Below, in pieces: positions 1-64,000 of a DNA stretch of 64,000 bases. The stretch spans positions 42,573 through 106,572 of IMG/VR virus record IMGVR_UViG_3300032132_000001; one strand, written 5' to 3'. The notes under the pieces were generated by a model. The model was not told the DNA's origin. It was given only the letters and a program-made list of their open reading frames with translations, and made no database searches. This DNA is from a virus. The position numbers and the translations under genes were made by a program. The first letter of the stretch is position 1; every line of letters begins with the position of its first letter.

Positions 1-228
1 TTCAGCAAGATTGTTTACCTCGCTGCCAAATTGATCTTCATGGTCCATCAGGTACTTGACGACACTTTCTGTGCTATAGCCAGTGTCGCTATATTCACCT
101 GCCCAATGTTCCACATCTTCACCAAACAGGAGGACCTTCATCTCTTCGATGGTGGTCGGAACCTTATCGAACGCGACGATGAAGGAGGAAGAGGAGGAGT
201 TGGAGACGAAACCGTTTCTTGTCTTCAT
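1..228 (-). CDS. hypothetical protein, paralog A of tandem trio with conserved N-terminus MKTR(N/T)GFVSNSSSSSFIV; 3' end runs off window
   Basis: ATG at 226-228 immediately after stop of paralog B; revcomp reads MKTRNGFVSNSSSSSFIVAFDK. Confidence 0.45.
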   Translation of the reverse strand, partial: MKTRNGFVSNSSSSSFIVAFDKVPTTIEEMKVLLFGEDVEHWAGEYSDTGYSTESVVKYLMDHEDQFGSEVNNLAE

Positions 229-564
229 TTAATCATCACCTGCCGACTCGCAAACCACGTCGGGCCCAAGAGCCTTGACGAACTTATCGAATGCACAACT
301 TGGATAGTTGTACTCTGCATCTTCCGGAATTTCTTCGTCGATGCAGATCCAGTCGAGAGTTCCCTCTCCACCCATCCCGTTGAAGATGCCGAAGCTGACC
401 ACATCTCGACCGAGGAACTTGTGTTCAGAGACCGACATCCCTTTCATCATGGCTCTGATGTAGGAGTCGGAACCAGCCAACACCTTGTCGTAGTTCTCTT
501 TCGAGGTCATCACAATAAAAGAGGAAGATGAGCTGTTGCTTACGAATCCATTCCTAGTCTTCAT
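229..564 (-). CDS. hypothetical protein, paralog B (MKTRNGFVSNSSSSSFIV leader)
   Basis: internal ATG at 562-564 of track ORF 229..636 gives MKTRNGFVSN...; same 18-aa leader as neighbours. Confidence 0.5.
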   Translation of the reverse strand: MKTRNGFVSNSSSSSFIVMTSKENYDKVLAGSDSYIRAMMKGMSVSEHKFLGRDVVSFGIFNGMGGEGTLDWICIDEEIPEDAEYNYPSCAFDKFVKALGPDVVCESAGDD

Positions 565-868
565 CGGTGGTGTCCCCGTAGAACTCGTGCCAGTTATCGT
601 GTTCTGCCCAGCGGACCTCTTCCATGTCCACACCAATCTTCTCCATGAACTCTCTCATGTCGAAGTTGTCCATCCACGTCGAGCCCTTGAGATAGTTCTC
701 GTTAGATTCGATGGACCACACCTCATCATCTCGGATGTGCATGCCAACTTTCTTGGCCTTGAGCTGGTGCGATTCAATCTTCTTCACCTGCTTGCCAGTT
801 AGGGCATCTAGAGGGACGATAAAAGAGGAAGAGGAACTGTTGCTTACAAAGCCTGTTCGTGTTTTCAT
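554..868 (-). CDS. hypothetical protein, paralog C (MKTRTGFVSNSSSSSFIV leader)
   Basis: track ORF; N-terminal 18 aa near-identical to paralogs A/B, remainder divergent. Confidence 0.5.
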   Translation of the reverse strand: MKTRTGFVSNSSSSSFIVPLDALTGKQVKKIESHQLKAKKVGMHIRDDEVWSIESNENYLKGSTWMDNFDMREFMEKIGVDMEEVRWAEHDNWHEFYGDTTDED

Positions 869-1170
869 GATTCACCAAAGATCTTCTTCAGAAGATCCTC
901 CATTTCTGCCCGTACGGCCTCCGCTTTCTCACAGCAGGCGTCACATCGCCAGCCTTGCTCTGCCGTCCAACGCTCGTCAAAGTGCATCCGAGCAGAAGAA
1001 ACACGGGAGAGGACGTCGAGGTTCGCGCCGTGTGTGCCGAGCTGTTCCTGCACTTCTCGTGGGCAGTCGGAGTCGGCAACCCGTGGCATCCAATAGTGAA
1101 GGAGACCGCAAGTGCAGACGTGCGCATTCCACCAGAAACAGTCACCGTCGTGCTTGAGTGGTTTATTCAT
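865..1170 (-). CDS. Cys/His-rich hypothetical protein (putative zinc-binding)
   Basis: ATGA overlap with downstream gene; multiple C/H clusters. Confidence 0.45.
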   Translation of the reverse strand: MNKPLKHDGDCFWWNAHVCTCGLLHYWMPRVADSDCPREVQEQLGTHGANLDVLSRVSSARMHFDERWTAEQGWRCDACCEKAEAVRAEMEDLLKKIFGES

Positions 1171-1308
1171 AGATCCTTACCTTACCAGGCCATGCGTGGC
1201 CGCAACTAACCTGACCGCACCTGACCACACCACTTGATTGGAAGACCCTTACCTTGCCGTCCCGTACCTCACCCTGCGGCGCCGCGCCCAACCTAGCCGG
1301 GCCATGCC

Positions 1309-1683
1309 CTAGTAGAGTTGTAGGTCGCCGCAAATTGGGTCGATGTTGTCAGGATAATCGGGCCCGATTGAGCAGCATGTGTTAGTTGGTACCCCGCCAA
1401 ACTCGGTGAGCCCTCTATCGGTGATGAGCCAGGCAGACAGCCCTGCTTCTTTCGCAGCTTCGTAGACGGCTAAGAGGTCTTCTTCACTGCTGACCTTGCA
1501 GACGATCTTTTTGAAAGAGTTGTTGATCCAATCAACTTCTGCAGGTCTTAGATCTCTTCCACCGTCTTCACCTTTGAAAGCAGCGGACAGGAAAGCTATC
1601 GAGGCGTGGGAGCCTTGAGCGATCTCTTTCCCGCGCCTCATCTTGAGGTCTTTCCGGATGACGATTATCTGTTTAGGAACCAT
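1309..1683 (-). CDS. peptidyl-tRNA hydrolase, PTH2 family
   Basis: IVIRKDLKMRRGKEIAQGSHASIAF and C-terminal GGVPTNT... pattern typical of archaeal/eukaryotic-type Pth2. Confidence 0.65.
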   Translation of the reverse strand: MVPKQIIVIRKDLKMRRGKEIAQGSHASIAFLSAAFKGEDGGRDLRPAEVDWINNSFKKIVCKVSSEEDLLAVYEAAKEAGLSAWLITDRGLTEFGGVPTNTCCSIGPDYPDNIDPICGDLQLY

Positions 1684-1731
1684 GCCTTACCTATCCACGC
1701 CTCAACTCACCGTGCCTAGCAGTGCCACTGC

Positions 1732-2094
1732 TTATTGGCAATCGCAGGATGGCGGTGATCCAATGCACCCACACTTCTTGCACTGGTCAGGGCCGGGTCC
1801 CACCTTTTCTGCTGTTATAGTGAATTTGTATTCCCCTAGGTCGTCGATGCCCAGGGCTCTCATTATATCATTTGGATAGAGGACTGATCTAGAGATGTGG
1901 TCGATGTCCTCTACTTCGATCCCCATCGTCCTGCGATAGAAATCATCCTCCCGGAGCATCTCCTTCTCCATTTCCATGTCTTTGTCGTACTTCTCACCCA
2001 TCACAGCACGCATGTCTTCCTCTGGAATACCAGCCCAGATGAAGCACTCCATGTCACCACTGCAATAACCACGGAAAGAGATTGGATTACTCAT
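1732..2094 (-). CDS. hypothetical protein
   Basis: track ORF trimmed to ATG 2092-2094 so it abuts rather than overlaps tRNA-Asp. Confidence 0.4.
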   Translation of the reverse strand: MSNPISFRGYCSGDMECFIWAGIPEEDMRAVMGEKYDKDMEMEKEMLREDDFYRRTMGIEVEDIDHISRSVLYPNDIMRALGIDDLGEYKFTITAEKVGPGPDQCKKCGCIGSPPSCDCQ

Positions 2095-2171
2095 TGGCGA
2101 GGATGACCGGACTCGAACCGGCAACCTCCGGCTCGACAGGCCGGCGCACTAACCAATTGTGCTACATCCCC
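2095..2171 (-). tRNA. tRNA-Asp (anticodon GTC), CCA encoded
   Basis: hand-folded cloverleaf: acceptor GGGGATG/CATCCTC, anticodon stem CCGGC/GCCGG, loop CTGTCGA. Confidence 0.85.
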
Positions 2172-2195
2172 ACATGTGCCCCTTAGGCACGCTTT

Positions 2196-2561
2196 TTAGC
2201 TTTGCTTAGATACGCCCGATTTGAATTCCCCCCAGGCGATGACGGCCATGATTTCCGCTAGAGGTTTATCTTGGTGGAATCTTTTCATCCAACTTGTGGA
2301 AAAAGCCCCTTCCCTGAACCTCTGTGCAATCTCTCTTAGCCTATCATTGCTGATTGGATCAGCAATCTTCTTCAGGTCAGATGATACCAGAGATTTCGCG
2401 AACAACACAGCTAAATCTCGCTCACCCTCGTTGATCAGCGACCAGATAAGGTCAATCAGCTCAGTCGCTTTTGGCTCAACCGGCTTCGGGTTAGCTTTTG
2501 CAAGCTCTAGCAGTTCCCTTACCTTCTCTCGTCTAGTATTGCCCGTTAGAATAATCATCAT
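2196..2561 (-). CDS. hypothetical protein
   Basis: track ORF, start moved to MMIILTGN ATG at 2559-2561. Confidence 0.4.
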   Translation of the reverse strand: MMIILTGNTRREKVRELLELAKANPKPVEPKATELIDLIWSLINEGERDLAVLFAKSLVSSDLKKIADPISNDRLREIAQRFREGAFSTSWMKRFHQDKPLAEIMAVIAWGEFKSGVSKQS

Positions 2562-2640
2562 GGATACTCTGTTTGATGGAACTATAGCCGTACCAGGCAA
2601 AGCCAATGATGCCCGCTGCGATCAGAAGTCCATTAATCAT
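2533..2640 (-). CDS. possible 35-aa single-pass membrane peptide (MINGLLIAAGIIGFAWYGY...)
   Basis: short ORF with hydrophobic helix between two genes; below track size cutoff. Confidence 0.25.
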   Translation of the reverse strand: MINGLLIAAGIIGFAWYGYSSIKQSIHDDYSNGQY

Positions 2641-3364
2641 TCTTTTTCGCCTTTTCTAGTTTCTTGGCTATCTTCTCAAACTCTTTCATCGAGATAGCTT
2701 TGTGCTCTAACTCCCACGCTCTTATTTTCTTCTTCTTACCGTCTTGGAATTCTACCTCGATGTTGGCGCGGTCGTCCATTTCAGACGTGATTGTGACCTC
2801 TACGCCAGCGTTGATGCCTTGCTTGCGCTCTTCTTCTCGCTTCCAGTTCTCATCCAGATTGCAAGGGTAGGGAGCGTGCCAGTATTTCTTACCGACGTCT
2901 AGTTTCATAGACCAAGGCGACCTGAACACGACCTCCTTGATGATCATTCCTTCTAGGAAGCCTTGCTCTACGTCCTTGTCGTCGTAGTCCCAAATCTCGG
3001 ATGCTTTCATGTCGTTGGGCCCGCCGAGGTACCGGCCGCCAAGCGCAATGAAACCGAATCCGTGGATATATCCGCCGGGGAATCCTAGCTTATCGATAAC
3101 GAACCGATGGCGTCGAGTACCTTCATCGGAAACTTCACAACCTGGTAGTTTCCAATATCGCTTAGACCACTCGTCGAAAGTAGTATGGCCACCCTCAATC
3201 AGTAGAGCACTGATTGGGCTAACCCTATGGTGACCCTCTCTCTTGTAAGTCCAACCGTAGTTGCTCGGTGGAAGAGTCAGATCAAATCCGATCTTCTCGT
3301 ACGCAGCTTTGATCCGTTCAGGGGTGAGACGCATCTTTTTTCTAGGCATCGATCTTTCCTGCAA
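2633..3364 (-). CDS. hypothetical protein (Lys/Glu-rich C-terminus)
   Basis: 243-aa track ORF, coding-like composition. Confidence 0.5.
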   Translation of the reverse strand: MQERSMPRKKMRLTPERIKAAYEKIGFDLTLPPSNYGWTYKREGHHRVSPISALLIEGGHTTFDEWSKRYWKLPGCEVSDEGTRRHRFVIDKLGFPGGYIHGFGFIALGGRYLGGPNDMKASEIWDYDDKDVEQGFLEGMIIKEVVFRSPWSMKLDVGKKYWHAPYPCNLDENWKREEERKQGINAGVEVTITSEMDDRANIEVEFQDGKKKKIRAWELEHKAISMKEFEKIAKKLEKAKKND

Positions 3365-3839
3365 AAGCGATCACCTTGTCCGAACACTCAGGGTCAGATA
3401 GGGAGATCTCCTCTCGCTCTTGGATGTCAAGAGTAGGGTTGGTGCCATTCCAGTATCTAGCCTTCTTTTGCCCAGGCTTGACGTGGAGAGCAAGGATATT
3501 CCAGGTTCCATCTTTCTCGATCAGCCGGAACCCTACAGATGGATGGTCTTTGAGCCAGTTGGGGTGGTTGATTAGTTCTTTGTCCGCAACCACATAGTGC
3601 CATTCCCCTTCCTTCTTGGTGACCCAGAGCCACCTGAGGTGAGGATAAGCTTCCTCGATCTTCTCACGGAGATCGGTCATATAGTCGGAGATAATTGGGT
3701 TTGGATGTAGCATTGTGGGTCCAATTGTAATTATGTCATCCCAACAGATGAAGGGGCCTGCATGCCTTACCCCTGTCTTGAGGAATGGAACATCTAGCCT
3801 GCACCCGTCACAGATGCGTCCCAACATGCCACGGGTCAT
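3342..3839 (-). CDS. hypothetical protein; 14-mer CCGTGGCATGTTGG overlaps its start (alternative start MLGRICDG)
   Basis: track ORF; motif at 3821-3834. Confidence 0.5.
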   Translation of the reverse strand: MTRGMLGRICDGCRLDVPFLKTGVRHAGPFICWDDIITIGPTMLHPNPIISDYMTDLREKIEEAYPHLRWLWVTKKEGEWHYVVADKELINHPNWLKDHPSVGFRLIEKDGTWNILALHVKPGQKKARYWNGTNPTLDIQEREEISLSDPECSDKVIAFAGKIDA

Positions 3840-4126
3840 AGGCGTTGGGCTATGAAGTCCAGCACTTCTTGTTTTCTTGGCCCATGGATGACTTGATGTT
3901 TCAACTTTCTGGTCCAGGTGGGCGTCAAGATCTGAGCAACCACTGGTTCGTCGTATCGTCGCCCCTTCTTATCTCTAAGGTGGCAGACGTACTCGAAATC
4001 AGACTCAGCCGGGAGGGCCAGTCTGATACAGTTCAGTTGTGTATTGGGGTTGCTTAGATCTTCTTTAGTCAGCGGGCGGTTATTTTCTTCTCCGCCTGCG
4101 ATCCCAATCAACTCAAACATCATCAT
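3836..4126 (-). CDS. hypothetical protein
   Basis: track ORF MMMFELIG..., ATGA-type overlap with next gene. Confidence 0.45.
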   Translation of the reverse strand: MMMFELIGIAGGEENNRPLTKEDLSNPNTQLNCIRLALPAESDFEYVCHLRDKKGRRYDEPVVAQILTPTWTRKLKHQVIHGPRKQEVLDFIAQRL

Positions 4127-4131
4127 CCCCC

Positions 4132-4208
4132 TGGTACGCCCGGCAGGATTCGAACCTGCAACCTACGCCTTAGGAGGGCGTCGCTCTATCCAGTTGAGCT
4201 ACGAGCGC
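4132..4208 (-). tRNA. tRNA-Arg (anticodon CCT), CCA encoded
   Basis: cloverleaf GCGCTCGTAGCTCAACTGGATAGAGC...; anticodon stem ACGCC/GGCGT, loop CTCCTAA. Confidence 0.85.
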
Positions 4209-4209
4209 T

Positions 4210-4707
4210 TCAGTATTTAGATACCGACTCATCTTGTTCGGTTGGACCCTCGTTTGTGCAATCGAGGAGTTCTCTTTTCTTTTCTTCGATGACCTTCTTC
4301 AGAGTCGGACCTGCCATCCTCTCCACGGTGGAGGTGAGGATGCGCACCGCACGCTCAAGACGCAAGTTGCTGTCAGTGAGAAGCTTGTTGTCTTCTCTCA
4401 TGTTAGCAACCTCTTCCCTGAGCCCTCGCACTTCCACTTGCAAGCCCGTCATCATTTCAGAACCGGGCTTCAACGCAACTGGTTCAACGTCGTTCGGGTC
4501 TATAGGGGCGAAGTGCGCATGTGGGTTCCTCTTGATGACCAATGGATAGCCATGGCATGAGTTACCCTCTTTCACCAGGCCCCACCCATGCTTACCCATC
4601 CAGTGCCACAAGTCTCCAGTGGACACCTCGTGCGGCTTGGCTTCCATAAAACCGTGGGGGATGGAAATATGCTGCATGCCATGCGCTGTGTGGCGTAATA
4701 CTTCCAT
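4210..4707 (-). CDS. hypothetical protein with C-terminal coiled-coil
   Basis: 165-aa track ORF ending 1 nt from tRNA-Arg. Confidence 0.5.
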   Translation of the reverse strand: MEVLRHTAHGMQHISIPHGFMEAKPHEVSTGDLWHWMGKHGWGLVKEGNSCHGYPLVIKRNPHAHFAPIDPNDVEPVALKPGSEMMTGLQVEVRGLREEVANMREDNKLLTDSNLRLERAVRILTSTVERMAGPTLKKVIEEKKRELLDCTNEGPTEQDESVSKY

Positions 4708-4961
4708 CAGACGTACCTCTTATCATGCTTGTCGTATGCTTTGTTCAGTTCGTCCCATCCCAGGAGAACTGTCCCTATATTTGGCGGGGTAAAAGCGGTG
4801 CAGTTGCCACAAACGGCAGGTCCGCACTTCTTCCACTCTCCGTGGATTTGTACTTCGAACTGGAAGGTCCACCCTCTACTGTGGTCGGCAGAAGGTATCT
4901 TATGTAGGTTTCGGACTATGAATATCCCGACAGTGTATGGACCTTCTAATTTGTTGGTCAC
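4707..4961 (-). CDS. hypothetical protein
   Basis: track ORF. Confidence 0.4.
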   Translation of the reverse strand: MTNKLEGPYTVGIFIVRNLHKIPSADHSRGWTFQFEVQIHGEWKKCGPAVCGNCTAFTPPNIGTVLLGWDELNKAYDKHDKRYV

Positions 4962-5338
4962 CTAAGATTCTCCGGGATTTCCACATCGACAGCCTCAATG
5001 TCCCACAGGCTGTGTTCTAGGTCGTAGTCATCGCTATCCTTGATCGGCGCACTCTTGAAGAGGCCGAGCATGATCTCGTGCTCACAAGTCGAAATACAGT
5101 CGCACGGCACGATTTCAATGCAATACTTCCTCGGTTTCTCATCATAGCGGCGTCCTTTCTTGATGTCGCCTTCGATGAAGTTGTGATCGAGGCAGCGGAT
5201 AAAGACGCTATAGATGGCTGCTTCTTTGGGAGACACCGCAGTGTCAGAAGTGACGAAGAAGTCATCTCCCACTTGGATGATGTTATCGGGGTTGATCCAG
5301 CCCTCTTCCTCAGGCTGGAGCCCTCTTATTTCTTTCAT
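4958..5338 (-). CDS. hypothetical protein
   Basis: track ORF. Confidence 0.45.
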   Translation of the reverse strand: MKEIRGLQPEEEGWINPDNIIQVGDDFFVTSDTAVSPKEAAIYSVFIRCLDHNFIEGDIKKGRRYDEKPRKYCIEIVPCDCISTCEHEIMLGLFKSAPIKDSDDYDLEHSLWDIEAVDVEIPENLR

Positions 5339-5846
5339 CTAAATCCATTAGTTTACGTACTGCAGCGATGTCGGTCTCGCGGATTAGCTTCTCATATTTA
5401 GATCGAGCCCGTCGCATCTCCTGGTCAACGATGCGCGCTCGGTCTACTAGATCTAACGTTGTTTGGATCGTCTTCTCTTGACATTTTGGATCGGCAAGTG
5501 GAATAAGGTCGATCTGGAAATATTCTAAATCGGTAGGTTTACCATGTTCGTCTACTCCACAATTGTGCTCAAATGCCACTTTCACAGATTCTAGAACAAA
5601 ATCTTGGTATGATTCAGTCCCTTCTAGAACGACCCAAATAGAGTTGAGATAAGGCCAAGGGTCTATATTCAGATCCCTTGCGCGGATTGAATAGCCCAGG
5701 TATTCTGGGTCATCGTTCCATTCGTCATTGACTTTCAGCCCGTGAGATCGGAGTTCGTCAATAATCTCTGTCATGAACTCGGATCCGATTAAGTAGCGCT
5801 CAGTCCAGAGGCGCTCGCTTTCGTAATCTCGCTCTTTATCGCTCAT
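5310..5846 (-). CDS. hypothetical protein
   Basis: track ORF. Confidence 0.5.
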   Translation of the reverse strand: MSDKERDYESERLWTERYLIGSEFMTEIIDELRSHGLKVNDEWNDDPEYLGYSIRARDLNIDPWPYLNSIWVVLEGTESYQDFVLESVKVAFEHNCGVDEHGKPTDLEYFQIDLIPLADPKCQEKTIQTTLDLVDRARIVDQEMRRARSKYEKLIRETDIAAVRKLMDLDERNKRAPA

Positions 5847-6402
5847 GGTGACTTAGGTCGTGATCTGGTCCGAGCATAATCTTCATGCCTCGGATATCGA
5901 GCTTGTCTTTCCTAGATTCTATCTTTCTCCTCTTGGGTTCGAAACTGTCCAACACCTTTTGCGCATTGGACTTCAAACCAGTAAAAGTGGTGACCACTTT
6001 CTGGAAGAACTCAGGATCAGCGATGTGGATATCATCTACCTTGAAGAGCTGTGTCTCTCTTCCATCTCCTAGCCTAGCCTGCAGGTAGATCTCTACGTTG
6101 TCCCAGTGCGTCGGGACCGAGACAGCAGTAAAAACCTGTTGCAAACCATTGCCATAGAGGTTAAGCTCCACGGCGACACAATAGCTGGAAGCCACGCTCA
6201 TTTGGAACGCGTTTACTCTGATGGAGAAATCACTCCCTTCGTGGAAGCTTCGTTCCCAGATGTTCCATCCAGTGCAAACACGATTCTTTTCTACCACTTC
6301 GGCGGCTTCAAGATAGTCTAGGATCTCCTCTAGGATGGTACAACCCATCCTGATCGCTTCAGGGCAATCAGAACCATCTAGATCGTAATATTCTCGCTGC
6401 AT
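5836..6402 (-). CDS. hypothetical protein
   Basis: track ORF. Confidence 0.5.
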   Translation of the reverse strand: MQREYYDLDGSDCPEAIRMGCTILEEILDYLEAAEVVEKNRVCTGWNIWERSFHEGSDFSIRVNAFQMSVASSYCVAVELNLYGNGLQQVFTAVSVPTHWDNVEIYLQARLGDGRETQLFKVDDIHIADPEFFQKVVTTFTGLKSNAQKVLDSFEPKRRKIESRKDKLDIRGMKIMLGPDHDLSHHER

Positions 6403-7199
6403 GTCACTGGCTCCGCACCTCTGAAGATGACCTCTATCTTGTTGGTCACCTTATCGAAGGGTGGCATATCGATGATCTCGTACTCGGTGCGAGCAACAGA
6501 AAGACCAGGATTGTTATGAGCTTCGTGCTTTGGCGGGAGCCTGTCGATCTCGTTGGCAGAGAAGGGTCGCTCTATGACCCTCTTCTGAACCCATGTCCCG
6601 CGCTTGAAGAACGCTGGGTAGTCGTTCCAGTTGATGCCCGCAGCGTGGAGCATCTCCTGCATCTCAGTTCCGTTCTTCTTGAAGAGCTGCTTGTGTGAGT
6701 ACTCCTCTCTTGCAGCCATAGCCACCGAGTTCTTGGTGGCATCCCTCTCCCGCCACAGAAGATAGTTCGCGGCCTCAACGAGGTTTGGAACGACCCAGAC
6801 GCGGCAATCGAAGAAAGCGAGACGACCAGCACGCTCTGTGATGAACTCAGGTACCATCTCGTTGAAGTGGGCTGTCGCCATAGAAGAGAGGATCGAAACC
6901 ATCTTCTGGACTTTGCCATCCATGAAGATCTGGCTCTTGTAGCTGTCACTGTGCCAGACGAGTGAGATCTCATCAGACTGTGTGTACCCCACACAAGCTC
7001 CAGTCTCCTTCACCAAACGAAGGGTTACCCCTTGCATGATGTGAGTCAACCTCTCATCGTACGGGCGCTCCAGTCCACGTGTCCAAGAGCTGAACGTCTT
7101 ACCGTCGATACGGGCGCAGACCGGAAGGAGGGGCAGGAACTTCCCAGTCCCTGCCCGCTCGTATTCCTTCATCCGGTCCCCGAGATTATCGCTGCTCAT
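6378..7199 (-). CDS. Thg1-like 3'-5' nucleotidyltransferase (tRNA-His guanylyltransferase superfamily)
   Basis: RIDGKTF..KP.DERL...YTQSDEISLV...FDCRVWVVP...YLLWRERDATKN parallels Thg1 motifs (RxDG..F, YGQSDExS, FDxRV, YLxWRQxDxxxNN). Confidence 0.75.
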   Translation of the reverse strand: MSSDNLGDRMKEYERAGTGKFLPLLPVCARIDGKTFSSWTRGLERPYDERLTHIMQGVTLRLVKETGACVGYTQSDEISLVWHSDSYKSQIFMDGKVQKMVSILSSMATAHFNEMVPEFITERAGRLAFFDCRVWVVPNLVEAANYLLWRERDATKNSVAMAAREEYSHKQLFKKNGTEMQEMLHAAGINWNDYPAFFKRGTWVQKRVIERPFSANEIDRLPPKHEAHNNPGLSVARTEYEIIDMPPFDKVTNKIEVIFRGAEPVTCSENITI

Positions 7200-7524
7200 T
7201 CTCTTCTACCCACTTGAGGAAAGATGCTTTCATTGCAGGTTTGTTGTTTGTGTACTGGACGCATAGGCGGAACAAAGAGATGTTAGACACCATAGATGTT
7301 CCAAGCATATCTGTTTCCCTGATTTTCTTCAGCAAAAGCTGAAGCTCTGGCCTATATACGGCGATGCCTTCATCTACTTTCTTTTGGTAAGCATCGGTGA
7401 AATTTTCGCCGTCATAGTATTCACTGTCTACTGGTTGCCCTTCAGGGAAGATTGGCCTGAAGATTGTATTGATCGCATCCTCCTCGGCCTTATTCGGCAT
7501 TGGAAGGGGGAACTTGATCTCCAT
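7186..7524 (-). CDS. hypothetical protein
   Basis: track ORF. Confidence 0.4.
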   Translation of the reverse strand: MEIKFPLPMPNKAEEDAINTIFRPIFPEGQPVDSEYYDGENFTDAYQKKVDEGIAVYRPELQLLLKKIRETDMLGTSMVSNISLFRLCVQYTNNKPAMKASFLKWVEENEQR

Positions 7525-8200
7525 CTTTTTCCTTTTTCTCTGGGAGTTTCCACTCTAGGCCAGGGATCTCGAAGATGATGTCTTCGGGGCGACCACGCAT
7601 CATTTCATCCAGACAGACGTGAACAGTGCGGTGACCCTTCACCTGGAACTCTTTCTTCTGGTGATAGTGACCGAAGATCCAATACTCAGGCTTCCACCCC
7701 TCCCACTCCCACATCTGCTGGAACACAGCTTCGTTGCAGGAAACATAGTCGATCTTCAGCGCTGAGTTGGCAACCCAGGGCTTAGCGTCACTGTGGATTT
7801 CATGGGTGACCACAATACGAGGCTTGACCTCTTGGTACAAAGCCAAAGCAGCCATAGCTTGGGCGTAGGTCAGCTCTTCATCCGGCCACCAGTCCCGACC
7901 AATGGTCCGGTGCATGTGGTCGATAGAGTATCCGCCACCAGCGTAGAAGATCCCGGTGTGCTCATCGTACCCAAAATCACCAAGATAGTGGGACGCCCGC
8001 TTGCAGACCGAAGGATTGTCATGGTTGCCCCGGATGAAGCGATGCATCTTAGGATCGCGCTTTCCGAGCTTGTGCAGATTCCCACCCCGGAATAGCCCAA
8101 AGTCACCAACCTGGAGACTGTGCTTTCCTTCTTCGGTCAGTCGCTTTGTCAGCTTCCGCCATTGATTGTACTTGCCGTGCACATCACCGATGAAGATCAT
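7490..8200 (-). CDS. calcineurin-like metallophosphoesterase (PPP/ApaH-like fold)
   Basis: N-terminal IFIGDVHGK, later GNHD and GHYH metal-binding motifs. Confidence 0.7.
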   Translation of the reverse strand: MIFIGDVHGKYNQWRKLTKRLTEEGKHSLQVGDFGLFRGGNLHKLGKRDPKMHRFIRGNHDNPSVCKRASHYLGDFGYDEHTGIFYAGGGYSIDHMHRTIGRDWWPDEELTYAQAMAALALYQEVKPRIVVTHEIHSDAKPWVANSALKIDYVSCNEAVFQQMWEWEGWKPEYWIFGHYHQKKEFQVKGHRTVHVCLDEMMRGRPEDIIFEIPGLEWKLPEKKEKDGDQVPPSNAE

Positions 8201-8904
8201 TTTCCATATACCCTTCGAACGAAGTCCTCCACGAACGGTCCGATCTTATCGCTGTTGCGGTGGACTTCAAACTCGTCTAGCTTGATCGTATTTTTCTGGA
8301 TTGTAGTTTCCAGATCTGTGGAAATCTCATGCTGCCCTTGGACAACAGCTGTTTCTAAGAATTCGATTTTCACTGTGTCCCTGATCGTAGACTTGGAATC
8401 AAGATAGGCTTGCCCCATAGTCCCAGGATGAGAATACCAGATCAGAGGCATAGTCATGACCGAGATCTTCTCATCTTCGATCTGATTGACAGGAGTCATA
8501 GTCTGGAGACCCATGGCGAGCTTGAACCTCTCAATAGTCTTCTCTGCCTTTGGGAAAAGAAGACATACCAGCTGGCCTAGATGCTCATAGAGGTGGAATT
8601 CGAACCACTCGGCTGGCTTGTTTTCAGACCAGTACCGAATGTGATCTACAATCGGACCGGCATGTGAATGCACGATAACCGGATTTGAGGTGTTAGTTGC
8701 CTCATCTAGCATCCAGATGAGCGCATCACATTGTGTCAGCATCTCGTGCTTGTCTAGATCTGCTTTCTGTAGCTCCTCCTCTGAGAGAAGGTGGCCAGAT
8801 TCCCCCACTAGAAGCGGGACATAGGAGATGCAGACGTATTTTCCCTCAGGCATCGAACACTTCCTGAAATGGGCCGATGAACTGCTTATCATCGGAGGTG
8901 TCAA
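8197..8904 (-). CDS. hypothetical protein (possible hydrolase)
   Basis: track ORF; VIVHSHAGPIV segment. Confidence 0.4.
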   Translation of the reverse strand: MTPPMISSSSAHFRKCSMPEGKYVCISYVPLLVGESGHLLSEEELQKADLDKHEMLTQCDALIWMLDEATNTSNPVIVHSHAGPIVDHIRYWSENKPAEWFEFHLYEHLGQLVCLLFPKAEKTIERFKLAMGLQTMTPVNQIEDEKISVMTMPLIWYSHPGTMGQAYLDSKSTIRDTVKIEFLETAVVQGQHEISTDLETTIQKNTIKLDEFEVHRNSDKIGPFVEDFVRRVYGK

Positions 8905-9679
8905 GGATTGCGAAGATCACGTCGTGGAATGCACCATCGAACTCGCCGGTAAGGAACTCGTGGAACCATTGGGCTACATCGGCCCCGTTGTTTCCAAAGA
9001 CGCCGCACCCCCATGCACCAAGAACTAGCTGGTCCTGGCCCTTATGGACCGCAAGGGTAAGCATCTTTCGCATTCGCTCTTGCATGACCGGATCGGCTTG
9101 GTCCAGCAAGCTTTCATCCAGCGACCCCTTGTTCACCGCTGGGGTCGTCAGATAGTTGAAGTTCCTTGGGGCGATCAATTGGTCATAATCGTTCCTGAAT
9201 GTTGGAACTTCAGGAGAGAAGATCATATGATCGCTGTACAGTCTGCTCTCTGTACGATTGAAGTCGTACATCTCTTTGTGAACAGTTAGTGTGGGGTAGA
9301 GCGCAGAACCGCGCGCCAGACACTCTTCCTGCGCTTGCGCGCCACGGATGAACCCACCACCTGGATGCGTACCAGATGCGAAGTTCAAAATCATGATCTC
9401 TGCATCTTCGCCATGTCTTTCAGATAGGCGATAGGCAGCAGAGAAAGAAGATTCGTTCACCACTTGGAATTGTGTGTCGTAAGGCATCGGCTGGTCACCC
9501 AACATGCCACGCAAGTCCACTAATGTCTCAGGTCCAAGGAGCTGAGACGAATCGGTGGCCCACTCTATCGCATCTTGGATGTCATGTACCTCACCATTCA
9601 TATCCTTGTATTTTCCTTGGATGATGATGGTGAGAGTCTCTTGAGCGATTTTGGCCAACTTTCTACGTTGTTTTGTCAT
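8846..9679 (-). CDS. bacterial-type poly(ADP-ribose) glycohydrolase (PARG/DUF2263 macrodomain)
   Basis: LNFASGTHPGGGFIRGAQAQEE carries the GGG-X7-QEE PARG signature. Confidence 0.75.
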   Translation of the reverse strand: MTKQRRKLAKIAQETLTIIIQGKYKDMNGEVHDIQDAIEWATDSSQLLGPETLVDLRGMLGDQPMPYDTQFQVVNESSFSAAYRLSERHGEDAEIMILNFASGTHPGGGFIRGAQAQEECLARGSALYPTLTVHKEMYDFNRTESRLYSDHMIFSPEVPTFRNDYDQLIAPRNFNYLTTPAVNKGSLDESLLDQADPVMQERMRKMLTLAVHKGQDQLVLGAWGCGVFGNNGADVAQWFHEFLTGEFDGAFHDVIFAILDTSDDKQFIGPFQEVFDA

Positions 9680-9693
9680 TTGATCTCCTTTAA

Positions 9694-9767
9694 TGAGAGC
9701 GCTGGGATTCGAACCCAGGACCTACAGATTAAAAGTCTGTTGCTCTAACCAGCTGAGCTACGCTCCC
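9694..9767 (-). tRNA. tRNA-Lys (anticodon TTT)
   Basis: cloverleaf GGGAGCGTAGCTCAGCTGGTTAGAGCAACAGACTTTTAATCTGT...; loop CTTTTAA. Confidence 0.85.
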
Positions 9768-9771
9768 TGAC

Positions 9772-10314
9772 TTAGATGATCTCTACGCCGATGCAATCAT
9801 CATCCTTGTTGAAGTCGAGAATGACTCGACCATCGACCATCTCTTGCTGTCGGTGTGACCTTCTCTCGCTACCGACTGCGACATATGCTAATGGACCGCA
9901 GCCGGGAGGGTTGGAATATCTAACTGTGATCTCTGTCACACCTGCTGGGATTTTGAAAGTCTTCTTCATCATCCCAGGCTGGAGGACAGCGCAGTCGATC
10001 TGCTGCTCTTCTCCGTTTGTCCATCGCACTATGGCATTGCAAGGAGAAGAGTGGCCAATCAGCTTGAGCACCACCCCCACTCTGGTTTTGTCTCCCGCTG
10101 TGCACTCCACGATGTCCCCAGGGTTGAAAGGGTAGATGGTACCAAACCTGCCAATGTGGGTCTGCTTCATTTCCTCTTCCTGTTTGCCCATCGTCGCCAA
10201 GCCTTCGGCGCAAGGCGGTAAGCCGTGGAGCTTACCCAGTGCACTGGTTTCCATTGGTAGTGACCCACGATACAACGTGGGCAATGCTTGTCTGGTTCTC
10301 GATGCCATGAGCAA
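9772..10314 (-). CDS. hypothetical protein
   Basis: track ORF; true start may be an internal Met. Confidence 0.45.
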   Translation of the reverse strand: MLMASRTRQALPTLYRGSLPMETSALGKLHGLPPCAEGLATMGKQEEEMKQTHIGRFGTIYPFNPGDIVECTAGDKTRVGVVLKLIGHSSPCNAIVRWTNGEEQQIDCAVLQPGMMKKTFKIPAGVTEITVRYSNPPGCGPLAYVAVGSERRSHRQQEMVDGRVILDFNKDDDCIGVEII

Positions 10315-10379
10315 ACGCTAAACCAATACTTGAAGAGTTTTCTTCCCCTGTACTCTTCCATCTTTAGCATCGGATTCCT

Positions 10380-10718
10380 CTAACTATCGTGTCCTTCTGG
10401 GTCCCACGGTTTGTACACCACATGCTTGAAACTCTGGCTAGAGCGATGGAGTATCCTTTCTTTCCGCTCTACCAGGCAAGCGTCACAAACGAAGATTTCC
10501 AGACTGTAGTCCGACCCAATTGCCATGTTAGGATCAAACACAGTGGAGCCATAATGGCCCCATGTGTAGAATGCTGTAGCACCATGGGGCTGGAAGCCGT
10601 ACAGCTCTTCGTCGTCCGTACTATTAGGACGACCAATAGCGTCTTCCAGCTTCTTCTCGCAGATGAGACAGCACATCTGGAACTCTGGAGCCTGGTGTTT
10701 GTCGTGGCGATCTCGCAT
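10380..10718 (-). CDS. Cys-rich hypothetical protein
   Basis: track ORF. Confidence 0.4.
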   Translation of the reverse strand: MRDRHDKHQAPEFQMCCLICEKKLEDAIGRPNSTDDEELYGFQPHGATAFYTWGHYGSTVFDPNMAIGSDYSLEIFVCDACLVERKERILHRSSQSFKHVVYKPWDPEGHDS

Positions 10719-10767
10719 CTCTTTCAGATACCGCGCCCACCACTAAATGGCCACTAACTGTGGCTAC

Positions 10768-11013
10768 TCAGTCGCTGCTGTCATAGTTCGCTTTATAGAG
10801 AACGAGCTTCCCTTCAGGACCTTGACGGTACCAAACATCACCCTTGATTGGGTTCTCATCTTCAGTGACGTCCTTGAAGCGCGCGCGAGCGACCCCGATA
10901 GCCTTGATTGCTTCGGAATCCCCGCCTTCTACCAACGCAAGCTCAAAGTCTCGCATGGTCTGCTTGGTGACGTTGCCAGTAGAAGTCCACTGGTCTACGA
11001 CTAGGACTTTCAT
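10768..11013 (-). CDS. hypothetical protein
   Basis: track ORF. Confidence 0.4.
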   Translation of the reverse strand: MKVLVVDQWTSTGNVTKQTMRDFELALVEGGDSEAIKAIGVARARFKDVTEDENPIKGDVWYRQGPEGKLVLYKANYDSSD

Positions 11014-11699
11014 TGCTTCACCTTGGTTTTCTCCCAGCTTCCAACGTCGGGGAAGTCATAGTCTTCAGGGAAGGAGCGACAGTAGCCACACAAGGCAAGA
11101 TACCAAGTGCGGTGACCGCTCGACCCACCCTTCCTATGGATGAGGACGTCGATCTTTCCCCACTGCTTGCAAACCCGACACTTCAGTCGCCTTTGGTGGA
11201 GGGGCTTTGCAGACTTGATACCATGGTAGGTGACGTAGAATCGATTGTACGATCCGCCACCAACCAGATGTCCGGGGGTGCTATCGACGATGTTGAATCC
11301 GAAGTCTGCTTTCTCACCAGTCAGCTCACACTTCTGGTGGCTCACATAGCTCGGTGGGATCAGGCCAGGCCCAAGTTCAGCTAGCGAGACGTACCTGTTC
11401 CATCTATGGGACACCCTCATGTGCCGGGAAAGCCCCCGAAGTTCTACGTTGGAGATATCCATTGATGGAAATTCTTCCGGTGAGAGGGTCTCTACGAAAG
11501 CGGCGTTCTGCCTTCCCCATACGTAGAGTCCATCTCCCTCAAAGAAGAGGTGGATGCGGAAATTGTCGATCGTCGATTCTGTATTCCAGGTGGGTCTTCG
11601 ATAGATACCCGCCCTGCTATCGGGAGCATAAGATTGGGCTTTGCTCAGGATTGTTACGCCCTTCTTACCTCGCCGTGCGAAGTAGAAATTTGTGAGCAT
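11010..11699 (-). CDS. hypothetical protein with C-terminal CxxC...CxxC zinc-ribbon
   Basis: track ORF; CRVCKQWGK ... CGYC. Confidence 0.45.
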   Translation of the reverse strand: MLTNFYFARRGKKGVTILSKAQSYAPDSRAGIYRRPTWNTESTIDNFRIHLFFEGDGLYVWGRQNAAFVETLSPEEFPSMDISNVELRGLSRHMRVSHRWNRYVSLAELGPGLIPPSYVSHQKCELTGEKADFGFNIVDSTPGHLVGGGSYNRFYVTYHGIKSAKPLHQRRLKCRVCKQWGKIDVLIHRKGGSSGHRTWYLALCGYCRSFPEDYDFPDVGSWEKTKVKQ

Positions 11700-11919
11700 T
11701 CTTCATCGGTATATGGCCCGTAAGGGCGAGGTTATTGCTTTTTAGATTCTTGCAGTTGCTTCTCTTTCTTTTTCTTCTTTCGCACACAGTACCAAGCTGC
11801 CGCAGCGACGTGAGCCGCTCCTACTGTGAGCCAACCAAGGAGGCCAAGACCGGCCGCCGGTACACAAGCGGGTCAACCAAGGATGTACATGTTATTTTCC
11901 TTCTATCGGGGATTGCTAA

Positions 11920-12004
11920 TGGTGCCCGAGGAGGGACTCGAACCCTCATCCCCGAAGGGACAGGTTTTTGAAACCTGCGTGTATACCAATTCCACCACTC
12001 GGGC
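11920..12004 (-). tRNA. tRNA-Leu (anticodon CAA), long variable arm, CCA encoded
   Basis: GCCCGAGTGGTGGAATTGGTA...; loop TTCAAAA. Confidence 0.85.
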
Positions 12005-12011
12005 CCATATC

Positions 12012-12296
12012 TTAGATACCTTCGACTGAGGATTTGTACGTTTCAATCTCAGCTTGGCGGAAGTACGCTTCAACTTCACCTGGATCGTTCTTGGTATAGT
12101 CGGGGATCCAGACCCATTTTTCACCGTTGCACTTATTGCAGACCGCTTCTTTCGTCTTCCCTACGATCTTGCCTTCACCTTCGCAAACGGCACAGATATA
12201 TTTAGTGGTGACAAGGGAGATTTTCTTTTTCTTTACCGGCTTGGTTGTCCATTTGCCGTCCTTGTCCAGCCACATGTCGAACTCTACTGTTCTCAT
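12012..12296 (-). CDS. small Cys-rich hypothetical protein
   Basis: track ORF; CAVCEGEGK...CNKCNGEK. Confidence 0.4.
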   Translation of the reverse strand: MRTVEFDMWLDKDGKWTTKPVKKKKISLVTTKYICAVCEGEGKIVGKTKEAVCNKCNGEKWVWIPDYTKNDPGEVEAYFRQAEIETYKSSVEGI

Positions 12297-12386
12297 ATGG
12301 TTCCCGTTTATGAGCCCGAAGGCTAAATTAAGTACCTTACCTTTCCCTGCCCCGCCATGCTATGCCTAACCGTGCAACGCCACAAG

Positions 12387-12473
12387 TGGTGCGGGAAGGG
12401 GGACTTGAACCCCCAAGGCCCTAAGGCCACATGGCCCTCAACCATGCGCGTCTACCAATTCCGCCATTCCCGC
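12387..12473 (-). tRNA. tRNA-Leu (anticodon GAG), CCA encoded
   Basis: GCGGGAATGGCGGAATTGGTAGACGCGCATGGTTGAGGGCCATG...; loop TTGAGGG. Confidence 0.85.
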
Positions 12474-12560
12474 TTCAACATGCCACGGCTCAGATCCTCA
12501 CCTCACCTTGCCGTTCCGAGCCGGGCCCTACCTAACCGAACCGCAACTTACCATACCACA

Positions 12561-12645
12561 TGGTGCGCCGGGGGGGACTCGAACCCCCACGCCCGAAGGC
12601 ACTGGGTCCTAAACCCAGCGCGTCTACCAATTCCGCCACCAGCGC
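12561..12645 (-). tRNA. tRNA-Leu (anticodon TAG), CCA encoded
   Basis: GCGCTGGTGGCGGAATTGGTAGACGCGCTGGGTTTAGGACCCAG...; loop TTTAGGA. Confidence 0.85.
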
Positions 12646-12651
12646 TTATTC

Positions 12652-12984
12652 TTACAACTTTGGAGATTTGCCTTTAGCAAGTCTGTCAGGAAATTCAACC
12701 GCTTTACCATAGATTGAGTTCAGCCCAACCCAGCCGTTGATGTGACCCTTGTTGTTTGCAATCTGGTATCGCTCACCATCGATTGCCTTGACCAGGTGGA
12801 GGTACACCCGACCTTTCACCTTAACCAAGACGATATCGCCGCATTCGGGTCCACCAGAGGTGAAGGGGGAGAGGATCACTTTCTCTCCGCTCTTCACTTT
12901 CGGCTTCATCGAGTGGCCCTTTGGTTGGATCGTCGCTTTCTCTCCGCTCTGGAGTTTTTGGATTGCTCGGTCTGCCCAGTTCAT
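12652..12984 (-). CDS. S24/S26-family (LexA/UmuD-like) serine peptidase domain protein
   Basis: PKGHSMKPKVKSGEKVILSP...GDIVLVKV matches the GxSMxP...GD(I/L)V catalytic-core pattern. Confidence 0.55.
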   Translation of the reverse strand: MNWADRAIQKLQSGEKATIQPKGHSMKPKVKSGEKVILSPFTSGGPECGDIVLVKVKGRVYLHLVKAIDGERYQIANNKGHINGWVGLNSIYGKAVEFPDRLAKGKSPKL

Positions 12985-13080
12985 AGCCTTGTATCGTTTT
13001 GATGACCATTATGGTTTCCTTGCCGCACCTGTCCATGCCGAGCTACAACTAACCCCACCGGGCCGGACCGTACCATATGG

Positions 13081-13154
13081 TGGTCCCTGCTGGACTTGAA
13101 CCAGCGACCTCCACGATGTCAACGTGGCGCTCTAGCCAACTGAGCTAAGGGACC
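13081..13154 (-). tRNA. tRNA-Val (anticodon GAC)
   Basis: GGTCCCTTAGCTCAGTTGGCTAGAGCGCCACGTTGACATCGTGG...; loop TTGACAT. Confidence 0.85.
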
Positions 13155-13225
13155 AACAACCTTGCCTTTCCGTACCATTCCCATCCATGCCTCACCGCAC
13201 CTAGACGAGCCGTACCAAGCCAAAA

Positions 13226-13302
<77 letters not shown>

Positions 13303-13308
13303 TGTTAT

Positions 13309-13566
13309 CTAACAGGTGGACTTCGTTCCGTTCACGTTGATGCAATCTACAACTTCACACTCTTCTAGAAGTGCAACATCGGTATCTTCGACTCGGACCG
13401 ATACGATGCCCACTAGATCGAGGAAGTGATGCTTGTAGATTGGGATCGCTTTGTCATCTGCAAAAGCGAGAAACCTCTCCAGGTTGCGTCGGTTCAGTTC
13501 CTTCACCACTGTCTTATCCGGTGCTGATTCTACTCTCAGGTTGACCAGATAGTTGTACTCACTCAT
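13309..13566 (-). CDS. hypothetical protein
   Basis: track ORF trimmed to MSEYNYL start (ATG 13564-13566) preceded by GGAGAGGAGAGG. Confidence 0.4.
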   Translation of the reverse strand: MSEYNYLVNLRVESAPDKTVVKELNRRNLERFLAFADDKAIPIYKHHFLDLVGIVSVRVEDTDVALLEECEVVDCINVNGTKSTC

Positions 13567-13630
13567 CCTTGCCTCTCCTCTCCATGCGGCGCACCGCCTG
13601 TCCATGCTGCGCCTGACCAGGCCACGAAGG

Positions 13631-14179
13631 TTATCGTGTCTCTCCAAACGGAGATTGCATAGGACCCCTCTCCTCGGCAAGCTCAAGGATGGGAGTCCCA
13701 TTCATCACTTGTTTCAACATGCGGTCGTACAACACCATATAGACCGCAGCGCCCAGGTTCGCACAGTGGCGAATCGGGATCTTTACGAACCGATGGCAGT
13801 GCCTCATCATCGTGGATGAAATGCTGCCATCTTCTGGGCCAAACACGTACACCGGATTCTCTGGGTGTTCAAAGTCCGTGAGCAACTCAGAGTTATCCCT
13901 CAACTCGATTGCCACCGGGGTAGACCCCTGAGGGAATTGGTCGAAGGGGAAGTCGAACTGGATCATCTCCACGTCCTTGTATCCCTTCATCCTTTCTTCT
14001 CGTGGGAGCCGCTTCTTCCCGTCCAGCCGTACACGGTTGCCCGTCCACCAGAGTTGACTCAAGCCGAAGCAAGAACATGCCCTCAACGCAGCCCCGACGT
14101 TGTGGTCGTATTTTGGGTTGGTCAGGATGATAGCCGGGGTCTTTCCCACCGGCTTCATGTTCTTGCCGACTTGTTTCAT
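13631..14179 (-). CDS. SpoU/TrmH-family RNA 2'-O-methyltransferase (SPOUT)
   Basis: ILTNPKYDHNVGAALRACSCFG and YVFGPEDGSIS motifs of the TrmH family. Confidence 0.7.
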   Translation of the reverse strand: MKQVGKNMKPVGKTPAIILTNPKYDHNVGAALRACSCFGLSQLWWTGNRVRLDGKKRLPREERMKGYKDVEMIQFDFPFDQFPQGSTPVAIELRDNSELLTDFEHPENPVYVFGPEDGSISSTMMRHCHRFVKIPIRHCANLGAAVYMVLYDRMLKQVMNGTPILELAEERGPMQSPFGETR

Positions 14180-14188
14180 CTCATCATC

Positions 14189-14839
14189 CTATGCTGCGTT
14201 TGGGTGCTTGAACGGTTTCTCTACCAGTAGATCAACAAATTCCTTGATCTGCCTGGCAACCTTGCCTCTTGGTGCGATGCTGAAGCGTTCGAACGCTTCC
14301 TCCTTGATCCACTTGCGCAGATCGGAGGCGAACTCATCCGAGCGAGCTTTCCAGTCACATACCATTTCGGCTATATAAACCCTCGGCATCTGGTCGACGC
14401 CGCCCCAGTATTCTGGGTGGTGAGCATTGGTCTTGACGTGCTGACGATGAGCCAGCTTTAGCTGGTCACTTGTTGCATTCTCGTGCAAGCATTCCCACTC
14501 AATGCCATAGAACTTGGAGTTATCGTGGATGAGGGAGTTGGCAATCAGGATCCGTCCAAGGTCCGTTTCTCCTCTCTCAATCAGCGCCATGCCCAACTTG
14601 TGTGCGCCATCTTGCACGAGCTTGATATGGCGCACCACAGCGTTTAGGTATCGAAGCTCTTCTTTGAGAAGGTCGTCGGTCCTTCGTTCAGGCAAGGCTA
14701 CTTTCTTTTTCGCCGTTGCCTTCTTCTTAGACCCCTTCTCAGCTTTACTCTCTTCATCTGACACAGGATGTACTCCTAGGAAGACCTGGCTATCAGGAGC
14801 CAATTGACTATCTACGTGCTTCTTGTGGCTCACCGACAA
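14189..14839 (-). CDS. hypothetical protein (possible HD-like metal site)
   Basis: track ORF; SLIHDNSKF...HRQHVKTNAHHPEYW. Confidence 0.4.
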   Translation of the reverse strand: MSVSHKKHVDSQLAPDSQVFLGVHPVSDEESKAEKGSKKKATAKKKVALPERRTDDLLKEELRYLNAVVRHIKLVQDGAHKLGMALIERGETDLGRILIANSLIHDNSKFYGIEWECLHENATSDQLKLAHRQHVKTNAHHPEYWGGVDQMPRVYIAEMVCDWKARSDEFASDLRKWIKEEAFERFSIAPRGKVARQIKEFVDLLVEKPFKHPNAA

Positions 14840-15086
14840 CCCTGCAAATAGAGCATACCGTATCTTCGTCTAGCCGATACAACCGCTCGATCTTCTTAAG
14901 TATTCCGCAGAATGTGCACCTCTTCGCAGTGCGTTCATTTACGCCTACGCCTGAGATACACACACTGCATAGCTTGACCAGCCTGTTGACGTGGAGGTCT
15001 TCACGACTGTTCGTATAGAAGCCTAAGATCGTGTTGAAGTAACACTCTTGGGCGCCTTCACCCTCTTGGCATTTGAAGCAGAGCAT
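14808..15086 (-). CDS. Cys-rich hypothetical protein
   Basis: track ORF. Confidence 0.4.
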   Translation of the reverse strand: MLCFKCQEGEGAQECYFNTILGFYTNSREDLHVNRLVKLCSVCISGVGVNERTAKRCTFCGILKKIERLYRLDEDTVCSICRVVGEPQEARR

Positions 15087-15112
15087 TCGCGTCAGATACC
15101 GGGAGGGAGAGC

Positions 15113-15448
15113 TTAATGGCGCTCTCCGGGGGGAGTGGTGATGGTGACTATTCCTTTTACCAACGGTACCACGCCGTATGGGATCTTATATTCTGTAACG
15201 ACGACCTCGGTCACAGTGACCTCTACATTGTTGCAATATGCGTCCATTGCAGCTTTTGGGTCGTCATGTAGAACTGCTACTCCGTTCTCCTTCGGACCAG
15301 GCCCACGGTATACGACCATGAACTCACTGGTAAAGGACCCGGAGTGACCTTGGAAAATGTCTCCTCTTTTCATAGCTTCACATCCTCTCTTTTGATCTCG
15401 CCGTTGTGGAGTTGACCGAGGAGATATACAAGCTGCGACTCTGCGCAC
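15113..15448 (-). CDS. hypothetical protein
   Basis: track ORF, start uncertain. Confidence 0.35.
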   Translation of the reverse strand: MRRVAACISPRSTPQRRDQKRGCEAMKRGDIFQGHSGSFTSEFMVVYRGPGPKENGVAVLHDDPKAAMDAYCNNVEVTVTEVVVTEYKIPYGVVPLVKGIVTITTPPGERH

Positions 15449-15810
15449 ACCACTTGCTCGTTCTCACCGTTGGATGAATCCTCGATCTTCTTCTTGAGGA
15501 ATTGGGTGGCTGGAGATCCAACCCCAAACAGAGCTTTGGCCATCTTGAAGTGGTAGCCAAGTGTGGTCTTGGGATCTACCTTGTAGTTTGGACAGTTGGT
15601 TTTGTGACGACCACCTGTCATATGCATAATTGCCGCGCAGGTACAAGGAACCTCTTCCTCTTCTTTCATCTGGTCGAAGAGCTTCAGTTCCCTCTCCCAC
15701 CGCTCCAAATACCAGCGTAGTCTGCGACGAGCTTCCTTGTCGTGGAAGCTGTCACCAGAGAAAATGGCAGCGTCGATGATCTCAGCTGCTTCATAGGTGT
15801 CTGGTCTCAT
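15370..15810 (-). CDS. hypothetical protein
   Basis: track ORF. Confidence 0.45.
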   Translation of the reverse strand: MRPDTYEAAEIIDAAIFSGDSFHDKEARRRLRWYLERWERELKLFDQMKEEEEVPCTCAAIMHMTGGRHKTNCPNYKVDPKTTLGYHFKMAKALFGVGSPATQFLKKKIEDSSNGENEQVVCAESQLVYLLGQLHNGEIKREDVKL

Positions 15811-16079
15811 TCTTTCTCCATCTTTTGGTCTGTCCTACCGGTGATGTAGAGAGAACCGAGAGCATTGAAGAGCTTCTCGTTCAGGTTCTCTACCGCACGG
15901 ACATTCAACCACACTGGATCCTCCCACCCCTCGTAAGGATAAGGAACCCAAGGTCGAATCTGGACCCTTTTAGGTGTCACCTCCAGGATAACTCCCTGGA
16001 GGTGACGCTCACAATTCACATAAACCTCACCGTGTTTGCAGGCGAGGAGAATGTGACCGAGGACTCGTGGGTCGATCAT
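15807..16079 (-). CDS. hypothetical protein
   Basis: track ORF. Confidence 0.4.
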   Translation of the reverse strand: MIDPRVLGHILLACKHGEVYVNCERHLQGVILEVTPKRVQIRPWVPYPYEGWEDPVWLNVRAVENLNEKLFNALGSLYITGRTDQKMEKE

Positions 16080-16288
16080 TACCAGTCCGTTCCAGGAGGA
16101 CCCTCTTCGGGATCGATGGGTTCGTCCGCTTCGTAGTTGGGATTCTCGAAGATCTCTGGACGATACTTCTTCTTTTTCTCTTCTTCACAATCGTCACAGA
16201 TTCGGGAGCACTCAATCCCACGAGCGTCCTTCAGCCACCACGATTCTTTGCCAGAGCCACAAGGGCACGGTCTTGGTTTGTCGAACAT
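16079..16288 (-). CDS. small SEC-C-motif-like zinc-binding protein
   Basis: PCPCGSGKESWW...CDDCEEE. Confidence 0.45.
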   Translation of the reverse strand: MFDKPRPCPCGSGKESWWLKDARGIECSRICDDCEEEKKKKYRPEIFENPNYEADEPIDPEEGPPGTDW

Positions 16289-16428
16289 TGTCGGCGCTCA
16301 CTTACACTATTGCCGATGTCAGCGCTCACCGACATCGGTAAATAGAATATGGACATGATTATTGCCCATATGATTGTTTGTTTGATCTGTGTTGCTGCGC
16401 TGGTTTGCAACGAGGAGTTCTGGTACTC

Positions 16429-16881
16429 CTAGTCGTCGCTCCCAACATGCCACGGCTGGATTGTGAGCCGAAGCTTTCCGGCGACTTCAGTGTCAACCGG
16501 GCCGAGCAACGCAGAGACAGCAGCGAGCAGCCCCTCTTTCATATCGCTCACCGACAGTGATTTCGGGTCTGACAGCTCCCTTGCATGAACCACGATGGTG
16601 TCACGGCCTGATGGATGGCCGACAAAGAACGCACCATAGTCTGGAGTCAACAGGAAGTTGATCTCAGCGCGCTGCCCAGGCAGGGCGTTGGGGAAGAGGC
16701 GAGCCCACACTGCAGTGTACTCTGGAATGAAGTGGAGTACGAATTCGGTTATCTCCATCTCCTCGCACAAACCCTCAAGAATCTTCTTCAGTTCGACAGC
16801 TTTGTCGTTATTCTTGACGTTGTGTGGAGAGAGATAGGTTTGGATGTTCTGTGCTGGGTCTAGTTTGGTTTTTCGTCCCAT
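16429..16881 (-). CDS. hypothetical protein; 14-mer motif forms its last codons (PWHVGSDD)
   Basis: track ORF. Confidence 0.45.
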   Translation of the reverse strand: MGRKTKLDPAQNIQTYLSPHNVKNNDKAVELKKILEGLCEEMEITEFVLHFIPEYTAVWARLFPNALPGQRAEINFLLTPDYGAFFVGHPSGRDTIVVHARELSDPKSLSVSDMKEGLLAAVSALLGPVDTEVAGKLRLTIQPWHVGSDD

Positions 16882-16894
16882 TGGATTTCTCTTA

Positions 16895-16970
16895 TGGCTC
16901 CCCGAGCAGGACTTGAACCTGCGACATCCTGATTAACAGTCAGGCGCTCTACCAACTGAGCTATCGAGGA
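16895..16970 (-). tRNA. tRNA-Asn (anticodon GTT), CCA encoded
   Basis: TCCTCGATAGCTCAGTTGGTAGAGCGCCTGACTGTTAATCAGG...; loop CTGTTAA. Confidence 0.85.
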
Positions 16971-16977
16971 TTGACTG

Positions 16978-17301
16978 TTAGATGTTTGACTTACGGAAGA
17001 AAGAGGTTATCCACTTCCACGCCTTCCGTTCCATTTCTCGTTTTTGTTCTAACGCTTCCCAATCCACTTCGTCTTCGGACCAAGCCGGGACTTTTAGAAG
17101 GATTGGAATCATGATAGTCATCATGACTAAAATCATCACAAAGGATTGATTGTAAACAAAGCCGAATTTCCATCCGCTCATCCAGTCTGCAACTAAAACA
17201 GCCCATACTGTGATTGCAAACCAAAAGAAGCAGGCTACTGGTGCAGATGTGATGAACCACGCAAGAAAACGACTTATAGGATGCAGCCGCCTGTCGGTCA
17301 C
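16978..17301 (-). CDS. membrane protein (2-3 TM helices)
   Basis: track ORF, strongly hydrophobic. Confidence 0.45.
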   Translation of the reverse strand: MTDRRLHPISRFLAWFITSAPVACFFWFAITVWAVLVADWMSGWKFGFVYNQSFVMILVMMTIMIPILLKVPAWSEDEVDWEALEQKREMERKAWKWITSFFRKSNI

Positions 17302-17753
17302 AGGTCCTGGGCTTTTCTTTCGTCGATCACCTTATTGATGATCCTGACGATCGCTTCTTCATCTATCTTGGTCCCACCACCATGGTGGACGTCGATGTCA
17401 ATCTCAGGGTTGTCCCACTGAGCGACGAGTCGGGACTGATGTCCATCTTGACGGATCAGCAGACCGATGATCACCATCAATAGCGTGCACTGGAACTTGC
17501 CTGAGTTGGTCTCGATAGGCACGAACCAAGGTACGATGCCAAGCACGATAGTGAGGAGGATCAAGAAGAGTGGAAAATGGGCGGGGGCTTTGGCGACCCG
17601 TCCGCTTGGTTTATTGGGCATTTTGCTGGCACTTGTTGCACTGTGGCTTTCCAGCTTCATAGAGCCCACAGAACTCGCATGAGTAGGAGTTAGTGCCTGG
17701 GTTCTGCTCCGACCATTCGCACGAACATGGGAATTTGTACTTGGGATTCCCAC
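17298..17753 (-). CDS. membrane protein (true start probably internal Met near 17620)
   Basis: track ORF, TM segments. Confidence 0.4.
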   Translation of the reverse strand: MGIPSTNSHVRANGRSRTQALTPTHASSVGSMKLESHSATSASKMPNKPSGRVAKAPAHFPLFLILLTIVLGIVPWFVPIETNSGKFQCTLLMVIIGLLIRQDGHQSRLVAQWDNPEIDIDVHHGGGTKIDEEAIVRIINKVIDERKAQDL

Positions 17754-17946
17754 AATCGCAGACGATCATGATCGACGTGTCGCCATCGATCTGGAGAGAC
17801 TTACCAGCAACCATCTTATCCACCAACTCGCCAGCCTTCTCAAGGGTGACACAACCCAGCTTAGAAACGAAATGAACTGCGCCTTCCTTGCTGTAAGGCT
17901 CCTTAGTACCCTTCCCTGGCTCGTCATAGGTGACAACGTATTGCAA
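17611..17946 (-). CDS. Cys-rich hypothetical protein
   Basis: track ORF; competes with overlapping ORF 17766..18095. Confidence 0.35.
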   Translation of the reverse strand: MQYVVTYDEPGKGTKEPYSKEGAVHFVSKLGCVTLEKAGELVDKMVAGKSLQIDGDTSIMIVCDCGNPKYKFPCSCEWSEQNPGTNSYSCEFCGLYEAGKPQCNKCQQNAQ

Positions 17947-18087
17947 GTCTCTACTCCGTGTAAAGGACAGTCTCCATAAAAGATGAATACGTCGGACTGT
18001 CCGTGGTATCCTCTTCCATAGTGGTTATCTTCAACTGGGCACCGGCACCCCATCTGTCCTGCTTCGGGGGTGCCGGGGTTGGGGAAC

Positions 18088-18417
18088 TTAGGCATGGCTT
18101 GGATCGGCAGCTTCAGCGGCCTTGAGTTTCTTCTCTAGCCACTCGTAAATTCCGATGCTGTAGATTCCGAATTGGGCGAGTGTCTGATTCGGATCCTTCA
18201 ACAGCTCATTCGCAAACTGGTGCGTAGTGAATTGCCTCGTAGGCTCTTCCCTACCCCAATCCCTGGGATCACCAAATTGCATATAAGCGTCTTCTAGAGT
18301 CAAGGCATGTCGTACTGCCATCTCCTTTAGACGATTATGAGCTACAGTATCGTTAGAAATTTCGGCAAGGCTCTGCTCGATTTCTGTCATAGTACCACGC
18401 GATTTTATAAACGGCAA
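18088..18417 (-). CDS. hypothetical protein
   Basis: track ORF. Confidence 0.4.
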   Translation of the reverse strand: MPFIKSRGTMTEIEQSLAEISNDTVAHNRLKEMAVRHALTLEDAYMQFGDPRDWGREEPTRQFTTHQFANELLKDPNQTLAQFGIYSIGIYEWLEKKLKAAEAADPSHA

Positions 18418-18545
18418 ATACGATGCCGAAGATGAATGGTGCGTGGAGCACCCACACGCACCACAAGATGATTAGGTCGCCCACGTTCTTCTCAGATACG
18501 ACGAGGGGAGGACCGTTGGCCCTCCCCTCTTTCAGCCGTTCAGGA

Positions 18546-18926
18546 TCAGTCGAGGTCTACGTCAGCCTCCTTGCCGCCGGAACCCGACAGCACCTCGACC
18601 GCCAGCACCTCGACGGTGACGTGCTCGCCCTTCTTGACGCCCTTGATGATCTTGGCGAAGAACTCGGCACCGATCCCGTCCTGGTGCGACTCCCAGAACC
18701 CGTGGGTGTCACCCATCGAGAGCGGGAACTCCTTCGCGGCCTTCCCCTCACCGTAGCGGACCTCCAGCTGGAGGGTCTGCCCAGCCTTCTTCCCGAGACG
18801 CGCGTCGTCCGGGAGTTCGGCAGCGGACATGAGGTCAGAGTGACCATCGCTGTCCACGTTGAGGAGCGGCTGCTTCTCGGTGCGACGGAAGATCTTCAAC
18901 TTGAACAGCGGCTTCTTTTTCGACAC
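18546..18926 (-). CDS. P-family paralog 1 (basic SKKKPLFKLKIF leader, HQDG core, acidic EADVDLD tail)
   Basis: track ORF 18546..19199 trimmed to GTG 18924-18926 preceded by AAGGAG. Confidence 0.5.
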   Translation of the reverse strand: MSKKKPLFKLKIFRRTEKQPLLNVDSDGHSDLMSAAELPDDARLGKKAGQTLQLEVRYGEGKAAKEFPLSMGDTHGFWESHQDGIGAEFFAKIIKGVKKGEHVTVEVLAVEVLSGSGGKEADVDLD

Positions 18927-19376
18927 AGGTGTACTCCTTCTAAAGTCCTTGCTGGTACGAATGCTCGCCCAGCGTTTCCCAAAGTGCACAATTCGAAATA
19001 CGAGCCCTTTGGGATTATTGCGGCACAGGGCCGCTCCAACATGGCACGGAACTAAAGCTCTTTCCCGGTGAATAGAACAGGTAGCACCGTCCAGATTCTC
19101 CATCTCTGGTGCGGATCCTGGGTCAACGAGGAGGGAAAGAGCTTTAGTAGGGTGGGGAGCCATCACAGGTTTCGCATTTAGAGTGCGGCCTGCTTGCACA
19201 GACGTCCAGAATCTGAACCGTTACGCTGCTCGCAGCTTTGTCTCAAAACGGATTGCTCCGAGAAGAGAGCCCACAATGATGGCTCCCCGTGGGGAGGCGC
19301 GTTCGGGGTTCCCGCTTTCTTTTGGGTACTTCCTATATCCAGCGGCAGTCCTACTAGCACCTCCCCGTGACATCAA

Positions 19377-19781
19377 CTAGAAGTCGATGTCGGTGGCCTC
19401 GCCACCATCGCCACCAGCCTGGACCAGCTCGACCGCCAGGATGTCCAGCGTGACGAACTTGCCCTCGGAGTCGAGACCCTTGAGCATGGCGTCGAATGCC
19501 TTGCGACCCTCACCGGACTGGTGAGTGTCCCACATGGCGTGGGTGTCAGCCTGGACCAGGCTAATCTCGGCACCCTTAGGGGTGCGGAGGAGATAGCGGA
19601 GCTGCGACTTGACGCCACTGCTCTTACGGCGAGAGTTGGGGGAGCCGAGACGGACCGCCTCGGGATCGCCGCCAGCCAGGCCGATGTCACGTGCCACCTC
19701 ATCGTGGTCACGGTTCAGCTGGTTCTGCTTCAGAGTCTTACGACGGAGAGTGAGCTTGCCAATCGACTTCTTCTTAGCCAC
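19377..19781 (-). CDS. P-family paralog 2 (VAKKKSIGKLTLRR leader, THQSGEG core, EATDIDF tail)
   Basis: track ORF 19377..19823; GTG 19779-19781 with GGGGGT upstream. Confidence 0.5.
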   Translation of the reverse strand: MAKKKSIGKLTLRRKTLKQNQLNRDHDEVARDIGLAGGDPEAVRLGSPNSRRKSSGVKSQLRYLLRTPKGAEISLVQADTHAMWDTHQSGEGRKAFDAMLKGLDSEGKFVTLDILAVELVQAGGDGGEATDIDF

Positions 19782-19987
19782 AGTAACCCCCTGCGGACAA
19801 GTGCGTCGCCTAGAGCGGCGCATACATGGAGCTGCCGAAACCGGACAGCATGTTTAAGCTGCAACCGAAAAGTTCGGTCACCGCTTGCAAGCCAGAAGGC
19901 TTGATCTATGAGCAGCGAGCAAAGACCATCATGATGATGGAGATAATTATCAAGCCCGCTGACATTAGTACAGGTCGCCAGAAACCT

Positions 19988-20815
19988 TCAGTCGTCTGTT
20001 TTTCCATTCGTATCAGATACGGCTGGAATAGTGATGACTTTGGCAACCATCGAGCGTTGAACTTCATCCACCAGAATCTTGTCTACTGTGCCACCATCAG
20101 GGATGTCCAGGTAAGCACGAGTGATTCCGATGATACGACGCTCTTCATGGGAAGCTAGCAGGACCATGATTGGGACTATCATCATGCCTAGGACCCAACC
20201 ATTCATCCAGCAAAAGGCGAATGTAGGAATCGCCGTTGCTCTTCCCACCCATTTGGTGATCCTAGTTGAGCGGAGTACGTCACCGTTCCAAACGGTAAGC
20301 ATAGACCTTACCACTCTACCACCGTCCATCGGCCAAATGGGAAGTATGTTGAACAAGACAAGCATGACGTTGATTTCAATGAAGAAAGACAACATCAGCA
20401 TGTAAGGGTGTGGAATAGGGAGGAGGACCAGCGGCAGAGTGAGTGCAACCAAGATGAGGTTGACTATTGGTCCTGCCACCGCTACTAAGAACTCCTTCCT
20501 TGGCTCGAAGACGTTCAACTCGACTTCGGCCATTCCACCTATGAAGACTAGGGTGATCGAATTGCACTTCCACCCTAACCCCTTGGCTGCCCAGACATGG
20601 CCAATTTCGTGGAGTGTGACTACAAACCACACCACTGCCATGAACGGGATGACCTTCCAAGCGCCCATCGCCAAGAGGACCGCACAAAATATGAAGAGTG
20701 AGCTGCCAATTATAATCGGCACACCCATTACGGTTGCTATCTGCCTCTCCCTGAATAACTCAAGCAAGTGGAGAGGAGACAATACGATCTTGACGAGGAG
20801 CTTGGTTTTATCCAT
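19988..20815 (-). CDS. M50-family site-2 protease-like integral membrane metallopeptidase
   Basis: HEIGH zinc motif in a TM helix plus LPIWPMDGGRV second motif. Confidence 0.7.
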   Translation of the reverse strand: MDKTKLLVKIVLSPLHLLELFRERQIATVMGVPIIIGSSLFIFCAVLLAMGAWKVIPFMAVVWFVVTLHEIGHVWAAKGLGWKCNSITLVFIGGMAEVELNVFEPRKEFLVAVAGPIVNLILVALTLPLVLLPIPHPYMLMLSFFIEINVMLVLFNILPIWPMDGGRVVRSMLTVWNGDVLRSTRITKWVGRATAIPTFAFCWMNGWVLGMMIVPIMVLLASHEERRIIGITRAYLDIPDGGTVDKILVDEVQRSMVAKVITIPAVSDTNGKTDD

Positions 20816-20867
20816 ACGACTGAGATACAGATTGGGCCGGGTGGGGTCGCCACCCGGCCCAATGCTG

Positions 20868-21317
20868 CTAGACCTTGTAGGCCATCTTGCGCGTCTTCTT
20901 CCCGCGCACCGTGTGAGGCTTCTTCTGGAAGATACCAGCGGACGCCATCTTGCTCAGCTCTGTGCTGACCGTGATGTCCTTCCACCTGTTCTTGGTGGAC
21001 TTCCGAATCTCCCGCTCCACGTACTTCCTCGTGACCCAGCGGCCCGCAGACTCGACCGTGTTGTAGATCGACTGCTGTAGTGCGCCGTTGAGAACGGGCT
21101 TCGCAACCGCTGGAGCGGGGGCAGGAGGAACAGGCGCGACGGTAGGTGTGGTAGCTGCGCTACCCAGCTGGCTGAAATCGTTCAGAATGCCGGATAGCTT
21201 GGTCTGCTCTTCCCGCACCGAGGCGAGATCGTTGAGCAGCTCGTTTTCCTTAGTTGAAAGAAGATTGATCTCATCTTCCAACTTGGTCTGAATCAGTGTT
21301 CTGTTGCTTGGATTCAT
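20868..21317 (-). CDS. hypothetical coiled-coil protein with Pro/Ala-rich linker
   Basis: track ORF trimmed to MNPSNRTL (ATG 21315-21317) with GGAG RBS. Confidence 0.45.
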   Translation of the reverse strand: MNPSNRTLIQTKLEDEINLLSTKENELLNDLASVREEQTKLSGILNDFSQLGSAATTPTVAPVPPAPAPAVAKPVLNGALQQSIYNTVESAGRWVTRKYVEREIRKSTKNRWKDITVSTELSKMASAGIFQKKPHTVRGKKTRKMAYKV

Positions 21318-21923
21318 AGTCTCCAGTCTCCAAAAGGCGGGCTCGTCATTCCGTTTTGAATACGAGCAGCGGCTAGGAAATTTTCCTAGCCGAATCGGGC
21401 GGTACACACAGCATCAGAGAGCGTCCACTATCCCACTTGATGCCATATTGAATAAAATGACCACCCAGGTTTACGGGGTTTACGAAAGTCACCACTCCCT
21501 GGGTACCGATCGGGATCGGGTCTGGGTCATCGCGCATCGAGGTCATTTCGATGCGATCTCCTACTTGGAACATTCGGCCTCCAACATGCCACAGCTAATT
21601 GAGCAGCAATTGCTCGATCTCTTTGTGCAACTTGGGGTGCAATTTTGGATCGTTCCGGAGGATTTGCCACAAGAGGGCCTTTGGGACCTCGACGGTCTTC
21701 GATTTCCGCTTGCGATCCCGCTCTCGCTCAACAGCTTCGTCGTTCAGTCTCACCAGCGTCTGTAAATCGTGCATTAGTCCTTACCTCTCCTTACCTCTCC
21801 GCGCCAGTCCGAGCCTTGCGGTGCCTGGACTATCCAAACCATGCCGCGCCCTGCCCTTCTGAATACAAAGGCGGGGAGGTTTTACCCTCCCCGCCTCGCG
21901 GCACTTACGTACCGTTGCGGTTT

Positions 21924-22328
21924 TTACAGGTCCGCGTCCTCCGTGCCCTGGCCCGGAGCCACATACAGCAGGCTCTTCACCTTGACGACGATCTCATCGC
22001 CCTGAGTGGTCGCATCCAGCATCGCCTGGAAGTGCTTCCGGGTCGTACCGGTCTGGTGCTCCCGGCCCTTGCGGGTACCGAGATGGATGATGTAGTGGTC
22101 ACCCCACACCAGCTCCAGCTTCTTGCGACCGTAGGACGCGTACAGGACCGCGTACCCCTCGTCCTTACGCGGAGCGTGGAACGGCGGCGCCTCTTCGGGG
22201 TCGAGCTTGGCCTTCTTCAAGCCACGCTTGCCCTGAGTCTGCGCCAGGGGGAGCAACTGTGAGGTGGTCTCGCGACCACCATCGATGCGGAACGAGTCCT
22301 GCGACGTACGAATAAGAGTAAGTTCCAT
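21924..22328 (-). CDS. P-family paralog 3 (EHQTG core, TEDADL tail)
   Basis: track ORF; GGAGGTG RBS; followed by hairpin GGCGGGGAGGTTTTACCCTCCCCGCC. Confidence 0.5.
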   Translation of the reverse strand: MELTLIRTSQDSFRIDGGRETTSQLLPLAQTQGKRGLKKAKLDPEEAPPFHAPRKDEGYAVLYASYGRKKLELVWGDHYIIHLGTRKGREHQTGTTRKHFQAMLDATTQGDEIVVKVKSLLYVAPGQGTEDADL

Positions 22329-22599
22329 CTTAACACCTCCACGGTGTGTTTGGGCGAGTATTATGTCCCGCCCGGTTTTGGGCTAGCCGATGTGGTTTGC
22401 CCAGGGTTCAATCAGAGATTGATCTATCGTTTGTTTCTATCCCTCTGCCATTGTTCGGCTATAGACAGCGGCCAGAAAAATGGGAGGATCAGCATGAATG
22501 GGTACTTTGGACCTGGCGCGCGGAACATCCGGCGATAGTGGTGGACAGCACCACCGATGTAGATCGCCATTACCACCCCAAAGGCCACGTAACCGAACA

Positions 22600-22791
22600 T
22601 TACTTGGACGACTCCTGCACTCGGAGTTCAATCCACATTGCGTCCCAGGTGGAAACGTCCTTACCTGTGACGTTGTTGAATGCTTTGGCTTCTTGGTACG
22701 ATCCGAAGACCCAGGCGGCAAAGGTGAAAGCGAAAATGGCGACCAGCAGGCCACACATCATCATCATCTCAAGCTTCTTGTTTTGGTGCAT
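22600..22791 (-). CDS. possible small single-pass membrane protein
   Basis: 63-aa track ORF with one hydrophobic helix. Confidence 0.3.
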   Translation of the reverse strand: MHQNKKLEMMMMCGLLVAIFAFTFAAWVFGSYQEAKAFNNVTGKDVSTWDAMWIELRVQESSK

Positions 22792-22814
22792 CGTTATCTC
22801 TCACATACAGGGTG

Positions 22815-23429
22815 TTAGGATGATTCTTCTCTTTCAGCGTCGAGCAGCACCAACAGCGCTGCTTCGTAGCGCTTCTCGATCCCTTCCATTCCAGGAGGGC
22901 GAGGCCGTGAGAGATTCTCGTTGAGGTCGGCACGCTTCACCTTGCGGGCGTCGGGATCGGTGACGGCACGGAGGATGTACTCTCTGTACGTCTCCTTCTC
23001 TTTGTCCCGTGTCACCAGCATGACCACTTCTGCGACCCGCTCGCCGAAGTTCTCTCTCACGTATTGCTCTGTGAGGAGTCCGTCTTCTACTGTGTCGTGG
23101 AGGACTGCAGCCATCATCACGACATCGGACTCACCCTTGCAGCGGTTGAGAACCGAGAGGGGGTGGAGAATCTCAGGTAGCCCGATCTTGTCTTGGCGTC
23201 CACCGTGAGCAACTATGGCAGCCAAGATCGCTCGTTCTAGGAGTGTCAAATCTGCTTCTGGCATTGTCTCTCTCATTCCTTGTCTCAGATCTGCTAGACA
23301 CTCCTTGCAGACCACCAAATTGGTCTTACCGTCGAACTCATCCTTGGTAAGCCGGTTCTTCAGCATTACACGGCAGAACCAGCAAAGGAGAGCGCCGTTG
23401 CCTGCGTTGAACTTAACTCTTGGGTGCAT
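22815..23429 (-). CDS. HD-domain (p)ppGpp-hydrolase-like small alarmone hydrolase with N-terminal Cys4 zinc ribbon
   Basis: MMAAVLHDTVEDG matches RelA/SpoT/Mesh1 HD signature; N-term CWFC...CKEC. Confidence 0.6.
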   Translation of the reverse strand: MHPRVKFNAGNGALLCWFCRVMLKNRLTKDEFDGKTNLVVCKECLADLRQGMRETMPEADLTLLERAILAAIVAHGGRQDKIGLPEILHPLSVLNRCKGESDVVMMAAVLHDTVEDGLLTEQYVRENFGERVAEVVMLVTRDKEKETYREYILRAVTDPDARKVKRADLNENLSRPRPPGMEGIEKRYEAALLVLLDAEREESS

Positions 23430-23596
23430 TTATTTGTACAGAGTAGTTTCTTCTACTCGCATATCGTTCTCGTCGAACAGGCTGGCCCCGTACTCCGCCT
23501 CTAGCTTCTGACGAAGAGCTTCCTTCTGAGGAACTGTTGGCTCAGCCAAGAAAACAGCAAATGGGCTATAGCCAACCATCACAACATATGCTTGCA

Positions 23597-23815
23597 TTAT
23601 TTCTTCCGATATGTGATGCGACCCTTAGTCAAGTCATACGGTGATAGCTCAACCGTTACCTGATCACCAGGGAGCACCTTGATGTAGTTCTTGCGCATCT
23701 TGCCTGAGAGGTGGCACATAACCACATTGCCGCCCTCCAACATGACACGGAACCGCGTGTTAGGTAACGCCTCGGTCACCTCGCCTTCTACGACAATCGG
23801 TTCTTCTTTAGCCAC
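23597..23815 (-). CDS. infA: translation initiation factor IF-1
   Basis: 72 aa near full-length match to bacterial IF1 ([23 protein letters not shown]...[34 protein letters not shown]). Confidence 0.9.
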
Positions 23816-23820
23816 TGTCC

Positions 23821-24399
23821 TTAGTCCTTGATGGTATACTTCTTGTAGAGTTCAACATCGTTCAGCTGACTGTGAATCTCTTCGGCCCAGAGGTGAGATG
23901 CCCCACTGCCATCCTCCCCGACACCAGGCTCGTTCTTGGAGGTCCAGACCGCGAAGTTCCAATACGGCGGGAACTTCTCATTGTTGTATCGTTGCACCAT
24001 CCCACGGAACTGCTGCCATGGGACACCGTGCTTCTGTCGGCGGTACGCCGTCATCGGATCGACCGGGATCTCAATGATTTCGTGGCCGTACCCGAAAGAG
24101 TTGGCGACCGAGATGTACGGTGCAAGCTCGATAGCACCGAGGTTCGTGTTATCCACGATCACGAACTTGAACTGGTTGCCAAGCGCTTCGATATACTTGC
24201 TCATGCATCGAGCGTGCGCTTGAGGCAGCTTGCCTCGCTTGAAGTCGTACTTCAAGCTTCCGTCTTCCTCTTCGCTGTAGAAGAAGTGGTCGGCTGACAC
24301 CACGACCACACTCCCTTTGCTTCTCTTCTCGATGATCAACTTCTTCACCAAGGTGGACTTCCCTCCACCTGGTACGCTCCTCGGCAGAATAACGTGCAT
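23821..24399 (-). CDS. P-loop kinase, polynucleotide 5'-kinase-like (AAA_33/T4 Pnk kinase-domain-like)
   Basis: Walker A PGGGKST, downstream VVSADHF and VIVDNTNL. Confidence 0.55.
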
Positions 24400-24885
24400 A
24401 GTTCCTTACCTCTCCTTAACTTGCCGCACCGGGCCTTTGCTTGCCCCACACAACCTCGACGCGCCGCACCAGACCGCTTATCGCTTCGTATGATTCTTTG
24501 GGACATCCGGAATGTCGAACCACCAGATAACATCAACCGGGTTGAGCTGCTGACGGAAGTGGTCATAGTACTGAATTCCATCGAACAACACAACCTTCCT
24601 AACTAGCGGTGGGTTGTCAGAATCTCGATATGCGATCAAGATCTGTTTCAATACTGGCGGTACAACTTTTCTCGGACATTTCCACATAGAGACTCCTGTC
24701 TGAAGGAAGGTGGTGAGACCCAGGGTCTGCACAACTGGGGAGCTTTATTGCAGTCGCCTAAATAAGAGGCCGCACCTTATCTCCCTGGTCCTATGACCGG
24801 CATCCCACTGGACTCAACGTCCAGGTGTCGTGCCCACGGTTCGTGCCCCGCAGGGTCCACGCAATCTCACCACCCTTGAAGTTAT

Positions 24886-25509
24886 CTAGCTAACTTGCTC
24901 TTCACCCTTGTACAGACAGGACACGATCTTGAAGGTCCCGTAAGGGCCAGGGCTGGGAGAGCTGGGTCGGTAGTCACCGATGCCCTTGCGTCGTCCAGCG
25001 ACCTCCATGCAGTTGATCAGACCTTCGACGGTGACTTCTTCACCGGTCATCATCAACTGGAACGCGAGACGCCAACCTGCCGGCATCTTCGTACGATAGC
25101 GGTACTGGTGACCGCCACCCTTCAACTTGACGTGGCGCTGGTCGATCCAACCACGCTTCTCCACGTCCTCCAGCTTGAATGGCTTCCCGTCCCAGAGGAA
25201 CCGGGGCATTTCAGGCAGGATGTAAGTGCAGGCCGGGATCAGCGTCTTGTAGGTCTCTCGACCTGACGCCTTGACCTTCGCACCAGCAGACGAGAGACAC
25301 CGAGCGAGGTTGGCGAAGGGGACGACGACAAACCCTTCGGCGTCCGTGTACGTCTTCACTTTCCACTCGTCGGGATCACCCATCACTGCCGATCCTGTCT
25401 TTTTCTGCTTCCCCTCGGTGTCAACCACCGCAAAAGCATTGAGGAGACAAGGCTGGTAGCCTTCGATGATGAAATCAAGATGCTCATTGTCCATGATGGA
25501 CTCCTTCAC
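24886..25509 (-). CDS. hypothetical protein
   Basis: track ORF; long GGTNAGG-repeat leader upstream. Confidence 0.45.
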   Translation of the reverse strand: MKESIMDNEHLDFIIEGYQPCLLNAFAVVDTEGKQKKTGSAVMGDPDEWKVKTYTDAEGFVVVPFANLARCLSSAGAKVKASGRETYKTLIPACTYILPEMPRFLWDGKPFKLEDVEKRGWIDQRHVKLKGGGHQYRYRTKMPAGWRLAFQLMMTGEEVTVEGLINCMEVAGRRKGIGDYRPSSPSPGPYGTFKIVSCLYKGEEQVS

Positions 25510-25606
25510 TTCCCCATTTGGGGAGAACCATAGTGCCTTACCGCACCGTGCCGAATCTGACCGCGCCTGACCATACTCTACCTGACCGGGCCCGGCCGCG
25601 CCCTAC

Positions 25607-26149
25607 CTAATCGGGTTGCTTCCCACGCCGACGCCGTTGGCGCCTGCTTGGAAGAGGCGGCTTCACTTCGCCGCTCTGCTTGGAACGACGTTCCAGAGCA
25701 GTGACGCGCTCTTCTAGATCATCGGATTTGCGTTCTTGTTCTCGCATCCGATTGTCCAACTCAATGATGGCGTTAGTCATCACGTATTGGTCGCCCTTGA
25801 CTGATTTCAGCTGCTCTTCAGTCAAGTTCTGTTTGTCTACGTGGGTCGCTTCATGCTGACCCTTCTTCAGCTGCCGCCGCGCTCTCTTGCGACGCAACTT
25901 GATCATCGCTGGGACATCCTCAGGAATCGCGATTTTATACCCCACCCTGGGTACGTTCTTCGCGATAGTCCCAATTTCCTCTACCAGACGATGGTTGGCT
26001 GTGTAGAACGGGCTGCGTCCAGACTTGAATTCCCGCCCTAAGAGTTCATCCAGCTGTGCGTACGTGACGACATCGCCGGGTTCCTTATCCTTGAGGAAGT
26101 TGAAGATCATCTCAGCTTCCGCAACATCACCTTTTGGTGTAAATGGCAT
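25607..26149 (-). CDS. hypothetical protein with basic coiled-coil C-terminus
   Basis: track ORF. Confidence 0.45.
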   Translation of the reverse strand: MPFTPKGDVAEAEMIFNFLKDKEPGDVVTYAQLDELLGREFKSGRSPFYTANHRLVEEIGTIAKNVPRVGYKIAIPEDVPAMIKLRRKRARRQLKKGQHEATHVDKQNLTEEQLKSVKGDQYVMTNAIIELDNRMREQERKSDDLEERVTALERRSKQSGEVKPPLPSRRQRRRRGKQPD

Positions 26150-26820
26150 TAGATCTTGTCCTTCAGACGCCCAGCAATATAACTGAGCGCTTTGATATCG
26201 ATGACCCTAGAGCTTACCGCTTTGCGCAGAGCCAGAGAGACAGCGATTGCCGGATCTTCTTCTTGCGGGATAAGCATCGCCTTATCCTTCCAATACTCGC
26301 AAGACTCACGCATCGCCCTTTCGAACTCGACGGGTGACATCATGGTGTCGGTGCCACCGTCCATCCCAAAGTGGTTGGCACAGAGAGTCATAGGGTGGAT
26401 TGGCTCCGGTCCCTCGGTTGCACGAGCGTTGACTGAGACAATCTCCCAGTTTCCTGGGCTTGCGGGTTGTTCGTTGTCACCGTCCTCAGCAAGCACGATG
26501 CTCTCATAAAGGATGATGTCCACGGCCTTGGCTGGAAGGGCTGCACCAGGCGTCCTCACCTGCTTGCGGGGCTCTTCCCCCTCCCGCCGAGCCTCGTATC
26601 GCCCGATAAGCCTGGCTCCAGGCTCCAGCTTGGTCACACCAGAGTAGATGCCGTCCGGTATGATGGGGACGACGAGGACACCGTTCCGGTATCCGGCCCC
26701 AGCATATCCGAAACGTGAAATAGTCCGCCGGATTACCTCTTCCCAGGAGACCTCTGGATAAGAAAATCCAGTTCCCTTGTAATGTCGGTTCCTTGCGAAC
26801 GAGTTAACGATGATTTTCAT
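26149..26820 (-). CDS. hypothetical protein
   Basis: track ORF trimmed to MKIIVNSF (ATG 26818-26820). Confidence 0.45.
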   Translation of the reverse strand: MKIIVNSFARNRHYKGTGFSYPEVSWEEVIRRTISRFGYAGAGYRNGVLVVPIIPDGIYSGVTKLEPGARLIGRYEARREGEEPRKQVRTPGAALPAKAVDIILYESIVLAEDGDNEQPASPGNWEIVSVNARATEGPEPIHPMTLCANHFGMDGGTDTMMSPVEFERAMRESCEYWKDKAMLIPQEEDPAIAVSLALRKAVSSRVIDIKALSYIAGRLKDKI

Positions 26821-26979
26821 TGACCTTTCCTTGGTTTGCTCCGGGTGAGGTGCCACTTCCAACAGTACGGACACTCATAAGTGTACAGCTTCATTGTACG
26901 GCCAGCTGCATCTTTTAGTGCGTCCTGTTCTGTGTTGTGCGCCACTTTACCCTTACAGGTCTTCTTGTAATCGAAACTG

Positions 26980-27399
26980 CTATTGAAGTCCATCGTTCAA
27001 CGATTCTATCACGTCAGCAACCATTGGATGTTCTAGTTCGCTCGCCAAACTCAATTCGCCTTCCAATCTATCGACTCCCTTATGGGTGTCTCCGACCTTC
27101 CTTGCCAGCTCACCTTGAAGCATGGCAATTTTTCGGCGAATCTCATCTTTCCTCTTCTCTCTTGCCCGATACTCTTTAATCTCGGTGCAAGGATGCCTTT
27201 CTTGTTCGGCTTTATAGTTGGGTACGAATTGCAGTTCGTACCCACATAAGAATTGTCTGTTCTCCCATCTTGTCCCGTTGGTGTGATATCTGATCTCGCG
27301 CGACTGGTGGTAGGGATAAGAAGAAATACCAATCTCTTCTTTCACCACCTCTTCACACTCACAATGAGGACAAGCTGCAGTTGTGACAAATTTCAGCAT
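26980..27399 (-). CDS. Cys-containing hypothetical protein
   Basis: track ORF. Confidence 0.45.
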   Translation of the reverse strand: MLKFVTTAACPHCECEEVVKEEIGISSYPYHQSREIRYHTNGTRWENRQFLCGYELQFVPNYKAEQERHPCTEIKEYRAREKRKDEIRRKIAMLQGELARKVGDTHKGVDRLEGELSLASELEHPMVADVIESLNDGLQ

Positions 27400-27656
27400 T
27401 AGTCTTTCTGATGATCTTCCGGATCTTGTTTGCCGTGGTAGATGAAGTAAGCTGTCATACCCGCAACGACCAGAGCCATAACGATCCCAATGACCATTGT
27501 GAAACCGGCTGCTTCTTGGTAGTACTTCACATCATCGAAATGGGAACATCCAGCAGCCCCTGCCCAGATGAACATCACCACGACGATTGAAGCTTTGATC
27601 AGGGTGCGGATCACTTCAAACTGTTGAGAGTGAGTCACCTTTTCAGAATAGCTCAT
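27399..27656 (-). CDS. small membrane protein (2 TM)
   Basis: track ORF. Confidence 0.45.
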   Translation of the reverse strand: MSYSEKVTHSQQFEVIRTLIKASIVVVMFIWAGAAGCSHFDDVKYYQEAAGFTMVIGIVMALVVAGMTAYFIYHGKQDPEDHQKD

Positions 27657-29020
27657 TTCAACTCCTTCTTAGCCCATTCCATGGCCGATTCTTGGTCAGC
27701 GAAGGCTCCGTCCATCTGAGCTTCGTACGCTTTCTTCAGAAATACGCCAAGCTCTTTACTAGGCTCCATCAGCCCAGCCTCGATCAGATCACGGCCGTTG
27801 AGGATTCGCTTCGCGCCTTCATTGAGCACGCGCTTCTCACTTGCGATCTCAAGCATCCGAAGGCAGTTCTCCGACTTCCCACGAGGAAGAGGGGGGCGAC
27901 CAGAGTGGTCAGCTTCACACAGCCGTGCAAGCTCTACGATGCTCGCCGGCTCCAAACGCTTGGCAAGACGACGGACAGCTCTCGACGTAGCCGCTTGGTT
28001 GTGCGCCATGTGGTTCCCGACCATGGGCAGGATCTTATCCTTGTACTTCTTGTGACACCCAATTGAGTCCAGGAACTCTTCTGCGATAGGCACACCACCA
28101 CGCTCATGACCACGTGATCTCCACCTGCCATCTTCGAACTTGGTGTACTTTGCCTTGCCGACGTCATGGCACAGAGCGGACAGCACCAACATGCCACGAT
28201 CTTCCACATCAAGCTCGTCACGGATGGCGATTTCTGCTGCGGCATCGACCACGAACTTGGTATGAGTCCAAGCGCAGCCTTCAGGATGCCACTCGGGATC
28301 CTGAGTCACTCCGATCAGAGCGGTGAGCTGCGGGTAGAGATCGAGCCAGCAGGTGTCCTCCAGGAAGACCAGGCCAGAGCTTGGTTTGATGGACTTTGTT
28401 GCCCATTTCCACCACTCTTCCCACACTCGCTCAACAGGAAGGTCTTTGTACTCATCCTTCAGCGTGTTGCAGAGATGCGACGTGTCTGCCCAGACCGCCA
28501 TGTCAAATCGCCCTGTGAACTGCATCCCTCGCAGCACACGAAGAGGATCTTCGGCGAAAGCTGGAGATGTGTGGCGGAGGAGACCGTACTCGATATCCTT
28601 CAGCCCTTTGAAGAAGTCCAGTGTCTCGCCGGTCAGTGGATCGAAGGCTAGGGCATTCATGGTGAAGTCCCTGCGAGACGCCGCTTCCTCCGGTGTCATC
28701 GTCGGGTCGGGGTCCACCATGAAGCCCTTATGCCCACGCCCTCGCTTGCTCTCTCGTCGGGGAAGAGAGACATCGAACTCAACGCCACCTTCCTTGTACT
28801 TGAGTACGCCGAAGCTCTTGCCTACCGCATCGACCTTGCCCTTAGATTCCAGGAGTTCTTGGAGCTTATCGGGGCTCATGCCGTAGACTTCGACGTCGAT
28901 GTCCTTCCAGTCCTTGTTTCCCATCTGGGAATCTCGGACGGCACCGCCCACAACCAGGACACGGGCAGCGCCGTTCTCGGTCAGGTACCGAGCTAGTTCC
29001 TTGATCTTTTTCATGTCCAT
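27653..29020 (-). CDS. cca: tRNA nucleotidyltransferase (CCA-adding enzyme), class II head domain plus HD domain
   Basis: VVGGAVRD...DIDVEV head motifs, RRDFTMNA, HD..GK; start moved to MDMKK (ATG 29018-29020) after GAGGTG. Confidence 0.8.
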   Translation of the reverse strand: MDMKKIKELARYLTENGAARVLVVGGAVRDSQMGNKDWKDIDVEVYGMSPDKLQELLESKGKVDAVGKSFGVLKYKEGGVEFDVSLPRRESKRGRGHKGFMVDPDPTMTPEEAASRRDFTMNALAFDPLTGETLDFFKGLKDIEYGLLRHTSPAFAEDPLRVLRGMQFTGRFDMAVWADTSHLCNTLKDEYKDLPVERVWEEWWKWATKSIKPSSGLVFLEDTCWLDLYPQLTALIGVTQDPEWHPEGCAWTHTKFVVDAAAEIAIRDELDVEDRGMLVLSALCHDVGKAKYTKFEDGRWRSRGHERGGVPIAEEFLDSIGCHKKYKDKILPMVGNHMAHNQAATSRAVRRLAKRLEPASIVELARLCEADHSGRPPLPRGKSENCLRMLEIASEKRVLNEGAKRILNGRDLIEAGLMEPSKELGVFLKKAYEAQMDGAFADQESAMEWAKKELK

Positions 29021-29028
29021 GTTCACCT

Positions 29029-29343
29029 CTACGACAGGAAGTCTTTGAAAGCTCTTTGCCACTGGTCCAGATCCAAGAGCTTCAGTTGGTCTTTGGGGAA
29101 CGATTTGATGCACAGATCAGGTTCGTCCAACCCGTTATGCTGGTACTTGCCTTCCTTGAAGATCAAACCAGTCACTGGCAGATCGTCTTCGATCTCCAGA
29201 TCCCACAAGTACAACTCGATGACGGTGTCTCTTGTGGCAGTCATCTCGATGGCGGAGCGAGCTTGCTCTGGAGTGATCTCCTGCATTTCTTCGAAAGGAA
29301 GCTCTTCTCCACCGCACCAAAAGTATGCAATATGCTTAGTCAT
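29029..29343 (-). CDS. hypothetical protein
   Basis: track ORF trimmed to MTKHIAYFW (ATG 29341-29343). Confidence 0.4.
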   Translation of the reverse strand: MTKHIAYFWCGGEELPFEEMQEITPEQARSAIEMTATRDTVIELYLWDLEIEDDLPVTGLIFKEGKYQHNGLDEPDLCIKSFPKDQLKLLDLDQWQRAFKDFLS

Positions 29344-29622
29344 CGGTAACCTCTTGCTGTTTTGATGACCGCTAGTAGGAAAGCAGCAACCATAATCAGG
29401 AAGATCAGGGCCAGCCATCCAGGATTGAGTTCCGGCATTTGCGCCTCCCGGAGAGGCGGGCAGAGGGCCGGGATGCATCCGGGAACCCACCCCAGATATG
29501 CCTGCCGCGCCCTCCGCCTCCACCTAACCTTTAGGGATATAGCAACCAAACCACCCAGGCGATGAGGAGTTCATCGATGGGGAGAATGACGATGACTGCT
29601 AGGGCTCCCATCAACCGGCGCA

Positions 29623-30138
29623 CTAGGACTTCAGGTCGTCCTCAGAGTACGCCGGCTTGGACGGGGCCGGTCGGGCTGAGTCGGCAGACGCCTTGGCGAA
29701 GAGAGCCGAGAGGCCCTTCATCACCAGCCGGTCCACATGACCACAAGCGGTATTGGCAGGCTGTTCCTTCACCTCACCGTTCAGCTTGGTGTACTTGATC
29801 GAGGTGCCGGCGTAGTTGATCAGCGCCCCGTCCTTGATCACCTTCTTGAAGACTTCCAAAGTCTTCTTGTCCTTCGGGTCGGTGATGTCGATCACGCCCA
29901 AGGACTGCAGCTCGCTGCACTCGATCTCACGCACGGTGGGACGGACTTCGATGATGTCCTTGCCGTCCTTCACCTCCTTGACGACCACTTCGCCTTCCAT
30001 GATCTCGGTGTGCTTGTAGCCCTGACGAGTCAGGAAGTCACCGTGACCTCCAGTCTTGGTGTTGGGCTTGTTCTTGCGAGTGATGAGGCTTTGGTAAGCC
30101 TTGGTGGGCTCGGTAGCCTCGCTCTTCTTCTTCGACAT
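29623..30138 (-). CDS. hypothetical Lys-rich protein
   Basis: track ORF trimmed to MSKKKSEATEP (ATG 30136-30138). Confidence 0.45.
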   Translation of the reverse strand: MSKKKSEATEPTKAYQSLITRKNKPNTKTGGHGDFLTRQGYKHTEIMEGEVVVKEVKDGKDIIEVRPTVREIECSELQSLGVIDITDPKDKKTLEVFKKVIKDGALINYAGTSIKYTKLNGEVKEQPANTACGHVDRLVMKGLSALFAKASADSARPAPSKPAYSEDDLKS

Positions 30139-30227
30139 CGTGCAGTTCCCTTTATTTCCCCAACGAGGGGAGACATAGTAAGAGCCCGCCATTTGACGGG
30201 CTCTTGAAGACAGGTGCTAGTGATTGT

Positions 30228-30485
30228 CTAGCCCTTGGACTTCTTGCCCTTCTTTCCCTTCTTGCCCTTCTTCTTCGGCTTGGGCTCATCGCCCTCTTCC
30301 TCAGAAGTCTCCTCCTTGGGAGCCGTCTTCTTCTTGATGGCCTCAGCGTATCGCTTTCGGCCAGTGCCTTTGCACCAGTTCAAGAACCAAGGACTAGGAA
30401 GCCCAGGGCCTCCCTCCACCGTCTTGATTGCATCATCTGGGTGCATCTCACCAGAGCGCACCAACTCTCTAAGACCCTTTGCCAT
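30228..30485 (-). CDS. hypothetical protein with poly-Lys C-terminal tail
   Basis: track ORF. Confidence 0.4.
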   Translation of the reverse strand: MAKGLRELVRSGEMHPDDAIKTVEGGPGLPSPWFLNWCKGTGRKRYAEAIKKKTAPKEETSEEEGDEPKPKKKGKKGKKGKKSKG

Positions 30486-30855
30486 CCTCGCCTCCCCATA
30501 GGAGATTCTCTACAATGTCGCCGAAATCGTTTCTCATGATGTCACAATCAACGATGGGCACACCATATTCTTCCAGTAACGCCTTCTGCTTGCCCCGCCC
30601 AGACGGGTTGTTGGAACACAGCAAAACTGGAATACTTAGCTCGACCAGGAATTTCTCAGCCACCAACATGCCACTCATCAGCGGCATATCGTGATCAAGA
30701 ATGATCAGGTCCCAAGGGTACGGCACCCTACGGAGGTAGAAGTCACACTGCTCGTCGCCATGGGCGAAAACCAGCGTCAAGTATCTCCGCTCCAGAAGGT
30801 GCCGTATCTTGGTGAACCGGATCGGCTGGTCGTCGATCCAGAGCACATGTTTCAT
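30469..30855 (-). CDS. stand-alone CheY-like receiver (REC) domain protein
   Basis: VLWIDDQ..., phospho-acceptor-like ILDHDMPLMSG, LLCS, conserved Lys region. Confidence 0.6.
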   Translation of the reverse strand: MKHVLWIDDQPIRFTKIRHLLERRYLTLVFAHGDEQCDFYLRRVPYPWDLIILDHDMPLMSGMLVAEKFLVELSIPVLLCSNNPSGRGKQKALLEEYGVPIVDCDIMRNDFGDIVENLLWGGEDGKGS

Positions 30856-30859
30856 CAGA

Positions 30860-31795
30860 CTATCGGGCCTTCCATCCCATCATCTGTAGGAGCTGCTGGA
30901 AGAACTTGTCCTTCCAGTCTTCGCGGTAGTAGCGCCAGCGGCAGAAGTGGTCCCACACCTGGTTGCCGACGCGCTCGCCGTCCGTGTGGCTCCGAAGGAG
31001 GACGCGGTTGCAGCAGACACCGTGATCGTGCTTGGTCTCGATCTCGGTGGATTTGTGGATGCAAACCTCGTCGCCCTTCCCGTCCCGGACCATCTGCTGG
31101 CGCTCGAAGGTGGAGATCTTCTTCCGCCAGTTGCCGAACTTGAGATTCATGATGCCCCGCCAGCCCGGCTTCGTGGGCTTCTTGGTCAGGACGTAGTACT
31201 GGATCTTCTGAACCTCCACCTCCGTGATGCACGGGTCGTCCGTGGTGCAGGGGCGGAAGCTCAGACCCATCTGCTTCAGGATGCGGTTGACGCCACCCTG
31301 GCGAGTCTCAGCCGCCTTGATGAAGAGGCTCAGGAATTCGTCCTTGGGGATGGTCGGGTTTCTCTTGCCGCGACCCCAGCGACCACCGATCGAGTCGTCG
31401 TCCTTGGTGGTGCGACGGAGAATGCCGTTGTCCACCACGTACTTGTCGCAGTAGATGGACTCGGTGTTGATCGCGACCCGATCCCGGATCTCCTCACGGC
31501 GGTGGCGATCCTTGTCCTTCTTGTACTTCTCGCACACCTCGGACCACACGTTGTCCCAAGGGTGCCCTATGCGGGAGTTGAGGAAGCGAGTGTGCTCCCG
31601 GTACTCTCGACCGAAGCTGGAGTTCCGCTTGTCAGCCCAAGATCCGGCCCGCACCACCTCAGCTCGGTCTCCGTTGACCTTCCGCATCGGAACCGGTGTT
31701 CCGTACTCTTCGTCCGTGCGAGATTCGTCAAGCCATTCTGCCAGATCTCGGCGGTGCTTCGGTCGCCGGCCCCAGCGTCGTTTTCTTGCGCCCAT
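30860..31795 (-). CDS. hypothetical protein (Arg/Lys/Trp-rich)
   Basis: track ORF; preferred over antisense ORF 30947..31819. Confidence 0.45.
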   Translation of the reverse strand: MGARKRRWGRRPKHRRDLAEWLDESRTDEEYGTPVPMRKVNGDRAEVVRAGSWADKRNSSFGREYREHTRFLNSRIGHPWDNVWSEVCEKYKKDKDRHRREEIRDRVAINTESIYCDKYVVDNGILRRTTKDDDSIGGRWGRGKRNPTIPKDEFLSLFIKAAETRQGGVNRILKQMGLSFRPCTTDDPCITEVEVQKIQYYVLTKKPTKPGWRGIMNLKFGNWRKKISTFERQQMVRDGKGDEVCIHKSTEIETKHDHGVCCNRVLLRSHTDGERVGNQVWDHFCRWRYYREDWKDKFFQQLLQMMGWKAR

Positions 31796-31903
31796 TTAGT
31801 CCTCTTATATGCCGAGTAATTTTGCTCGGCTGTTTCCATTGAGATACGGCCAGGAGAGAGGGAGAGCCGCCCAACATGGCACGGCTCCCCTCTCCATGCC
31901 CTC

Positions 31904-33091
31904 TTACATCAGCGACAAGGCCATGTCGGCGATCTTGTCGAGGAAGTACGCCACGCAGTGCGTGCCGACCCAGAAGAGCTTCCACGCCGCCTGCTTGCGC
32001 TTGCCACGGCTCTCCTGAACGAGCTGTTCGTCCTGGTTGTACTCGATCAAGTCGGCCTTGTTGACGAAGATGCTGAGACCGTACTTGCCGAGGATGTTGA
32101 ACAGCCCACTATTGGTGAGCTGTTCCAGAACCTGAGTGAGCAGTTCCTTGTCCAAGCTTGGAACTTGGACGTCCATGCGCTTGCAACCAGGGCGTTCGGC
32201 GAAGTGCTGGTCAGCCTTCTTGACCAGGCTCGTGACCTCATCGCTGATCATCTTGTTGCGAACCGACTGGATGTGGTTCTGGCGGGCTTGGATGGTGGCG
32301 TCGGTGATGTGGCTCATGTCGTTCTCTTTTCTATAGCCATCTGTCAGATGGATAACAGGCAAACCCTTGAAGTCTTCAAGGTTCTCGTAGGACTGATTTT
32401 GCAGGATCTCTCGAAGATCCCCTCCCCAATCTCGCCTCTTGGCAGCTTCTACGCACTTCACCAGTGGACCAACACGAACGAAGTCGTGCCGCGCGGAAAA
32501 TGGAGTGGTCTTGGAGACTTCGTGGACAAGATGGGTGCGCCCATTCCTGTCCTCCCATATTGCAGTGGACACGCTAGCTTTCGCCGCCTCGTGACTGTAG
32601 AAGCCCCAGTACTCGTGTGGGCGGAGTTCTGGGTTCTTGATGTGAGCATCGTACGGGCGATGCCCCATATTCGGCAAGTCCCAACAGTCATCGGCGGCTT
32701 GTACCAAGCTTTGGTGCCACCTGTGCCCGTCGATGTCGTCTTGGAAGATCATCGCACTAGGGTGAGTGACGCTCTCATAGAGCCACTTCACCTCTTCCGG
32801 GAAGAAATGAACTGCGCTATAAGAGAATTCCGGCAGATCAGGATCTACCAACACCTCCCCATCGTCTGGAATTGGGGTGTGCTGGCTCCCAGTCCACGCT
32901 TGGTGGAGGAGGAGCGTGATCTTCCCATCCAAGGCTTGATCCACCTGGATGATCTGTCCACCAATCGCCTTCCTTGTGTGGAAGACGATTTTGACATTTC
33001 GCGCTGACCGAAGCACCCTTCTTACTTCCGTTGATGCCGATTGGAGGCGAGTGGAGGGCGTGTGCCGGTCCACCAGCAGCTTTTCTGTCAT
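31904..33091 (-). CDS. hypothetical protein
   Basis: track ORF, possibly two fused genes (candidate second start near MSHITDATI). Confidence 0.45.
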   Translation of the reverse strand: MTEKLLVDRHTPSTRLQSASTEVRRVLRSARNVKIVFHTRKAIGGQIIQVDQALDGKITLLLHQAWTGSQHTPIPDDGEVLVDPDLPEFSYSAVHFFPEEVKWLYESVTHPSAMIFQDDIDGHRWHQSLVQAADDCWDLPNMGHRPYDAHIKNPELRPHEYWGFYSHEAAKASVSTAIWEDRNGRTHLVHEVSKTTPFSARHDFVRVGPLVKCVEAAKRRDWGGDLREILQNQSYENLEDFKGLPVIHLTDGYRKENDMSHITDATIQARQNHIQSVRNKMISDEVTSLVKKADQHFAERPGCKRMDVQVPSLDKELLTQVLEQLTNSGLFNILGKYGLSIFVNKADLIEYNQDEQLVQESRGKRKQAAWKLFWVGTHCVAYFLDKIADMALSLM

Positions 33092-33100
33092 GTGTTATTC

Positions 33101-33367
33101 CTAGTAGTAAGTGTGTCGCCATTCCTGACCACACCTACGACACCCGTGGGCTTCACCACCAGTGTCAGGCGTGCACCATGAATCGACGCACTCTACGTCG
33201 TGCCCTTTCCATCGACACGTCAAGTCCAAGACGCTAGACTTGACATAGGACCAGAGCCAGCTGAGGAAGATCACCGCTGTGTGCGGCGGATCCTTACCTT
33301 CTTGCCAGGCGTACTGATGCTCCGCCTGCTCCCAACTCCGCCAATCTTGACGGATCGCTTCCAACAT
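33101..33367 (-). CDS. Cys/His/Trp-rich hypothetical protein; start codon lies inside the 14-mer motif
   Basis: track ORF. Confidence 0.4.
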   Translation of the reverse strand: MLEAIRQDWRSWEQAEHQYAWQEGKDPPHTAVIFLSWLWSYVKSSVLDLTCRWKGHDVECVDSWCTPDTGGEAHGCRRCGQEWRHTYY

Positions 33368-33378
33368 GCCACACCTCG

Positions 33379-33660
33379 CTAGCTATCCAACCATTCCTTG
33401 GGAATCAAGCGCCGCCAAGCGATGATTTCTTCCCAGCGATTTTCTGCGCAACAGCCGCATCCCTCATCGGTCCACAAGTTGATGACGTCACCGACGAGCC
33501 AGAGTTCGATGTCGGCCCCAGATTTCACCTTCAGCTGGATCCCAGCTTCTTCCGGGAACGGTGTCTTGCCGTATCTGTCCTCACTTAGGATGCGCGGCTC
33601 TTCTAGTACATTCCACTCTGGTTCGGTCATCCGGTGACCTCTTCTCTTGTTCGCCGGCAT
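33379..33660 (-). CDS. hypothetical protein
   Basis: track ORF. Confidence 0.4.
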   Translation of the reverse strand: MPANKRRGHRMTEPEWNVLEEPRILSEDRYGKTPFPEEAGIQLKVKSGADIELWLVGDVINLWTDEGCGCCAENRWEEIIAWRRLIPKEWLDS

Positions 33661-33836
33661 GAGTTAGAGCAGAATCGGAAGAACCGTGCTCCCATCTCAA
33701 ACAACCAACCCCTGGGTGCTCGCCCCTTTCTTGTCACCTGGCGACGTCCACATCCATCGCAGTTCCAGTACCAGGTTCTGCAAGCCATTAGACCTTCTTT
33801 GTGATTTTCTTGGGAAGCTCGGTTGCTTGCTCCCAC
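33627..33836 (-). CDS. small zinc-ribbon protein
   Basis: CDGCGRR...CSNSCRR. Confidence 0.35.
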   Translation of the reverse strand: MGASNRASQENHKEGLMACRTWYWNCDGCGRRQVTRKGRAPRGWLFEMGARFFRFCSNSCRRTREEVTG

Positions 33837-34363
33837 GCTTCGATTGGTTGGTCAGCGTACGGATGGTGACGGAGCAGGATTTCACGGGCGGCATCAACCC
33901 GCTCTTTCATCTTGGCATCCCGCGCATCGTACCAGTCACGGATCTCCTGTGAGCCGCGTTCCAGCTCTTCAGGACAGTCGGGGGAGAGGAAAGGACGTCC
34001 GCTCCAGATCCTCTTGTTACCGTCTGTGATTAGAATCCGATGTTTCTCGTCACCGAACTCATATCCGTATGAGTGGAACACCCTGAATCGTGGACAGACG
34101 TTCAGGAAGGCGTCGGTATCGTAAAATGCTGACTTGTAGAAGATCGTCATCCTTCTACGACCCAAATCGTCGAGAAGATGCGTCCACAAGTGGTGGTCGG
34201 TCCTGACCACCTCCCAGCCTTCTGGAGCTTCCACCGTGCAGAACAGCTTTGTTCCTTGAAGCTCCAACCCCCACGATTTGATCATCGCATTTGCGGCTTC
34301 TAGCGCATCGCCGTGAGCGTTGATCTTGACTGGGAGTTGGACAGTATTGATTGTTTGGGTCAT
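33788..34363 (-). CDS. hypothetical protein
   Basis: track ORF trimmed to MTQTINTV (ATG 34361-34363). Confidence 0.45.
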   Translation of the reverse strand: MTQTINTVQLPVKINAHGDALEAANAMIKSWGLELQGTKLFCTVEAPEGWEVVRTDHHLWTHLLDDLGRRRMTIFYKSAFYDTDAFLNVCPRFRVFHSYGYEFGDEKHRILITDGNKRIWSGRPFLSPDCPEELERGSQEIRDWYDARDAKMKERVDAAREILLRHHPYADQPIEAWEQATELPKKITKKV

Positions 34364-34797
34364 TTTCTCTCGTTTGGGAAGCCACAACCCAAGCAGTTAT
34401 CTTCGCAAGGGTCTACAACTTTGTCGTACCAGCAGAAACCGGTTGGTGAGTCAGGACAGAGCCATCCGCCGAGCCCCAATGCTTCAGAGTGTCCGGAAGG
34501 AGAGGCCCACTTGTCCTTGAGACGGGCCATTCGCACCTTCTCTCGGCGCGCTTTTGCCGCTTTCTCTTCTTCAGCCTTGCACTCAGGCGTGTTCGGACCG
34601 GCTTCGATCTCTAACACCACCATCTGAACCTGGACAAGGCGCCTTTCGCCTTCCAGTTCCATCCACCACCGGACGGTGACGAAGGGATCGTACGTCGTGA
34701 TCCCCAGAGCGTCACCCAGCTTGGAGTTCAGCTCGCCGATGACTGCATCTCTTCGTGCTCTCTGTTTGGGTGAGAGGCTCTCGATGTACCCTTCCAT
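34360..34797 (-). CDS. hypothetical protein
   Basis: track ORF. Confidence 0.45.
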   Translation of the reverse strand: MEGYIESLSPKQRARRDAVIGELNSKLGDALGITTYDPFVTVRWWMELEGERRLVQVQMVVLEIEAGPNTPECKAEEEKAAKARREKVRMARLKDKWASPSGHSEALGLGGWLCPDSPTGFCWYDKVVDPCEDNCLGCGFPNERK

Positions 34798-34970
34798 CAG
34801 CTCATCTCGATCTGAGCAACGATGGCATACGAAAGCTTATTGCGCTCCATCGCATAATCTTCGGCATATTTGTCGAGGATTTGGGAGGGAGCGCGCACGC
34901 CTGGTTTATATTCCAGGGCCACGCATGGATCTCCTTCCCAACAGATGATAAACATCTTCTTATCGCTCAT
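34797..34970 (-). CDS. possible small protein MSDKKMFIICWEGDPCVALEYKPG...
   Basis: 57-codon ORF read by hand filling an apparent gap. Confidence 0.3.
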   Translation of the reverse strand: MSDKKMFIICWEGDPCVALEYKPGVRAPSQILDKYAEDYAMERNKLSYAIVAQIEMS

Positions 34971-35266
34971 TACCAGACATCCTCGCTAAACAGACCAACA
35001 TGTGCGTTCATTTGGTCTTCTTTCTTCACTTGGCCGGCAAGGCGAGCCAGCCGTGCAGCTGGCTTTCTGCGGACGAAGTCGCCGGATTCGGTCAGGAACC
35101 CCTGTTCCCTGTTGATCGGGGGTTTAATCCCTTTCTCCGTCACCATCATGTGAACGATGTCGGCGTGACGAGCAGGAGCAGGAAGGGAATACACCACGCC
35201 ATCCTTCCACAGGATCGCTGCGGCGACGATCTTACCGTAGTCTTTTCTCATTGGCCCTCCCAACAT
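34970..35266 (-). CDS. hypothetical protein; ATG is the ATG of the 14-mer motif (MLGGPM...)
   Basis: track ORF. Confidence 0.45.
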   Translation of the reverse strand: MLGGPMRKDYGKIVAAAILWKDGVVYSLPAPARHADIVHMMVTEKGIKPPINREQGFLTESGDFVRRKPAARLARLAGQVKKEDQMNAHVGLFSEDVW

Positions 35267-35272
35267 GACACG

Positions 35273-35827
35273 CTATCCTTTCATGATGACGTGTTCGATG
35301 AGCCCGCCGACGAGACCGGCTCTCTCCCGCTCTTCCTTCTTGGCCGCTCGGGTCAGTTCAGCAATGTTGTGCCGAACCGCATCCCAGTGGTCGTAGACTT
35401 TCATGATCTCAGCCTGGTCAGGGTGAGTGAACGTCAACTGGGTGTTAGTACCGTAGCAGGCCCCTCTATTGACCTCAACCTTATCGGCTTCCGCTTGGAT
35501 CTCAGGCGCCACGTGTGGGCCCCAATCTTCGCAATAGCAACGCATGGCAAGCTCGTGTGAAGGGCCCATGATCCTGGCGCAGCGCTTCAGCTCCCAGATC
35601 GCGTACCCTTCCATCAGCCTGAGGAAATCGAGAGCCTTGGAGGGGTCCGGATGGGCGACTTGGAGGAACTGATGGAGCGGCCCACGGCTGAACCAACCCA
35701 TCTGTATCCTCAGCCCCTCTTCTTTTCCCTCGTTGGCAACGAACATGTCCGTCTCGTTGCCACTGCCGAAGTCTCCCTCAACTTCGTGCCAGTTGCCGTT
35801 GTTGTCGCTGTAGGAGTAAAAGATCAT
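35273..35827 (-). CDS. hypothetical protein
   Basis: track ORF. Confidence 0.45.
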   Translation of the reverse strand: MIFYSYSDNNGNWHEVEGDFGSGNETDMFVANEGKEEGLRIQMGWFSRGPLHQFLQVAHPDPSKALDFLRLMEGYAIWELKRCARIMGPSHELAMRCYCEDWGPHVAPEIQAEADKVEVNRGACYGTNTQLTFTHPDQAEIMKVYDHWDAVRHNIAELTRAAKKEERERAGLVGGLIEHVIMKG

Positions 35828-36021
35828 TCCATCCTCATCAGCATGCTGTAGATGTCCTCTACCGACAGCTTCTTCAGTTCCTTTCGCTTCTCACCAGGGA
35901 AGTGTGCCTTCCCCGGCTCACTCAGGATCATGGCTATCGCCTTCTGACGGAACGCCGTGAGGCATTCCTGTCGGTACAGCTCCACGGCTTCGTTTAGTTG
36001 ATCTGCGAGCCAGACGTCCAT
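35824..36021 (-). CDS. hypothetical protein
   Basis: track ORF. Confidence 0.4.
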   Translation of the reverse strand: MDVWLADQLNEAVELYRQECLTAFRQKAIAMILSEPGKAHFPGEKRKELKKLSVEDIYSMLMRME

Positions 36022-37178
36022 TAAGCATCTTCTCCTTCGTCGTGGAACGCGATGCCGCCGGTCGGCTTCAACATCTTCCAGATCTGCTCCTCGATCATCC
36101 GTCCGTCCAGCAAGCTGAACATGAGATGAGGATGGGTGCAGTTTTCCTTGATGTAGAGCGCTTGATCCTTCCGAGTGTCGGTCGGACCCTGAGGGACCTT
36201 CTTGATCTCGTTGGACGCCGCGAACCGGATCCGGTGAGCCGCCTCGTACAAGCCCATCGCCGTCTCAGTGAGCCAGTGATGGAACTCGTCCGGAACATCG
36301 ACGCCCAGGAGGATGTCCTCCTTGACCGTACCACCAGTCTTGAGGACTTCCCAGATCCGGCGAGGGGTCAGACCACAGAGGAGCTTGTGGCGGATCTTGT
36401 ACCACTCGAACTTGATCTTGATCCGCTGACCCGACGAGAACTTGAGGACGAAGCCCTCTCGGTTCTCTTCGTCCATCGCGTCGAGCTGAGCCGGGGTGAG
36501 GTGTTCGAGATCGTACCGCTTGCAGATCTCGAATAGCTGCTCGTTCTCCTGGTCTAGCCCAGTTGTACCATGCTGGATGCTCGTTTCACCCCAGGTGACG
36601 AATGTCGCCAGCTGCTCATAGGGGACTTCTGAACCGGACTCGGTGTGAATCACGGTCAGGAGGGTGAGCTTAGTGTTCGGACCGTAGTCAACCACGATCT
36701 GAGGCCGACCACCTTCCTTGGCGTAGATCACCTCGAAAAGGTAGGTGTAGTCGTGATGGAAAACGTCTTGAGGAAGAGCGTGGGCCGGGCAACAAACCCG
36801 GAGCAATTCTTCCCGACCGATCACCGATTGGTCCGAAGTGAAGCTACCTCGGGTCGCCGTCACCAGCTCACCCTTGTAGACGCAGGCGATGAACAGCGAA
36901 CCGTCCATCTTCTCCATCACCTCGAAGGTCTCGTTGGGTGCTTCCACCTCACCGAGGTTGAAGAACTTGCCGAAAGGACGTCCAACGATCTCCTTCGGCT
37001 TCCCGGTCTTCTCGGGGTCGGTCGTGATGAGACCGCGACACGTCTTGGTCGCCGCGTTCCACACCCGATCGAACTGCGTCTTTGGCGTGTAGTTGTGAAT
37101 GAGGAGAGGGAGGGTCGGATGGACCTGGGTCTTGATAAACCCTTCCTCTATCATCTTGTCAATCAGTTCCCAGTCCAT
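36021..37178 (-). CDS. ATP-dependent RNA ligase, T4 Rnl1 (gp63) family
   Basis: CRGLIT..GRPFGKFFNLGE...MEKMDGSL...EGFVLK...KIKFEWY align with Rnl1 CRGIMF..RPMEKFFNL..KEDGSL..EGYVAV..KIKSDWY; start MDWELIDK at 37176-37178 after GGAG. Confidence 0.8.
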   Translation of the reverse strand: MDWELIDKMIEEGFIKTQVHPTLPLLIHNYTPKTQFDRVWNAATKTCRGLITTDPEKTGKPKEIVGRPFGKFFNLGEVEAPNETFEVMEKMDGSLFIACVYKGELVTATRGSFTSDQSVIGREELLRVCCPAHALPQDVFHHDYTYLFEVIYAKEGGRPQIVVDYGPNTKLTLLTVIHTESGSEVPYEQLATFVTWGETSIQHGTTGLDQENEQLFEICKRYDLEHLTPAQLDAMDEENREGFVLKFSSGQRIKIKFEWYKIRHKLLCGLTPRRIWEVLKTGGTVKEDILLGVDVPDEFHHWLTETAMGLYEAAHRIRFAASNEIKKVPQGPTDTRKDQALYIKENCTHPHLMFSLLDGRMIEEQIWKMLKPTGGIAFHDEGEDA

Positions 37179-37180
37179 GG

Positions 37181-37441
37181 TTATTTCTCCACGTGCTCGC
37201 GTTCTGCGAGAATGCCCTTGATCAGGTCGTACCTCTCTTGCCAGCTCCGATAGCGGGCAGCATCTCCTTCGACCCAATCTTCATACGCAGCTGCACCACA
37301 ACCACAACTGCACTTTGAGGAAGAACTTCTGAGTGCCCTGACTTTCTTGAAGACGGCAAGAAGGCGCTTGGTAGGCAACTTCCTCAACTGCTCTTCCTTC
37401 AAGTCCAATGCGCCTTGGGGTTCCATGGTCGTCTCCAACAT
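37181..37441 (-). CDS. small hypothetical protein (start at motif ATG MLETTMEPQ, or 37426)
   Basis: track ORF trimmed. Confidence 0.4.
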   Translation of the reverse strand: MLETTMEPQGALDLKEEQLRKLPTKRLLAVFKKVRALRSSSSKCSCGCGAAAYEDWVEGDAARYRSWQERYDLIKGILAEREHVEK

Positions 37442-37452
37442 GGCACGGCTAT

Positions 37453-38133
37453 CTAGCCGTGCGTTCTCTTCATCTTCGCCAGCGGCTCGCTGCCATGCTT
37501 CATCGGGTCGTTGAAGTTGGTGGTGTGTCCACCTTCTGGGTTGCGATCCCAAGCGATGCAGTGCCGGATGACGTCCCGAAGGTCGCACATCTTCTTGGCC
37601 TCGTCGGGGACTTCGGGACTGGCGATGCCATAGAAGGCTGATCCGAGAGTGGGGAAGACAATTCCCTTCAGCTCTGCAAGCAGATCATCGACTCGACGCC
37701 AATCGATAGCGCCGAACGAATCACCCCGAAGCATGCTTCGGTGACGCATGACTGCTGCGATTTCACCGAGCTGTCCCATCATCAACCGATAGTACAAGTC
37801 CAACGCCCGATTGATGACGTCACCCTGTGTGCCGGTGATGGTGAGCTGGTATTCGCCCACTTCTTTTGCCTTTCTCCGTGTTCTTGCCTTGGGCGAGCAA
37901 CCCCAAGCCTCTGGAGTCAGCAGTGCGAACTCCATGTTGTCGAAGACCTCATCTTCGACAACAGCCCTTTTCTCCCCGGTGGCGCGATTCTGGATCATCG
38001 CCTCACCACTGGTGATGTGCGATAGGACATCGTCCACACGCTCATCACCAGGTGGGATGTAGAACACACCATGAAGCAAGTGAGCAAGCAGCACTGATAC
38101 TTGTACTCTCTGCACCATCTTGGGTTCCGTCAT
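37453..38133 (-). CDS. hypothetical protein
   Basis: track ORF. Confidence 0.45.
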   Translation of the reverse strand: MTEPKMVQRVQVSVLLAHLLHGVFYIPPGDERVDDVLSHITSGEAMIQNRATGEKRAVVEDEVFDNMEFALLTPEAWGCSPKARTRRKAKEVGEYQLTITGTQGDVINRALDLYYRLMMGQLGEIAAVMRHRSMLRGDSFGAIDWRRVDDLLAELKGIVFPTLGSAFYGIASPEVPDEAKKMCDLRDVIRHCIAWDRNPEGGHTTNFNDPMKHGSEPLAKMKRTHG

Positions 38134-38357
38134 CGTCGGCCCCTATTCCTTTGGCGGTTCTTCTTGCTGAAGAGATCCTTCCTCTTCTGCTCTACCGCTC
38201 GACGGGACGCCGCAGCATCTAGCATCTTGCGATGCTCCTCACCCAATTGATACAACATCGGGCCGATACTGTGGAGCTTGGGGATGTGGTCGGCGAAGAT
38301 GTCGAGGGCTTGCTTATCCCTCTGTTGCCGATCCCTCGTCTGTCTTGGGGTTTCCAT
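38130..38357 (-). CDS. hypothetical basic protein
   Basis: track ORF. Confidence 0.35.
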   Translation of the reverse strand: METPRQTRDRQQRDKQALDIFADHIPKLHSIGPMLYQLGEEHRKMLDAAASRRAVEQKRKDLFSKKNRQRNRGRR

Positions 38358-38574
38358 CGATCACCTCGTAATAATCCAGGGCTCTGATGGCACCACCACC
38401 GTACCCTGCACAGCGGAATGCGTCAGCCACCGCTTTTCGCTCTGTCTCACCCCAGCCGGTGACCTCTTCGGTCTTTCCGTCTAGCCAGTGGAGCCTGAAC
38501 TTGTATTGTTCTACGGTGCGCTTGAGTCTGGCACCGCCCGGCTCCCCTGGCCACGGAGGTCGTCCTAGTGGCAT
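38314..38574 (-). CDS. hypothetical protein
   Basis: start moved to MPLGRPPW (ATG 38572-38574) behind AAGGAGGTG. Confidence 0.4.
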   Translation of the reverse strand: MPLGRPPWPGEPGGARLKRTVEQYKFRLHWLDGKTEEVTGWGETERKAVADAFRCAGYGGGAIRALDYYEVIDGNPKTDEGSATEG

Positions 38575-38657
38575 AGCCACCTCCTTGTTAGGATTCTGTT
38601 CCAACGCGGGCAAGCCCGCCCCCAAAGGGGCGGGCGAGCTTACCCAGCTAGGAAGGA

Positions 38658-39068
38658 CTAGATGCAGTCGGCTTCCGACACGTCCGCACCGCCGTCCTCG
38701 ATCCGCTCGACCGTAGCCGAGACGAGAGCGATCGGGGTGGCCTTGTAGACGCGCTTACCCTTCTTGCCACCGACGCCAATCTTCGCCGCCTTACGCATAC
38801 GATCCCAGGCCGTCTGACCGGCTTCGTCCTGGTGATGCCGCCAGATGCCGACATCCTGCATGCGGAGCGTCGCTTCCTTCTTGTCCTTGAACCGGACAAC
38901 GAGGAGCAGATGGAAGTTACCCGGACGCGAGCCCAGGTGACCCTTCGGCGAACCGGCCAGACGCAGCAACTCCTGCAGGTTACAAACCCGCATCTGCTTC
39001 TGATCGTGCTCGACGATAGCTTCGGTAGTGTCGAACTTCAGGAAACCAACAGTCTTCTTCGAAGGCAT
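38658..39068 (-). CDS. P-family paralog 4 (MPSKKTVGFLKF leader, HHQDEAG core, acidic tail)
   Basis: track ORF. Confidence 0.5.
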   Translation of the reverse strand: MPSKKTVGFLKFDTTEAIVEHDQKQMRVCNLQELLRLAGSPKGHLGSRPGNFHLLLVVRFKDKKEATLRMQDVGIWRHHQDEAGQTAWDRMRKAAKIGVGGKKGKRVYKATPIALVSATVERIEDGGADVSEADCI

Positions 39069-39266
39069 GGGAACTCCATGTTCTTAGGCGAAGAAGTCCT
39101 ACTGGAGGCGGGACCTCCCCGCCCAACCTAGCTTCCCCTGCTCAAGCTTGAGCGGGGATTTGTGTCCCACAACATGTGGGAGCACAACATTCGGCCGTGA
39201 GACCGAATGCTGTTGACATTGACACAACGCCGATCGACGAGTGCCTGTCAACATGCCACGAATGGC

Positions 39267-39342
39267 TGGCGGGTCATACGGGATTTGAACCCGCAACACA
39301 CGGTTTTAGAGACCGTTGCTCTACCAATTGAGCTAATGACCC
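39267..39342 (-). tRNA. amber-suppressor tRNA (anticodon CTA, reads UAG), class I, CCA encoded
   Basis: GGGTCATTAGCTCAATTGGTAGAGCAACGGTCTCTAAAACCGTGTGTTGCGGGTTCAAATCCCGTATGACCCGCCA; perfect 5-bp anticodon stem ACGGT/ACCGT, loop CTCTAAA. Confidence 0.75.
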
Positions 39343-39658
39343 AGGAGGAGTGGTGGACCTTTCTCATCAACCGAAGGTGAAGAGCCTAGGTTCACCCCCG
39401 ACGCGGATACTCGATTAAGTGGACCCCGTAGCAACGACGACACACCCCCACCACTCCTTGACTAAGAAGAAAGAAGAGCCGACCTTCAGGTGAGAAGACG
39501 TATAACAAACTTGTCCCCCTTTACCGGTCACTCACCCCGGCGATCAACCCAGAGCGGATCAGGAACTTAGGCGGGCTCGGACGTCTCCCTCGGCTCTTCC
39601 TTCCAATACGCCGCAGCCCGACCCCCATACAGCAGGGTCGGGCATTGGCTAGGAGTTG

Positions 39659-40528
39659 TTAGGCCGTCTTGCGACCCTTCTTCCCCTCACGCTTCTCGGC
39701 GGCGATGATCTCGAACGCCTCGTACAGCGCGTTCTTCTTCCGCGCCACCTTGCTGCGCTGTCGTGGCGGGCTCTCGATCTGCAGCAGGTGCCGCCAGCCG
39801 GCGGGGGTGAGTCCGCTTGCCGTGGGCTGTCCACTGCTGGGACGCTCGAACATGACGGGCATCTGTGCGGCCCGCGCGTCACGCCGCGCCTGCGCTTCCA
39901 CCTCACGCGCCTCGCGGCGCAGAGCGTCACGCTCCCGCTTCTTCTCCTGCCGGGACACGTCGTCCTCGGCCAGCCGCTTGGCCAGCATCGGCTTCGCGCC
40001 GCCGTGGTGGAGTCCGCGCTTGACGCACAGCTCCTTCAGCTTGCCGGTCGCGTCCTTCTCGTACCGCTTGGCGAACTTCGCCACCAGCTTCTGCCGCTTC
40101 CGCCGATCCTTCTCCTCCTGGCTGATGCCGGGACGGAAGAAGCGGTCGCAGTAGAACCGCAGCTGGCTGTCGGAGAGGGAGGCCGGTCCCCACCCCTTCG
40201 GTGCGTCTTCGACGTTGCAGAACAGCGTCCTCTTCAGCGCGGCGATCTTGTCGCTCTCCATGCGGAGCGCGAACAGGAGCGCCTTCCGCTCCAGCGGGTC
40301 GCCCTTCTTGACCGCCCGCACGCCCTGGACCAGGACGAGCTTCGCGATCTCCTTGGCGGCCTGGTTCTGGCCACTGGCCTTCTTCGCCTCGGCGATACGC
40401 TGCGCCTTCGACGGGCCGGTCTTCTGCGGAGCGGCCTGCTGGTTGCTCCGCTTCTTCCGACGCGCCTTCTTCCGCTCGCGACCCAGCTTTCCCTTCTCTG
40501 CGTGCTGCTTCTCGTTCTTCGACGACAT
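39659..40528 (-). CDS. highly basic Lys/Arg/Ala-rich hypothetical protein
   Basis: track ORF in locally GC-richer DNA; preferred over antisense ORF 39656..40582. Confidence 0.45.
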   Translation of the reverse strand: MSSKNEKQHAEKGKLGRERKKARRKKRSNQQAAPQKTGPSKAQRIAEAKKASGQNQAAKEIAKLVLVQGVRAVKKGDPLERKALLFALRMESDKIAALKRTLFCNVEDAPKGWGPASLSDSQLRFYCDRFFRPGISQEEKDRRKRQKLVAKFAKRYEKDATGKLKELCVKRGLHHGGAKPMLAKRLAEDDVSRQEKKRERDALRREAREVEAQARRDARAAQMPVMFERPSSGQPTASGLTPAGWRHLLQIESPPRQRSKVARKKNALYEAFEIIAAEKREGKKGRKTA

Positions 40529-40670
40529 GTCATTCCCCTGGTAGGGACTTCTCGGTTACAACGCCCACAGTTGGGCAATTGATTCATTGTTCGGTTGACC
40601 AGGGTTGGACACAGCACGCTTCCAACAGCTTGTATCCCGTCCCAACATGGGACGGGCACAAGCCAAGGAA

Positions 40671-40898
40671 CTAAACTTCGTATTCGAGGATGTCGATGGT
40701 GACGAGCCAGTTCCACGACTCACCACCTTCCCACGAACCTTCTTTCTCTTCAGTGAAGGTGAGATTGGTATCGTCTATCTCCTTCTGGACGATACCACGA
40801 GCCTCGGCAGGATCTCGGGTCACATCGACCACACGACCGTCACCACCATCGACGCCGTGGTTGTCCGATCGGTGGATGACGTAGACCTTCACTTCCAC
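40671..40898 (-). CDS. hypothetical acidic protein
   Basis: track ORF. Confidence 0.4.
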   Translation of the reverse strand: MEVKVYVIHRSDNHGVDGGDGRVVDVTRDPAEARGIVQKEIDDTNLTFTEEKEGSWEGGESWNWLVTIDILEYEV

Positions 40899-41167
40899 GG
40901 CCGGGAGTACGGCTGTGCCGGATCGTATTCCGGATTGGGTTCGGGGATTCGAAGCTCACCGATCCTCTCGTACGCCGTGTCCTCGACCAAGCACGACAGC
41001 CGGTGGATCTGCCAGCTGAGGTAGTCGAACGGCCTGGTGAGCCAGTACGACGCCTCTTGGACGAGCCGGCTGGCCCGATCCAGAGTGAGGACGATCAGTT
41101 GCCAGAACAGGCGGTACCGCTGCTTGCTGGGGTTCATTGAACCCTCCTTGTAGGGGTTTCGTTCCAA
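40889..41167 (-). CDS. hypothetical protein (likely start MNPSKQRYR at 41137)
   Basis: track ORF; AAGGAGGG RBS. Confidence 0.4.
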   Translation of the reverse strand: MERNPYKEGSMNPSKQRYRLFWQLIVLTLDRASRLVQEASYWLTRPFDYLSWQIHRLSCLVEDTAYERIGELRIPEPNPEYDPAQPYSRPWK

Positions 41168-41216
41168 CAGGGCTTATCCCGCTCCCTGGTGGGAGCGGGC
41201 ATCACCCTTGAGATTC

Positions 41217-41609
41217 TTAGCCGGCGAGAACCTCATCGATCTCACGTTCCAGCTCCTTCTGAGCCAGCACCGCCGCGTAGACCTCGCTGTGGTACTCGTC
41301 CCGCAGCACCATCGGTGCGTCCGGGTTGAGTGCCAGCTCGATCTTGCTGACGATGTGGTCGTGGGGATCCTCGCCGAAGAGATCGTCGGCGATAGCCTTG
41401 GCGGTGAAGAGGCGCATCTCGTCCACCGGGACGGTCCCGTTGACCGGGAACTCACGGCGCTGGACCGTCTTCCCCTTGGCCCTGACCTCGATGCCGACGA
41501 GATCGCCGTAGGTCGTCTTGGGTGACTGACACGAGAACCTCTCGGGCGTGATCAGAGCGATCACGTAGCCGAGGAATCGCATGCCGGCACCAGTCTTGGG
41601 GTTACGCAT
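41217..41609 (-). CDS. hypothetical protein; 9-codon upstream ORF beginning at motif ATG
   Basis: track ORF. Confidence 0.45.
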   Translation of the reverse strand: MRNPKTGAGMRFLGYVIALITPERFSCQSPKTTYGDLVGIEVRAKGKTVQRREFPVNGTVPVDEMRLFTAKAIADDLFGEDPHDHIVSKIELALNPDAPMVLRDEYHSEVYAAVLAQKELEREIDEVLAG

Positions 41610-41743
41610 AGAACAAACACTCCTGGGTCTAAGTTACGTGCAGATGGACACAACGCCCAACATGTCACGCTAATGGGACCAAGGCAAGCCTTGGCCTCGC
41701 CACCTGTGTGAGTTAGGAGCGAACACAGGATCGCTCGTCCAGA

Positions 41744-42058
41744 TCAGTCGTCATGTGGACCCATTCTGGACTGATGGGATGGTTCTGACTCAGGCAGTTT
41801 GGGTTTCACCAACCTCGCCTTGAGTCTGTCGATTCCGATCCTGCCACAGGCTCGGATGCAACCCTTGCACCCGCAGCAGTTCACCGCTTCTCGCATCCCA
41901 GTTGGGCGATGGAGAAGACGGACAACCCCTCGGGCAGGGTGATTGCACCCCGGTGCCGCGCAGACAGGTCTCGGTTTCAGCGTCGGTCCGTTGATGCAGT
42001 AGGAGTTGGCGGGGACCGGCAAGACCGCCAACAAGCACAATACGATCAGTTTCTTCAT
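41744..42058 (-). CDS. secreted Cys-rich protein with signal peptide
   Basis: MKKLIVLCLLAVLPVPANS followed by many Cys; start moved to ATG 42056-42058 behind GGAGGTG. Confidence 0.5.
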   Translation of the reverse strand: MKKLIVLCLLAVLPVPANSYCINGPTLKPRPVCAAPGCNHPARGVVRLLHRPTGMREAVNCCGCKGCIRACGRIGIDRLKARLVKPKLPESEPSHQSRMGPHDD

Positions 42059-42254
42059 GGTCACCTCCAACAGGCTAAATCCCGCCCCCTGATGGGGGCG
42101 GGCAGATCAGTTTAGCCGTTGATCCATGACTTGGCGGATACGATCTCTCTTCTTTCTGATCTCACCGCCTTGCTTGAGCGCCTTGCGGATCGCCTCCTCA
42201 TCGTAGAGACAGAGGAGGAGACCGCTCGGCATCGCAACCACGATCATTCTCATC

Positions 42255-42497
42255 TCACTCTCCTTTGCAGCGGAAGGGGATCTTGGAGCAACCGAAGAGT
42301 ACGTTGCCGAAGATCAGGTACCAGTGGAGCCCGTCCTTGACAGCCGAGTTCAGCATGATCCCAACCAGCGTGTCGGCGCACATGGAGTTGGTTTTCCCTC
42401 CACCGTCTCCGTTGTCGTAGTAGGCGGTCAAGTGGTGGCCGATGCTATCCTTGATCTCGGCCACAGTTGACACCCCACTGTGCAGCTCGCGGCTCAT
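42255..42497 (-). CDS. hypothetical protein
   Basis: track ORF. Confidence 0.35.
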   Translation of the reverse strand: MSRELHSGVSTVAEIKDSIGHHLTAYYDNGDGGGKTNSMCADTLVGIMLNSAVKDGLHWYLIFGNVLFGCSKIPFRCKGE

Positions 42498-42928
42498 GCT
42501 TCCGCCCCGATCAGCTTACCGTCGAGATGGTCCATCTCGTGCTGCATCACCCTGGCTTCCCACGGTGACTGGGACTGGTGCCGCTTCTTCCGTCCCTTGG
42601 AGTCCTCGTACTCGATGAGGACGATGGGGAAGCGCAACACCTTGACGGCCCTGTCGGGGAGGGAGAGGCAGCCTTCGATGGCGTACTCCCGCTTGCCCCT
42701 GGCCCTGTGCAACACAGGGTTGAAGAAGACGCGTTCCATCCCCTTCACCCCACTGGCGTTCATCACGAAGAACCGCCGAGTGATGCCAACCTGCGGTGCG
42801 GCCAGACCAGCTCCGTTCGCCGCATACATCAGGCCGATCATCTCACGGACGGTATCGTCGTGGACGCTTGGATCCGCATGGGAGCACACTTGCTCCAGCA
42901 CAGGATCCGGATGGATGACGATTTTCAT
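42494..42928 (-). CDS. def: peptide deformylase
   Basis: GxGLAAPQVG, EGCLSLP and HEMDHL motifs; start MKIVIHPD at 42926-42928 behind GGAGG. Confidence 0.85.
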   Translation of the reverse strand: MKIVIHPDPVLEQVCSHADPSVHDDTVREMIGLMYAANGAGLAAPQVGITRRFFVMNASGVKGMERVFFNPVLHRARGKREYAIEGCLSLPDRAVKVLRFPIVLIEYEDSKGRKKRHQSQSPWEARVMQHEMDHLDGKLIGAEA

Positions 42929-43006
42929 CCTGGATTCCTCCTGTAGAGTCCTTTTCCAACAGGCTAAACCCCGTCCCAACATGGGACGGGCTTCAACCCT
43001 TGCCGA

Positions 43007-43663
43007 CTAGATCCTGATGCCATAGTCCTGAGTTTTGGTCATCAGGTAGATCTTGTGGGCGATGGACGCTGCTTGGCCCCAGAGATGCCTGTGGAGCGCT
43101 TCCCAGTCGGTCGTGTCGCTGCGCCGGATCGGGATTTCCAGCAGGACGTTCTCACCCTCGTACATGAGGATCTTGGCCGTGATGTTGTCGGGGAGGGAGT
43201 CTTCCTCATATCCCAACTGGATCAAGTGCTTGTCGGCCACTGCGAACCGAGTACACTGGAGTGGCGGTTCGCAGAACTGAGGGGTGGGGAGGCCGAGTGA
43301 CTTGCTGTACATCTGGGACAGCCCTCGGGCAAGCACGATGTCCGGAGACACCCCACCGCAGCCGTAGCCGTAGTACAAGCCGACCCTTTCCCAGCCGTTC
43401 GGCTGTTCCACTTCCGGCATGTCGAGGTACTTGCGGCAGACGTTGACGATATGGAGAAGCTTGAGCCGACGCTTACGCCGACGTTCCCCACCCCATCGTC
43501 CCCCTTCCACGGCCACCGTGCAGACCGCGTACCACTGGTACGTCTTCTTGAGTTCGTTCTGGAGCTTGGTGGTGAACCAAGTCAGGATCGCCAGCACCTT
43601 ATAGGGCGCGGTTCCTGCTGGCACGAACTGGTGTTGGTAAAGGTGTTGGCGTAGCACAGCCAT
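43007..43663 (-). CDS. hypothetical protein
   Basis: track ORF trimmed to MAVLRQ (ATG 43661-43663). Confidence 0.45.
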   Translation of the reverse strand: MAVLRQHLYQHQFVPAGTAPYKVLAILTWFTTKLQNELKKTYQWYAVCTVAVEGGRWGGERRRKRRLKLLHIVNVCRKYLDMPEVEQPNGWERVGLYYGYGCGGVSPDIVLARGLSQMYSKSLGLPTPQFCEPPLQCTRFAVADKHLIQLGYEEDSLPDNITAKILMYEGENVLLEIPIRRSDTTDWEALHRHLWGQAASIAHKIYLMTKTQDYGIRI

Positions 43664-43723
43664 ACCCCCGGATAGAAAAGTTGTCAACTACGCGATGCCC
43701 GACCCAGGGGGTCGGGCAACACG

Positions 43724-43969
43724 CTACCGAGTGGGGGAGAGACCTCTCTTGGTCTTGGAGCCGTACTCCAGCTTGAAGTGCCTCTCCAGAGCCGAGCCCA
43801 GGAGGCACATCTCGTCGCCCCAGGAGGCATCCGTCTGCACGGACCGAGCTTCCAGCAGGGCCAACTTCACCTCTGCCAGGACCTTAGCCAGGTCCTTTTC
43901 CACCCAGGAGTGTCCTCCACGGACGAAGCGCGCCAGAATGCACGCCAGTTTCATCGCGTCGTCCATCAT
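43724..43969 (-). CDS. hypothetical protein
   Basis: track ORF. Confidence 0.4.
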   Translation of the reverse strand: MMDDAMKLACILARFVRGGHSWVEKDLAKVLAEVKLALLEARSVQTDASWGDEMCLLGSALERHFKLEYGSKTKRGLSPTR

Positions 43970-44043
43970 TCATCCTTCCGTTATAGAAGTGTTCCAACAG
44001 GCCATAGCCCGTCCCCAACATGGGACGGGCAATGACCTTACTG

Positions 44044-44250
44044 CTAGCCGAGCTTGATGAAGGTGAATCCCCAATCGGGGAGCTGGTCGGCGCAGGGCTC
44101 GCTACGCGTCGAAACCTCATCCTTGGAGGGAAGAGGGCCGTGCACCTTCTTGTCGTACTGCGTCCATCCCCGGCCAACCCACCGGGAGCAGACGCCGCTG
44201 GCCAACTCCCAGCGGCACACCATGACGTGGAGGACTTGGATGATGTCCAT
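44044..44250 (-). CDS. hypothetical protein
   Basis: track ORF. Confidence 0.35.
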   Translation of the reverse strand: MDIIQVLHVMVCRWELASGVCSRWVGRGWTQYDKKVHGPLPSKDEVSTRSEPCADQLPDWGFTFIKLG

Positions 44251-44251
44251 C

Positions 44252-44920
44252 TTAGACCCTCGTCAGCTTGGCGTCATCGGCGCTGGTGCCGGTGTACTGG
44301 TACGGCGACTTGTTGAAGCGGTACGGACCGTGGCCGAAAGCCCACGATTGCCGCTCCCAGAAGCCCTCGACCTCGTCCCAGAAGAGATCCGTCTGCACTT
44401 CCTTGCAGTACGCACCTTCCTGGTTGAGGATGAACATCGCCTTCACCGGGCCCTCGTAGACCACGCCGGGATGATTGAGATCGATCCACTTGGCGTTGTA
44501 GAGGATCTTGGCTCGCCACAGGTTGGTGTTGAACTCCCTGGCGATTTCCCTCGTGGCGATGCGGAACTGGCAGTCGATGCACGCCGTGTAGATCGACTCC
44601 CCGATCATCTGGAAGTATTCCACTTCCTTCCCGCAGCAGACGATCCGGCTTCCGGCCTGTAACTTCCACATCAGCTCGGAACGTTCGTCGTAGGCTCGGA
44701 GATCGGACTGTGTTGCACCGGGACCGCACACCCAGTCGTGCATATTACAGCCACCTGGGCCGTTACGGGGCTGAGCCGCCAGATCCTTCCGACCCTGTTG
44801 GAGCTTGTCCGCTATCTCGCCCACCCTGGACAGGTCCAACTGGTCCCGTCGCAACAGGTAATCGGGCATCGGACCCGTCCCCAGCACCCAGAGGATGAGT
44901 GCCATGCTTCTCTCGAACAT
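44252..44920 (-). CDS. hypothetical protein
   Basis: track ORF. Confidence 0.45.
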   Translation of the reverse strand: MFERSMALILWVLGTGPMPDYLLRRDQLDLSRVGEIADKLQQGRKDLAAQPRNGPGGCNMHDWVCGPGATQSDLRAYDERSELMWKLQAGSRIVCCGKEVEYFQMIGESIYTACIDCQFRIATREIAREFNTNLWRAKILYNAKWIDLNHPGVVYEGPVKAMFILNQEGAYCKEVQTDLFWDEVEGFWERQSWAFGHGPYRFNKSPYQYTGTSADDAKLTRV

Positions 44921-45006
44921 CTTTCATCTCCTTTGGATGAGTTCTGTGTCAACTACGCTAAACCCGATCCCGCCAACATGGCACGGGATCGGGCAAGCGC
45001 AACAGA

Positions 45007-45207
45007 TCAGATGAACTCGGGTACATCGGAGGGGTCAGGGAGTTGGATCCGCTGGGGATCGATGAGGAGGATCTTGTGGTCGATCTTCCTCTCTTTCTCC
45101 AGCTGAGCTTCCACGGCACACAGTCGGACGTGGAGGTAGATGATGACGCCACCGAGCACGGCGACCACCATCAGGAGGATCAGTTGATCCACGATTTTGA
45201 GCTTCAT
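45007..45207 (-). CDS. small membrane protein
   Basis: track ORF with TM helix. Confidence 0.4.
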   Translation of the reverse strand: MKLKIVDQLILLMVVAVLGGVIIYLHVRLCAVEAQLEKERKIDHKILLIDPQRIQLPDPSDVPEFI

Positions 45208-45404
45208 CCGGTCATCTCCAGACGGGGTTGGAGGTAGATGGGTTGAGTGATCTTGCCGGTCTTCCGGAGTTCAGCAACCTCCTTGATGATCTCAGAAGAT
45301 CTCAAGTCGATTTCCGGCTCGAAGAGGTTCCAGCACTTATCACTCAGCGGCCGGTCCTGGTCGGGATTCCTCAACCCCATGACCCATGGGACTTGTGCGT
45401 GCAT
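45204..45404 (-). CDS. hypothetical protein
   Basis: track ORF. Confidence 0.35.
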   Translation of the reverse strand: MHAQVPWVMGLRNPDQDRPLSDKCWNLFEPEIDLRSSEIIKEVAELRKTGKITQPIYLQPRLEMTG

Positions 45405-45881
45405 TTGCGATCTCCTTTCTTCGCAGTCGTGTCAACAGTCTGAAACCCGCCCCCGGAGGGGCGGGCTGCCTTTATCGGCAAATCAAACTATCGAGTCATC
45501 ACGCCTCCCTGACCTCACCGTCCTGCGCAGAAGGATGCTGGTCGCCAACTTAATGCTGCCCGTTCCACATCGCATGGAACGACACCAATCTGACACAGGA
45601 CGCAAGATCCGAAGAGAAGGTTCTAGTATTGTCAACTCCAAGAATCCCGTCCCCAACAAAGGGGACGGGCAGGAGAAGCCTACTTCCAGACGCCGATTGA
45701 CTGGAGGATGATGCTGGCGATCACGATCGGCCCATAAGCCAACGCCGCGTACAAGCAGTACACGGGAAGGATGGGGACCAACATCAGGTATGACAGGATA
45801 CGCATTCGCAACCTCGGTTCACTAGAGAGTTATCTCGGACAACAGCTCTTATCCCGCCCCCAGGAGAGGGCGGGCAATCTA

Positions 45882-46187
45882 TCACGGCGTTGGGGGAACG
45901 TGGAGCTTCTCTGCCTCTTTCTTCAGCAGGTCCAGCATCTGACCGTGCAGCTGCTGCCCCATCCTGGTCCCCTGCAGCACCTCCAAGCAGTTCACTTCGG
46001 GGGCACCCAGGAGGCGGTAGAGTCGGTTGAAGATCAGAGCAACTTCATCCGACTCGAAGTGCTCGACGCTGACGAGATAGTGGTCCAACCACTCCCACAG
46101 CTCCCGGGTTCCCTTCATCACCATCGTCCGTGCGAATTGCAGCCGCAGCGGCTCGTGGGTGAGAAGAGAGGTTAGTACCATTAGCAT
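45882..46187 (-). CDS. hypothetical protein
   Basis: track ORF. Confidence 0.4.
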   Translation of the reverse strand: MLMVLTSLLTHEPLRLQFARTMVMKGTRELWEWLDHYLVSVEHFESDEVALIFNRLYRLLGAPEVNCLEVLQGTRMGQQLHGQMLDLLKKEAEKLHVPPTP

Positions 46188-47107
46188 CTGCCCCTCCTGA
46201 GCAAAGAGATGTTGAGCTTCTTACTGATAGCTCTGTCAACAGCATAAAGCCCGCCCTCCAAAAAGGAGGGCGGGCCACCATTCACCTAAAAACAAGCACC
46301 CGCCACAGATTCATTATGGCAGCAGCTGTCCCCGTGGGCGGGCAATTGGGTGACAACCTTCACGCTGCAACTCTGGCGGTTCAAACCGCGTCGGTCTACA
46401 TGACGTCTCCTCGCTTTACGCTTAGGGTGCTAGTTGACAACTGGTTGAATCCCGACCCCATAAAGGAGTCGGGCGTTACCCATGTTAGACAGGTTGGATT
46501 TGGTGGGAAGTTGAATGTGTTTGGAGCTTATGGGGGAGGAGGGGGAGAGATCGGCCTCTCCGTCTTTTTCCTTGCCCTTCCCCGCTTGACAAGAGTCCAT
46601 TACAATACCTGACCACCGGTTGAGTACCAGGAAAGCAGGGAGAGCAAAGGAGAGGGCAGGAGAGCTGGTATCTTCGGGAACCCGAAAACCTCTGCGCGGG
46701 GCAATGGCTCCTATCTGTGACCTAATATTGAGCCTCGCACTGTCCCCCACTCTTATGCAAAAGGGGTCTACCCCTCTCTTCAGTGCACTCGTGTGATATT
46801 CGAGCACCCACTGAGTGTTGACAGTACATTGAGCTTCGCCCTTCTTCTCCACAGGATCCCTCATATCCCCAACATGACACGCGCATTCCTCCCTGGGGGA
46901 ACAATCTCAATGTGACCTAGTGGGCTAAGTCCCTAGTTGACTATTGCTCCACCCGTAAGGGCGTTAGTTAACAGGCACTTATCAGCGCCTTATCAACCTA
47001 ATATTGGAGGAGGGACTTGACACTAGACCGAGCAAACATTGACTCACCCACTCCTATATGAGCCCGGTTTGAGTCAGGTAGGGTCTGACTGACAATCTAT
47101 AGAAAAA

Positions 47108-47136
47108 GGCCCGCCCCCACATAGTAGGGGCGGGCC
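47108..47136. terminator. GC-rich palindromic hairpin GGCCCGCCCC-n9-GGGGCGGGCC (one of about 13 similar units)
   Basis: read directly; others at about 38614-38635, 39135-39157, 40636-40656, 41178-41199, 42081-42102, 42970-42990, 43697-43717, 44008-44029, 44963-44993, 45446-45465, 45646-45669, 45853-45874, 46249-46275. Confidence 0.6.
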
Positions 47137-47163
47137 TCGGGTACTGCGGTCGCTAGGGGTCTC

Positions 47164-47523
47164 CTAGATGTCCAGCTCGTCGGCCTCGGCGGCGAGGATG
47201 GCGTCGGCCAGGTCGCTCGGGGCGACGGCCTTGACCTCGACGAACTTCAGCTGGAAGCGCGACTTCTTCACCTTGGCCAGGATGTCCTGGGTGGCCTGGG
47301 GCTGGTGAGAGAGGACGAGCGTACCCGTGCTGGTGAGGTGGAACACGGTGCCCTTGTCCGTCTTGCAGACCAGGGCCACGCACTCGCGGCCGTCACGGGA
47401 CTTGTCCTTGTTGGCGACGCGCTTGCCCTTCGGGGCCTTCGCCTGGACGGCAGCGCCGTTCTCGATGCTGTAGGCCAGGGCGTCGGACGTGAGGGACAGG
47501 AGGATGCGGAGGGCGGTCTTCAT
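47164..47523 (-). CDS. P-family paralog 5 (divergent; acidic AAEADELDI tail); last minus-strand gene before strand switch
   Basis: track ORF with AAGGAAAGGA RBS. Confidence 0.45.
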   Translation of the reverse strand: MKTALRILLSLTSDALAYSIENGAAVQAKAPKGKRVANKDKSRDGRECVALVCKTDKGTVFHLTSTGTLVLSHQPQATQDILAKVKKSRFQLKFVEVKAVAPSDLADAILAAEADELDI

Positions 47524-47546
47524 GGTGTACAGTCCTTTCCTTGTAC

Positions 47547-47700
47547 GGGGGACCGTCCCCTTTTAGGGGGACTAGTCCCCCTAGCGATAAACATACTATC
47601 CACGGCGGGACACTCCCCCCCACAGATGGGTGGGGGGGCCCGCCGCCCGCCCCCCGGCAACGGGCGGGGGCGCGCCCCCGGCGGGGAGGACCTGGTTACC
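47547..47700. promoter_or_regulatory. divergent intergenic region with three near-perfect G/C palindromes and G-tracts (bidirectional promoter and/or replication-associated element)
   Basis: GGGGACCGTCCCC, 18-bp AGGGGGACTAGTCCCCCT, and CCCCCCCAC-n6-GTGGGGGGG, followed by GGGCGGGGGCGCGCCCCCGGCGGGG. Confidence 0.45.
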
Positions 47701-47768
47701 AGCTCTCCAGCGCGACAATATATTCCTCACGCGGGGCCCTTCCATATCTTCCTTCGTATTTCAGCCAC

Positions 47769-48062
47769 ATGGAAGCTCGCGGCACACGGTGGATGGTAGA
47801 AGAGGAAAGAGAGGTATTAAGGACCGTACCTTGGAACGAAGACTTGTGCAGCCCAGACTTCAACCCAGCTGGGCTACTGATAAGCATGCATAGGGAGGGA
47901 CATAGGTCTGAATACTTCTTCATAGACCCAGAAACCACAGTCTGGCGGTTAGGAGTATATTACGACGACCCAGGCCAACGTGCATGGCACTGGAAGAAAC
48001 TCTACGTAGTAAACGCACGCTGGCAGAAAAGAATCCGCCAAGACGTCGCAGAGATACTATGA
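47769..48062 (+). CDS. DP-motif small protein family member (LCSPDFNPAGLLISM)
   Basis: ATG 47769 inside track ORF 47541..48062. Confidence 0.5.
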   Translation: MEARGTRWMVEEEREVLRTVPWNEDLCSPDFNPAGLLISMHREGHRSEYFFIDPETTVWRLGVYYDDPGQRAWHWKKLYVVNARWQKRIRQDVAEIL

Positions 48063-48340
48063 GTGTCTACGTCATCAGCAAGCTGGACCCCAACAACCAG
48101 ATGAAAGGGTATACTTCTAGTACGGAAGTCTTAGCAGACCCCGACTTCTCCCCTCAACATTTCGTCGTCTATAATGATGAGGTTGGAAATTACTTCTGGA
48201 TAAACATCAAGTCGCAGAAGATCTGGAAGGCCGATATTTGTTACCTTGCAGATGTGGGATCTGCGTGGAAAAGGTCGACAAAGATTACAGACCCCGAAAA
48301 GAAGAAACAGCTCCTCTCTATCTTCTCTAGAGCGCTATAA
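48059..48340 (+). CDS. DP-motif family member (LADPDFSPQHFVVYND)
   Basis: ATGA overlap with previous gene. Confidence 0.5.
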   Translation: MSVYVISKLDPNNQMKGYTSSTEVLADPDFSPQHFVVYNDEVGNYFWINIKSQKIWKADICYLADVGSAWKRSTKITDPEKKKQLLSIFSRAL

Positions 48341-48351
48341 GTACGTATAAT

Positions 48352-48783
48352 ATGAAGAGAATGATCAAGAAGTTACTGGATTACCTCTCCTCCCTCCTAA
48401 CCCCACCCCCACCAGAACCCGTGGAAGCTCCACAGGAGAAGCCGGGTCCCATCGACTATGTGGTAGAGAACATGGACGAGGACTACGTTGGGGACGACTA
48501 CCTACGACGTCGCGCGGACGCGGCGCTCGCAGCTGCGCTAGACAGACCCATAGTCCGTAGGTCCCCCTACACCCTCCCAAAGTCAGGGCACGGTGCGGCA
48601 ATCCAACAACACCGATGGGATTGGGTCAAGATTGAAGTTGAGTCCAAGACCAACTATTTGATCTTAGAAGGGAAGAAGGATGGGAAGATGGGGTGCCAGA
48701 AGCAACCTCACGTCTCCCATATCCCCGAGCGGCACAAAAAGAAAGGCAGGGAACTAAGGTACGTGCCTGAGAAGAACGAATGA
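48352..48783 (+). CDS. hypothetical protein
   Basis: track ORF. Confidence 0.45.
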   Translation: MKRMIKKLLDYLSSLLTPPPPEPVEAPQEKPGPIDYVVENMDEDYVGDDYLRRRADAALAAALDRPIVRRSPYTLPKSGHGAAIQQHRWDWVKIEVESKTNYLILEGKKDGKMGCQKQPHVSHIPERHKKKGRELRYVPEKNE

Positions 48784-49085
48784 AAATCCTAACAGTCTGT
48801 GAAGGTGGTACAGTCAGAAGCGTGGCGCTGGCTAGAGTGGCGAAGCAGAGGGGACACGACGCAGTACCCCTCTCCTCTATGTGGAATAAGCCAGAGACCT
48901 TCGCAATGCTATCAGAGTGGGCAGAGAAGATACTCTATATCCTCCCCCACCAGCTGGAACTAATACCAGAAGAGCATAGAGAGAAGGCACACTTCGTAGA
49001 GGGAATGGAGAAGGATCCGTGGTGTAACCCACTGAATAAGCAGCTGTTAGAGTTGGTGAAGATGAGATTGGACGAGCTGTTATAA
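48780..49085 (+). CDS. small protein with LMW-phosphatase/ArsC-like P-loop (VCEGGTVRS = CX5R-S) and later DP
   Basis: track ORF; 101 aa, shorter than canonical LMW-PTP. Confidence 0.4.
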   Translation: MKILTVCEGGTVRSVALARVAKQRGHDAVPLSSMWNKPETFAMLSEWAEKILYILPHQLELIPEEHREKAHFVEGMEKDPWCNPLNKQLLELVKMRLDELL

Positions 49086-49100
49086 TCTCAAACCTACCCT

Positions 49101-49400
49101 ATGAACCCAGATGAGATAGCCAAGATCCTCACAGAAGACCCAGACGTCCTGAATGAGATCTCATTCCCAGGTGAGGAACATGATGAATACCAAAGAGGGA
49201 AAGAAGTAGCAGCGGATATGGTACGTCATCTAAAACAGTTGCATATCGACGAGCCTGTCGAATCCACTGTTGAAGAAGATCTTCAAGATAATCTACATAG
49301 AGCAGAAGAAGCAGCCCGTACAGCAGAATTTGAAGAAAAAGAGATGTATTACCGAGGCATAGCGGATTTCATAAAGAACTACTTAGGTCGCACAGAATAA
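49101..49400 (+). CDS. PDEIAKILTEDPDVL-leader family member 1
   Basis: N-terminus MNPDEIAKILTEDPDVLNE. Confidence 0.45.
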   Translation: MNPDEIAKILTEDPDVLNEISFPGEEHDEYQRGKEVAADMVRHLKQLHIDEPVESTVEEDLQDNLHRAEEAARTAEFEEKEMYYRGIADFIKNYLGRTE

Positions 49401-49451
49401 TACCCCTCTTCCCCTTAGCGGGTCCCTTCTCCACCTCCCCTGGGTCCCATC

Positions 49452-49754
49452 GTGCGGTATCTAAACCGCATGAGAAAAACCGCGCTCCTCATCCTGGCAC
49501 TCATCCTAACCGGGTGCATGTCGCCAGTGAAAGCAGAGAGAAACGGGTATATTCATCCAATGGCAGGGTTAGAGCTAAAAGCGCCCTATAGGTTCTCAGA
49601 GATTACACTGCACAATATCGGTCAGGCGGCTGAGCATCATGATATTGGGTGGTTCGTCTGGTGGACCTATGTGGACCTACCCCTAACCTTCGTACAAGAG
49701 ACCGCGCTACTCCCATTCTGGCTCCTGGGTAGGGCGTTTAGGATCATCCCGTAA
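49452..49754 (+). CDS. YceK-like lipoprotein (signal peptide plus LTGC lipobox)
   Basis: paralog of 59984..60244. Confidence 0.5.
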   Translation: MRYLNRMRKTALLILALILTGCMSPVKAERNGYIHPMAGLELKAPYRFSEITLHNIGQAAEHHDIGWFVWWTYVDLPLTFVQETALLPFWLLGRAFRIIP

Positions 49755-50086
49755 TGAAGATACTAAGCTACGACGGCCTGGCGCCACCAGAGAAAGTGAG
49801 ACTCAGGATGGTCTCTATAAAGGGTCAGAACTACGAAGTCCACGAAAACCAAGAAATATGCGACCCAGAATATTCCCCAGACGGCATCGTAATGACAGTA
49901 GAGGATGGTTCTTGGCTTAGTGCTGGGGATGTAGTGTTCTGTTCCTCCTTCATTTGGGAGAGGGAGAGCGGGAAACTCTACAAAGCTAAGATTGTAACTG
50001 GTGGCCATAAGGGTAGTCTGGGGGAAGAACTAACCTGCCCAGAAACTATAGAAGAAGCCAAAGCAATAATAGCTAGAGATTTGTAG
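49754..50086 (+). CDS. DP-motif family member (ICDPEYSPDGIVMTVED)
   Basis: track ORF. Confidence 0.5.
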   Translation: MKILSYDGLAPPEKVRLRMVSIKGQNYEVHENQEICDPEYSPDGIVMTVEDGSWLSAGDVVFCSSFIWERESGKLYKAKIVTGGHKGSLGEELTCPETIEEAKAIIARDL

Positions 50087-50463
50087 TGTACGAAGACTAC
50101 CACCTAATCAATACGCTCAGGAAGCACTGCGGCCATTTACCCCACGATACCTTCCCACGACATGGGAAGTGGATCCTCATCACCGTAGGTAAGTGGAAGA
50201 ATAATGGAGAGTGGGGGAGTGGGAGGAGCGCGGCGGGGCACCCTAGGTTCGAGGAATACGCGCTAGACGCCCTAGAAGTGATAGATCCCAACTTCGATCC
50301 AGACATAATACTAGTACAGATAAATCATGGGGATCAGCCCGCTCACCAGATGAGTAACTTCGTGGTGGACGCTAGGACGATGGAAGTACGGCGTTACCCA
50401 GATGACCTAGTAGACACCGAAACTGCGCAAATAATAAAAGAGCTGTTGGCTAAGCATCTGTAG
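50086..50463 (+). CDS. DP-motif family member (VIDPNFDPDIILVQIN)
   Basis: track ORF. Confidence 0.5.
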   Translation: MYEDYHLINTLRKHCGHLPHDTFPRHGKWILITVGKWKNNGEWGSGRSAAGHPRFEEYALDALEVIDPNFDPDIILVQINHGDQPAHQMSNFVVDARTMEVRRYPDDLVDTETAQIIKELLAKHL

Positions 50464-50487
50464 GGTCCCATCGAGTATGTAACCTAC

Positions 50488-50835
50488 ATGCTCGGAAAAC
50501 AAATCCTACGTGACTTAGCCAACATCAACGGACGCTCCCAGGGTTACGGTGGGTGTCAGAAATGTGAAGACTGCTGGAGTTGGAAGGCAGGTTTCCACAT
50601 AACCTACTGGGAGTGCCCTAACGGGTCAGGTAATGCTAAAGGTGCCTTCCCGGTATGTGAAGAATGCGTTAAGGACATGTCGAACTACGAGCTTCTCAAG
50701 CAGCTACTGGTACACTTCATCAAGGGCAACGCTAGCTTGATCGAGTCGGGGTTAGACCCCAGACCAGTAGAAGAGATCTCAGAGAACCTTACGTTCGCTA
50801 AGCATTGGTTAGATAGGGCGAGACCCGGCAGATGA
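50488..50835 (+). CDS. Cys-rich hypothetical protein
   Basis: track ORF. Confidence 0.45.
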   Translation: MLGKQILRDLANINGRSQGYGGCQKCEDCWSWKAGFHITYWECPNGSGNAKGAFPVCEECVKDMSNYELLKQLLVHFIKGNASLIESGLDPRPVEEISENLTFAKHWLDRARPGR

Positions 50836-51044
50836 ACAAGCGACCATTCTTCATAATCCCCATCCTCCTCTTAGTTCTCTTCCTCCCTCCTTTATTCTTC
50901 CTAGCCGAAATCGGCCATGAGGCACAGACTGCTCCTAGGTGCCCAGAGTGCATGGAGAGAGTAGAGAAGTATGCTAGGAAGTGTCCAGCTTGCTTGTCTA
51001 CCTTCACTAAGCCCACGTCTAGAGAGGAAAGGGAAGGTGGGTAA
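50832..51044 (+). CDS. small membrane protein with C-terminal CPEC...CPAC zinc ribbon
   Basis: track ORF. Confidence 0.45.
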   Translation: MNKRPFFIIPILLLVLFLPPLFFLAEIGHEAQTAPRCPECMERVEKYARKCPACLSTFTKPTSREEREGG

Positions 51045-51465
51045 GTTAGACTTCCTACATTGGGTAGAGAGTAGGGAGCATTGGGTACACCTAGAGAACC
51101 ATCTCCGACGCCAACTGCGGCATAGAGAGGGCCCTAGGAGACATCTTTATGGTGCGGAATATACTCGATATCTTGACGAGATTGACCAGAACTATAAAGA
51201 GCACATCGCCCGACCTGACTTCAAGCCCGACGCTATTATGTTGTCGGAGAAAGTGAGGCTTGAGGGTAGGCTCTACACCACAGACAAGTATTGGGTGTGG
51301 TGCCAGAAGATCGATAGAGTGTTCGACGGGTGGATCTACGGGGACAACGGCGACCACGACATTGTCCGCAAATACCCGGCGCCGTATGAGAAAGGCGTCT
51401 TCGTAGATTGGACATGGGCCGAGGATGAGGAACACTACAAGAACCTCATTTCCTCCCTGCTATAG
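51037..51465 (+). CDS. DP-motif family member (IARPDFKPDAIMLSEKV)
   Basis: GTG 51037 in frame of track ORF 50971..51465. Confidence 0.4.
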   Translation: MGKLDFLHWVESREHWVHLENHLRRQLRHREGPRRHLYGAEYTRYLDEIDQNYKEHIARPDFKPDAIMLSEKVRLEGRLYTTDKYWVWCQKIDRVFDGWIYGDNGDHDIVRKYPAPYEKGVFVDWTWAEDEEHYKNLISSLL

Positions 51466-51477
51466 CAAACGTATAGT

Positions 51478-51732
51478 ATGGATCCAGATAAAATAGCAGA
51501 ATTGATCAGTGATGATCCCGACGTTTTGCAAGAAAGCGATGATATTGCTCGATTGGAAGGCGATCTAGATTATGAGATTAGGCGATTAGCCTGGATGAAA
51601 AAGCAGTTGAAGGAATTTTTGGTATCGGGTGAAACTACATCTCTACTAAAATTCCCCGGCGCAGAAAAAGCCAAGAAAGCTATTGCGCTAACACAAAAGA
51701 AAATTGCCGATCTAAAGAGCCGGCTACTCTAG
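51478..51732 (+). CDS. PDEIAKILTEDPDVL-leader family member 2 (MDPDKIAELISDDPDVLQE)
   Basis: track ORF. Confidence 0.45.
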   Translation: MDPDKIAELISDDPDVLQESDDIARLEGDLDYEIRRLAWMKKQLKEFLVSGETTSLLKFPGAEKAKKAIALTQKKIADLKSRLL

Positions 51733-51994
51733 CAACAGAATATACCCGTCAAACTCACAAGCCAGCGGGGGCTTCCTAATGAACACCGCCCTCTCCCCGA
51801 CACTCACCCTCATTTCTGCCAAGTTGTAAGACTTGTGCCCGATAGAAGAGGCGGGATCTAGCGGCGGTACTTTTTGCCAGACCTGGACGATGCAGTTGTA
51901 GGCATCAATCCCTAGTTTGTAGCAGGGAATAATGATAACTCCCCCACCCTTGATCCAGTCTTCTTTGGTGATGTGAATTTTCGTCATACTATAT

Positions 51995-52339
51995 CTACAG
52001 ACCGGTCTGCTCTCTCGCCTTCAGTATTAGGTCGAGGAGATCCTCGTTCCGTTCATCATTGAATGTGTCTACTACTCCAATCCAGTAACCAGTCCAAAAC
52101 TTCTTCTTTGATTTATCGAGTATTTTCACTAGCCAACTTAGGATATCGTCTTCAGTGGCTTCGCCTTGCTCCAGCCACTTTAGAGCCTTCCTACCACCAT
52201 CCTTGCCTTTATCCTGACCTCGGCTTAGTTCGTCATGTATGGCATCATCCTCTAACGGCGACCCACCGCTTTTTCTTATCTCGCATAGTATATCTGGATG
52301 TTCTGTGATCAGTGAGGCAACTAGGTCTGGGATGTCCAT
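51995..52339 (-). CDS. PDEIAKILTEDPDVL-leader family member on minus strand (MDIPDLVASLITEHPDILCE)
   Basis: track ORF. Confidence 0.45.
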   Translation of the reverse strand: MDIPDLVASLITEHPDILCEIRKSGGSPLEDDAIHDELSRGQDKGKDGGRKALKWLEQGEATEDDILSWLVKILDKSKKKFWTGYWIGVVDTFNDERNEDLLDLILKAREQTGL

Positions 52340-52400
52340 ACTCTATGTTTGGCACAGTCACACTTTCCCGATACGTCCTCGCCCCCGGTATCTGAGAAAC

Positions 52401-52823
52401 ATGAAAGATGAACACGCAGTCGTCAAGGCCCATGCCTTTCTCGAATCGTTTGGGATTACCATAGGGTATAAGTTCAACGATCCCGATGATGGGGCAAGTG
52501 TTTTGAGCGGGATCGGGGTTACCGGTAAACTCATCTGCCACCCGGTAGGTGAACCAGATATGCAATCCTCCTGGGTTATGTCCCCGGAAGCATTTGCCGG
52601 GAGATATTTCAAGAGCAGCCTAGGAACAGAAGAATTCCAGAATGCCCTCCTCTTGATCTCGTCCACTTATCCCCTGGATACTCTTACCAGACGTATGGGT
52701 CTGTTGACCGGGGAGGAGAGGGGGAGAATTATATTTCTCGAAAAACAGATATTCGAAAACCTAGAGGCGATTGATGGAATCATCTCCTCTAGAGCGGAGG
52801 CCGAAAACGACCCATGGCCATAG
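52401..52823 (+). CDS. hypothetical protein
   Basis: ATG 52401 in track ORF 52239..52823. Confidence 0.4.
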   Translation: MKDEHAVVKAHAFLESFGITIGYKFNDPDDGASVLSGIGVTGKLICHPVGEPDMQSSWVMSPEAFAGRYFKSSLGTEEFQNALLLISSTYPLDTLTRRMGLLTGEERGRIIFLEKQIFENLEAIDGIISSRAEAENDPWP

Positions 52824-53170
52824 CCCAAAGAGACCATCTTTGCATGGGAGAAAGAGTGTCACAATTACTTCTATGGGGATGGCGGATGGGCAGTAGAGAT
52901 GTTATGACCATAGAGGAAGGTCGTATCAACCAATCAGACCCCAGTTTCAACCCAGATGGTATAGTGCTATACGAGAGCGGTGGCGACAATGCCACCTATG
53001 GATTCATGAACTACTATTTCCTTTGCAAAAAGACCGATGACGTATATGCATTGGAAAAATGGGGTAGCAATTTGGAAGAGGGCGAATATTATTACCACAT
53101 GTTAGACAAATCTCGTCTACCCGACGAGCGCGTGGAAGAAGTCAGAGAAATCATATCAGCATTGCTATGA
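52814..53170 (+). CDS. DP-motif family member (QSDPSFNPDGIVLYESG)
   Basis: track ORF. Confidence 0.5.
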   Translation: MAIAQRDHLCMGERVSQLLLWGWRMGSRDVMTIEEGRINQSDPSFNPDGIVLYESGGDNATYGFMNYYFLCKKTDDVYALEKWGSNLEEGEYYYHMLDKSRLPDERVEEVREIISALL

Positions 53171-53502
53171 GTGGAAAATTCCAGTGGGGTTTCTTGTACA
53201 AGATAGAAGAGGGCGATTACGATCTTGTCGGGGTCCCATTCACAGCACAAGAGCATCACGACCCCTCTTTCAACCCCACCGGTATCATAGTTACTATGAT
53301 AGTGCACGAACGCAGAGACTTAGGAGCCGTGGGAAGAGAGCCTAAGCGTTTCTACGTGCACACGGACAGCCAGAGAGTATTGGAAGCACACATGTATGGT
53401 GGTAAGATCGGCGGAAACGAATACCACTACAAGCTCACCGGTCTAGAACTATTAGATGAGGACCGCCAGGGTATCTTAGACATTATTCAGGATCTCTTGT
53501 AA
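53167..53502 (+). CDS. DP-motif family member (HHDPSFNPTGIIVTMIV)
   Basis: track ORF. Confidence 0.5.
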   Translation: MSGKFQWGFLYKIEEGDYDLVGVPFTAQEHHDPSFNPTGIIVTMIVHERRDLGAVGREPKRFYVHTDSQRVLEAHMYGGKIGGNEYHYKLTGLELLDEDRQGILDIIQDLL

Positions 53503-53810
53503 TGCCAGTACTAATGTGGGCTAAGCGGGGAAACCGGGGCGACTACATCAACACAATAGAGATGGACGACCCCGATTGTTTCGATCCGGACTTCAAGCCC
53601 GATGGTATAGTAGTAGAGAAGTGCATCAAGCTTCCTAACAGCAATCAAGTGATCACTACCTATTTCTTCGTGGACGCGGAAACGGAAGAGATGTGGAGAA
53701 CTAAGAAGTTCAAGACCTGCAAAGGGTCTACTTGTTTCCACATCCTCCATCAAGAAGAGGACAGGTATCTGAAGATGGTCGCAATGCGTAAGATCAGGAG
53801 GAATCTATGA
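53502..53810 (+). CDS. DP-motif family member (DPDCFDPDFKPDGIVVEK)
   Basis: track ORF. Confidence 0.5.
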   Translation: MPVLMWAKRGNRGDYINTIEMDDPDCFDPDFKPDGIVVEKCIKLPNSNQVITTYFFVDAETEEMWRTKKFKTCKGSTCFHILHQEEDRYLKMVAMRKIRRNL

Positions 53811-54166
53811 TGGCCGAGTACGTCAGTCCTGGTGTTTTCACCCAGGAGATAGACTTCTCTGTTCAACCTAGTGCTGATGATATTATCTTCTGGGCTAGTA
53901 AAGTTTCCGATGGGGTGGTCATCTGCAACAATCCTGGAGACCCAGACTATGAGCCAGATTATATCCTATTTCAGTTAGGGTTTACTAATTTCATAGGTCT
54001 CAGGAAAGATGTTCTCTATAATGGTACTCAGCAAGCTCATTGGACTTTAGATATAGCAACAGGGAAATTATACAATAACTGGACCTTCCACAGAGGGGAA
54101 TGGGTAGAAGAAACTGACCCATATCGGATTGAGTTCATCATGAAAGCTATCGCAGAAGCCATATGA
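53807..54166 (+). CDS. DP-motif family member (PGDPDYEPDYILFQLG)
   Basis: track ORF. Confidence 0.5.
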   Translation: MMAEYVSPGVFTQEIDFSVQPSADDIIFWASKVSDGVVICNNPGDPDYEPDYILFQLGFTNFIGLRKDVLYNGTQQAHWTLDIATGKLYNNWTFHRGEWVEETDPYRIEFIMKAIAEAI

Positions 54167-54561
54167 ATAATCTACCAATCCAAATAGATCTCATCACTGC
54201 CGTCAAGGTGTACTTTCAGGATATGGGGTATACTTGTCGGGATCTTACTGATGGTGAAGCCGGCTGGCCTGAACCTAAATCGTTTACTATAGAAGCATGG
54301 AGAAGCGATTTGGATGTCCTGTTTTGGGATTATAGAGAGCGAAGAGGGTTAATAACCGCAGCTCAAGACCCGTCTGGATTCAGTAAAGGGTCTCCCCATC
54401 TCAAGATAGCGATGAAAGCTTGGCTCATTGTCCAAGTACGTAAACAAGAAGCATACGTAATGAAGAATAGATATGGACCACCCCATGGGGTGTACCAATG
54501 TGCTGATCCGGAATTCTTCGATCAGCTGAACGAATTAGTTGTTAGCACTATGGACCGGTAA
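54163..54561 (+). CDS. hypothetical protein
   Basis: track ORF. Confidence 0.45.
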   Translation: MNNLPIQIDLITAVKVYFQDMGYTCRDLTDGEAGWPEPKSFTIEAWRSDLDVLFWDYRERRGLITAAQDPSGFSKGSPHLKIAMKAWLIVQVRKQEAYVMKNRYGPPHGVYQCADPEFFDQLNELVVSTMDR

Positions 54562-54562
54562 A

Positions 54563-55216
54563 ATGAACAAACACGACGGGCAGATCTGGTTTACTTCAGA
54601 TCCGCATTTCAATCACGGAAATATCATCAAGTACTCTATGCGCACCCCCTTCATGAACAAGGCGGAGCTAGAGGTGATGACTACTGGTACCAAAGAGGAG
54701 CAGAAAAAGCTCCGTATCAGCAGAGAGTCAATCAATCTGATGAACACTACCATGATCGACAACATCAACTCTGTCGTCGATGCTGGTGACCACCTAGTAT
54801 GTCTAGGTGACTGGGTAATGGGTAAGAATGTTGCGCAGACCGCTAAAGAGTTCCGCGACAGGATCCACTGTAAGCGGATCGATCTTATCTGGGGCAACCA
54901 TGATAAGCATGTAATCGGCAACAACTTCGATCGGACTTCCCATCTCCACCGCTATAAGTGGGAGTGGAATGGTGAGGTGATCCGCCTAGTGGCTTGCCAC
55001 TATGCTATGCGGATATGGGATGGGTCCCATCGTGGTGTACTACACCTATATGGCCATTCTCACGGTGCACTGAAGGAAGATCTCCACGCGCGCTCGTTCG
55101 ATTGTGGTGTAGACAGCTGGGGCTACATGCCGATCAACACGGATACTATCCTCAAAAAGATGGCGACTAAGACGTTCAAGCCCATTGACCATCATGGGAA
55201 GCGCGACCAAAAATAG
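54563..55216 (+). CDS. metallophosphoesterase (second calcineurin-like phosphoesterase in window)
   Basis: DPHFNHGN...GDHLVCLGDW...GNHD...GHSHG. Confidence 0.65.
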   Translation: MNKHDGQIWFTSDPHFNHGNIIKYSMRTPFMNKAELEVMTTGTKEEQKKLRISRESINLMNTTMIDNINSVVDAGDHLVCLGDWVMGKNVAQTAKEFRDRIHCKRIDLIWGNHDKHVIGNNFDRTSHLHRYKWEWNGEVIRLVACHYAMRIWDGSHRGVLHLYGHSHGALKEDLHARSFDCGVDSWGYMPINTDTILKKMATKTFKPIDHHGKRDQK

Positions 55217-55219
55217 TGT

Positions 55220-56080
55220 ATGACACCTGAAGAACTGGCGAAGCTCCTCACCGACGACCCTGACGTCCTCGCTGAGGCTGGAAAGAAAGGCAGATCAGCT
55301 CACCGCCGCGCTAGAAGGAAGAAGGAACGTCGGCGCGCGAAGAGACAAGAGCGTGAGATGCAATACCAAGTTGATCGCCCTCGTAGCGGTAGGAAAGTAC
55401 CCCGCTCCCCAGCTAAAAAGGAGCTAAGGGGTATTGAGCGCTCTGCTCGCCGTGAATTACGCCGCGCTGACGAGCCCGCAGCTGACACTGAAAACATTGA
55501 AGCTACTAAGTTCGCTGAACTTACTCGTGACTTCAAGATTATGAGTGCCAGCGAGCTAAATCAAGAGCATAGTCACATCCAGGGATTCATAGACGACCTT
55601 ACAAGCGACATGGAAACTGGCGATGTAAGTCAAGCGATAGGTGCTGCGGAACTAAGGGCGGCATATAAGGCCGCAAGACTTGCTACTCAACTTCGGGACA
55701 GGAAAACGCCAGAATACGAAGCAGAACTTAACAAGCAACGCAGAGAGAACCCACCAGACATGGCTCCTGCTGGGTCCCAGAAATGGCGTGGAAGACCATC
55801 TATTGACCCTGAATTCCAGGATTGGGATCCGGAAGATAGGTTCAATTACGTCAACCGATATAAGACCGACCAACAAGTAAAGAAGAGGAGCGGTGAGTCT
55901 GTTCGCGGTGACGGCTACGAGCGCAGGGAACCTGTGATGGTAGATGATGAGGGGGAGTGGGTAGAAGGCGAGTACGTCGAGTACGATGATCGGTACGACA
56001 AACCACACCTAATCAAGATGACCCCGCAAGCAGAGCCGGAACCTGAGCCAGATAGTCCACTTGAGCTTGAGCCAGAATAA
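55220..56080 (+). CDS. PDEIAKILTEDPDVL-leader family member 3 with long basic-then-acidic extension
   Basis: MTPEELAKLLTDDPDVLAE. Confidence 0.45.
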   Translation: MTPEELAKLLTDDPDVLAEAGKKGRSAHRRARRKKERRRAKRQEREMQYQVDRPRSGRKVPRSPAKKELRGIERSARRELRRADEPAADTENIEATKFAELTRDFKIMSASELNQEHSHIQGFIDDLTSDMETGDVSQAIGAAELRAAYKAARLATQLRDRKTPEYEAELNKQRRENPPDMAPAGSQKWRGRPSIDPEFQDWDPEDRFNYVNRYKTDQQVKKRSGESVRGDGYERREPVMVDDEGEWVEGEYVEYDDRYDKPHLIKMTPQAEPEPEPDSPLELEPE

Positions 56081-56388
56081 TGAGAAAGAGCGTAATCGTT
56101 GCGAGACTTCTCGATGCCATCTACGGTATAGGTAATTGGGTAGATGAGCTAGAAGAGTATGGTCTAGACAGAAAGCAGATGCACTACGCCTATACTCAAC
56201 AGCAGTCTCTACGTGGGCGTCATAGTAGAGAACTACGTGCACTTCGTTCCAAACCTACCTCTGCACGTACTCGACGCAAGATCCGGATGATCGAAGACAA
56301 GCTAAAGGGCTACATAGATAAGCCTAATCCGAATCCTAAGACTCTTGAGATTGCCAAGCAGCAAATCAAGAATCTGCTCGCCTCCTAA
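56080..56388 (+). CDS. hypothetical basic protein
   Basis: track ORF. Confidence 0.4.
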   Translation: MRKSVIVARLLDAIYGIGNWVDELEEYGLDRKQMHYAYTQQQSLRGRHSRELRALRSKPTSARTRRKIRMIEDKLKGYIDKPNPNPKTLEIAKQQIKNLLAS

Positions 56389-56500
56389 GCATGAGTCATG
56401 TTCGATCCCACCCCTGGAAACTGCCAACGCTGCAAAGCGTCTGTGAAAGACACTTGGACTGAGCTGTACATATTTATATCTACCAAGGGTGGCAAGATAG

Positions 56501-56812
56501 ATGACCCCGGAAACATCTGCAAAAAGTGCGTCGGAGAAGTCCGAGAAGAAAGAGCCAACGCAGATTAGAGTTGGTTGTTACAGCGTACGATACCACATAC
56601 CACCTTCAGGGTATATGTCCCTCGATCTGGACGTGTTCACGGACGATCCAAAGGTGTGGTTGAAGGGCGCTAGGATGCTCTGCTCTTCGGAAGAGGGTTT
56701 CCAATGCTGTGGAGAGGCCACTTGTTGGGTTTGTTTAGGGCAACCTAAACTGCCAGATCACGGTTTGTTGCATGGTCGCACATTTACCATCCAAGCCAGT
56801 AAGAAAAAATAA
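56501..56812 (+). CDS. Cys-containing hypothetical protein
   Basis: track ORF. Confidence 0.4.
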   Translation: MTPETSAKSASEKSEKKEPTQIRVGCYSVRYHIPPSGYMSLDLDVFTDDPKVWLKGARMLCSSEEGFQCCGEATCWVCLGQPKLPDHGLLHGRTFTIQASKKK

Positions 56813-56816
56813 TTAT

Positions 56817-57074
56817 GTGAAATATGTAGAGCGACTCTTAAGTGAAGTGTTCGACGCCAAATCGATCGCTCGCATGCGCTCCCAAATTGATAGAAACCTA
56901 GAAACCTACGCCGAAGACGAGTATATCCAACCGCTCGTCGCCTATCTTGGCAGAGCTAGGGACGGCGATCTTTGCCTCACTGACGATGACAACAAAGTAG
57001 CAGCCCACGCTCTAGAGCTTTTATTCGCTCTGGCTGTTATAAATGCATATGATCGCGGGAACTGGAGCTTGTAA
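56817..57074 (+). CDS. hypothetical protein
   Basis: GTG 56817 after stop of previous gene; no clear RBS. Confidence 0.3.
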   Translation: MKYVERLLSEVFDAKSIARMRSQIDRNLETYAEDEYIQPLVAYLGRARDGDLCLTDDDNKVAAHALELLFALAVINAYDRGNWSL

Positions 57075-57242
57075 TAGCCCGCTAGTATTTCAAGGGCATG
57101 AAAACCCAAATCGCCTGGTTCGTTGGACTCTCACTCGCCGCATTTATACTGATGAGCTATGCCAGGAGCTTAGTATATATCGCAGGCGTGATCGCTATCC
57201 TCGGTGTAAGCCTTTGGGTGCTGGACAAAGTGGGAGGAAGCA

Positions 57243-57557
57243 TTGTATCCAAAAGATCCAAATAAGGGCGACCGGTTCGACGAAGTATGGAAAATCGTAC
57301 AAGAATCTGGCATGCATTGCCAGGTCGTTGATAGTCCAACCTTCACTACTGCTGTAGACCCTCACAACCCTGAAGCTGGAAATGTAACACTTGCCAATCA
57401 TACCACCAGGTACGTTGGGGGTGGCGCATATTCTAGGATGCGTACTTTCTTGAGTGAGATAAAAGAGAAAGGCGCTACTGCAGTCTACCTGTACAAAGCC
57501 TGGTACGACGACGAAGGTCCTGGAACCGTTTGGGTCAGATGGTGCTACAAGAAATGA
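57243..57557 (+). CDS. hypothetical protein
   Basis: track ORF. Confidence 0.4.
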   Translation: MYPKDPNKGDRFDEVWKIVQESGMHCQVVDSPTFTTAVDPHNPEAGNVTLANHTTRYVGGGAYSRMRTFLSEIKEKGATAVYLYKAWYDDEGPGTVWVRWCYKK

Positions 57558-57871
57558 AACAAAGAGTTGGTGTCCGGTGGATGAAGAGGGACGAAACCAA
57601 CTATACTGTGTTTGCGCAGCTTACCGAAGAAGAGCTTGCAGACCCAGACTGTGAGCCAGATGCTGCTCACGTCACCTTGCCCGTCATGGGTATCCTTGAA
57701 TACTTCATTGTGGTAATGGGAGAGAATGCTCCTATCTTCCGCACTGGAGCAGTGGCACCGCCTATGGGCTGTGCTGAATCCAACATTGTCTATGCCGGTG
57801 TGCAAATAGACCAAAAAGGAGATGCTGGTTTCTACAAATTCGTAATGGACAACTTCGGGAAGCTACTATGA
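57530..57871 (+). CDS. DP-motif family member (LADPDCEPDAAHVTLPV)
   Basis: track ORF. Confidence 0.45.
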   Translation: MGQMVLQEMKQRVGVRWMKRDETNYTVFAQLTEEELADPDCEPDAAHVTLPVMGILEYFIVVMGENAPIFRTGAVAPPMGCAESNIVYAGVQIDQKGDAGFYKFVMDNFGKLL

Positions 57872-58176
57872 CTGGCACTTTCACGACCATTGAGCTTCCA
57901 GAAGACCCCCATGTCACACCTCTCCCAATCGCCCTTCTGAAGCGTGTTGGTGGTCAGTATAGGGAGGTTCTAGAAGAGGAAGCTGGCGACCCTGACTTCA
58001 ATCCAGTTGCCATCCTATATGGGACTGGCCAAATCATGTTCCTAGATGACGAATCGGTGTGGGAAGCCCACTACGAAGATAGGAATCATGATGGCACACA
58101 CAACTGGTCTATTCGCAGGAGAATAGATCCGCCACTCGATGCTGCTATCAGAGCCTACATCAAGAAATCGCTATGA
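57868..58176 (+). CDS. DP-motif family member (AGDPDFNPVAILYGTG)
   Basis: track ORF. Confidence 0.5.
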   Translation: MTGTFTTIELPEDPHVTPLPIALLKRVGGQYREVLEEEAGDPDFNPVAILYGTGQIMFLDDESVWEAHYEDRNHDGTHNWSIRRRIDPPLDAAIRAYIKKSL

Positions 58177-58637
58177 ACAAAGGGACTATCCAAGGTAAGC
58201 TCAAGCTCTATAAGGACCCACTGCTCCCAGATCAGAAAATCCTTATGAGCTTCAAGGGCAAGTCTGTCATGCCCGCTGGATATTTCTACGCTCCCTACCT
58301 AACCAAGTATGCACCAATGAGCGACCCAATAAAGATCGGCCACGCCTGGTGGCGTATCATATGCTTCCTAACCCTTGACAGATCTGAGTACCACTCTAGA
58401 CGATACCTCGTCCTGGATGGTGAGACACACCATCCAGATTATTCCCCACGCGGGATAGTACTAGAGAAATCCAGCGGGGATGGCGTTGCTAGATGTGAAT
58501 ATGTGATAGATTTCCACTTGGAGAATGCCTATCACGCCGGGACCACTTGGACCAAACGAAACCAAAAGGTCTATTACCCTCGGGCCGAAGCTGTGCAGCC
58601 AGAATTGGTCTTCCACGCCCTGAGCGTGCTTCTGTGA
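58173..58637 (+). CDS. DP-motif family member (HHPDYSPRGIVLEKSS)
   Basis: track ORF. Confidence 0.5.
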   Translation: MNKGTIQGKLKLYKDPLLPDQKILMSFKGKSVMPAGYFYAPYLTKYAPMSDPIKIGHAWWRIICFLTLDRSEYHSRRYLVLDGETHHPDYSPRGIVLEKSSGDGVARCEYVIDFHLENAYHAGTTWTKRNQKVYYPRAEAVQPELVFHALSVLL

Positions 58638-58891
58638 GCCTCATCCACGCGTTCGGTATCGATGATGGCGAGCTAGACCACATGACGCCACAACAAAGGT
58701 TCGTCCTTGGTGTTGAATGGGGCAGGGTGTACGAGTTAGCGAAGACCAGAGCACCAATAGATGAATTAATCCACTCCGAAAACGAGCATCGTGTCGTCCA
58801 AATGCTCAAAGATGAAGGTTACAATCCAGTTGCTAGAATGATCCACGACGACTGGATCGTTCTACAAGCGGACCCACCATATGATCTATAA
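58634..58891 (+). CDS. hypothetical protein
   Basis: GTG 58634 (alternative ATG 58682). Confidence 0.35.
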   Translation: MSLIHAFGIDDGELDHMTPQQRFVLGVEWGRVYELAKTRAPIDELIHSENEHRVVQMLKDEGYNPVARMIHDDWIVLQADPPYDL

Positions 58892-59117
58892 ACTGGAGTT
58901 CATGGATACTGCGCACGGCCTTTGGTGCGCTCCTTTGTGGCTTATGTGCGAGTGCACAAAAGAGGATGTCACAAAGATGTGGGATAAAGTCTGCCTTGAA
59001 TGGTATACTAAGAAGGGCGGAGATACCGACGTCATAGACAGAGTGAAAGCTCTAGGCTATAACGTCCAAGAAACTTGCCCCTTCATCTACGAAGAAGTCC
59101 GCTCACTTATAGACTAA
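58881..59117 (+). CDS. Cys-rich small hypothetical protein
   Basis: track ORF. Confidence 0.4.
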   Translation: MIYKLEFMDTAHGLWCAPLWLMCECTKEDVTKMWDKVCLEWYTKKGGDTDVIDRVKALGYNVQETCPFIYEEVRSLID

Positions 59118-59383
59118 TGATACTTGGGTTTATCAGGTTCGTTTGTGACCCACACGATCTGTCTCCCGTTAGGGAAATTGTATTATTAGAAGATGCGTGC
59201 GATCCTGATTTCAACCCGGACATGATAATAATTGATTCACAGAACACTAAGTATGTGTTCGATTTAGATAGAGAATGTTTCTTTCCGTACAATTGTCTGT
59301 CAGGAAAAATAGACTGGGAAAGAAGGATCCCAGACAACTGGGTCCATGTTAGATTGATGCGGTGTCTAAAAGAGAACCTATGA
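59075..59383 (+). CDS. DP-motif family member (ACDPDFNPDMIIIDSQ)
   Basis: track ORF. Confidence 0.5.
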   Translation: MPLHLRRSPLTYRLMILGFIRFVCDPHDLSPVREIVLLEDACDPDFNPDMIIIDSQNTKYVFDLDRECFFPYNCLSGKIDWERRIPDNWVHVRLMRCLKENL

Positions 59384-59655
59384 TCATCGGATACGTAGAT
59401 CACAACCCGGATTACCCATATAGTAGTATAACCCCCTATCTGTTCACTTCGATAGAAGAAGGGGCTAATCCGAATTACGATCCTACTTTTATTGTGATCG
59501 AGTATCTTATGGATTATTTTTTCTATCATACGAAAGAAGATCGCTTCTATAGGGGTCGGTTCACCAAAACGAAGAACCCACATGAACCGATAGATGTGAT
59601 GAACTATGGGGCGTTCGTTTATCGATTACGTGAGGCGTTAATGGCCCACATCTAA
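59362..59655 (+). CDS. DP-motif family member (GANPNYDPTFIVIEYL)
   Basis: track ORF. Confidence 0.5.
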   Translation: MSKREPMIIGYVDHNPDYPYSSITPYLFTSIEEGANPNYDPTFIVIEYLMDYFFYHTKEDRFYRGRFTKTKNPHEPIDVMNYGAFVYRLREALMAHI

Positions 59656-59662
59656 ATAGGAT

Positions 59663-59971
59663 GTGGGCATACCTGATCGCATAGGGTGGTACGGGCGTCT
59701 CCGTTCGGAGAAGTGTAGACCGTACCCGCTTTCTACTGATAACCTCTGTGACCCCGACTGCATCATCACTATGATGCACTTCGAATATAGACGCCAACTA
59801 TATTGTGTAGATGTCCGTCCCGACTATGTTGGGAAAGATCGCTCCAGCCGATTCGGTTCTATCTTCAAATTGGTCCCCACATCCGACTGTCTCCATCGGC
59901 CTATGATGGAGACTGTGACCAACAAAATAGAAGAAGTACAAGTACGGGATTTCATCTTAGCATATCTCTAG
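59663..59971 (+). CDS. DP-motif family member, divergent (NLCDPDCIITMMHFEY)
   Basis: track ORF. Confidence 0.4.
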   Translation: MGIPDRIGWYGRLRSEKCRPYPLSTDNLCDPDCIITMMHFEYRRQLYCVDVRPDYVGKDRSSRFGSIFKLVPTSDCLHRPMMETVTNKIEEVQVRDFILAYL

Positions 59972-59983
59972 AGTAGCTAAGAT

Positions 59984-60244
59984 ATGAAACACCTACTCTT
60001 GATCCTGCTAGCTTTTACTATCGCAGGTTGCGGAACCCTCGCGTCACAGCAAGAAGGGAACTTCGGACCCTATTCTGGAGTCACCCAGGATGCTAAACAG
60101 CTGGGAGAACTCGTAAGCTCCCCCAGCTGTTGGGATCGAATCCTTGGTACCTTCTGTGCATGGGTCGATATGCCTATGTCCTTTGCTGTGGATACTCTTT
60201 TCCTACCAGTAAGCCTATGGGGTTATTGTAGTAGGAGGTGTTGA
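59984..60244 (+). CDS. YceK-like lipoprotein (IAGC lipobox)
   Basis: paralog of 49452..49754. Confidence 0.5.
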   Translation: MKHLLLILLAFTIAGCGTLASQQEGNFGPYSGVTQDAKQLGELVSSPSCWDRILGTFCAWVDMPMSFAVDTLFLPVSLWGYCSRRC

Positions 60245-60626
60245 TAATGAAGATTCCCACCAAGGTACTTGGTGTAGAAATGTTCCAGAAGCTCATAGCT
60301 CCTCCTATCCCAGGTGAGAACATTGCTTTAGCTCTCCCTTTGCGATATGAAGACCTAGACAAACTGCGGAAAGACGGATATTTCCTATTCGTCCGGAGTC
60401 CAAGAAATGCACGATAGCATGTTGCACCAAACCAACGACGAAGAAGTCCAAGCACAACCAAGCTGGCTTTGGGCAGATGATCTGCAAGTGAAAGGACCAC
60501 CGCCTGCCCAATCTATCTTGCGTCCTTTCCCTGGTATAGATGTCACATTCCACGGCCCGAACCCGAAGCCAAATTGGTGGTGGCGCATGTGGCAATATCT
60601 CTTGCTAGGTTGGGTGTGGGAGGATA

Positions 60627-60854
60627 GTGATGTACCGCCTGTGTGAATTCTGGAGCCACTTCCCTGAGTACCAGCTGACACCGATTGGGAAGATGTATAA
60701 TTCCAGAGAGACAGCGATCCAAGCCTTAATTCAGTTTAGGATGGGTGGCAACAGAAAGCCGATTATGCTCTGTGACGAATGCCTTTATCCTGTCAACAGT
60801 AGAGCTAAAAGAGTGATATCCAAACATGATGATTGGGACTGGCTAGATGGATAA
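60627..60854 (+). CDS. hypothetical protein
   Basis: track ORF. Confidence 0.4.
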   Translation: MMYRLCEFWSHFPEYQLTPIGKMYNSRETAIQALIQFRMGGNRKPIMLCDECLYPVNSRAKRVISKHDDWDWLDG

Positions 60855-61290
60855 CTTAAATTGCAACTCTTGCAAAGCTCAAGGTACCACCGTTATCAAT
60901 GGGAAAGTAGTCCACATAAACCCTGAAGACGCGGTACTTGCATTAGCTGTGATCAAGAAGGTAGATGCAGATGGGGTAAAAGGGGTTCGTATAGTACATC
61001 ATTCAGTACACCCCACTGGCCCACGCAGGCTGAATAGAGCAGTCTGCAGCCCAAATGATCGTCATGACGAATATGGTGTGGACCATGATTACGTTCTAGA
61101 AAATCCCAATTTTAATCCTGATTTCTTCGCGTTCCGTTACCAAAGTAAGCTATACCTATTCAAGGTAGACGATGAGCGCATGTTTACTGCTCATTTCTCC
61201 AATGTTTGGAATCAGGGATACAGGGTGGAGTCGGAGTTGTTCGGAGCCAGACGAGAGAATATGATCGAGGTATTTGGCAAGCTTTTATAA
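60847..61290 (+). CDS. DP-motif family member (LENPNFNPDFFAFRYQ)
   Basis: track ORF. Confidence 0.5.
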   Translation: MDNLNCNSCKAQGTTVINGKVVHINPEDAVLALAVIKKVDADGVKGVRIVHHSVHPTGPRRLNRAVCSPNDRHDEYGVDHDYVLENPNFNPDFFAFRYQSKLYLFKVDDERMFTAHFSNVWNQGYRVESELFGARRENMIEVFGKLL

Positions 61291-61636
61291 AATCTACAGT
61301 ATGACAGCTAAGGAAGCTTGGATGAGAAGGCGTACTCGACCAGCAAAAAGAAAGAGGAAAAAGGCCAGAAATGGGCCTAAAATAGATGGTTATGTCTGGG
61401 CGAAGAAAGGCCATGCTGATCGTTGGACGCAAGACCGCCGAGAAGAAGATCAGTGTGAACCATCCTTCAAACCAGATGGTATATTAGTACAAATTGATCG
61501 CGCCATTTTCCTATATGATGTAAAGGATGATCTCATCTTCCGAATGAAACGTCGATCCTATTGGTACTACAAGATTGCAATGGCTACCATAACCCAAAAT
61601 AAAGTTGTCCGGAATAAGATCAAAGAACATCTCTAA
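61274..61636 (+). CDS. DP-motif family member (QCEPSFKPDGILVQID)
   Basis: track ORF. Confidence 0.5.
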   Translation: MASFYKIYSMTAKEAWMRRRTRPAKRKRKKARNGPKIDGYVWAKKGHADRWTQDRREEDQCEPSFKPDGILVQIDRAIFLYDVKDDLIFRMKRRSYWYYKIAMATITQNKVVRNKIKEHL

Positions 61637-61663
61637 GGTAGATAATCTGGAGGTGTTCAAAAA

Positions 61664-61894
61664 ATGGTAGTTGAAATAACAATCGACATCGTAGCAGAAC
61701 AACTGTTCGACAAAGACTGTGAGGAAAACGTCCCTTGCATGGAATTCAAGTATTGGATGTATTACTATGGTGGCATTCCGTATCGTATGGTCCCAGAGAA
61801 ACTAAAGAAGCTATACCGTAGAGAAGCGATCCAATTAATCAAGATAGCACCGAAAGCCAGTTGGCCAGACTCCATGCTGAGATCAACGCGCTAG
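61664..61894 (+). CDS. hypothetical protein
   Basis: track ORF. Confidence 0.4.
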   Translation: MVVEITIDIVAEQLFDKDCEENVPCMEFKYWMYYYGGIPYRMVPEKLKKLYRREAIQLIKIAPKASWPDSMLRSTR

Positions 61895-62211
61895 ATGTCA
61901 TTTGGATCGATACAGATCCGCCGTATCTCATGTACATGATCTATTTTGGCCATCTTGAAGGGGACGAAGACCTTCTTCGCGTCCTCTCCAAAGAGGAAAT
62001 TTCAGATCCAACCTGCCAGATCGAAGGCATAGGATTCTCTGTTGGTGGATCTGACTATGTATATGTGGAAAAGGCAGACAAGATCCTAAAAGCGGTGCCT
62101 TTGGCGGAGCCAGGCGAAAAAAACGGGTGGCGTCCAGGTCTTACTCTGAAAGAAATAGAAGACACCGACGAAATGGTGCGCGCAGAAACGATGCTTCAAG
62201 ATTATCTATGA
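61861..62211 (+). CDS. DP-motif family member, divergent (ISDPTCQIEGIGFSVG)
   Basis: track ORF. Confidence 0.4.
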   Translation: MARLHAEINALDVIWIDTDPPYLMYMIYFGHLEGDEDLLRVLSKEEISDPTCQIEGIGFSVGGSDYVYVEKADKILKAVPLAEPGEKNGWRPGLTLKEIEDTDEMVRAETMLQDYL

Positions 62212-62549
62212 AACCAGAGATGAAGAAACCTAAGAAGGCAGAGTACACCTTCTTGTTCATGAAAAAGACCTTAGCTCATTGGGAAAATGATTCGAGAGAT
62301 CATCACGACCCAGGCTTTAATCCTGAAGGGGTCCTGATCATTGAGATAATTAAGGACTATGCGCTGGAGAAAGATCGGAGCGTTTTCCATGAATTAGTAA
62401 GAAACCAATACTACATATACAATCTCGATAAGGATACGCTAAAAGCTGCCTATCGTTACCGCCATGACGTAAGCAAGTACACAGAAGGCATCGAATTCCA
62501 CGGGTGGCAAAAAGAGTGTATTTTGACCGGTTTCCGAAAGATCCTGTGA
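62208..62549 (+). CDS. DP-motif family member (HHDPGFNPEGVLIIEI)
   Basis: ATG 62208, ATGA overlap. Confidence 0.5.
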   Translation: MKPEMKKPKKAEYTFLFMKKTLAHWENDSRDHHDPGFNPEGVLIIEIIKDYALEKDRSVFHELVRNQYYIYNLDKDTLKAAYRYRHDVSKYTEGIEFHGWQKECILTGFRKIL

Positions 62550-62866
62550 ACAATCCGATCAAGTGGTTGGCTTCAGATCCAACCGAAGAGGGCAAGTATA
62601 AATTGCTCTCAGATAAAGAATTGTTTGAACCCGGATGTCAACCGGAAGCGGCGTTTGTCTATTTCGACGCTGGAGAGCTTGGGGAAACTGACCCTGAGCT
62701 TCGTCGCGCTCGGATGCAGTTTATAATCACTCTAGACCCATGCCAGGTTTACCATAGCTATCTCAGCGGTGGTGAAAACACTAAGCACTACTACTTCCTA
62801 GGTCCGCCCCTCTCCTATGGGCCCGCTCGCAGCCTCATCCTCGGGAAGTTCGGGAACGCTATTTAG
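62546..62866 (+). CDS. DP-motif family member (LFEPGCQPEAAFVYFD)
   Basis: GTGA overlap start at 62546. Confidence 0.4.
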   Translation: MNNPIKWLASDPTEEGKYKLLSDKELFEPGCQPEAAFVYFDAGELGETDPELRRARMQFIITLDPCQVYHSYLSGGENTKHYYFLGPPLSYGPARSLILGKFGNAI

Positions 62867-63061
62867 CCTTCCCCACCTTGTACTATTCCATGCTCTCTCA
62901 TGGAAATAGTACAGAACCATCTTGGTTAGGGAATCTAAGATCCCCACTGTAAGCGCCACTGATATCTCAAAGGTGACGCAAAACGCCAAGAGAACCGTAG
63001 TGAATAGGGCGAATATGCGCCAGGTGATCGCTTTCGTTACGCTGCGAGCTTTGCTGTCCAT
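62798..63061 (-). CDS. DUF2061-like small membrane protein
   Basis: KAITWRIFALFTTVLLAF...MVLYYFHERAWN pattern. Confidence 0.45.
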   Translation of the reverse strand: MDSKARSVTKAITWRIFALFTTVLLAFCVTFEISVALTVGILDSLTKMVLYYFHERAWNSTRWGRLNSVPELPEDEAASGPIGEGRT

Positions 63062-63078
63062 AACGTAGGTTTGGACAG

Positions 63079-63417
63079 CTAGAGTAGCTTCGAAAAAGTC
63101 TCGAACACCCTCTTCTTGGTTGCGCGAGCACTCTTCCGCCTTACACGCTTCCAGCAGACCTCCTCAAGTGGGACCTCTGGGAACATGCGCCCTTGCCAGA
63201 TATGGACCTCTTCATTATCGGAGGTCAGGGGAACTACGGAGTAGACGGTCATGCTTTCCGGGTGGAACAGAAAGTAGCCGCCTCCCTGCAGGTACATGAC
63301 AATAGCGTGCACCTGAAAGTTTGGGTCACCCAACTCATCTGCAGGCACTACATTGTAAATGCGCCCTGGGAACTTCTTACTTCCCCGACGACAATATCCA
63401 ATAATAGAGTCTCTCAT
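63079..63417 (-). CDS. DP-motif family member on minus strand (LGDPNFQVHAIVMYLQ)
   Basis: track ORF. Confidence 0.45.
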   Translation of the reverse strand: MRDSIIGYCRRGSKKFPGRIYNVVPADELGDPNFQVHAIVMYLQGGGYFLFHPESMTVYSVVPLTSDNEEVHIWQGRMFPEVPLEEVCWKRVRRKSARATKKRVFETFSKLL

Positions 63418-63471
63418 CGCGCTCTCTGAAATACCAGCAAAGATCGATTATCCTAGTTTCGCCGGTAGATA

Positions 63472-63771
63472 TTGCAAACAGGAGATGTTTCAATGCGCGA
63501 ACGCGACGTAGCCGAGTTCCTAATCGGCATGATGGAAGGTGAGCCAGAAGAGTGGTACTGTGAAGGGGCTCGCACCTACCATAGACCCACCGATCTATAC
63601 GTCTGTCAGAAGTTCGAATCTGGCATCGCTCTATACTCGCGCGATGTCACCCTCGCCAACGACCCAAGAACTTTCAAGTTCGGCTGGTGGCATAGCCGCA
63701 GGGTGAAGAAGGCGATCAGGTCTCTGCATCGCAAGCTCGCTATCATTCGCATGAAGAAGAGAAGCGACTGA
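63472..63771 (+). CDS. hypothetical protein
   Basis: track ORF. Confidence 0.4.
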   Translation: MQTGDVSMRERDVAEFLIGMMEGEPEEWYCEGARTYHRPTDLYVCQKFESGIALYSRDVTLANDPRTFKFGWWHSRRVKKAIRSLHRKLAIIRMKKRSD

Positions 63772-64000
63772 TGCAACTACTATTTGTCCTCGGGTGTCTA
63801 ACTACTGCGGTCTATCTGATGACCCAACAGCAGTGGGCAATGGGGATTATGATGGTAGTGTTGGCAGTCTGGTCTATGACCGATGAAGCGATAAACGACT
63901 AGACTGCTTCTGCATTGCGCGGCTGAGTATAGCGCGCACCTATCTTAGTCTTCTCTTTGAGTTTTTCCAGCTCATCAGTCTCCTCCAGTTCGTCTGGATC

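Follow-up and report, generated by a model that had tools for sequence, protein, structure and literature searches.

A structurally intact elongator tRNA gene with the anticodon CUA is present in a region of a phage-like genome where TAG is a frequent and genuine terminator. As CUA is complementary to UAG, the product would be, by its sequence, an amber suppressor. The gene is encoded on the minus strand of the window, which is the whole stretch of 64,000 nucleotides that was analysed. This window has a GC content of 53% and is part of a contig of 397,419 bp that is found in JGI, ENA and Logan. Together with an extension obtained via look-ups of edge proteins, about 81 kb of sequence is visible, which is about 20% of the contig, with about 316 kb lying beyond it. 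This visible part is not TAG-recoded. UAG is the normal stop codon for about a third of its genes, and the tRNA, referred to here as tRNA(CUA), is therefore no proof of a rewritten genetic code. The reading that is preferred here, and that in our judgement stands about an even chance of being correct, is that of a functional suppressor acting with low efficiency or during a restricted time in a standard-code, TAG-rich genome. In other words, it would be an incipient or auxiliary suppressor with tolerated readthrough rather than the tRNA by which an established code-15 genome is decoded.

The tRNA gene

The gene is 76 nt long and has the sequence GGGUCAUUAGCUCAAUUGGUAGAGCAACGGUCUCUAAAACCGUGUGUUGCGGGUUCAAAUCCCGUAUGACCCGCCA. 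It had been proposed in an earlier note on this DNA, on the basis of folding by hand, as a canonical class I cloverleaf with encoded CCA, in which the anticodon loop CTCTAAA places CUA at positions 34-36. Both points are confirmed. The ARAGORN check that had been suggested there returns a tRNA at exactly 39267-39342, with the anticodon cta at position 34, and locates it on the minus strand, which the note had left unstated. The general tRNA model of Rfam (RF00005) neither rejects the cloverleaf nor shifts the anticodon out of the CUA frame: it assigns 72.6 bits (E = 6e-14, the whole window being searched) against a gathering score, the cut-off of the covariance model, of 29. This is a mid-range score in comparison with the nine further tRNAs of the window, which reach 54-77 bits. 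Furthermore, the minimum free energy fold is the cloverleaf itself (-28.1 kcal/mol, z = -3.55), and 0 of 200 shuffled sequences are equally stable.

All 21 stem pairs are intact. The acceptor stem is fully paired (7/7, GGGUCAU/AUGACCC), and the D stem of 4 bp (GCUC/GAGC) carries a standard D loop of 8 nt with G18G19. The anticodon stem ACGGU/ACCGU is a perfect 5-bp helix, the variable loop GUGUU has 5 nt, and the T stem GCGGG/CCCGU, including a G49-U65 pair, is closed by a TΨC-type T loop. In the 7-nt anticodon loop (C32 U33 C34 U35 A36 A37 A38), U33 and a purine at position 37 frame the anticodon, which is located at 39307-39309 on the minus strand and pairs with TAG of the plus strand. All conserved positions are kept (U8, A14, G18G19, A21, U33, G53, U54U55C56, A58 and C61), and the 3' end consists of the discriminator G73 followed by the encoded CCA.

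Genomic environment

The source is probably a very large (huge) phage. Its visible part resembles an early or middle region, as it contains tRNAs and genes for RNA repair together with numerous small ORFs. Among the genes related to RNA and translation are those for Thg1, PTH2, a metallophosphatase, PARG, a SpoU methylase and DUF5662; further genes encode a CCA-adding enzyme, a T4-type RnlA ligase, an AAA_33 kinase-like protein and a peptide deformylase. The region also contains T4 ORFan families and tRNA arrays. Late or structural genes were not found in the visible 81 kb. A Pfam match to Gp23 at 58173-58637 was rejected as a late gene, since it covers only 41 residues in a small paralogous protein.

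A relative at the DNA level was found neither among GenBank phages nor in IMG/VR. A Logan contig assembled from SRR9663116 (L001) agrees with the window at 100% identity, and the two assemblies may not be independent. In the relative L259, the protein encoded by the upstream neighbour of the tRNA gene is 58% identical, and here, too, a tRNA gene comes next after the orthologous gene, in the syntenic position. The L259 contig, Ga0129284_10075762 of JGI sample 3300009514, stops 27 nt into this tRNA gene, before the anticodon; the downstream gene led to no second contig with the remainder, and IMG/VR contained no match to it. In the relative L257, the only one sampled in this respect, TAG ends 2 of the 4 complete genes, which suggests that the lineage as a whole makes heavy use of TAG.

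The tRNA gene is located in an intergenic region of 590 nt between two genes of the minus strand that were not assigned a function. The upstream one (39659-40528) encodes 289 aa and ends with TAA; the downstream one (38658-39068) encodes 136 aa and ends with TAG, and its product has no homologue besides itself among 5.8 billion proteins. The leader of 316 nt from the upstream gene to the tRNA (39343-39658, minus strand) folds with z = -2.85, and it contains a hairpin (at about 39603-39652) with a conservation of roughly 90% in L259, the only relative for this element. The 3' flank of 198 nt (39069-39266, minus strand) is structured as an array of about five hairpins before the next gene, with a minimum free energy of -100.5 kcal/mol and z = -6.66; 0 of 200 shuffles are equally stable. 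One hairpin of this array bears a second CATGTTG loop. No Rfam family was found in the surroundings of the tRNA, and a theta- or HDV-like ribozyme or another known RNA beside it was discarded as there was no match even at permissive thresholds.

A copy of a strand-specific motif, in the variant ending with TTGA, lies 6 nt 3' of the CCA end of the tRNA (39248-39260, minus strand). A count of this 13-nt motif, CGT[GC][GC]CATGTTGG, yields 20 copies, spread from 3.8 to 46.9 kb and without exception on the minus strand, which is the direction of the genes. Most copies occur 1-22 nt past a stop codon, many are situated within a hairpin, and another one ends 1 nt 5' of tRNA-Leu(GAG). The motif is also found in L257 and is a candidate promoter, processing or boundary signal.

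The earlier note had described the gene as standing alone, between two hairpin terminators and next to copies of a 14-mer motif. Its solitary position is evident from the ten tRNAs that ARAGORN predicts in the window, all on the minus strand, of which the nearest to tRNA(CUA) is tRNA-Asn at 16895-16970, 22 kb off. The adjoining motif is real in substance, with a length of 13 nt and the one copy mentioned above. As to the terminators, both flanks are indeed rich in hairpins, but a hairpin followed by a U-run, as in an intrinsic terminator, was not found in the flanks on the tRNA's own strand, and at the sole terminator-like site (39136-39157) it is the other strand that bears the T-run. A sigma-70-like promoter for tRNA(CUA) was not found either.

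Stop codon usage and the genetic code

Genes were called with a codon-model gene caller written for this analysis, which yields 118-120 genes, and independent calls supplied with the loci comprise 129 genes. Our own calls give TAA/TAG/TGA as 41/40/37 for 118 genes, and the independent calls give 47/38/44, with a coding fraction of 0.80-0.94 when the standard code is applied. About 30-35% of the visible genes stop at TAG, and its share in the three blocks of the window is 26%, 40% and 32%. The trinucleotide is also abundant out of frame, with 7.5 occurrences per kb in the window. At the TAG stops there is no bias at the +4 base, and back-up stops are not enriched. The PTH2 protein aligns up to the last position of the Pfam model and is then directly terminated by TAG. 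When six in-frame TAG junctions were scanned as fusions, no Pfam domain was found to extend across the TAG.

The earlier note had associated the tRNA with recoding of stop codons in late genes or with escape from host translation shutoff, and had suggested comparing gene calls with TAG read as sense. With TAG as sense, the gene-call score of 2567 is reduced to 2097, and the density drops from 0.78 to 0.71; reassigning TAA or TGA instead does similar harm, with scores of 2212 and 1821. Within the visible 81 kb, in-frame TAGs are absent from conserved genes and domains, TAG is not rare as a terminator, and reading it as sense does not rescue a coding density that is already 0.80-0.94 under code 11. 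Recoding is therefore not borne out in this part of the contig, and nothing specific was found that would support an escape from host shutoff.

Recoding could nevertheless be confined to the late genes, as a partial code 15. The suppressor would then be expressed from the early or middle region, and TAG would serve as the stop codon of genes that are translated before the tRNA builds up. Such a course corresponds to the model that has been published for suppressor tRNAs of phages, and a visible region that is early/middle-like and devoid of structural genes is compatible with it. TAG usage is also uneven: 1 of 18 genes ends with TAG past the left end of the window and 7 of 14 past the right end. 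Moreover, the tRNA family recurs in phages from which TAG stops have been purged, and these phages also provide an argument against such a scenario here.

Public contigs were searched with the anticodon arm of tRNA(CUA), with CUA fixed. The exact arm with CUA occurs at 11 environmental loci (3 from IMG/VR and 8 from metagenomes), one of which is on a contig of 376,608 bp, and is shared by at least four further phage lineages. A CUA tRNA is also present in two cultured jumbo phages, Sinorhizobium phage Phosso, where it is annotated as 'tRNA-Undet', and Stenotrophomonas phage CM1. Suppressors of this kind are therefore no isolated case but a recurrent one. CM1 also carries a UUA tRNA. With the same gene caller, TAG stops number 0 of 75 in CM1, 2 of 50 in Phosso and 0 of 90 in six longer environmental loci. 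This amounts to 2 of 215 in the eight CUA-tRNA loci, against 42 of 120 in the window (Fisher p = 4e-19); in a jumbo phage lacking a CUA tRNA, which served as a control, the count is 7 of 35. The environmental loci are poor in the TAG trinucleotide in all frames, with 1-2 per kb out of frame. In-frame TAGs at one of them, L134, were set aside as proof of recoding because they are located upstream of obvious Met starts. A genomic relative of the window was not found among the CUA and CCA loci that were fetched.

In the published route to recoding, a low GC content and depletion of TAG come first, followed by the acquisition of the suppressor and, finally, by the recoding of late genes (Borges 2021). 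The comparison phages fit this route, whereas the window phage is an outlier that does not. The other CUA phages lack TAG stops even near the tRNA, while here 30-35% of the genes have them, and a GC content of 53% with TAG abundant in all frames is the reverse of the low-GC, TAG-depleted precursor state. In addition, a release factor or aminoacyl-tRNA synthetase gene, as part of a 'code-change module', was not found in the visible 81 kb. A recoding restricted to the late genes is thus judged to be unlikely. The other CUA loci do practically without TAG stops, which shows that genomes adapt once such a tRNA is established; a tolerated suppressor in a TAG-rich genome, as assumed in the preferred reading, therefore looks unstable or very recent.

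Origin and charging of the tRNA

The body of tRNA(CUA) combines features of two different isotypes. When the same anticodon arm and variable loop are searched for with the anticodon left free, CCA (Trp) is found in 115 of 119 sampled viral tRNAs. G73 is present in 50 of the 52 unique CCA sequences that served as Trp references, and A73 in all 65 Lys references. On the basis of the T arm and position 73, which were unconstrained by either search, tRNA(CUA) has a log-likelihood ratio of +11.3 bits toward Trp; the mean of the Trp set is +13.6, and that of the Lys set is -13.4 with a maximum of 0.5. On the other hand, the acceptor stem and the D arm are those of a tRNA-Lys: in the 25 nt of the 5' half and in the 3' acceptor strand, the sequence does not differ from bacterial tRNA-Lys(CUU) of, among others, Polyangiaceae, Desulfovibrionaceae and Alicyclobacillus, and these matches have CTT in 118 of 118 cases, all with A73.

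With regard to its anticodon stem, its variable loop and its T arm, and also to G73, the molecule therefore conforms to a tRNA derived from tRNA-Trp (su+7-type), but the acceptor pair G1-C72 is not of the Trp type, as A1-U72 occurs in 43 of the 52 Trp references. Conversely, a simple derivation from tRNA-Lys(CUU) is at odds with G at position 73 and with the Trp character of the three other elements just named. As the Trp-like arm, T arm and G73 are joined to a Lys(CUU) acceptor stem, the gene is a mosaic, consisting of Trp-type positions 26-65 and G73 on a 7-bp acceptor stem of the Lys(CUU) type with G1-C72. The best full-length match in the phage database is a bacterial tufA-tRNA-Trp-secE locus with 81% identity. 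With E. coli genomes as a labelled tRNA set, Lys and Arg ranked top because the acceptor and T arms match, which was later explained by the Lys-type acceptor stem.

The identity-element analysis that had been proposed in the earlier note thus upholds the G73 and the G1-C72 pair reported there and types the body as Trp/Lys, but it does not predict a single amino acid. Either parental anticodon is one base away from CUA, CCA (Trp) differing at position 35 and CUU (Lys) at position 36, and the amino acid carried could therefore be Gln, Lys or Trp. According to published work, bacterial TrpRS requires the anticodon CCA as well as G73 and base pair 1-72. It has also been reported that E. coli tRNA-Trp(CUA) loses recognition by TrpRS and is charged by GlnRS, and that Trp-derived amber suppressors are readily mischarged by LysRS. 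G1-C72 is unfavourable for both TrpRS and GlnRS of the E. coli type, and charging of tRNA(CUA) could consequently be poor or absent.

These features raise the question of whether the anticodon is a private change in an ordinary tRNA-Trp (C35->U) or tRNA-Lys(CUU) (U36->A), with no selected role in suppression. It could then be a recent point change in the lineage, a variant in the population or a consensus error, and the tRNA may be poorly charged or non-functional. A single substitution from either parent would suffice, neither tRNA-Trp(CCA) nor tRNA-Lys(CUU) is found in the visible 81 kb, and the genome displays no adaptation to suppression. At the unconstrained positions of the core, tRNA(CUA) is about equally close to both classes, with 89% identity to a CCA tRNA-Trp and 83% to the best CUA tRNA. 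The perfect agreement with the Logan contig carries little weight on this point if the two assemblies are not independent. However, the gene is flawless in its stem pairs and conserved positions, and Trp-type CUA tRNAs are recurrent and evidently selected in other phages. Furthermore, a Lys-type acceptor stem with G73 matches neither ordinary parent exactly, and a consensus error at precisely an anticodon base is improbable. Altogether, a private change does not seem a likely explanation.

Possible readthrough at TAG junctions

In a more far-reaching reading, tRNA(CUA) might be a conserved functional suppressor in a lineage in which TAG is deliberately retained as one of the major stop codons. 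We consider this quite improbable. Switching on the tRNA would extend or fuse about a third of the phage proteins, for instance those of neighbouring genes joined in frame via TAG, together with host proteins ending at TAG. This could serve as a temporal switch of global reach, or as a back-up for termination under a shortage of release factor 1, and would be the mirror image of the model in which the suppressor is required by late genes. The Trp/Lys mosaic of the body would then be an adaptation that sets the inserted amino acid.

A related possibility is programmed readthrough throughout the genome, by which the unusually frequent TAG stops and the suppressor would act together: once the tRNA has built up, TAG-ended genes would be extended or fused to downstream genes in frame, or host proteins ending at TAG corrupted, as a temporal switch or an anti-host device; the anti-host idea has been published (Yutin 2021). 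Several properties of the TAG junctions are suggestive in this respect. Six pairs of neighbouring genes are joined in frame via TAG alone, two via TAA and none via TGA. Where the gap is short, the frame of the TAG-ended gene coincides with that of its follower at 8 of 13 junctions, against one third expected, and a chain of three genes (43969->42494) has only TAGs between them. The open extension past TAG is also longer, with a median of 21 codons as compared to 9-13 at other stops (p = 0.014). However, these statistics are weak, as they are based on small numbers and several tests. Pfam domains end before every in-frame junction, and the downstream ORFs have their own start and their own domain, including SpoU, deformylase and T4_Y16D; the TAG-joined pairs were for this reason rejected as hidden single genes. 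Outside the in-frame pairs, the extensions have negative coding scores. At the sole junction that can be compared with a relative, that of the gene at 37453-38133, the L257 orthologue is longer, but readthrough was dismissed since the extension of 17 codons is unrelated to the L257 tail and is not conserved. Programmed readthrough is accordingly regarded as very doubtful.

The least tenable assignment is that of a pyrrolysine tRNA, which is the label given by ARAGORN. Such tRNAs are characterized by a shortened D loop without G18G19, an elongated anticodon stem and a variable loop of 3 nt. The label reflects the CUA anticodon alone and can practically be dismissed in view of the 8-nt D loop with G18G19, the 5-bp anticodon stem, the 5-nt variable loop, the TΨC-type T loop and the score with the general tRNA model, and no pylS- or pylBCD-like gene is found in the Pfam annotations of the visible region.

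Proposed mode of action and significance

For the preferred reading of a weak or time-restricted suppressor, the following course of events can be envisaged. The tRNA would be transcribed together with the leftward gene block and then trimmed, its CCA being encoded in the gene and a phage CCA-adding enzyme being at hand nearby. A host synthetase keyed on U35 or on the tRNA body would charge it. By analogy with E. coli tRNA-Trp(CUA), GlnRS would be the likeliest candidate, with LysRS or TrpRS as other possibilities. The charged tRNA would then compete with release factor 1 at UAG.

A suppressor tRNA is usually read as a marker of recoding. This marker can mislead here, because a flawless CUA tRNA coexists with heavy termination at TAG. 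If the tRNA is active, the genome may offer a snapshot of the earliest step of a code change, at a stage where the published model predicts a high cost; alternatively, suppression may be put to a use that is unrelated to recoding. For annotators, it follows that a switch to code 15 should not be made from a tRNA call alone. The Trp/Lys mosaic also exemplifies that the assignment of an isotype to phage suppressors can be ambiguous.

Comparison with known suppressor systems

The most obvious counterparts are the code-15 phages, comprising crAss-like, Lak and other gut or jumbo phages (Ivanova 2014; Yutin 2021; Borges 2021/2022). As in these phages, the CUA tRNA is canonical and phage-borne, and it is situated among early or middle genes in standard code, adjoining other genes related to translation. 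Their genomes are, however, low in GC and depleted in TAG stops, and their late genes contain in-frame TAGs, in contrast to a GC content of 53%, termination at TAG in roughly one gene out of three and no supported in-frame TAG in 81 kb in the present case.

Suppressor tRNAs without apparent reassignment are known as well, in standard-code relatives of recoded phages (Yutin 2021; Borges 2021), and an incipient code change or anti-host readthrough has been proposed for them (Yutin 2021). The window phage resembles these cases in that its visible genome reads well in the standard code. Unlike their genomes, which are poor in TAG or TGA, it uses the cognate stop codon as a co-dominant one. In a genome poor in TAG or TGA a suppressor costs little; with TAG being co-dominant, the cost should be high.

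With regard to the tRNA itself, E. coli su+7 (supU) tRNA-Trp(CUA) is similar in having a Trp-type body, the C35->U exchange and G73. It differs in the acceptor stem, which in tRNA(CUA) runs from G1-C72 to U7-A66 as in tRNA-Lys(CUU), instead of beginning with the A1-U72 pair of the Trp type. Furthermore, su+7 is a laboratory mutant, and tRNA(CUA) is natural and encoded by a phage.

The closest parallels are the CUA tRNAs of Phosso, CM1 and the environmental loci (L127-L137). The loop CUCUAAA is common to them, and most have G73. The core is 86-91% identical to those of the environmental loci over 55-60 nt, and the identity with the whole tRNA of Phosso is 79.5%. Their setting is also similar, as they are found among genes for RNA ligase, aminoacyl-tRNA synthetase and peptidyl-tRNA hydrolase. 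Nevertheless, their surroundings contain 0-2 TAG stops, their acceptor stems are unrelated, and there is no protein similarity to the window. Phage-encoded suppressor tRNAs are thus well known, and it is the TAG-rich context and the mosaic Trp/Lys body that are unusual here.

Structured flanks and conservation of the tRNA slot

The amber-suppressor tRNA gene with anticodon CUA (39267-39342, minus strand) is embedded in highly structured sequence. Roughly five stable hairpins follow one another in the region between this gene and the next one (39069-39266, minus), which has an MFE of -100.5 kcal/mol (z = -6.7) and no matching Rfam family. Upstream of the tRNA, another hairpin (~39603-39652, minus) directly follows the stop codon of a gene for a 289-residue protein, and it is about 90% conserved in a contig of a related genome (L259:1124-1170), against an identity of only 58% between the two protein products. 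Besides this hairpin, the 316-nt leader that precedes the tRNA contains several more conserved blocks. The contig of the relative terminates within a tRNA gene that is syntenic with the CUA tRNA, of which the first 27 nt (GGGCTGTTAGCTCAGTGGTCAGAGCGG) are present (L259:1463-1489). The tRNA slot at this position is conserved in the relative, in a comparison that covers these 27 nt of the gene, which end short of the anticodon.

A strand-specific motif at gene boundaries

The 13-nt motif CGT[GC][GC]CATGTTGG occurs 20 times on the gene (minus) strand and not once on the opposite strand between positions 3821 and 46881, for example at 44973-44985, 42976-42988, 40642-40654, 39248-39260 and 12475-12487. 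The majority of the copies lie 1-22 nt past a stop codon, several are found about 46-53 nt ahead of the following start, and two tRNAs have a copy next to them. In many cases, the motif constitutes the loop or the 3' half of a GC-rich hairpin. It is also kept in the sole relative found (contig L257, ~945-960). Candidate roles for the motif are those of a phage promoter, of a signal for processing or of a marker of cistron boundaries.

TAG codons between and at the end of genes

Among gene pairs with a short gap, 8 of 13 are joined in frame by TAG alone, where one third would be expected, albeit with weak statistics. Such neighbours are found on the minus strand (43969 to 42494, 35827 to 34970, 14839 to 13631 and 33367 to 31904) and on the plus strand (50086-50835, 50971-51732 and 54539-56080), and they include a chain of three genes of which the peptide deformylase gene is the last. 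The joined partners appear to be separate genes. The use of TAG as a stop codon is uneven along the genome: it terminates 1 of 18 genes in the sequence adjoining the window on the left (L002:10869-20315) and 7 of 14 in that on the right (L003:1-7261). The TAG trinucleotide is not depleted in the left-hand region, despite its near-absence as a stop there.

Genes for tRNA maintenance and translation

Nine minus-strand genes make up a dense set (1309-42928) that looks like a module for tRNA repair and translation takeover. They encode a PTH2 peptidyl-tRNA hydrolase (1309-1683), a Thg1-like guanylyltransferase (6378-7199), a metallophosphatase (7490-8200), PARG (8846-9679), a SpoU methylase (13631-14179), an AAA_33 kinase-like protein (23821-24399), a CCA-adding enzyme (27653-29113), a T4 RnlA-type RNA ligase (36021-37178) and a peptide deformylase (42494-42928).

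About 5.5-5.7 kb to the left of the window start, a pair of tRNA genes, Met(CAU) and Ile(UAU), was observed (L002:16350-16576). A tRNA-Ile with a UAU anticodon is uncommon among bacteria.

Paralogous small genes

Four small paralogous genes are located on the plus strand (49101-49400, 51478-51732, 55220-56080 and 58173-58637). The products of the first three start with M-x-P-[DE]-x-[IL]-A-x-[IL]-[IL]-[ST]-[DE]-DPDVL. The misleading Pfam Gp23 match to 41 residues in 58173-58637 probably arises from this shared N-terminal stretch, read in those three paralogues only. A conserved AAC[CG]TA[CT] element lies a few bases 5' of the ATG in 49101 and 51478, and its AACCTAC form also precedes the ATG of the unrelated gene 50488.

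Comparison with other phages

In one record filed as phage, 'Acinetobacter phage MD-2021a', the contig CAKLQF020000005.1 (1-20743) carries the tufA-tRNA-Trp-secE-nusG-rplKAJL-rpoBC locus of bacteria. This contig, at least, belongs to a bacterial chromosome and not to a phage.

Three environmental phage contigs, one of them 376,608 bp in size, each carry two different CUA tRNAs 250-400 nt apart (L130:983-1381, L133:142-612 and L134:6373-6732). One tRNA of each pair has a Trp-like body with G73, the other a different body with A73, and no TAG stops occur in these loci. In the Sinorhizobium jumbo phage Phosso, the gene annotated as 'tRNA-Undet(nnn)' is a tRNA with a CUA anticodon (L007:19995-20070; PV764938.1 171983-172058), while the Stenotrophomonas jumbo phage CM1 (OP883945.1) possesses both CUA and UUA tRNAs (L005:23809-23884 and 27710-27784). 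TAG stops are near-absent from the tRNA regions of both phages (2/50 in Phosso, 0/75 in CM1), and that of CM1 has a coding density of only about 0.65 under the standard code.

Follow-up and report, generated by a model that had tools for sequence, protein, structure and literature searches.

In phage lambda, OR lies between cI and cro and is a divergent promoter-operator region. Among the classical phage origins of replication, that of lambda consists of iterons and an AT-rich region, and oriF and oriG of T4 are R-loop origins. T4-like phages have repeated intergenic cassettes called promoter-early stem-loops, or PeSLs (Arbiol et al. 2010, PMC2839356; Comeau et al. 2014, PMC4122927). These carry a full sigma-70 consensus promoter, with a -35, a -10 and an AT-rich upstream region, and recombination between the repeated stem-loop cassettes deletes or inserts small orphan genes. 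In about 30% of huge phage genomes, skew patterns suggest bidirectional replication (Al-Shayeb et al. 2020, PMC7162821).

The locus described here lies in the genome of a huge phage, represented by a contig of 397 kb, of which a stretch of 64 kb (the window) was studied. It comprises a gene desert of 976 bp (46188-47163), which is the largest non-coding gap of the window, a single minus-strand gene, and an interval of 245 bp (47524-47768) from which the genes on either side diverge. We tentatively read the locus as a control region plus untranslated spacer between two divergent blocks of small relative-less genes, with a confidence that stops somewhat short of even. The phage has no sequenced relatives in INPHARED, IMG/VR, metagenome contigs or the protein database. 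None were found by megablast and blastn against INPHARED, by protein or DNA-pattern searches of IMG/VR, or in a database of 5.8 billion proteins, and the search of metagenome contigs returned two chance matches only. The IMG/VR contigs encoding a CCA-adding enzyme with 39-51% identity shared no further gene order with the window. A second assembly of the same phage was 100% identical.

Three small genes frame the locus:

45882..46187, minus strand: the gene adjoining the desert on its left, 101 aa, without known relatives; codon score 0.253 per codon; Shine-Dalgarno caGGAGGggcagATG
47164..47523, minus strand: the first of the leftward genes, 119 aa, with 67% GC and a codon score of 0.357 per codon
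47769..48062, plus strand: probable first rightward gene, 97 aa, from its reading frame and a codon score of 0.14 per codon

The Shine-Dalgarno of the 101-aa gene is strong, and its product had no match in Pfam, PHROGs or PADLOC. The 119-aa protein, which a first-pass annotation had labeled "paralog 5", had no detectable paralog in the window and matched only itself in the protein database searched; its structure model (pLDDT 40) was unusable. Within the left arm, the gene stands apart from the others by its opposite GC skew. The 97-aa gene lacks a Shine-Dalgarno, and its stop codon shares the sequence ATGA with the ATG that follows. A public gene caller did not call it. Searches of Pfam, PHROGs, PADLOC and PDB identified no match for the flanking proteins, and no DNA-binding protein was recognizable beside the palindromes that lie between them.

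The two arms that meet at the locus differ in regulatory style. Strong Shine-Dalgarno sequences precede 65% of the genes at 38-47.6 kb and 17% of those in the right arm, the latter value matching random sequence, and third-position GC content is 0.785 versus 0.527 between the arms. The annotation's statement that polarity and base composition both flip at this point was borne out for gene polarity, GC content and the skews alike.

Analyses of the desert showed that it is non-coding. In six-frame translation every frame was interrupted by stops, and the sliding-window codon score reached 0.07 per codon at best, compared with 0.25-0.36 for the neighboring genes. The longest open reading frames, of 98 aa on the plus strand (score -0.007) and 144 aa on the minus strand (0.031), resembled spurious ones and matched only themselves among the 5.8 billion proteins; two public gene callers picked opposite strands. 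Recoding was considered and rejected: there is a suppressor tRNA (anticodon CTA) at 39267-39342, but reassignment of neither TAG nor TGA opened a frame. A pseudogene remnant was also considered, on the strength of a weak tblastx match (E = 0.023) between 46749-46898 on the minus strand and the gene at 10380-10718. It was rejected because a profile of that family, built from the best 150 of 690 family representatives, hit the real gene alone, leaving the desert without a match. The first-pass annotation was thus right that no convincing open reading frame exists here.

The desert does contain a number of signals and compositional features, as follows:

46233..46275, minus strand: hairpin unit, consisting of GCCCGCCCTCC-5 nt-GGAGGGCGGGC (46249-46275), then TTTATGCT, then GTTGACAG (46240 down to 46233)
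46288..46342, minus strand: second terminator-like hairpin with a UGCUUGUUUUU tail, from a terminator scan match (46322..46300) and folding
46434..46473, minus strand: hairpin unit, consisting of CCCGACTCC-5 nt-GGGGTCGGG (46451-46473), ATTCAACCA, and GTTGTCAA (46441 down to 46434)
46491..46551, plus strand: C-poor, G-rich tract including GGGGGAGGAGGGGGAGAG, with 1 C in 60 nt
46542..46571, plus strand: terminator-like hairpin GGGGAGAGATCGGCCTCTCC followed by GTCTTTTTCC, from the terminator scan
46554..46668, no strand assigned: pyrimidine tract (46554-46583), then the 40-mer with the highest purine content in the window (46629-46668)
46586..47044, plus strand: five TTGAC(A/T) hexamers, at 46586, 46818, 46937, 47017 and 47039
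46868-46881, minus strand: copy of a 14-mer, CGTGTCATGTTGGG, whose ATG opens MLGI and then a stop
47106..47138, minus strand: strong intrinsic terminator of the 119-aa gene, with a 15-bp stem (11 G-C pairs) and a TTTTCTATAG T-run tail

Read along the minus strand, the order of these signals is the terminator of the 119-aa gene, the 14-mer, a unit, a tandem terminator plus second unit, and the next ribosome-binding site, and they bracket no genes. The first-pass annotation had placed a terminator hairpin at the end of the desert. The hairpin at 47106-47138, whose tail is followed by ATTGTCAG, is real, but it ends the 119-aa gene on the minus strand and so starts the desert in the direction of transcription. 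The 14-mer copy reported in the desert was confirmed. The consensus of this element is CGTG(N)CATGTTGG(G/A), and at two or fewer mismatches it has 20 copies versus 1.4 expected, all on the minus strand.

The hairpin units form a family of 13 copies, all on the minus strand at 38.6-46.5 kb, with none in the right arm and two of the 13 inside the desert. Each unit has a GC hairpin and, at a fixed 9 nt after it, the motif GTTG(G/A/T)NA (more generally GTTGNNA). The unit at 46233..46275 has a perfect 11-bp stem and stands in tandem with the hairpin at 46288..46342, and the unit at 46434..46473 aligns to the unit at 45619-45670 with 75% identity over 52 nt. No conserved -10 was found after GTTGNNA in the units, and in many cases only about 25 nt separate the motif from a start codon, too short a distance for a -35 box. 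Near 46925-46960 there is also a degenerate, unit-like copy comprising a weak hairpin and then AGTCAACTAG.

These units resemble PeSLs in being repeated composite intergenic elements, in pairing a G/C-rich stem-loop able to terminate transcription with an adjacent conserved short motif, and in being strand-specific and concentrated near small orphan genes; like PeSLs, they could plausibly serve as substrates in the gain and loss of cassettes. The stem-loops of the 13 units and the terminator at 47106-47138 are, as a set, stable, intergenic, repeated and strand-specific. In contrast to PeSLs, however, the units hold only GTTG(G/A/T)NA, with no conserved -10 and no sigma-70 enrichment; the phage is not T4-like, and the units in the desert flank no genes.

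The composition of the desert was unusual in several respects. The run at 46490-46560 had been described as G-poor or GGAGG-rich; it is C-poor and G-rich on the plus strand, not G-poor, and the 60 nt at 46491-46550 are the window minimum for C, the next lowest having 4. The hairpin at 46542..46571 is the sole plus-strand terminator-like hairpin of the desert, and the pyrimidine and purine tracts at 46554..46668 are imperfectly complementary (inverted repeat I2). The sequence GGAGGAGGG occurs twice in the window, both times within the desert. On the plus strand of the desert there are 6 copies of TTGAC versus 0.68 expected and 7 of TGACA versus 0.64, with none on the other strand. A sixth TTGAC(A/T), at 46434, is the motif of a unit read in reverse. 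No wider conservation was found around the hexamer core. We rejected the idea that the TTGACA hexamers mark sigma-70 promoters, as neither inspection by eye nor a scan found a -10 box at usable spacing. Iterons or a repeat of about 100 nt were rejected likewise, since neither Tandem Repeats Finder nor the alignment of six candidates for such a unit, with 44% column identity, revealed anything apart from the TTGAC core. The 632-bp core of the desert has a GC skew of -0.015 and an AT skew of -0.01, unlike any flanking gene.

The divergent interval contained the following features:

47547..47583, no strand assigned: tandem palindrome pair built from four GGGGGAC half-sites, centers 19.5 bp apart
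47548-47560, no strand assigned: 13-bp palindrome, GGGGAC-C-GTCCCC
47564-47583, no strand assigned: perfect 20-bp palindrome, TAGGGGGACTAGTCCCCCTA
47603..47690, no strand assigned: GC-rich hairpin cluster, with a 16-bp bulged hairpin (47603-47645), a unit-like hairpin (47645-47671) and the following palindrome
47665-47680, no strand assigned: perfect 16-bp palindrome, CGGGGGCGCGCCCCCG
47696..47724, plus strand: rightward sigma-70-like match TTACCA-17 nt-TATATT, at chance level and the only such match

The palindrome cluster is not due to chance: three palindromes fall within 133 bp here, versus 58 in the whole 64 kb. Three perfect or near-perfect palindromes had been reported and are present, two of them perfect, although the one given as 18 bp measures 20 bp. 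The tandem pair (z = -3.9 as DNA) sits just upstream of the 119-aa gene's ribosome-binding site, and three of the nine GGGGGAC copies in the window lie within 35 bp. The perfect palindromes are symmetric through their centers (CTAG and GCGC), unlike the loops of terminator-type hairpins, and this symmetry favors recognition at the DNA level. Further right, GC content reaches its peak for the window in the 80 bp at 47615-47694, at 88%, with 78% as the second highest value. The reported runs of 7-9 G or C proved to be 7 nt long, namely the C7 and G7 arms of the one bulged hairpin at 47603-47645. The suggestion of G-quadruplex formation did not hold, as 47524-47768 contains no canonical motif (four tracts of at least three G, loops of up to 12 nt) and has long-loop versions only. 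A motif shared within the right arm, GGGTCCCATCG, was considered and set aside, since it recurs in that arm with no copies in the divergent region.

Two palindromes with the common half-site GGGGGAC, in helical phasing and between diverging genes, have the arrangement of an operator pair. The likeness to lambda OR extends to the tandem palindromic sites, their common half-site, their spacing of about two helical turns and their position between divergent genes. There are differences, in that no helix-turn-helix or other DNA-binding gene is recognizable alongside, the half-sites are G/C-rich, there are two sites only, and promoters were not found. In addition, the palindromes here would also fold as 5'-UTR hairpins in the leftward mRNA.

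Among the roles that had been proposed for the locus, a regulatory hub for a bidirectional promoter fits best, as suggested by the gene divergence, the tandem palindromes and the concentrated punctuation, although no promoter consensus accompanied it. Against a control region, no promoter was identified, sigma-70-type sites being at or below chance in both arms (2 versus 4.5 expected and 15 versus 19.9 expected). From this arrangement we infer transcription, protein binding and a regulatory role at the locus. The GGGGGAC palindromes, about two helical turns apart, may be operators at which a dimeric DNA-binding regulator acts or, equally, stabilizing hairpins of the 5'-UTR. The mutually alternative hairpins of the 88%-GC cluster would separate the transcription units as an insulator, a terminator or a supercoil-absorbing cruciform. 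The desert, in turn, would be non-coding DNA within the leftward transcription unit that keeps the usual minus-strand punctuation, and it may be transcribed as an untranslated leader or as short non-coding transcripts of about 0.4 kb and 0.2 kb, or be the remnant of lost cassettes. A control region does not explain why TTGAC(A/T) is enriched on the desert's plus strand.

The same strand switch could be an origin of bidirectional replication whose forks move with both diverging gene blocks, as had been suggested together with a check of the GC skew. Gene divergence extends at least 57 kb leftward and about 24 kb rightward, the cumulative GC skew has its minimum at 46.2-47.2 kb over the 81 kb of the 397 kb that were read, and the locus contains the window's largest non-coding region along with local structure of an extreme kind. 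In these respects it is like the skew-defined origins of huge phages (Al-Shayeb et al. 2020, PMC7162821), which are likewise intergenic, at a local minimum of cumulative GC skew and between diverging genes, and the reported frequency of such skew patterns lends the idea some general plausibility. However, the flip stems from codon position 1, and not from third positions or a strand-specific mutational bias. At third positions, the plus-strand GC skew lies between +0.004 and +0.055 in the left arm and at -0.066 in the right, where an origin would predict the reverse. Negative skew is also seen in each of the eight minus-strand genes that lie within the right arm. Replication is not needed to account for the composition flip, which arises from the coding strand. 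As with classical origins, the site is intergenic, with diverging genes and a skew minimum, but it differs in having no iterons, AT-rich element or DnaA boxes of note: DnaA boxes numbered 15 versus 11.4 expected with no cluster, no iterons or extended repeats, tandem or dispersed, were found, the lowest GC content was 38% over 40 bp, and no replication gene was recognizable nearby. The sequence does not support the origin reading, and we regard an origin of bidirectional replication here as very doubtful. A packaging or genome-end site (cos, pac or a terminal-repeat junction) at the GC-rich palindrome cluster is highly improbable. A GC-rich, highly structured non-coding segment heading an apparent early gene block would suit such a site, but there is no terminase gene nearby, and two independent assemblies cross the locus uninterrupted with identical sequence.

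Alternatively, the desert could encode at least one functional non-coding RNA, for example one of about 0.4 kb on the minus strand, running between a putative start at the 14-mer (46875) and the hairpin at 46451-46473, or a G-rich one of about 100 nt on the plus strand, ending at the terminator at 46542-46571. The desert is bounded by minus-strand terminator-like hairpins, a 14-mer copy sits at a plausible RNA start point, and the extreme compositional tracts and the restriction of GGAGGAGGG to the desert would suit an RNA. Set against this, no Rfam 15 family was matched at or above its gathering score, the matches in the window being tRNAs elsewhere and those at 45800-47900 all falling below threshold and being driven by the terminator hairpins. 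The 625-nt core (46476-47100) folded unremarkably relative to shuffles (z = -1.34 for the minus strand and -1.21 for the plus strand), which lends no support to the structured RNA that had been proposed, and the 14-mer is only a putative promoter. A functional RNA is unlikely. We rejected the more specific notion of an anti-Shine-Dalgarno sponge, because CCTCC is not enriched and the predicted fold of the minus-strand RNA leaves little of its CCUCC tract unpaired. Slightly further from credibility, and decidedly unlikely, is a dedicated RNA locus or else an unconventional origin that uses GC-rich cruciforms without DnaA boxes or an AT-rich element, both of which draw on the layout of the sequence. 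In the RNA version, the 14-mer at 46868-46881 would be a phage-specific start signal for a minus-strand RNA, about 0.4 kb long and largely unstructured, that carries the G-depleted, C-rich tract with CCUCC motifs and ends at the unit at 46451-46473; this RNA might act in trans, for instance on the adjoining, strongly Shine-Dalgarno-dependent early gene block. It is also rather unlikely, if the least so of these alternatives, that the desert is decayed DNA, in which cassettes between hairpin units were lost or degraded to leave punctuation and a neutral spacer without function. Signals that bracket gene-less stretches, the near-zero skews of the core, its lack of excess RNA structure and the degenerate unit-like copy all point that way, and cassette gain and loss by stem-loop recombination is known in T4-like phages (PMC2839356, PMC4122927). 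However, no residual protein similarity was detected, the tblastx match being unconfirmed by the 150-member profile; 1 kb of useless DNA is rarely retained in phage genomes; and the compositional extremes and one-stranded TTGAC enrichment would be unexpected in neutral sequence.

If this is indeed a divergent control region adjoined by an untranslated spacer, the element itself would be of an ordinary kind, and the unusual part would be the genome that carries it, that of a huge phage without sequenced relatives. The analysis also shows that a GC-skew "V" of textbook appearance at a strand switch can stem entirely from codon position 1, and in huge phages such a V needs a control from third positions or wrong-strand genes before an origin is called. 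Finally, it revealed signals of the phage's own, namely a 14-mer confined to one arm, the hairpin-plus-GTTGNNA units, and arms that contrast in Shine-Dalgarno use and third-position GC, and these phage-specific signals are a starting point for mapping its transcription program.

The window lies within a 397-kb contig that we read as a huge phage. No DNA match to the window was obtained among 50,697 phage records, no relatives of the phage were found in any collection searched, and the closest protein relatives of its CCA-adding enzyme were 34–51% identical. Up to 47523, and reaching at least 10 kb beyond the left edge of the window, genes lie on the minus strand (the left arm); from 47769 to at least 71 kb they lie mostly on the plus strand (the right arm). 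The tRNA-related genes crowd 2095–16970 and 6378–37277; the set comprises ten tRNAs, a Thg1-like guanylyltransferase, a CCA-adding enzyme with an HD domain, a T4-type RNA ligase, a PARG-like protein, a metallophosphatase and a PTH2-type peptidyl-tRNA hydrolase, and radical SAM proteins are encoded immediately left of the window. One of the ten tRNAs is an amber suppressor with a CTA anticodon (39267–39342, minus strand; labeled Pyl by ARAGORN), and the phage's genes in this stretch can be read normally under the standard code.

Analyses of coding potential indicated that the gene desert reported in the first-pass annotation is real. It spans 976 bp (46188–47163), more than any other non-coding gap in the window; none of the six frames is open, and none is opened by TAG or TGA reassignment. 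Codon-usage log-likelihoods, trained on the long genes of the window, were at most 0.07 per codon in every desert frame versus 0.25–0.36 in the flanking genes. The longest desert ORFs (98 aa, plus strand; 144 aa, minus strand) scored similarly to spurious ORFs and had only self-matches among 5.8 billion proteins, and two public annotations made opposite choices of strand. For a weak tblastx similarity to the gene at 10380–10718, a profile built from 150 members of its family gave no confirmation.

Along the minus strand, on which the neighboring genes are read, intergenic signals of the phage's own punctuate the desert:

47106–47138, minus strand, strong terminator at the end of the 119-aa gene (47164–47523, the first leftward gene)
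46868–46881, minus strand, copy of the 14-mer
46451–46473, minus strand, unit hairpin
46288–46342, minus strand, further terminator-like hairpin, in tandem
46249–46275, minus strand, unit hairpin

Elsewhere these signals part small genes; in the desert the stretches that they part are non-coding and measure 630 and 175 nt. That the desert represents decayed gene cassettes remains a rival reading.

The 14-mer, CGTG(N)CATGTTGG(G/A), had 20 copies in the window with up to two mismatches versus 1.4 expected. All are minus-strand sites, located between 3.8 and 46.9 kb, and the core CATGTTGG was found 19 times on that strand and 0 times on the plus strand. The desert copy that had been noted earlier was among the 20. 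The sites span 3820–46881 in the left arm only (e.g., 12474–12487, 33360–33373, 35259–35272 and 39247–39260). Some copies are at gene junctions, and at 35266 and 33367 the ATG of the motif is the start codon; others are within genes (the CCA-adding enzyme, PARG). One copy is directly 5′ of tRNA-Leu(gag), another lies 7 nt past the 3′ end of the suppressor tRNA, and in three GC hairpins the 14-mer forms the hairpin core (CGTCCCATGTTGGGACG). The motif may serve as a start, processing or recognition signal specific to the phage.

The units consist of a GC hairpin (CCCGNCCC-loop-GGGNCGGG), approximately 9 nt ((A/T)TTnnnnCT) and GTTG(G/A/T)NA. There are 13 copies at 38605–46473, all on the minus strand, with two in the desert and none in the right arm; they are located between the small genes of the 38–47 kb block, often approximately 25 nt ahead of a start codon. 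The units could not be called promoters because no −10 element was conserved across them after GTTG(G/A/T)NA, and in neither arm were sigma-70-type matches more frequent than expected by chance. Among described elements, the nearest are the PeSL promoter/stem-loop cassettes of T4-like phages, which recur, are strand-specific and accompany orphan genes (PMC2839356, PMC4122927). However, we did not class the units as PeSLs because they lack the defining sigma-70 promoter.

The 38000–47600 block is 59.5% GC, with a third-position GC of 0.785 versus 0.527 in the right arm and 0.60–0.67 further left. Strong Shine-Dalgarno sequences precede 65% of its genes versus 17% in the right arm, which is the random-sequence rate, and 22–31% further left. 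This contrast with the rest of the window points either to two translation-initiation regimes in one phage or to a block of different origin or expression class. The 119-aa gene has a GC content of 67%, and its GC skew runs counter to that of the other genes in the left arm. A 21-nt inverted repeat (46239–46259 and 47508–47528; 18/21 matching) encloses the desert and this gene; it could be due to chance, one arm lying in a recurrent hairpin, or could mark an inserted segment. The right arm has its own recurring plus-strand motif, GGGTCCCATCG, with four exact copies, two of them just upstream of gene starts; the sites are 48444, 49442, 50463 and 55022, with 53231 in addition.

The palindrome cluster in the divergent interval (47524–47768) was borne out, with three palindromes in 133 bp versus 0.12 expected at the density of the window. 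Palindromes 1 and 2 (GGGGAC-C-GTCCCC and the perfect 20-mer TAGGGGGACTAGTCCCCCTA) are composed of four GGGGGAC half-sites, have centers 19.5 bp apart, and lie just upstream of the 119-aa gene's ribosome-binding site. Unlike terminator-type hairpin loops, the symmetry of the perfect palindromes runs through their centers, which favors their being recognized as DNA, putatively by a dimeric protein, and the likeness of the tandem pair to a phage operator pair is confined to layout. The palindromes would also form 5′-UTR hairpins in the leftward mRNA. Overlapping GC hairpins (47603–47690) adjoin palindromes 1 and 2, and the 80 bp at 47615–47694 are the GC maximum of the window (88%). G-quadruplex formation had been suggested for this interval, and no canonical motif for it was present; instead, the G7 and C7 runs pair as the arms of one hairpin. 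The flanking proteins matched no family, defense model or solved structure, and the 119-aa protein gave no usable structure prediction. Further long palindromes, perfect or nearly so, occur at 14282–14299 (18 bp), 21370–21392 (23 bp) and 53283–53301 (19 bp).

The first-pass annotation had also proposed a structured non-coding RNA, of which we saw no sign. There was no Rfam match for the desert, and its 625-nt core, terminators excluded, had no excess structure relative to shuffled sequence (z = −1.3 and −1.2), in agreement with sliding-window folding. A non-coding RNA locus remains as a rival for the desert. The desert also has a C-poor tract (1 C in 60 nt, the extreme of the window), adjacent pyrimidine and purine tracts, and six plus-strand TTGAC(A/T) versus approximately 0.7 expected, around which no wider repeat unit was found.

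A further proposal was that the locus is an origin of replication. Cumulative GC skew does have its minimum at 46.2–47.2 kb over the 81 kb assembled, a fifth of the genome, and skew suggestive of bidirectional replication is frequent in huge phages (PMC7162821). However, the flip rests on codon position 1, where plus-strand skew lay between −0.15 and −0.24 for genes of the left arm and was +0.21 for those of the right arm. At third positions it lay between +0.004 and +0.055 in the left arm and was −0.066 in the right arm, a polarity opposite to that expected of an origin, so the decomposition of the skew argues against one. In addition, all eight minus-strand genes within the right arm had negative skew (pooled, −0.094 versus +0.042 in their plus-strand neighbors), and the composition flip at the strand switch is therefore a coding-strand effect. 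No DnaA-box cluster, iterons or AT-rich element was found. On the fifth of the genome covered, an origin is unsupported, though it stays among the rival readings.

Functional readings of this locus derive from its layout. We tentatively interpret it, as the likeliest of the readings but at slightly less than even chances, as a divergent control region with an untranslated, signal-punctuated spacer. The initial observation was largely correct, with several details amended here, and the locus would add one more case to a well-known type of element.
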